Sequence record: DRR378314_1883
Direction: 5' to 3' (one strand)
DNA: 20,000 nucleotides
The first letter of the stretch is position 1; each line of letters begins with the position of its first letter. Made by a program: the position numbers and the translations under genes. The notes under the pieces are model-generated. The model was not told the DNA's origin, did no database searches, and saw only the letters and a program-made list of their open reading frames with translations. Below are positions 1 to 20,000 of this stretch, piece by piece.

Positions 1-1
1 T

Positions 2-325
2 TCTAAAAGAATGGTTATTGAGGAATCCAGTGATAATATGAAAGATTATCTCAACAGTACTTTTGATGCAACTTATGCCAATATAGAATTACGCCCGCTG
101 GGAATATTGGTGAGAATAATCAAAGGTACCATCAATTTTACATGGGTCATTCCATATTATCAATTGGTTATTTACAAAGGTGACTATAGCAGTCTATATG
201 CCCAGGGGCGATTTGTTAGGTTCAGAAAAGATGGGGCATTTGAACAGAGTAAACCTTTTCTACATAAATTGATGAAACAAAAAGCTAAATATGAGTCAAA
301 ATATGATTTTTTAAATTTCAAATGA
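2..325 (+). CDS. Conserved hypothetical protein, probably 5'-truncated by the window edge
   Basis: ORF track 11..325. The frame stays open to the window edge (tct aaa aga atg = S-K-R-M), so the true start is probably upstream. The stop overlaps the next start (ATGA, 322-325), indicating operon coupling. Confidence 0.7.
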   Translation, partial: SKRMVIEESSDNMKDYLNSTFDATYANIELRPLGILVRIIKGTINFTWVIPYYQLVIYKGDYSSLYAQGRFVRFRKDGAFEQSKPFLHKLMKQKAKYESKYDFLNFK

Positions 326-594
326 GTTTGAGCGAAAGGGATATAGACCGTATTATTGAAATGGCCTGGGAAGACAGAACTCCATTTGAAGCCATAAGCT
401 ATCAGTTCTCTATGCGTGAGCAAGAAGTAATTAAGCTTATGCGACGGGAAATGAAACCAAGTAGTTTTAAAATGTGGCGCCAACGCGTTCAAGGGCGGGC
501 CACCAAACATCAAAAATTAAGAACTTTTGTAGAAGGTCGTTTTAAATGTTCTAGACAAAAACAGATTACACATAACTCAATTTCAAAACGATAA
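322..594 (+). CDS. TIGR03643/DUF2805-family small protein
   Basis: Characteristic sequence IDRIIEMAWEDRTPFEAI...EVIKLMR...SFKMWR.RV.GR.TKH recognised from memory of this family. Confidence 0.85.
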   Translation: MSLSERDIDRIIEMAWEDRTPFEAISYQFSMREQEVIKLMRREMKPSSFKMWRQRVQGRATKHQKLRTFVEGRFKCSRQKQITHNSISKR

Positions 595-648
595 AAGTGC
601 TTTGACTTATGGGATGAGTACATAAGTACAGCACACTAAAAAGATATT

Positions 649-1347
649 ATGAATATAGATACCTTAACCCTAAACAAAAAAAACGGACATAAATTAAATG
701 GTTTCACCCATGAGGATATCGGCGACGACCACCTCTATACAGGTTTGGAAACCCCAATGAAACCAGATGCCTTTAAACTTTCGGACACAGAAAAAAAACA
801 ACGTATTGCTTTATTATTTCAGGAGATTATGGATATCATGGGATTGGATCTTACAGATGATTCCCTGAAAGGTACTCCTGAGCGAGTTGCCAAGATGTAT
901 ATCGATGAGATTTTCTCTGGTTTAAATCCGGCAAACAAACCAAAAATAGCATTATTCGATAATAAATATCAGTACAATCAAATGTTGGTGGAAAAGAACA
1001 TTACTTTCTATTCCAACTGCGAACACCACTTTGTACCCATCATTGGAAAAGCACATGTGGCCTATATCTCTTCCGGAAAAGTAATAGGCCTGTCCAAGTT
1101 GAACAGAATTGTACAGTATTATGCCAAAAGGCCACAGGTACAGGAACGCCTTACCAATCAAATCGCAGAGGATTTGAAACGTATTTTAGGCACTGACGAC
1201 GTTGCGGTAATTATAGATGCCAAACACCTTTGTGTGTCATCAAGGGGCATTAAAGATGAAACATCCGCAACCGTAACCTCCTATTATGGAGGTAAATTTA
1301 ACACTCCATCAAAAGTAGCAGAATTACAAAACTATCTTAAAAATTAA
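649..1347 (+). CDS. folE: GTP cyclohydrolase I (FolE, type IA)
   Basis: TPERVAKMY, S-N-CEHH-F-VP, GLSKLNRIV, RPQVQERLT and H-L-C-V-S-SRG motifs, including the Zn ligands. Confidence 0.97.
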   Translation: MNIDTLTLNKKNGHKLNGFTHEDIGDDHLYTGLETPMKPDAFKLSDTEKKQRIALLFQEIMDIMGLDLTDDSLKGTPERVAKMYIDEIFSGLNPANKPKIALFDNKYQYNQMLVEKNITFYSNCEHHFVPIIGKAHVAYISSGKVIGLSKLNRIVQYYAKRPQVQERLTNQIAEDLKRILGTDDVAVIIDAKHLCVSSRGIKDETSATVTSYYGGKFNTPSKVAELQNYLKN

Positions 1348-1351
1348 TCTT

Positions 1352-1582
1352 ATGGACCTCATTAACGAAGCATTGGAATTTGAACAAAGAAAACTAAAAT
1401 CGCTCTCCACCAGCGACAGAATTGAAATTTCGAGGAAAGCAAAAGCGCTAATCCTGGGACTGAATGAAATTTATAAAAGCAAGAAGGATGACAAGATTAT
1501 GGATATCATGAAACGCCTGACCGCCATAAAACGTAAAGTAGAAAAAAGGCTGAAAGGCAAACATTTGGTTACCAATATTTAA
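1352..1582 (+). CDS. Small basic helical hypothetical protein
   Basis: 76-aa ORF packed tightly in the operon (4 nt after folE, 10 nt before the SDR). Confidence 0.75.
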   Translation: MDLINEALEFEQRKLKSLSTSDRIEISRKAKALILGLNEIYKSKKDDKIMDIMKRLTAIKRKVEKRLKGKHLVTNI

Positions 1583-1592
1583 TTCAAAAAAA

Positions 1593-2276
1593 ATGAAGAC
1601 AATAGTCATTGTAGGAGGCAGTAAGGGAATAGGAAAAGCTATTGTTGGTAATTTGGTAGATTCCCATAAAGTAATCAATCTTAGTAGGACGGAACCTGAA
1701 TATACTCACGGAAACCTAACACATTACAATGTTGATATCCTTAAGGATGATTTGCCTGAAATTACCGCACTGGATGCCATAGTGTACTGTCCCGGAAGCA
1801 TCAATCTAAAACCTATTTCGCGTTTAAGTTTGGAAGACTTTAGGGATGATTTTGAAATAAATGTTATTGGTGCCGTCAAGGCCATTCAAAAGTATTTGGA
1901 TGTATTAAAAAAAGGGCAACACCCATCAGTGTTACTTTTTAGCACTGTGGCCTCCAAATTAGGAATGCCGTACCACGCCAGTATTGCCACAGCCAAATCT
2001 GGCGTGGATGGTTTGGTGAAATCCCTAGGTGCCGAATTGGCGCCCACGATACGTATTAATGCCATTGCACCTACGGTTACTGATACCGAATTGGCTTCGA
2101 AACTTCTGCGCAATGAAAAGATGATCGAAAATATTAAAGAACGTCATCCTTTAAAGAAATTCCTAGATCCCAAGGAAGTAGCGGGAATGGCCGAATTTCT
2201 ATTGTCTGAAAAAGCATCCTCGATCTCAGGTCAAATATTTGAAATGGACTATGGAATTGTAACATTTAAAATTTAA
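1593..2276 (+). CDS. SDR-family NAD(P)-dependent oxidoreductase with atypical active site
   Basis: Rossmann GGSKGIG, FST, RINAIAP and ISGQIF.MDYG motifs. The YxxxK position reads IATAK. Confidence 0.9.
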   Translation: MKTIVIVGGSKGIGKAIVGNLVDSHKVINLSRTEPEYTHGNLTHYNVDILKDDLPEITALDAIVYCPGSINLKPISRLSLEDFRDDFEINVIGAVKAIQKYLDVLKKGQHPSVLLFSTVASKLGMPYHASIATAKSGVDGLVKSLGAELAPTIRINAIAPTVTDTELASKLLRNEKMIENIKERHPLKKFLDPKEVAGMAEFLLSEKASSISGQIFEMDYGIVTFKI

Positions 2277-2279
2277 TGT

Positions 2280-2822
2280 ATGAACCCCTTCAAAACATTT
2301 GCCGCAACCTTATTCACCAGTTCCAAACCCAAGGAAAAGATGGATCGGCAATCCATATATGATGTCAAAATAAACAGCCTAAGCGGTGCGCACATAAATT
2401 TGAAAGACTTTGAGGGAAAGTATATCCTTTTTGTAAATGTGGCTTCAAAATGTGGCTTTACCCCCCAATACAAGCAATTACAGGAACTCCAAGATTCCTA
2501 TAAAAACACTCTAGTGGTTATAGGATTGCCCTGTAATCAATTTGGAGGCCAAGAACCAGGTAGCCCTGCAGATATTGAAACATTTTGTGAAGTAAATTAT
2601 GGGGTAAAATTCTTAATGACCGAAAAGATCGATGTTAAAGGAAAAAACCAACACCCCTTATACAGATGGCTTACTAACAAAGATGTAAATGGCCATAAAA
2701 ATTCTACAGTGAAATGGAATTTTCAAAAATATCTAGTGGACGAAATGGGGAATTTAGTCGATTATTTCTTTTCCAACACCAATCCCATGAGTTCTAAAAT
2801 AACTAAATTCTTAATAAAATAA
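2280..2822 (+). CDS. Glutathione peroxidase family protein (Cys-type, probably thioredoxin-dependent)
   Basis: VNVASKCGFTPQY, LPCNQFGGQEP and KWNFQKYL motifs, plus an extra Cys in FCEVNYGV. No in-frame TGA. Confidence 0.95.
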   Translation: MNPFKTFAATLFTSSKPKEKMDRQSIYDVKINSLSGAHINLKDFEGKYILFVNVASKCGFTPQYKQLQELQDSYKNTLVVIGLPCNQFGGQEPGSPADIETFCEVNYGVKFLMTEKIDVKGKNQHPLYRWLTNKDVNGHKNSTVKWNFQKYLVDEMGNLVDYFFSNTNPMSSKITKFLIK

Positions 2823-2824
2823 TC

Positions 2825-2995
2825 ATGTTCGGAATATTCAAAAACAAATCCAAGGAAGAAAAACTTCAAGAAAAATACAATGGACTTATGAAGGAGTGGC
2901 ATACACTTTCCAGCATCAACCGATCTGAAAGCGACAAAAAGTATGCAGAAGCCCAGGAAGTCCTAGAGGAACTAGTGGCCCTGCAAAAAAATTGA
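2825..2995 (+). CDS. Small protein resembling the Lacal_2735 family (56 aa, absent from the ORF track)
   Basis: Hand translation: MFGIFKNKSKEEKLQEKYNGLMKEWHTLSSINRSESDKKYAEAQEVLEELVALQKN*. ATG lies 2 nt after the peroxidase stop. Confidence 0.85.
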   Translation: MFGIFKNKSKEEKLQEKYNGLMKEWHTLSSINRSESDKKYAEAQEVLEELVALQKN

Positions 2996-3360
2996 GTAAA
3001 CTTTTAGGTCAACTATTCACTTCATGCCCTTAAAGCATGGACCACTTCCTCTAACTTGAAATAAACAAAGATAGTTTCCCTTTGAACTACATCCATACCC
3101 TCTTCATACTACAACAGGCCATGAACCAAAAGTCTGTTTTTACTCCTGTATACCAGTTATAGATTACCCTATTGCTGCAGTTAGCTTTTTGCCCCTAAAA
3201 TGACATTGTATCCGTTGCAGGCACAAAAAAAGAAAGTACCATAATACCTTCTACTGCCATTAAAATTTGTTCATTTCCCAAGTCGAAAAAAAGTGTTCCA
3301 CAATCCCGAAAGAACAGTTAAGATTTAACCTCCTAATTCAACTTAGTTTATGCGTTACAA

Positions 3361-3368
3361 TACCTTTG
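3361..3368 (+). promoter_or_regulatory. Candidate Bacteroidota sigma70 -7 element (TACCTTTG) upstream of the DUF5916 gene
   Basis: Exact TAnnTTTG match about 120 nt before the ATG at 3491. No clear -33 TTTG, and an alternative TATCTTTA lies near 3444. Confidence 0.4.
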
Positions 3369-3490
3369 CATTTTCCAACATCTCTGGATGAATCCAATAG
3401 AAATGGGATTGACATGTTATAGAAATAATAGGCATAAATAGTTTATCTTTAGTACATATAGCCCAAAACCAACCATAAAACCGGGAACAA

Positions 3491-5752
3491 ATGAAGTATT
3501 GCTTACATTTGACCTTACTTTTTTTATCTTCCATTATTTATGCCCAAAATCTACCGGGCACAAAATTGAAGATCAAAAAGTTCCATGGCGACATCGTGCT
3601 GGACGGGGTTCTGGATGAAAATGCCTGGAAGGAAGCCGACGTAGCTGATGATTGGTATCAAAACTTTCCGGTAGATAGTTTGCCCTCCCCTTTTCAAACA
3701 GAGGCTCGGATGACTTACAACGACGAGTTTCTATATGTATCCTTTGTATGTTATGACGATGACACGCCAGATGTAGTGAGCACCCTTAGAAGGGATTTTA
3801 GTTACGCCATCAACGATAATGTTTCCTTTATATTTGGACCGTACAATGACCGTTTAAACGGGTATTTCTTTAATGTAACTGCCATAGGGGCTCAGAGAGA
3901 GGGAACTGTATCCAGTGGCGGAAATGGAGAAAACGCCTTCAATATATATTGGGACAATAAGTGGTACTCCAAGGTTGTAAGATACGAGGACAAGTGGATT
4001 GCCGAATTGGCAATCCCGTTCAAAAGTTTTAAATACAAGAGCGATGTTAAGGAATGGAACGTTACTTTTGATCGTTTGGATAAAAAACGGAATATAAAGT
4101 CGGCCTGGGTACGTACACCACGACAATTCTATACCGGTACCTTTGCCTATGCGGGGCAGCTTATTTGGGAGGGTCCTATTCCCAAAGCCAGTTCCAACAT
4201 TTCACTTATCCCTTATATCTCTGGAGGTGCATTCGAAGATAGGGAGGTAGACCCAACAGATTCCTCAACAGAACTACAGACTGGATTCGATGCCAAAGTA
4301 AGCATTAGCCCATCAATGAATTTAGACCTTACGGTGAATCCCGATTTCTCCCAAATAGAAGTTGATGAACAAATACTAAATTTATCAAGGTTCGAATTTA
4401 GGTTCCCGGAACGCAGACAATTTTTCCTAGAAAATAGCGACCTTTTTGACAATGCCGGTTTTGATTCGGCCAGACCCTTTTTCTCCAGACGTATCGGTAT
4501 TATCCAGGATTCTACCGGAATTCCCCAGAAAGTACCTATAATGTATGGGGCTAGACTTAGTGGAACTATAAACGAAAAATGGCGCTTAGGGGTCATGAAT
4601 ATGCATACAAAGAAAATGTTGGAATTGGGATTACCTGCCCAAAACTATACCGTGGCCACGGTTCAAAGAATGTTTCACGAACAATCCAGTTTTTCCATGA
4701 CCTTTGTCAACAAAGAAAGTTTGGGGGTAACGGAAAGTGATTCCCTGAAATATTACCACCCTAGTATTTTTGGCAGACCTACCTTGGAAGATCGCCTTAG
4801 GCCCAACACTTATAATAGGGTCCTTGATGCCGATTTAGTACTGAGAAGTAAGGATAACAGGTGGTACCACAGTTCGTTCCTGGCACAATCCTTCGACAAT
4901 AGAAACAAAGCCAAGACCATGTCCGGTTCAGCCTTCTTTCAATATTCGGACCGTAGTCTTTTGGCTAATTTGGGAGCCTTCTTTGTTGATAAAAACTTTA
5001 ATGCCGAAGTTGGTTATGTACCGGGAAGTATGGTATATCCAGGACAAATGGGCTATTATTCCGAAGTAGCCTACAAAATTTACCCTGAGAACAACAGTTT
5101 ACTTTATTCAGGGCCCCAAGCCAGAATAAATGACACTTATTTACCTAATGGTAATTTGGTAGACAGGGAATTTGCCATAGGCTACGTATTCAATTTTAAA
5201 AATTCTGCAAACCTAACCTTCGATTTAGCCCATATTTTTCAACAATTGACCTTTGATTTTAATCCTGTAAACAATGTGGAATCCAGAAAATTTTTGGAAG
5301 GCGAGGAATATCGTTGGAATACTATTTCTGCTTCCTATCAAAGTAACACGGTGAAGAAAATGAATTTCCTATTAAATTCAACTTATGGCGGATTTTACAA
5401 TGGCACCAATCTAAATATATCCGGGCAGCTGGATATGCGCTTTCAACCCTACGTAAATATTGCCATGCGTTTTGACTATAATAATCTTAAATTGGATGAA
5501 GATTATGGTGAAGCAGAGTTATTTCTTTTAGGACCAAAGTTGGATGTTACCTTTACGGATAAGCTTTTCTTTACGGGTTATTACCAGTACAATAATTTAA
5601 CGGACAACATGAATTTGAATGCTAGGTTTCAATGGCGATATAAACCGGCTTCAGATTTCTATATCGTTTATACCGAAAATTATTTTCCTTCCAATTTTAC
5701 GAGCAAGAATAGGGCTTTGGTATTTAAACTTACCTATTGGATAAATCTTTAA
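3491..5752 (+). CDS. CBM9-like/DOMON sugar-binding domain + DUF5916 outer-membrane protein
   Basis: Sec signal peptide (…IIYAQ), LDGVLDENAW, ELAIPFKS and the TVNPDFSQIEVD…FPERRQFFLE motif. The beta-strand-rich C-terminus ends KLTYWINL. Confidence 0.8.
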   Translation: MKYCLHLTLLFLSSIIYAQNLPGTKLKIKKFHGDIVLDGVLDENAWKEADVADDWYQNFPVDSLPSPFQTEARMTYNDEFLYVSFVCYDDDTPDVVSTLRRDFSYAINDNVSFIFGPYNDRLNGYFFNVTAIGAQREGTVSSGGNGENAFNIYWDNKWYSKVVRYEDKWIAELAIPFKSFKYKSDVKEWNVTFDRLDKKRNIKSAWVRTPRQFYTGTFAYAGQLIWEGPIPKASSNISLIPYISGGAFEDREVDPTDSSTELQTGFDAKVSISPSMNLDLTVNPDFSQIEVDEQILNLSRFEFRFPERRQFFLENSDLFDNAGFDSARPFFSRRIGIIQDSTGIPQKVPIMYGARLSGTINEKWRLGVMNMHTKKMLELGLPAQNYTVATVQRMFHEQSSFSMTFVNKESLGVTESDSLKYYHPSIFGRPTLEDRLRPNTYNRVLDADLVLRSKDNRWYHSSFLAQSFDNRNKAKTMSGSAFFQYSDRSLLANLGAFFVDKNFNAEVGYVPGSMVYPGQMGYYSEVAYKIYPENNSLLYSGPQARINDTYLPNGNLVDREFAIGYVFNFKNSANLTFDLAHIFQQLTFDFNPVNNVESRKFLEGEEYRWNTISASYQSNTVKKMNFLLNSTYGGFYNGTNLNISGQLDMRFQPYVNIAMRFDYNNLKLDEDYGEAELFLLGPKLDVTFTDKLFFTGYYQYNNLTDNMNLNARFQWRYKPASDFYIVYTENYFPSNFTSKNRALVFKLTYWINL

Positions 5753-5773
5753 GCCGCCTATTTTCTTTCTCTA

Positions 5774-6793
5774 TTATTTCCTGCTAAAAATATGATGTTG
5801 GGTTGCTGTAAAATAATCACAGAAAATTTGGTTTAACTTATTGCCTTTTGTACTTGCCTTCACTCCCAAACTTGGAAAGATTTCTATGATATTCCGAGAA
5901 ATTCCTTTCACCGATTGAACTGCTACATTGTGTATTTCTTCCATATAATCCGCCTCAATTGCCCTTTTTTCATCAATCCTTTTCTCAATTTCACTGGCGT
6001 AAGAGAATATTTTTCGATTGGACTCTAGAATAGTCTCTTCCAACGCGTCCAACTTCCGATTGTCTATATCCGCAGAGGCTTCTTCCATTAAATGTTCAGC
6101 TATTCCAATATAATTTATCCATAAAGTTAAATCGGCAAATAGGGCAAAGGGAATTTTAAAAATAGGGTGAGGCAAATAGCAACCATTATAGCCGAAACTA
6201 CAGCTCTTATGGGCCATATAATCTGCAACAGCAAAAGAATGGGTGGCGGTAGCTTTTAGCCCCATGGTATTCCAATCTTCAATTACCTGTACTGCATCTT
6301 TAGGAATTACAAATGACTGCACCCTAGGCGACCCGTCATTATTCCGCAATTTGATCCCGTTTTCCACAATTTCCGCGTTCAATGTGAAATGTGTGAGGTA
6401 GGGAGCGCCAGTGGCATAGCGCCATTTTCCCGAAATTCTGAAATAATCACCAACTATTTCAGCCTTTCCAAAAACTCCTCCACTTCCCCCTAAACAAGGG
6501 GAAACCCCTGTCGTCATAAAAATTTCCTGAGCTTTAATTGGCTGTAAATTGCCTATAAAATAATTGGCCCCACTACATAGTGTGATGGTCCATCCCAAGC
6601 TGGCATCAATCTTGGCCAATTCCCTAAGCCGGGCCAATCCCGCTGTTAGGGATAGTTCCAATCCACCATAAGTTTTAGGGACCCATATGTTCCATAGGTT
6701 TTCATTTATGATCCAATCCAAAACATCTTGTGGAAATACATCGACTTCCCAATTTATTCTACTATGCTTGTGCAGGCTGTCTACTAATGTCAT
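5774..6793 (-). CDS. Acyl-CoA-dehydrogenase-fold protein, probable two-component flavin-dependent monooxygenase (HsaA/HpaH-C2-like oxygenase subunit)
   Basis: VPKTYGGLE, LAKIDASLGW, ISGKWRYATG and DWNTMGLKATATHSF motifs. The C-terminal DYFTATQH is hydroxylase-like and the IYEG motif of true ACADs is absent. Confidence 0.8.
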   Translation of the reverse strand: MTLVDSLHKHSRINWEVDVFPQDVLDWIINENLWNIWVPKTYGGLELSLTAGLARLRELAKIDASLGWTITLCSGANYFIGNLQPIKAQEIFMTTGVSPCLGGSGGVFGKAEIVGDYFRISGKWRYATGAPYLTHFTLNAEIVENGIKLRNNDGSPRVQSFVIPKDAVQVIEDWNTMGLKATATHSFAVADYMAHKSCSFGYNGCYLPHPIFKIPFALFADLTLWINYIGIAEHLMEEASADIDNRKLDALEETILESNRKIFSYASEIEKRIDEKRAIEADYMEEIHNVAVQSVKGISRNIIEIFPSLGVKASTKGNKLNQIFCDYFTATQHHIFSRK

Positions 6794-7364
6794 CTATAAT
6801 TAATTTTCTCCATTTAAAATATCCCGAGGTTCCCACTATAAACAAGAAAATGGTGAGGCCTGCATAAATGTACAGTTCTTTGTAAAAGAGCAAGGGAATT
6901 GAAATTATATTACTAATATTTAAGTAGATCCAATTCTCCATTTTTCTTTTGGCCATGAGCCACATCCCGGCCCAGGCAAAGGCACTAACAGCCGCATCCC
7001 AGATAGGAACATCCGAATTGGTATGAAATCTTAGCCAGTAGACCATAAGTGCAAAACAGGCGATCACAATACCAACTGCCTTTATTTGTTCTGCCTTATT
7101 CGAGTAAGTAATAGGACTTTCTTCTTTTTGACTACCATACTTCCAATAAAGCCAACCGTAGATACTCATAAGCAAATAGTATAGATGAAGTATAATATCC
7201 GCATACAGTTTTGTTTGGTATAGGACCCAAATACCAATTAAAATGGAAACAATTCCAAATAAATAATTATGGATATTATTATTCCTTGCCAATAGCACTT
7301 GGGCTACTCCAAGGACTGTTCCAGTTGCCTGTAACCATGTAAGCTGTGTGAAAAAATTCTCCAT
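6762..7364 (-). CDS. pnuC: PnuC-family vitamin transporter, probably thiamine-related (PnuT-like)
   Basis: LYAD..LHLYY..MSIYGWLYW and AGMWLMAKRKMENW motifs with multiple TM segments. First gene behind a TPP riboswitch. Confidence 0.9.
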   Translation of the reverse strand: MENFFTQLTWLQATGTVLGVAQVLLARNNNIHNYLFGIVSILIGIWVLYQTKLYADIILHLYYLLMSIYGWLYWKYGSQKEESPITYSNKAEQIKAVGIVIACFALMVYWLRFHTNSDVPIWDAAVSAFAWAGMWLMAKRKMENWIYLNISNIISIPLLFYKELYIYAGLTIFLFIVGTSGYFKWRKLIIDDISRQPAQA

Positions 7365-7440
7365 CGATTCCCTAACTTTAATTTATGAAATGGGAAGATG
7401 AAGAAAGTAGTGATTTGCAATGGTGCAACATCGAACTAAA

Positions 7441-7530
7441 ATCCCTACGCCGGCATTATCCGGATCAGGTTCGGAGTTAAAACTCCTGGGTATCATCTCA
7501 GCCTGCCCATATTGGCAAGCACCCCATTTC
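7441..7530 (-). ncRNA. TPP riboswitch (THI element) aptamer
   Basis: Minus strand reads GAAAUGGGGUGCUUGCCAAUAUGGGCAGGCUGAGAUGAUACCC-AGGAGUUUUAACUCC-GAACCUGAUCCGGAUAAUGCCGGCGUAGGGAU. All hallmark motifs are present (GGGGUGC, CUGAGA, ACCC, ACCUGAU, GAUAAU loop, GCGUAGGGA). Confidence 0.97.
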
Positions 7531-7535
7531 AAGGA

Positions 7536-7543
7536 CAAAGCTA
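7536..7543 (-). promoter_or_regulatory. -7 promoter element (TAGCTTTG) driving riboswitch-pnuC-monooxygenase
   Basis: Exact TAnnTTTG match 5 nt upstream of the aptamer 5' end. Confidence 0.75.
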
Positions 7544-7678
7544 AAACTAATTTGCGATTTGCACTCCGTTTTTGGATATGTATTTAAAAAAAAGATTGTT
7601 TAAAGCCGGATAGCCATACTCGAAAGTAAAAGTATAACCATAAAATAGGTCTGTCATCCAGGTTAAGAGGGTGAATAT

Positions 7679-8548
7679 CTAATCCTTCTTCACCAAAGTA
7701 TTCAACACCAAGGCCGAAATGATCATAAATAGTCCAATAAAACTATAAATAGTGTAGGACTCATTGAACCATAAAACACCAATGGAAATTGTAAAAATTA
7801 CCTCAATGTATTTTAAGGGAGCAACCAGGTTTGTTTTTGCAATTTGAAATGCCTTGGTCATATATATTTGCCCCATGAAACCAAATACACCTAACAATAG
7901 TAAAAACATCCATTCGTAACCTATAGGCCTAACCCAAACAGTTATAGCCAAAAGTCCGCCAATTACGGTCCCTACGAACATAAAATAATTTACTACAACT
8001 GCAGGGTGATCGGAAACTCCTATTTTTCTAATAACCACATAAACCATTCCACTAAAAACAGAGGCGGTTAAGATGAGGGTCAGCCCTATAGTATTAATAT
8101 TGCCATCAAACCCTTTTAAAACCAGTACCCCTGCAAAGGCAGTCAGGAAGAAAAGCCATTGAATATTTTTCAACTTTTCCCTTAACAAGAAAACCGCAAA
8201 AACAGCAGCAAAAATAGGGGCTATATACCGTAATGAAACTGCAGTACCAACATTCAAGTATTTTAAGGAAAAAAAGAACAAACTCATAGCCGTTAGGCCC
8301 AACACAGCTCTTAACAACATAAGTCTTCTCTTGATACCAAATATGGGAATCCCCTTGACCAAAATATAGGTTGTTGCCAACACCAAGGAACCAAAACATC
8401 TAAAGAATACAATTTGAAATGTTGGGATCCGGTCTAAATACTTCACGGATACATTCATCAACGCAAATGAAAAGGTACTGATGGTCATAAAAAGCAATGC
8501 TTTTTTAAAATCCAGTCCGGAAGATTTACTCCATTTAATATGTAACAA
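7679..8548 (-). CDS. EamA/DMT-family transporter (start codon uncertain)
   Basis: About ten TM segments, two EamA repeats (QIVFFR, APIF…LLREKL, TKAFQ…VAPLKY). The track start is TTG; the real start may be CTG at 8515 or ATG at 8488. Confidence 0.9.
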   Translation of the reverse strand: MLHIKWSKSSGLDFKKALLFMTISTFSFALMNVSVKYLDRIPTFQIVFFRCFGSLVLATTYILVKGIPIFGIKRRLMLLRAVLGLTAMSLFFFSLKYLNVGTAVSLRYIAPIFAAVFAVFLLREKLKNIQWLFFLTAFAGVLVLKGFDGNINTIGLTLILTASVFSGMVYVVIRKIGVSDHPAVVVNYFMFVGTVIGGLLAITVWVRPIGYEWMFLLLLGVFGFMGQIYMTKAFQIAKTNLVAPLKYIEVIFTISIGVLWFNESYTIYSFIGLFMIISALVLNTLVKKD

Positions 8549-9014
8549 AATAGCGTTGTTGTTTTGCCAAGGCCAATATTTATTGGCCTAAAATCGCTAA
8601 GGTATAAAAACCTCCCCCATACTTCCTTTAAGAACAGTATGAATTGTCCTAATTTGATGAATTTCATGATTTTTAACCGGACACAGTCGCAGAGGTTGGT
8701 GCAATTAATTAGCTGTGTTTGGTTCTTGTGATAATCCGATCACAATCCTAATCGGAATGGCAAACCTAACTACCTGCAACCAAAATACTGTTTTACAGTT
8801 ATTTATAAAATCCTATTTCCCTTTGCAGGCCTATTTGCACACTCAAAACCTAGAAGGAACCCTAAAGATCTATATCGTATATTCCCCAGTAGCAGCCAAA
8901 TTGGACAAAATATTTCTTGAGCACAAATTAATGAATGTATAATTTCAATTTCTTTTGACAAGACAAGCTAAACTTATCTATAGATGACGCCCCGTATAGA
9001 TTCTGTTATAAGAT

Positions 9015-9049
9015 CAAAATCACACCTAAATGATTTAGGTGTGATTTTG
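9015..9049 (-). terminator. Intrinsic terminator-like hairpin ending the ara operon
   Basis: Perfect inverted repeat CAAAATCACACCTAAA-TGA-TTTAGGTGTGATTTTG, 17 nt downstream of the SSS stop. A/T tracts on both sides suggest it may be bidirectional. Confidence 0.85.
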
Positions 9050-9066
9050 GTGGAAAATAAATTAAT

Positions 9067-10632
9067 TTAAGATAAATAAACATAAATCCCAATTACCGCA
9101 GCCAAAATAGCATACCCAACCGGCTTTAAATATTTCCAAGGTTTAATATCAACCTGCCTCGTATATTCTTGGGTGTAGTCTGTTTCCCGAGGAGCAAATT
9201 GGCTAACAACAAACATGATTATTATAGTTAATACGAACAATATGCCCATAAGGTGTAAGAAACTGATATTGGGTTTAATGACATACAGTGTAACCAAGTA
9301 TGTAACAACACTAAACAAAATAGAAATGTTTGCAGCTTTTCCAGACACACGCTTAGAAAAAATCCCAACAATAATAATTGCCAAAATGGGGACGCTATGT
9401 GTACCGTTCAATTCTTGCAGGTATGTAAATATCCCACCTTGAACACCATAAAGCAACGGTGCAATTCCCATCGAAAATAGAGCCAAGATAATACCAAATA
9501 TTTTACCTGCCTTTACTACCTGTTTCTCTGAGGCGTCCTTATTTATATATTCTTTATAAAAATCAAGACCAAATAAAGTCACCGAACTATTTAAGGCGCT
9601 ATTAAAAGAACTCAAAATGGCTCCAAAAAGTACAGCCGCAAAAAATCCTATAAATGCCAACGGGAGCACAGCCTTTACAACCATAGGATATGCTTCATCT
9701 GCATTGGCCAGATCACCATTGAAAAGATAAAACGCTATTATACCGGGCAGCACCACTATAAAAGGGCCCAGCATTTTAATAAATGCCGCCAATAGAAGGC
9801 CTATTTGCCCTTCTTTTAAATTTTTAGCACCAAGTGCTCTTTGAATAATCGCTTGATTCGTTCCCCAATAGTAAAAGTTAACTATAATCATCCCAGTAAA
9901 AAGTGTCCAAAATGGTACGTCGGAATCTGGTCCTCCAATAATATCAAATTTCTCAGGAAGTGCTGTGGTCAATATTTTTAAACCTGAAAATACATTGCCA
10001 TCACCTATCTTCATCAAACCAAAAATGGGAATTAGAGACCCCCCAATAATCAAACCTACTGCATTAACAGTATCAGATACGGCCACTGCTTTTAGACCTC
10101 CAAAAATAGCATAGATACTACCAATTATGCCAATTGACCAGACCGTTACCCAAAGTGCCGGCTCTGGGTTCATTCCAATCATCTCAGGAATATCGAACAT
10201 AGAATTAATGGCCAAAGCTCCTGAGTATAGAACAGTAGGAAGCATAGAAATGGCATACCCCAAAAGGAACAGCATAGAAACTATGGTCTTGGTAGATTTA
10301 CCATATCTTTTTTCCAAAAATTGAGGAATGGTGGTAATACCTCCTTTTAGATATTTAGGCAATAATATAAAGGCTGTAAAGACCATTGCTACAGCGGCAA
10401 CTACTTCATAGGCCATAATTGGCAATCCATCTCTAAAGGACACCCCGTTCATTCCTACAATTTGTTCAGTGGACAGGTTGGTAAGCAACAATGAACCTGC
10501 TATAACCGGACCAGTCAAACTTCTTCCTCCCAAAAAATAACCATCTGAAGACTTTTCATTGGTCTTTCTAGTAGACCACCAAGCTATGACAGCTACCAAT
10601 AATGTAAAAGCGGCAAAAGAAATCAATCCCAT
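9067..10632 (-). CDS. Sodium:solute symporter (SSS), probable L-arabinose transporter
   Basis: YFLGGRSL, LTNLSTEQIVG, GGLKAVAVSD and NQAIIQRALGAK motifs. Last gene of the ara operon; substrate inferred from context. Confidence 0.9.
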   Translation of the reverse strand: MGLISFAAFTLLVAVIAWWSTRKTNEKSSDGYFLGGRSLTGPVIAGSLLLTNLSTEQIVGMNGVSFRDGLPIMAYEVVAAVAMVFTAFILLPKYLKGGITTIPQFLEKRYGKSTKTIVSMLFLLGYAISMLPTVLYSGALAINSMFDIPEMIGMNPEPALWVTVWSIGIIGSIYAIFGGLKAVAVSDTVNAVGLIIGGSLIPIFGLMKIGDGNVFSGLKILTTALPEKFDIIGGPDSDVPFWTLFTGMIIVNFYYWGTNQAIIQRALGAKNLKEGQIGLLLAAFIKMLGPFIVVLPGIIAFYLFNGDLANADEAYPMVVKAVLPLAFIGFFAAVLFGAILSSFNSALNSSVTLFGLDFYKEYINKDASEKQVVKAGKIFGIILALFSMGIAPLLYGVQGGIFTYLQELNGTHSVPILAIIIVGIFSKRVSGKAANISILFSVVTYLVTLYVIKPNISFLHLMGILFVLTIIIMFVVSQFAPRETDYTQEYTRQVDIKPWKYLKPVGYAILAAVIGIYVYLS

Positions 10633-10691
10633 AATTCAAAAGGTATAATTAGTTGGCTTAAAAATGTACTCCAATAGCAACCTAATGGTTC

Positions 10692-11876
10692 CTATTTTAC
10701 TGAAAATACAAATGTGGTTTTTGATGTATATCTTTCACCTGGGTTCAAAACAACCGTTGGGAAGTCTTTTTGATTGGGCGTATCTGGAAAATGCTGTGTC
10801 TCTAGGCAAAAACCCGTTCTATGGGCATAAGTCCCTCCACTTGGCGCGGGTAAGGTGCCATCCAAAAAGTTTCCTGTATAAAATTGAATTCCTGGCTCAT
10901 CCGAAAATACTTCCATCATGCGGCCACTGCCATTATCATAAGCAGAAGCAACTAGACGCATGGTATCGTCTTCCCCATTTAAAACCCAACAATGGTCGTA
11001 TCCCTTGCCTAAAATCAACTGTTCATTGTTAGTTCCAATTTCCTTTCCTATTGCTTTTGGTTTTCTAAAATCAAATGGTGTACCCTCTACCTTTTTAATT
11101 TCACCCATAGGAATTAAAGTGGCATCCACTGGCAAATATGCATCCGCATTTATTACAATATCATGACCTAGAATATCCTTGTTAAAATCTCCTGTTAAGT
11201 TGAAATAAGCATGTTGGGTCAAATTTACTATCGTTGTTTTATCGGTAGTAGCCTCATACGTTACCTCCACTTTATTATCATTTGTAAGCGTATAAAGTAC
11301 TGTAACCTCTAAATTACCGGGATAACCTTCTTCTCCATCCCTGCTTACATAGGTTAATTTTAAGGTCACACTATCCTCTCTTTCAATGGGTTGAGCCGTC
11401 CATACAACCCGATCAAAACCATTGACACCACCGTGCAAATGATTGGGACCGTCATTGGTAGCTAAGGTATATTCCTTATTATTCACTGAGAATTTACCTT
11501 TAGCGATGCGGTTACCATAACGTCCTATCAGGGCTCCAAAAAAAGGATTCTCCTTTAGGTAATCCTCCAAATTGTCAAAGCCTAAAACCACATTTTCGAA
11601 CTCACCATTTTTGTTTGGAACTTTTAATGAAGTAATTCTACCTCCGTAGGTAATTACATCCATTTCAACACCTTTTACATTTTTTAGATTATACATCTCA
11701 ACCTTAGTGCCATCGGGCATTGTTCCGTAATCCGATTTGATCATAGTCAATTTTACTTTGGGGCTACCGCTCATGTTTTCGATGGATTTATTTTGTTTTC
11801 CGTTTTTACATTGAATATTTAAGCCCACTAGGGCTACCAGTAAAACATTAAAAAAGGAACCTTTATATATTCTCAT
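10692..11876 (-). CDS. galM: Aldose 1-epimerase (mutarotase) with lipoprotein-type signal peptide
   Basis: GRYGNRI, HLHGG, TQHAYFNL, GYDH and CLETQHFPD motifs. N-terminal hydrophobic stretch ends in NIQ-C. Confidence 0.93.
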   Translation of the reverse strand: MRIYKGSFFNVLLVALVGLNIQCKNGKQNKSIENMSGSPKVKLTMIKSDYGTMPDGTKVEMYNLKNVKGVEMDVITYGGRITSLKVPNKNGEFENVVLGFDNLEDYLKENPFFGALIGRYGNRIAKGKFSVNNKEYTLATNDGPNHLHGGVNGFDRVVWTAQPIEREDSVTLKLTYVSRDGEEGYPGNLEVTVLYTLTNDNKVEVTYEATTDKTTIVNLTQHAYFNLTGDFNKDILGHDIVINADAYLPVDATLIPMGEIKKVEGTPFDFRKPKAIGKEIGTNNEQLILGKGYDHCWVLNGEDDTMRLVASAYDNGSGRMMEVFSDEPGIQFYTGNFLDGTLPAPSGGTYAHRTGFCLETQHFPDTPNQKDFPTVVLNPGERYTSKTTFVFSVK

Positions 11877-11906
11877 AATAATTAATTTTAGTCAGAAGAG
11901 TTAAGG

Positions 11907-13403
11907 CTATTTAAACATATAATAAGCTTCATTGGCTTTGATGGTACTTTTGAAGTCTCTTATAGTGGTATCTTCGTCAATTACCAATGATTCTATATTG
12001 GCCATCTCGGCAAAATCTTCCATTTGCTCTACCGTAATATTTTCACTGTAGCAGGTATGATGCGCACCTCCACCTAATATCCATGCCGTACAAGCAGTTT
12101 CGAAATCGGGTAAAGGTTTCCACATGACTCTGGCCACAGGTAAATTTGGTAAATCCTCCAGAATTTCTTCACCGACCGTTTTATTGATTAATAACCTGAA
12201 TCGGTTTCCAAAGTCCATTAAGGCTGCCACGAGCGAATCCCCGGCCCTACCGTTAAAAACTAAGCGCACAGGATCTTCTTTACCTCCAATTCCTAAAGGG
12301 TGTATTTCACAAGACGGTTTATTGGCTGCCAAAACTGGATCAACCTCCAACATATGTGACCCTAAAACTCTAGGAGCTACTGGATCTAAGTGATATGTAT
12401 AATCTTCCATAAAAGCATTTCCTCCTTCCAAACCAGACCCCATAACTTTCATGGCACGGGTTAATGCGGCAGTTTTCCAATCGCCTTCCCCTGCAAATCC
12501 ATAACCCTTTTGCATTAAGCGTTGTACGGCTATTCCAGGTAACTGTTTCATTCCGTGCAGGTCTTCGAAAGTATCACTGAAACCCTTGAAATTGCCATCC
12601 ACCAAGAATTTTTCAAGCCCCAATTCTATTCGCGCTGCTTCAATTAAAGATTGTCTGTTTTCACCTCCTTCAAGAAGTGAATCCATCATGGTATAGGATA
12701 CCTCATATTCCTTAACAAGTTGGTTTATGGCATCATTTGAAATAGAATTAATAACCTGCACCAAATCTCCAACCGCATACGTATTTACAGAAAACCCAAA
12801 CTTGGTTTCTGCCTCCACTTTATCACCATCGGTTACGGCAACAAAACGCATATTGTCTCCAAACCTTGCAAATTTCGCTCCTTGCCAATCATCCCACCCG
12901 GCTGCAACACGCGTCCAATCCCCAATTTTCTTTTGAACACGGTCTGTTGACCAATGGCCAACAACTACTTTTCTGTTTTTCCGTAAGCGACTGACCATAA
13001 ATCCAAATTCCCGGTCACCATGTGCCGCCTGATTTAGGTTCATAAAATCCATATCCATAGTATCCCACGGAATATCCCTATTAAATTGGGTATGCAGATG
13101 TAATAATGGTTTTTGAAGTGCGGTCAGCCCCCTTATCCACATTTTTGCGGGAGAAAAGGTATGCATCCATGTAATTATACCAATACAATTCTTTTCTTGA
13201 TTTGCAGCCGTCAAAGTCTCATATATTTCATCTGATGACTTTACAGTTGGTTTGTAGATGATATTGACAGGAATTAAAACAGAATCATTTAATACACTAG
13301 CTATTTTAGTGGAGTTGTCAGCAACCTGCATTAATGTATCTGGTCCGTATAAATCCTGACTTCCTGTTATAAACCAAACTTCCTTTTTAGAAATATCTAT
13401 CAT
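11907..13403 (-). CDS. araA: L-arabinose isomerase
   Basis: [55 protein letters not shown] and GGAHHT motifs. Confidence 0.98.
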
Positions 13404-13424
13404 TTCAAATATTTATGTTATTGT

Positions 13425-14126
13425 TTATTGACCGTAGTAAGAGTTGGCACCATGTTTACGATCGTAATGTTTCTTTATCAATGAGTCCTTTAATCTGGGG
13501 GCTTTTGGATTTATCTGCAGTGTTAAATACGCCATTTCTGCAATTACCTCCAAAACTTTGCTATTGTAAACTGCTTTAGCTGCACTTTTTCCCCAAGCAA
13601 ATGGACCGTGATTACCGATTAATATCATTTCTACTTCCCTATACGAAAGTTTTTTTTCTTTGAAACAATCAATAATTTGAACGCCTGTATTGTGCTCATA
13701 ATTACCTTCTATAAGATCATCGCGCATAGGCTGTGCACAGGGAATATCCGCAGTTAAATGATCGGCATGTGTAGTTCCAAAAATTGGAATATCCAATTGG
13801 GATTGGGCCCAAGCGACCGAGTAAGTCGCATGAGTATGGGCAATTCCTCCTACATCCTCCCAATTTTTATAAAGATAAGCATGTGTTTTTGTATCCGAAG
13901 AAGGACGCATACTTCCTTCAACTATATTGTTTTCAAAATCAACGATTACTATGTCCTCTGGTTTTAAAGCCTCATAGGCAATCCCACTTGGTTTAATTGC
14001 AAAAACACCATTCTCCCTATCAACGGCACTTACATTTCCAAAAGTATAAACAACTAAATTTAATTCATTCAGATGCATATTGGCTTCGTAGCATTCCTGT
14101 TTTAAATGTTTAAATTTTGATTTCAT
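13425..14126 (-). CDS. araD: L-ribulose-5-phosphate 4-epimerase
   Basis: TFGNVSA, IKPSG, PSSDTKTH, HTH and GTTHAD motifs; C-terminal KHYDRKHGANSYYGQ. Confidence 0.97.
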   Translation of the reverse strand: MKSKFKHLKQECYEANMHLNELNLVVYTFGNVSAVDRENGVFAIKPSGIAYEALKPEDIVIVDFENNIVEGSMRPSSDTKTHAYLYKNWEDVGGIAHTHATYSVAWAQSQLDIPIFGTTHADHLTADIPCAQPMRDDLIEGNYEHNTGVQIIDCFKEKKLSYREVEMILIGNHGPFAWGKSAAKAVYNSKVLEVIAEMAYLTLQINPKAPRLKDSLIKKHYDRKHGANSYYGQ

Positions 14127-14137
14127 GATTTCTTAAT

Positions 14138-15802
14138 TTAAGTAACAGATTCGATGAACTCACTTAATTCCGAATAAGAATCCATTAAAAGATTATAGTC
14201 CGCAAGTTTATGCGGCTCAGGGAAATATTCTGCTTCAAAATCACTTCCCATATGTTTAGCTGCTTCAATGACGGTTGGATAGATACCTGCAGCCACTGCT
14301 GCATAAATAGCAGCTCCCAATGCCGGTGCCTGATCGGATTCTGCCACTTTTATAGTTTTGTTTAAAACATTTGCCAAGGTTTGCATAATAAAAGGTGATT
14401 TTCTGGCCACCCCGCCTATGCCTATTACACTGTCTATTCTTACACCTTCTTCCTCAAAACGAGCCACAATTTTCTTGGAACCAAAGCAAATCGCATTTAT
14501 CAAGGCTTTAAAAATATGTGGTGCTTTTGTTCCCAAGGATAAATTGGACATGGCCGCTTTCAACTCCTGATTTGCATCAGGTGTTCGTCGTCCGTTGATC
14601 CAATCCAAAGCGGTAGGGATACTTTCTGAAATGGGAATTTGAGAGGCTTGATCACTTAATACACGGATAAAGCCAAAGTCTATTTCCTCTTTTAATTTAT
14701 TTTTTTGATCTTCGGTAAGGATATCGGAGGACAACACCAAATTATCAATTGGCCAATACAAAACATCTTTAAACCAAGCCAATACATCCCCGAAGGCCGA
14801 TTGTCCAGCTTCCAGTCCAATGGATCCAGGAATGACAGAACCATCAACTTGACCACATATACCTCTTACGGTTCTACTTCCAATAATTTCTTTTGGAGAA
14901 ACCAAAATATCACAGGTGGAAGTTCCCATAACACGTACTAAGGTGTTTTGATCTATTTTTGCTCCTACTGCACCTGCATGTGCATCAAAGGTGCCAACGG
15001 AAATTATGGTATCCGTCGATAAGCCCAGCTTTTTTGCCCATTCTTTGTTCAAGTTACCTGCAACATGATCGGATGTATAGGTTTCATCATAAAGCCTTCC
15101 TCTAAGTTGGGAAAGATATGGATCTAATAGATGCAGGAAGTCTTCAGAAGGTAACCCATTCCAATCCTCATGCCACATAGCCTTGTGGCCTGCGGCACAA
15201 CGACTTCGTTTAAATGTTTTTAAATCCTTATCCTCAATTAACAAATAGGTCATTAAATCACAGTGTTCCATCCAGGTATAGGCGGCATTCCCAACAGCTT
15301 CATCTATCCTTATAATATGTAATATTTTGGCCCAAAACCATTCCGATGAATAGATACCACCTTCATATTTAGTAAAATTAACTCCGCCCCAATTAGCTGC
15401 CAACCTATTAATTTCGTTGGCTTCATTAATGGCCGTATGATCTTTCCATAGAACCATCATGGCATTGGGGTTCTCTTTAAAACCTTCAACCAAGGCTAAA
15501 GGTGTCCCATTTTCAGTAACCGGAACAGGTGAAGAACCTGTTGTATCAATACAAATACCTTTTATTTCCAATGGGCTTACATTTCCCTTTTTAACGACTT
15601 CCTTAATAGTAACTTCAAGACCTTCAATATGATCTAAAGGATGTTGCCGAAATTGGTTAATGGATTCATTGCAATATTTATTTGTTCTCCATCTCGTATA
15701 ATAATCAACACTAGAAGCCAATTCCTTTCCTGTTGCTGTGTCAATTAAAATTGCCCTTACAGAGTCAGAACCATAATCCAGCCCAATCACATAACTTTTC
15801 AT
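14138..15802 (-). CDS. araB: Ribulokinase (FGGY family)
   Basis: IGLDYGSDSVRA, FRQHPLD, LWKDHTA, GGIYSSEWFWAK, EAGQSAFGD and DWINGRRTP motifs. Confidence 0.97.
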   Translation of the reverse strand: MKSYVIGLDYGSDSVRAILIDTATGKELASSVDYYTRWRTNKYCNESINQFRQHPLDHIEGLEVTIKEVVKKGNVSPLEIKGICIDTTGSSPVPVTENGTPLALVEGFKENPNAMMVLWKDHTAINEANEINRLAANWGGVNFTKYEGGIYSSEWFWAKILHIIRIDEAVGNAAYTWMEHCDLMTYLLIEDKDLKTFKRSRCAAGHKAMWHEDWNGLPSEDFLHLLDPYLSQLRGRLYDETYTSDHVAGNLNKEWAKKLGLSTDTIISVGTFDAHAGAVGAKIDQNTLVRVMGTSTCDILVSPKEIIGSRTVRGICGQVDGSVIPGSIGLEAGQSAFGDVLAWFKDVLYWPIDNLVLSSDILTEDQKNKLKEEIDFGFIRVLSDQASQIPISESIPTALDWINGRRTPDANQELKAAMSNLSLGTKAPHIFKALINAICFGSKKIVARFEEEGVRIDSVIGIGGVARKSPFIMQTLANVLNKTIKVAESDQAPALGAAIYAAVAAGIYPTVIEAAKHMGSDFEAEYFPEPHKLADYNLLMDSYSELSEFIESVT

Positions 15803-15825
15803 ACAGCAATTATTTGGTTATTTGA

Positions 15826-15833
15826 CAAATGTA
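15826..15833 (-). promoter_or_regulatory. -7 promoter element (TACATTTG) of the araB operon
   Basis: Exact TAnnTTTG on the minus strand, 23 nt upstream of the araB ATG. Confidence 0.7.
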
Positions 15834-15840
15834 GCATTTA

Positions 15841-15861
15841 TAAATGTTATTTACACACTTA
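15841..15861. promoter_or_regulatory. Putative AraR (NrtR-family) operator 1
   Basis: TAAATGTTATTTACACACTTA, an imperfect palindrome of GT-N7-AC type. It overlaps the expected -33 region of the araB promoter. Confidence 0.8.
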
Positions 15862-16259
15862 TATTTATTAAATATAAATTTTCATGTAACATTCAATTAG
15901 AAAAGCTATAATAACACTCCTGGAACACCTCTTTTAATCCGGTTAAATTTTCCTTTGGCTTATTTATTTTTGTTTGATTGAACGTATTATGTTTATCCAA
16001 ACTGCCACAGTCTAGAAATATAAAGCCGTATTTTGATTTGGCCTTTACAATTGTCTTGACTTATTACTTAAAACACTTTTTAACTTTCAAAAGTGAAGTA
16101 ACTATTACAAAGCGATGGCAGGAGCATCCAACTTTATTACTTTGTCCTTATTGCCCCATATTTAAATGGCACTTTCCCACCACTACGCATAAATTATGTT
16201 GTATGTATAATTTTTATATAGTTGCAAAAATAAACCATCATGAACAAATGTATTTATAT

Positions 16260-16280
16260 TAAATGTTAGGCCAACACTTA
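16260..16280. promoter_or_regulatory. Putative AraR operator 2 (upstream of araR)
   Basis: TAAATGTTAGGCCAACACTTA. It abuts a candidate araR promoter (TTTG 16284-16287, TATCTTAG 16306-16313). Confidence 0.8.
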
Positions 16281-16328
16281 TCTTTTGTGTCTTCTATAAA
16301 TATTATATCTTAGCCTAAAAATAAGGAA

Positions 16329-17024
16329 ATGGTGGTAGAAGGGTACAACCTTGCAGATAAGGTTTTTCTAGCTGTAGATTGTATAATCTTCGGATTTGAT
16401 AATGAAGATTTAAAAGTGCTATTAATTCAGAGGGACTTTGAACCTGAAAAAGGGAAGTGGTCACTGATGGGTGGGTTCGTACAACACCACGAGACCTTAA
16501 ATGATGCCGCTTCCAGAGTTCTGCATAGATTAACCGGTGTACACGATATATATATGGAACAACTTTATACATTTAGTGAAGTTGACAGAGATCCATTGGC
16601 GAGAACTATTTCCACATCCTACTATGCAATCATCAATATTGAAAAACACAACGAAGAAATTACCGAGCAAAACAATGCCAAATGGTTTAGTTTGTCCGAT
16701 GTACCAGACTTAATATTTGATCACAATCAGATGTTGTATAAGGCTATCAAAAGATTACGTAGAAGAACCTCTATAAATCCAATTGGTTTTGAACTTTTGC
16801 CTGAGAAGTTTACAATGCGTCATTTGCAAAAATTGTACGAGGCCATCTTGGACAAAAAATTAGACAAAAGGAATTTTATAAATAAAATAAATTCTATGGA
16901 CATCTTGATCAAGCTAAAGGAAAAAGACATGACCTCTTCTACAAAAGGCTCTTACCTTTATATGTTCGATCAGGAAAAATATGACGCGAAAAATAGAAAT
17001 GACTTTTATTTAAAATTATCCTAG
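16329..17024 (+). CDS. araR: NrtR-family (Nudix + winged HTH) transcriptional regulator, AraR-type
   Basis: AVDCIIFGF, W.LMGGFV, EQLYTF…RDP..R.IS, LIFDH and FELLPEKFT..LQ.LYE.IL…DKRNF motifs. Degenerate Nudix box; divergent from the ara operon. Confidence 0.88.
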   Translation: MVVEGYNLADKVFLAVDCIIFGFDNEDLKVLLIQRDFEPEKGKWSLMGGFVQHHETLNDAASRVLHRLTGVHDIYMEQLYTFSEVDRDPLARTISTSYYAIINIEKHNEEITEQNNAKWFSLSDVPDLIFDHNQMLYKAIKRLRRRTSINPIGFELLPEKFTMRHLQKLYEAILDKKLDKRNFINKINSMDILIKLKEKDMTSSTKGSYLYMFDQEKYDAKNRNDFYLKLS

Positions 17025-17205
17025 AGTAGAATTTATTTAAAAATAAAAAAGTCCCATTTTATTTGTGCCAATTTGCTATTAGTTATTTCCTTTGGAGTAA
17101 TCAGCTACGCCTTGAACATATACATCATATTGCCAACTTGTCCAAATCATTCCTAATCGATTAGTCCTGTTCTAAATAAGAAAGGACCGTCCATAACTTT
17201 AATAG

Positions 17206-17537
17206 GCACATTATTTCTGTGGAATATATTAGTTCTGCTGTAATTCCGGCCATAATTTTCATTGGTAGTTTGTTCTCTACCGCGTATTTAGGGACACACC
17301 TCATCAGATGAATCCCTAACTTTCCGAAGCTAGTGGATCGGCATTCGACTTTATTGCATGTTCTTTTACTGTTAGCCCATATCAGTCCCAACTATTCAAG
17401 CCCATAGGTGGAGTCTGTGCCCATTCTTTAGAGTTGGATTTTTTTTTTGTTTTAAGATTCGATTTTTATTGGTGCTACCACATGACATTAAAAACGGCAA
17501 ACAAAAATATTATAGCAAAACATCCATTTCTCTTCAT
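17206..17537 (-). pseudogene. Decayed GH27 glycosidase (beta-L-arabinopyranosidase/alpha-galactosidase-like) lipoprotein gene
   Basis: ATG at 17537 with a frameshifted signal peptide (MKRNGCFAIIFLFAV/LMSC). Then KEWAQTPPMGLNSWD*YGLTVKEHAIKSNAD (stop at 17382-17384), and in another frame KLGIHLMRCVPKYAVENKLPMKIMAGITAELIYSTEIMC. These match GH27 motifs TPPMGWNSWDCYG and KFGIHIMRGIP. Confidence 0.85.
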
Positions 17538-17563
17538 GCAAGTGTGGTAATTAAATCTAATAT

Positions 17564-19720
17564 TTAATTGATTCCTGAAAGAGTTGGCACTACAGGTTTA
17601 ATACTACCATCAGGGTTAAACTCTAATTTATCAATACAAACCTCTCTATTAAAACCTGCCGAATCGCCCATATCAATACCATTTGGACGATTAAAACGAT
17701 GATATACTATATGCCAAACATCACTATTGGGAGTTTGGATCACACTGTTATGACCTGTTCCGTAAATACCATTCTCAGCGTCTTTTACTAAAATCAAGTT
17801 GTCCTTCGGTATTTCCAGAGGCCCTGTTGGACTCTTCGATGTTGCATATCTTACACGATAATCAGGACTTCTTGTATCATCTTCGGACCATAAAAAGTAA
17901 TAAATTCCATTTCTATAAAACACTTCCGTTCCTTCTCTAAATGTTTTATCGGGAGTCAATATTTTCAATGTATTTTCCTTGATGGAAACCATATCATCAT
18001 TCAATTCAACACAGGCCATATAGCTATTGCCCCAATACAAATAATTTTTGTCCGATACCGGATCTATAAATATATCCGGGTCTATTTCCTGTCCTCCATT
18101 TGCTCCTTCTGGTTTTGATGCTATTAAAGGTTTTCCTAAATCCACAAAATGCCCTGTTGGGCTGTCTGAAACTGCTACCCCTATTTTTTGTGCTGCTGTG
18201 TAATAATAAAAGAACTTATATTCCCCTTTTATTTTCCTTTCAATAGCTGTTGGTGCCCAAGCATTCCTATCCGCCCAACTAACATCTTTTTTAAGGTCCA
18301 GAACTACACCTTCATCCTTCCAGTGGATCAAATCGTCTGAAGAAAATGTTTTGAAATAAGTGCCTGACCAATTTTTAAATCCATCACTTGTTGGGTATAT
18401 ATAATATTTTTGTGTTTTCTGAGAGTAGATTATTTCGGGGTCCGCATAAAAACCATTCAATACCGGATTATTATCTTCCTTTACAATTGCTTTATAGGTT
18501 TTTTGTTTGCTTCCGGATTCAATGGTATAATTAACCGCACCATTGGAAAAATCCTTGACACCGTTAGTAGAAATATTTACCCATGAAACTGTCTTGATTT
18601 CGGGATCAAATTTATTGATGTCCGTTCCCAAGTTAACGGGAATATAAATAGTATTGTCATCATCATTGACAACCACATTGTTCTTTTTAACATGAGTAGA
18701 GTTAAAGCCTAAGAACGATCCCTTACCTAAGAAACCCCATTTTTCAATCAACGCTTGGGTTTCATTTTCCGTGATGCGGATCACCGTACCATGTCTTGGG
18801 TGAAAATTCATGGTAATATCATTGTCCACAATCGAAAAATTCTGAAGATCCTTAGTTTTTGTAAATTGATATTTTCCTGAAGTATACATATCATACATTA
18901 AAATATACTCATCAGAATCTATTAATTTAAAAATACCAGAGCCCTCAACGGGCGCATCTGTTTGATCGAAAAAACCCTCCTGTTGAACATATCCTTCGGT
19001 AAGTTTATTGGACACCGCTTTTCTAATACCACCTCCAGAGCTTTCGTTCTTAAAAAACAAGTTATACATACCATCCTTGTATATGATATCACCATCAATA
19101 CAAGCACTATTGGAAGGACTATGGAACAATTGTTTTGGCACAGAGGACAAACCGGTAAAATCCTTATTGGCGTAAGCATAGTATATGATATCCGGTCCTT
19201 CATCTCCTAGCATTGACCAATAAATCATGTATTGATCTGTCTCCGTATCATAAATGGTCTGTGGAGCCCAAACACGTTTGATGTCACTAAATTCCTTTGG
19301 ATAAGTTTGTGGGATATTCACAATACTTGACGACCAATTGATGAGATCGGTCGATTTCATTAAAATCATGGCATAGTTGTTCCAACCTTGTTTAGGCACA
19401 TACAAATCCGTTACCACCATGTAAAATGTCTTACCATCTGCTCCACGTAGAATATGCGGATCTCTTACACCTCCTGATGAACTAATCTTTTTGGAATCTA
19501 TTATAGGTTGATTATTATTAAGAGCTTCATAGTTAAATCCATCTTTACTTATGGCATAGTGGATTGCTTCTTCTCCAGGTCCGTTTCCGGTAAAATAAGC
19601 AAATAGATAATTGGTGAATTTATCCTCCTCCTGCTCAATGGAAGCCGATTTGCAAGAAAGTAAGGTTGTAACTATAATAACAACCGCTAAAAGCCCATAT
19701 TTTAATTTTAGGTATTTCAT
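17564..19720 (-). CDS. Lipoprotein with two tandem GH43-like beta-propeller domains (probable arabinofuranosidase/arabinosidase)
   Basis: Lipobox LLS-C. Domain 1: RDPHI, WAPQ, IDGDI, EGS, RHG. Domain 2: YADPEI, WAP, IDPDIF, FREG, GHNS, YH, NRE. A linker or Ig-like segment lies between them. Confidence 0.9.
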   Translation of the reverse strand: MKYLKLKYGLLAVVIIVTTLLSCKSASIEQEEDKFTNYLFAYFTGNGPGEEAIHYAISKDGFNYEALNNNQPIIDSKKISSSGGVRDPHILRGADGKTFYMVVTDLYVPKQGWNNYAMILMKSTDLINWSSSIVNIPQTYPKEFSDIKRVWAPQTIYDTETDQYMIYWSMLGDEGPDIIYYAYANKDFTGLSSVPKQLFHSPSNSACIDGDIIYKDGMYNLFFKNESSGGGIRKAVSNKLTEGYVQQEGFFDQTDAPVEGSGIFKLIDSDEYILMYDMYTSGKYQFTKTKDLQNFSIVDNDITMNFHPRHGTVIRITENETQALIEKWGFLGKGSFLGFNSTHVKKNNVVVNDDDNTIYIPVNLGTDINKFDPEIKTVSWVNISTNGVKDFSNGAVNYTIESGSKQKTYKAIVKEDNNPVLNGFYADPEIIYSQKTQKYYIYPTSDGFKNWSGTYFKTFSSDDLIHWKDEGVVLDLKKDVSWADRNAWAPTAIERKIKGEYKFFYYYTAAQKIGVAVSDSPTGHFVDLGKPLIASKPEGANGGQEIDPDIFIDPVSDKNYLYWGNSYMACVELNDDMVSIKENTLKILTPDKTFREGTEVFYRNGIYYFLWSEDDTRSPDYRVRYATSKSPTGPLEIPKDNLILVKDAENGIYGTGHNSVIQTPNSDVWHIVYHRFNRPNGIDMGDSAGFNREVCIDKLEFNPDGSIKPVVPTLSGIN

Positions 19721-19824
19721 TTACAATTGAATTTATTACTGTTATTCCGTTTTAGAATAGCTTTAATACTGTGCAATGACTCCCGCTATACAATAAATAT
19801 AAAGGGAGAAAAGAATACAATTAA

Positions 19825-19845
19825 CAAATGTTAATTTAACACTTG
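19825..19845. promoter_or_regulatory. Putative AraR operator 3 (upstream of GH43)
   Basis: CAAATGTTAATTTAACACTTG has the same core as operators 1 and 2 and lies over the predicted transcription start. Confidence 0.8.
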
Positions 19846-19846
19846 T

Positions 19847-19854
19847 CAAATATA
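19847..19854 (-). promoter_or_regulatory. -7 promoter element (TATATTTG) of the GH43 gene
   Basis: Exact TAnnTTTG on the minus strand, immediately upstream of operator 3. Confidence 0.7.
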
Positions 19855-20000
19855 GAGCTATTTTTATTAATTATTTATAAACTTTTGATTAATAATAATT
19901 CAATAAAAAAAACAGCTATTGAACATTAATGTATTTATGCAAGATTTAGGGCACAGTTCAGAGGCGTTAGTTATTTGCATAAATATCCAAATACCCAGAA

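Follow-up and report, generated by a model that had tools for sequence, protein, structure and literature searches.

One described thiamine uptake unit with a Pnu-type facilitator is the Bacteroides-type operon, in which, according to the available parts of two reports, a TPP riboswitch is combined with genes for the TonB receptor OMthi, PnuT and thiamine pyrophosphokinase (TPK) (PMC5613172; bioRxiv 10.1101/867226). PnuT is described, in the portion of the source available to us, as working by facilitated diffusion and metabolic trapping (PMC5749112). The closest precedent for a flavin enzyme in such a setting is OarX-FmnO, a TPP-riboswitch-regulated reductase and FMN monooxygenase. Their role in thiamin salvage is given as unsolved, the suggestion being that they salvage or detoxify a product of thiamine breakdown (PMC11223231, available in part). 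The accessible text of that report covers a survey of 87 genomes, naming Firmicutes, Actinobacteria and Proteobacteria, and states that FmnO is always found beside the SDR OarX, that all FmnO carriers have ThiE and that knockouts showed no phenotype on the thiamine oxidation products tried (PMC11223231).

Here we describe a locus within a 20,000-nt stretch of DNA, hereafter the window, in which a TPP riboswitch is followed by a PnuC-family gene and an ACAD-fold gene, all on the minus strand. As in the Bacteroides operon, the riboswitch stands before a PnuT-type facilitator and the gene of a cytoplasmic enzyme comes right after it, but the partner here is an oxygenase-fold protein, whereas there it is a kinase. 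With OarX-FmnO the locus shares a flavin-monooxygenase-type gene, a TPP riboswitch and thiamine transport or salvage neighbours. It differs, in a comparison made by description only and against the available part of that report, in that it occurs in Bacteroidota, has pnuT as the partner and is found in carriers half of which lack ThiE. There is no SDR gene in the window's operon; one lies 235 nt downstream in a single locus, L009. The locus also resembles the PnuC-NadR and PnuC-AAA_28 pairs of nicotinamide riboside uptake, where a Pnu facilitator is likewise followed by an enzyme for the imported molecule; G084 and the second copy in G304 are examples. In those pairs, however, the partner is a kinase whose chemistry obviously traps, whereas an oxygenase has no such obvious chemistry. 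Our literature searches returned no paper linking pnuT or a TPP riboswitch with an ACAD-fold gene.

Architecture of the locus

An earlier note on this DNA, made from the sequence alone, had proposed a promoter, a TPP aptamer and a pnuC-family gene overlapping an ACAD-fold gene by 32 nt, with neither a TonB receptor nor a TPK next to the pair and no reductase for the enzyme. All of this was borne out, and the features of the locus are the following:

7536..7543 (-): candidate -7 box, promoter-like TAGCTTTG, invariant in 9/9 aligned loci
7425..7536 (-): TPP riboswitch aptamer (RF00059), 58.2 bits (gathering score 54.3)
7357..7424 (-): expression platform, from folding
6762..7364 (-): pnuT-type PnuC-family transporter gene, 200 aa (PF04973, TIGR01528)
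5774..6793 (-): ACAD-fold, group D flavin-monooxygenase-type gene, 339 aa (profile and predicted fold)
7679-8548: EamA transporter, neighbour gene
3491-5752: DUF5916 protein, convergent neighbour

TAGCTTTG may be a Bacteroidetes -7 box (consensus TAnnTTTG). The RF00059 match is full-length (model positions 1-105 of 105, E 2.5e-09), so that a complete aptamer scores over the gathering threshold, and it is the sole Rfam match across the 20 kb. Both open reading frames share the 32 nt at 6762..6793. Neither a TonB receptor nor a TPK is present among the genes of the 20-kb window, and no flavin reductase gene was found in the operon or adjoining the enzyme gene. An arabinose-utilisation cluster is also among the window neighbours. 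The nearest genome used for the window was G001, the enzyme of which is 95% identical. RNA libraries yielded short contigs, none of them spanning the junction at 6762-6793; near-identical pieces fall within each gene separately (X2, X5). The sole run that covers the gene junction is probably DNA.

Conservation of the gene pair

The pairing recurs at every level of sampling. The pnuT gene lies directly upstream of the enzyme gene in 16/17 genome loci, in 65 of the 75 evaluable metagenome loci (from a scan in which 487 relatives were confirmed) and, in a phylum sample of 401 genomes, in 10 of the 25 that have any homologue, remote paralogues included, down to an enzyme identity of 29-31%. In many lineages the genes share between 1 and 32 nt, in a few they are separated by short gaps, and the overlap is retained from 95% down to about 30% identity. 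The TPP aptamer is just as persistent. It was detected in 17/17 genome loci (8 at or above the gathering score and 9 at 46.7-53.9 bits), in 10/10 linked loci of the phylum sample (nine below the gathering score, the weakest with an E of 0.023) and, using a purpose-built model, in all 57 evaluable pnuT-linked metagenome loci. Since the arrangement recurs in dozens of independent loci, it is far beyond chance. The two genes form a genuine and conserved unit under TPP-riboswitch control, which is widespread in marine and soil Bacteroidota, where it occurs in several families.

Variants of the unit are found as well. In two lineages (L016/L111 and L093) the aptamer is followed directly by the enzyme gene, without an intervening pnuT. 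The unit of G384 consists of riboswitch, TonB receptor, pnuT and enzyme, and thereby resembles the Bacteroides operon further, while in G001 a second TPP riboswitch governs a separate TonB receptor. In a tree of the enzyme, linked genes make up 19 of the 20 rows of clade A (support 98/98) and 6 of the 11 rows of clade B. Homologues from the clade of the window's enzyme are mostly linked to pnuC and RF00059; the earlier note had named the opposite, mostly unlinked homologues, as a reason to abandon its proposal. The enzyme family is not exclusively thiamine-linked, because both pnuT and the TPP aptamer are absent from 8/75 evaluable metagenome loci and, inside clade B, from the f12 group and L025.

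The enzyme

Pfam Acyl-CoA_dh_N matches the 339-aa protein at 23.3 bits, just over its cut-off of 22.9, and neither the middle nor the C-terminal ACAD domain was found at E <= 0.1, so that the three Pfam domains of a true ACAD (N, middle and C) are not all present. Weak NCBIfam matches were obtained to HsaA (1.3e-13), the HpaH oxygenase (1.9e-12), SfnB and DszC, all of them short of the equivalog cut-offs (HsaA 50.4 vs 450; HpaH-C2 46.8 vs 650; SfnB 37.7 vs 430.9; DszC 18.8 vs 850). A profile built from 25 homologues, which also served to assess conservation, matched Rv3094c over its full length at 2.7e-27, HsaA at 3e-26, XiaF at 2e-22 and HpaH-C2 at 2.5e-21, against 1e-6 or worse for ACADs. 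The AlphaFold model (pLDDT 89.4, pTM 0.89) points the same way. Its best Foldseek matches in the PDB were XiaF, Rv3094c, HsaA and HpaH-C2 (TM 0.85-0.89, rmsd 2.5-3.5), whereas true ACADs reached TM 0.72-0.79 with an rmsd of about 4-6, the TM-scores being normalised to the query. Thus, both the profile and the predicted model bring the protein nearer to monooxygenases than to dehydrogenases, at an identity to solved group D structures of 14-18%.

Conserved residues agree with this placement. In HpaH-C2, a Ser/Thr beside flavin N5 and a C-terminal His are functional residues, and the position of the catalytic glutamate in dehydrogenases is known from MCAD/IVD. Among the 25 homologues, H333 of the tail D326-x5-Q332-H333 shows no variation, and D326 and Q332 show almost none. 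The tail RDxFTATxH matches that of Rv3094c in the alignment, with H333 on the His of FTATAH. T184 is aligned with the Ser of the Rv3094c GTGSH motif and is T or S in the 25 sequences, so that the Thr/Ser within G-x-x-x-T-x-[ST]-H, the group D motif, is conserved, as is the C-terminal His. In contrast, the 35 invariant and 24 nearly invariant columns contain no conserved Glu, and the glutamate base of a true ACAD is accordingly missing from them. The earlier note had likened the protein to group D oxygenases for its D-x(5)-QH-like tail, had asked for a structural comparison with HsaA and ACADs and had regarded a plain acyl-CoA dehydrogenase as the end of its proposal; the tail is present and conserved, and profile and fold both favour HsaA-type monooxygenases.

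Judged by its profile, its predicted fold and these residues, the enzyme is group D flavin-monooxygenase-like and not an acyl-CoA dehydrogenase. It shares the three-domain fold and full-length profile matches with Rv3094c, HsaA, XiaF, HpaH-C2 and DszC and, like these enzymes, has no reductase encoded beside it. It differs from them in its length (339 aa vs 376-422) and in a shorter C-terminal domain, where about 17 residues of Rv3094c have no counterpart. We know of no group D member under thiamine control. Group D enzymes use reduced FMN or FAD from a separate reductase and form a C4a-hydroperoxyflavin. The second gene of the operon would encode a flavin-dependent monooxygenase of this two-component, ACAD-fold type, which would act in the cytoplasm and presumably takes its reduced flavin from a reductase encoded elsewhere.

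The transporter and its control

The transporter belongs to the PnuC/PnuT family, as both PF04973 NMN_transporter (166 bits, cut-off 27.3) and TIGR01528 (96.3 bits, cut-off 42.45) match it along its whole length and well above their cut-offs. Given the TPP riboswitch in front of the gene, it is probably a thiamine-type PnuT and not PnuC, PnuX or PnuN. It is 43-92% identical to the PnuTs of the 17 other linked loci aligned. Enzyme-linked PnuTs form the top identity band of PnuC matches, at least 46% to the window PnuT; one unlinked match falls within the same band (G084, adjoining an AAA_28 kinase). The f31 PnuTs, mostly TPK-linked, are 36-45% identical to it. Such a facilitator would let a thiamine-type molecule into the cytoplasm. 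Complex prediction for PnuT and the enzyme scored 0.00 and 0.00, the mark being 0.34, a result that does not bear on whether the two bind each other.

Between the aptamer and pnuT, the expression platform comprises a variable hairpin at about 7406-7424, a conserved element TTCATCTTCCCATTTCAT at 7385-7402 and a hairpin over the start codon (5' arm 7392-7405, 3' arm 7357-7372) whose 3' arm contains the ATG at 7362-7364. The AUG lies within the 3' arm in 16/16 leaders. The arm sequences are clade-dependent (UUCCC/GGGAA vs UCAUUG/CAAUGA), and because the two clades use different registers, the sequestering hairpin was judged from per-sequence folds. Folding also suggests an alternative pairing, in which the TTCATCTTCCCATTTCAT element engages GAAAUGGGG (7522-7530) and GAGAUGA, both of them strands of the aptamer. 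From the aptamer to pnuT, no intrinsic terminator was found. These features are consistent with a bicistronic operon repressed by TPP. At low TPP, the aptamer's 5' strand would pair with the conserved downstream element, leaving the start codon of pnuT accessible; in the TPP-bound state, the element would instead close the hairpin over this codon. Since the two genes overlap by 32 nt, translation of the second is probably coupled to that of pnuT.

Thiamine genes in carrier genomes

The earlier note had suggested a comparison with thiamine biosynthesis genes. ThiE was not found in 14 of the 27 carrier genomes; therefore, a precursor (HMP or HET type) is unlikely as the product there. Of the analogue, degradation product or precursor that the note had envisaged, it is the precursor, taken as a product, that loses ground. 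ThiC is present in 5/27 carriers and in 37/121 of the class sample (36/120 without G499), no clear difference, and we do not regard it as a correlate. Carriers include both prototrophs and auxotrophs, and the distribution of the pair offers no phyletic pointer to a pathway.

Kinases were considered in the same genomes. TPK was found in none of one set of 23 genomes and, overall, in 2/27 carriers, the other 25 giving no match; TPK and ThiE were both not found in 13/27. Non-carrier relatives mostly lack TPK too (0/7 in f5, 0/12 in f12, 1/21 in f4 and 0/14 in f1 genera other than g2). As the lack is lineage-wide, we rejected the absent kinase as evidence for trapping. In the 5 ThiE-less carriers tested, neither ThiK nor ThiM was found. 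ThiL is present in 5/5 carriers tested, as are AAA_28 kinases, with two strong matches in 4. In Marinoscillum, a HipA_2-like kinase gene lies 40 nt behind the enzyme gene. We rejected this gene as a candidate for the absent thiamine kinase; in other genomes its homologues are found at different places, and no TPP-riboswitch matches were found near it in the four f5 genomes scanned.

Possible function

The partner position behind a Pnu transporter is normally that of an import-processing enzyme, because in other Bacteroidota it is held by TPK or an AAA_28 kinase. In particular, at least 19 genomes have a PnuC-family gene no more than 1 kb from TPK, the 19 adjacent pairs spanning f31, f36 and one other family. 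By the same arrangement, the monooxygenase would act on the compound that PnuT imports, most likely an intact thiamine-type vitamer or analogue rather than a pyrimidine or thiazole precursor, and would either make it usable or render it harmless. That the locus is a TPP-repressed operon of pnuT and a group D monooxygenase acting on an imported intact thiamine-type compound is the reading we favour, with a confidence somewhat better than even. Against it stand the loci of the family that lack both pnuT and aptamer, the lack of a flavin reductase gene nearby and the knockouts without a phenotype in the analogous OarX-FmnO case (PMC11223231); nor, to our knowledge, does any natural thiamine derivative become thiamine by mono-oxygenation.

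It is tempting to go further and suppose that a specialised PnuT subclade imports an intact B1 vitamer that has so far gone unrecognised, from which the coupled flavin oxygenase makes thiamine in one oxidative step. Examples would be thiamine in a reduced or thione form or with another modification of its S or ring, and the step would both salvage the compound and give facilitated diffusion its direction. We offer this more specific version as a tentative and rather doubtful one. If true, it would mean a new B1 salvage route in many marine and soil Bacteroidota, drawing on a hidden pool of B1 equivalents. Vitamin B1 synthesis is beyond most bacterioplankton and many bacteria of the soil, and the range of B1-related compounds that they can use shapes microbial communities. 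Some of the most reliable leads to steps still missing from vitamin metabolism come from genes under riboswitch control whose function is unknown. An oxygenase occurring where every other Pnu system has a kinase is such a case, and the pairing points to an undescribed step in vitamin B1 acquisition. The substrate, once known, would reveal a new salvage or detoxification reaction, or explain how a facilitator can run with no kinase to drive it. The annotation 'acyl-CoA dehydrogenase', which the named family members all carry, would be corrected as well.

Detoxification is an unlikely alternative, in which PnuT, unable to tell them from thiamine, admits natural antivitamins or damaged forms and the oxygenase destroys them whenever uptake is on. 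The operon logic and the TPP control fit it equally, and it suits carriers both with and without biosynthesis genes. Rv3094c, the nearest solved relative, is tied to ethionamide metabolism (PDB titles; PMC9904262), and a natural thiamin antagonist has been reported from waters (PMC12637900), both according to the available parts of these sources. Nonetheless, no toxic PnuT substrate is known, tight translational coupling with a transporter would more often mark a partner in processing or salvage, and the present data fit salvage just as well.

The enzyme might instead be co-regulated without having anything to do with import, either as a TPP-sparing or bypass activity called for on failure of TPP-dependent enzymes or as an operon passenger. 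Some family members do adjoin esterases, a GMC oxidoreductase or a radical SAM protein, and other riboswitch classes govern cofactor-independent isozymes. We consider this quite unlikely: the overlap with pnuT is held down to about 30% identity, the clustering of linked PnuTs in the top identity band suggests co-evolution, and a group D monooxygenase has no obvious means of replacing a TPP enzyme.

Less likely still is a role as trap or non-catalytic partner of PnuT, whereby the enzyme would bind or minimally modify thiamine in place of a kinase and so turn facilitated diffusion into net uptake. Its gene does hold the place of TPK or the AAA_28 kinase elsewhere, and the carriers without TPK and ThiE, or without ThiK and ThiM, would suit such a role, ThiL being present. 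Yet the lack of TPK is not carrier-specific, candidate kinases (AAA_28 and the conserved HipA_2-like kinase) are encoded elsewhere, conserved catalytic-looking residues would argue for an active enzyme, and monooxygenated thiamine would still need phosphorylation to TPP. A misread plain acyl-CoA dehydrogenase of fatty-acid or amino-acid catabolism, as the database names 'acyl-CoA dehydrogenase' or 'AidB-like' and the barely sufficient Acyl-CoA_dh_N score would have it, is hardly credible given the lack of a conserved Glu as catalytic base, the two undetected Pfam domains, the wide lead of monooxygenases in profile and fold and the TPP-riboswitch control of the gene. Protein Atlas returned only 'acyl-CoA dehydrogenase' clusters, mostly from Bacteroidota.

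Organization of the unit and its leader

The unit under study comprises a TPP riboswitch, a PnuC-family gene and the gene of an ACAD-fold enzyme, and the earlier description of its promoter, aptamer, pnuC-family gene and 32-nt overlap proved correct in all points:

7536-7543, minus strand: promoter-like TAGCTTTG, invariant in 9 of 9 aligned loci
7425-7536, minus strand: TPP riboswitch aptamer, match to the full RF00059 model, 58.2 bits against a gathering score of 54.3
7385-7402, minus strand: leader element TTCATCT(T/C)C(C/T)CATTTCAT, conserved in the leaders inspected
6762-7364, minus strand: PnuC-family gene, 200 aa, PF04973, 166 bits
5774-6793, minus strand: enzyme gene, 339 aa, its ATG 32 nt inside the transporter gene

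The promoter-like sequence is a candidate Bacteroidetes -7 box (TAnnTTTG), and RF00059 is the sole Rfam match within the 20 kb window. Since a TPP riboswitch precedes it, we refer to the PnuC-family gene as pnuT. The upstream neighbour is an EamA transporter; downstream, in convergent orientation, is a DUF5916 gene. As noted earlier, the window holds neither a TonB receptor nor a thiamine pyrophosphokinase (TPK). Positions 9067-19720 of the window are occupied by an ordinary arabinose-utilisation cluster unrelated to the thiamine unit (SSF symporter, aldose 1-epimerase, AraA, class II aldolase, FGGY kinase, GH43 enzyme and a Nudix/NrtR-type regulator with an AraR-like winged helix); the remaining genes of the window are likewise unrelated.

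No intrinsic terminator was found from the aptamer to the pnuT start codon. Directly after the aptamer comes a hairpin of variable sequence, followed by the conserved element 7385-7402. With the aptamer folded separately, the element supplies the 5' arm of a hairpin that holds the pnuT AUG in its 3' arm (16 of 16 leaders folded). The hairpin arms vary by clade: Arenibacter has UUCCC/GGGAA, and Gillisia, Salegentibacter and Marinoscillum have UCAUUG/CAAUGA. Several leaders, when folded without constraint, show the element paired to the aptamer strands GAAAUGGGG and GAGAUGA in place of the start-codon arm. The simplest regulatory reading of these folds would be translational repression by TPP: with TPP bound, the aptamer would stay closed and the element would sequester the pnuT start codon. 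RNA libraries yielded short contigs only, none of them spanning the junction of pnuT and the enzyme gene. One pnuT-enzyme unit is preceded by two consecutive aptamer matches (L087:1620-1705 and 1737-1822; 60.6 and 54.9 bits with the custom model), which may represent a tandem TPP riboswitch.

Conservation of the transporter-enzyme pairing

The pairing was followed in three independent samples: species genomes, a 401-genome phylum sample and metagenome contigs. Among the species genomes, which represent close relatives (55-84% identity), pnuT lies directly upstream at 16 of 17 loci, and all 17 have a TPP aptamer, eight at or above the gathering score and nine at 46.7-53.9 bits (E <= 4e-6); at the seventeenth locus, L016, the aptamer directly precedes the enzyme gene and pnuT is absent. 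The phylum sample contains a homologue at E <= 1e-20 in 25 of its 401 genomes. In 10 of the 25, the neighbouring gene is pnuT, with enzyme identity as low as 29-31%, and each of these 10 loci has an upstream TPP match, nine of them under the gathering score (weakest E 0.023). The other 15 genomes carry remote homologues in different contexts; in four genomes of family f12 no TPP match was found, and the homologues have esterases, a GMC oxidoreductase or a radical SAM gene as neighbours. The metagenome scan matched at least 596 stretches, 487 of which encode relatives, and we analysed the best 80 of these (42-94% identity), setting aside five with upstream sequence too short to judge. Among these best 80 of at least 487 relatives, pnuT is directly upstream at 65 of 75 evaluable loci, and the custom model finds the aptamer at 57 of 57 linked loci (55-121 bits) once eight of the 65 at contig ends are left out. 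At two of the 10 unlinked loci (L093 and L111) the aptamer directly precedes the enzyme gene; at the other eight neither pnuT nor aptamer was found. In many lineages pnuT and the enzyme gene share 1 to 32 nt, and in a few a short gap separates them.

The pnuT-linked genes fall into two clades of a maximum-likelihood tree built from 41 homologues. Clade A, which includes the window, has 19 of 20 rows linked, plus L016 (support 98/98), so that homologues in the window's clade are far from mostly unlinked to pnuC and RF00059, in line with the module proposed in the earlier note. Clade B has 6 of 11 rows linked (support 98/94), and unlinked genes from f12 and L025 are nested inside it, which implies either that the linkage is old and was later lost in places or that recruitment took place twice. 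The gene from L015, on a contig labelled as a Rickettsiales MAG, clusters tightly with that of Marinoscillum (Bacteroidota), and judging by this placement the contig is probably mis-binned.

Enzyme and transporter

Pfam gives only a marginal ACAD N-terminal domain for the enzyme, and the NCBIfam matches (HsaA, HpaH-C2, SfnB, DszC) are weak and far under their cut-offs. A profile built from 25 homologues and a confident AlphaFold model (pLDDT 89.4, pTM 0.89) both rank flavin monooxygenases above ACADs, bearing out the proposed monooxygenase-like identity. Against solved structures, the profile best matches Rv3094c (residues 22-353 of 376, E 2.7e-27), followed by HsaA (3e-26), XiaF (2e-22), HpaH-C2 (2.5e-21) and DszC (1e-8), with true ACADs at 1e-6 or weaker. 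The best Foldseek matches are XiaF, Rv3094c, HsaA and HpaH-C2 (query-normalised TM-scores 0.85-0.89, rmsd 2.5-3.5), as against 0.72-0.79 and about 4-6 for ACADs. The 25-sequence alignment has no conserved glutamate anywhere; it retains Thr/Ser in the motif G-L-K-A-T-A-T-H, aligned to GTGSH of Rv3094c, and a C-terminal RDxFTATQH with invariant His333, and the D-x5-QH tail described earlier is indeed present (D326, Q332, H333). The missing glutamate, the Thr/Ser motif, the C-terminal histidine and the profile and fold rankings together argue for a monooxygenase-type protein and not a dehydrogenase; sequence and fold, as far as they can decide, exclude a plain ACAD. Thus, by sequence and modelled structure, the enzyme is a divergent, shortened ACAD-fold two-component flavin monooxygenase outside all characterised subfamilies. 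Its family's only public names are 'acyl-CoA dehydrogenase', 'AidB-like', 'hypothetical protein' and, once, 'indole-3-acetate monooxygenase'.

A PnuC-family match occurs in 163 genomes of the 401-genome phylum sample, where the copies adjoining the enzyme gene make up the band of highest identity (at least 46%). The sole member of this band without an enzyme link, in G084, has an AAA_28 kinase behind it and hence resembles a nicotinamide-riboside system. In family f31 the PnuT copies show 36-45% identity. At least 19 sampled genomes, chiefly of f31 and f36, have a PnuC-family gene no more than 1 kb from TPK, in agreement with the arrangement reported for Bacteroides (PMC5613172; bioRxiv 10.1101/867226).

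Possible role of the unit

Thiamine genes were sought in 27 carrier genomes (G001, G272, G228, G197, G304, G196, G400, G180, G384, G260 and G402-G418). TPK was found in two, ThiC in five and ThiE in 13 of these; ThiL was found in all five carriers tested for it, and ThiK and ThiM in none of five each. Since 14 of 27 carriers are without ThiE, these could make no use of a product that has to be coupled by ThiE (the HMP or thiazole route), and the candidate substrates consequently narrow to intact thiamine-type compounds or analogues. Of the substrates suggested earlier, this part stands and the precursors become unlikely. The scarcity of TPK is uninformative because non-carrier relatives likewise lack it (0/7 in f5, 0/12 in f12, 1/21 in f4, 0/14 in f1 genera other than g2). 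ThiC, too, is frequently absent across the class: 37 of 121 genomes have it, counting the unpublished G499. The nearest genome to the window, G001 (100% complete, enzyme 95% identical), keeps ThiL; ThiC, ThiE, ThiG, TPK, ThiK and ThiM were not found in the whole genome, which leaves the step from thiamine to TMP with no assigned gene. Its only two TPP riboswitches belong to the pnuT-enzyme operon (L046:9844-12015, minus strand) and to a separate gene for a 723-aa TonB receptor.

AAA_28 kinases are present in all five carriers tested, with two strong matches in four of them; in G001 one adjoins a second pnuC-like gene and one stands alone. A HipA_2-like kinase at 49% identity or more (49-76%) occurs in 22 of 28 genomes, with one further weak match (28%). 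Outside Marinoscillum its homologues lie elsewhere in the genome and not behind the enzyme gene, and no TPP-riboswitch match was found near them in four f5 genomes scanned. Judging from these matches, it is possible that kinases of either type phosphorylate thiamine in carriers.

The operon, riboswitch, fold and linkage are close to certain, and the unit amounts to a widespread form of the thiamine-uptake operon, hitherto undescribed, that includes an enzyme partner. On balance, we lean slightly toward a TPP-repressed, translationally coupled pair in which PnuT would admit a compound and the oxygenase would act on it; this last step is the uncertain part. The earlier interpretation is thereby partly supported and narrowed, and the present data fit salvage of an intact thiamine-type compound and its detoxification alike. 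PnuT is described as a facilitator dependent on metabolic trapping (PMC5749112). A role of the enzyme as purely a trapping or binding partner of PnuT is possible but improbable. A co-regulated enzyme of unrelated function is unlikely, given the depth of the gene overlap and the distinct band of linked PnuTs. We found no paper tying pnuT or a TPP riboswitch to an ACAD-fold gene. The closest conceptual precedent, likened by description, is OarX-FmnO, a TPP-riboswitch-controlled reductase and FMN monooxygenase from 87 genomes, with Firmicutes, Actinobacteria and Proteobacteria among the phyla named; its knockouts are reported to have had no phenotype on the thiamine oxidation products tried, and its role to be unsettled (PMC11223231). 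The pnuT-enzyme unit merits experimental follow-up.

Variant loci

In G384 (L054, G384:C46:71000-83000) the TPP match precedes a TonB receptor heading the unit (riboswitch, 797-aa receptor, pnuT, enzyme), which is followed after a 436-nt gap by a type I phosphodiesterase/nucleotide pyrophosphatase (568 aa) and a ThiE-like gene; ThiC was not found in this genome. The Bacteroidales-type genome G197 (L022/L043, G197:C2) has its own pnuT adjoining TPK and a second, Flavobacteriaceae-like riboswitch-pnuT-enzyme unit, with pnuT intact (67-69% identity) and the enzyme gene disrupted by a shift of frame and a TAA stop codon. In Marinoscillum pacificum a HipA_2-like kinase (PF20613; L013:6009-6812, plus strand) begins 40 nt after the enzyme gene. 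In Arenibacter latericius a short-chain dehydrogenase gene (L009:6201-6911, plus strand) follows at 235 nt; it recalls the reductase of the OarX-FmnO module, and none was found at this position in the other loci inspected. L055 (G304:C1:3000-13000) places a pnuC-like gene and an AAA_28 kinase next to a TPP-riboswitch-controlled TonB receptor, together with ThiE and two small ORFs without known family, and a similar layout is suggested for G180:C4. Finally, L041 (G332:C44) carries a remote homologue (25% identity) and, immediately downstream of it, an aptamer match (1212-1360, minus strand, 40.9 bits) in front of a same-strand TonB receptor; the arrangement could be a coincidence or a third type of thiamine link.
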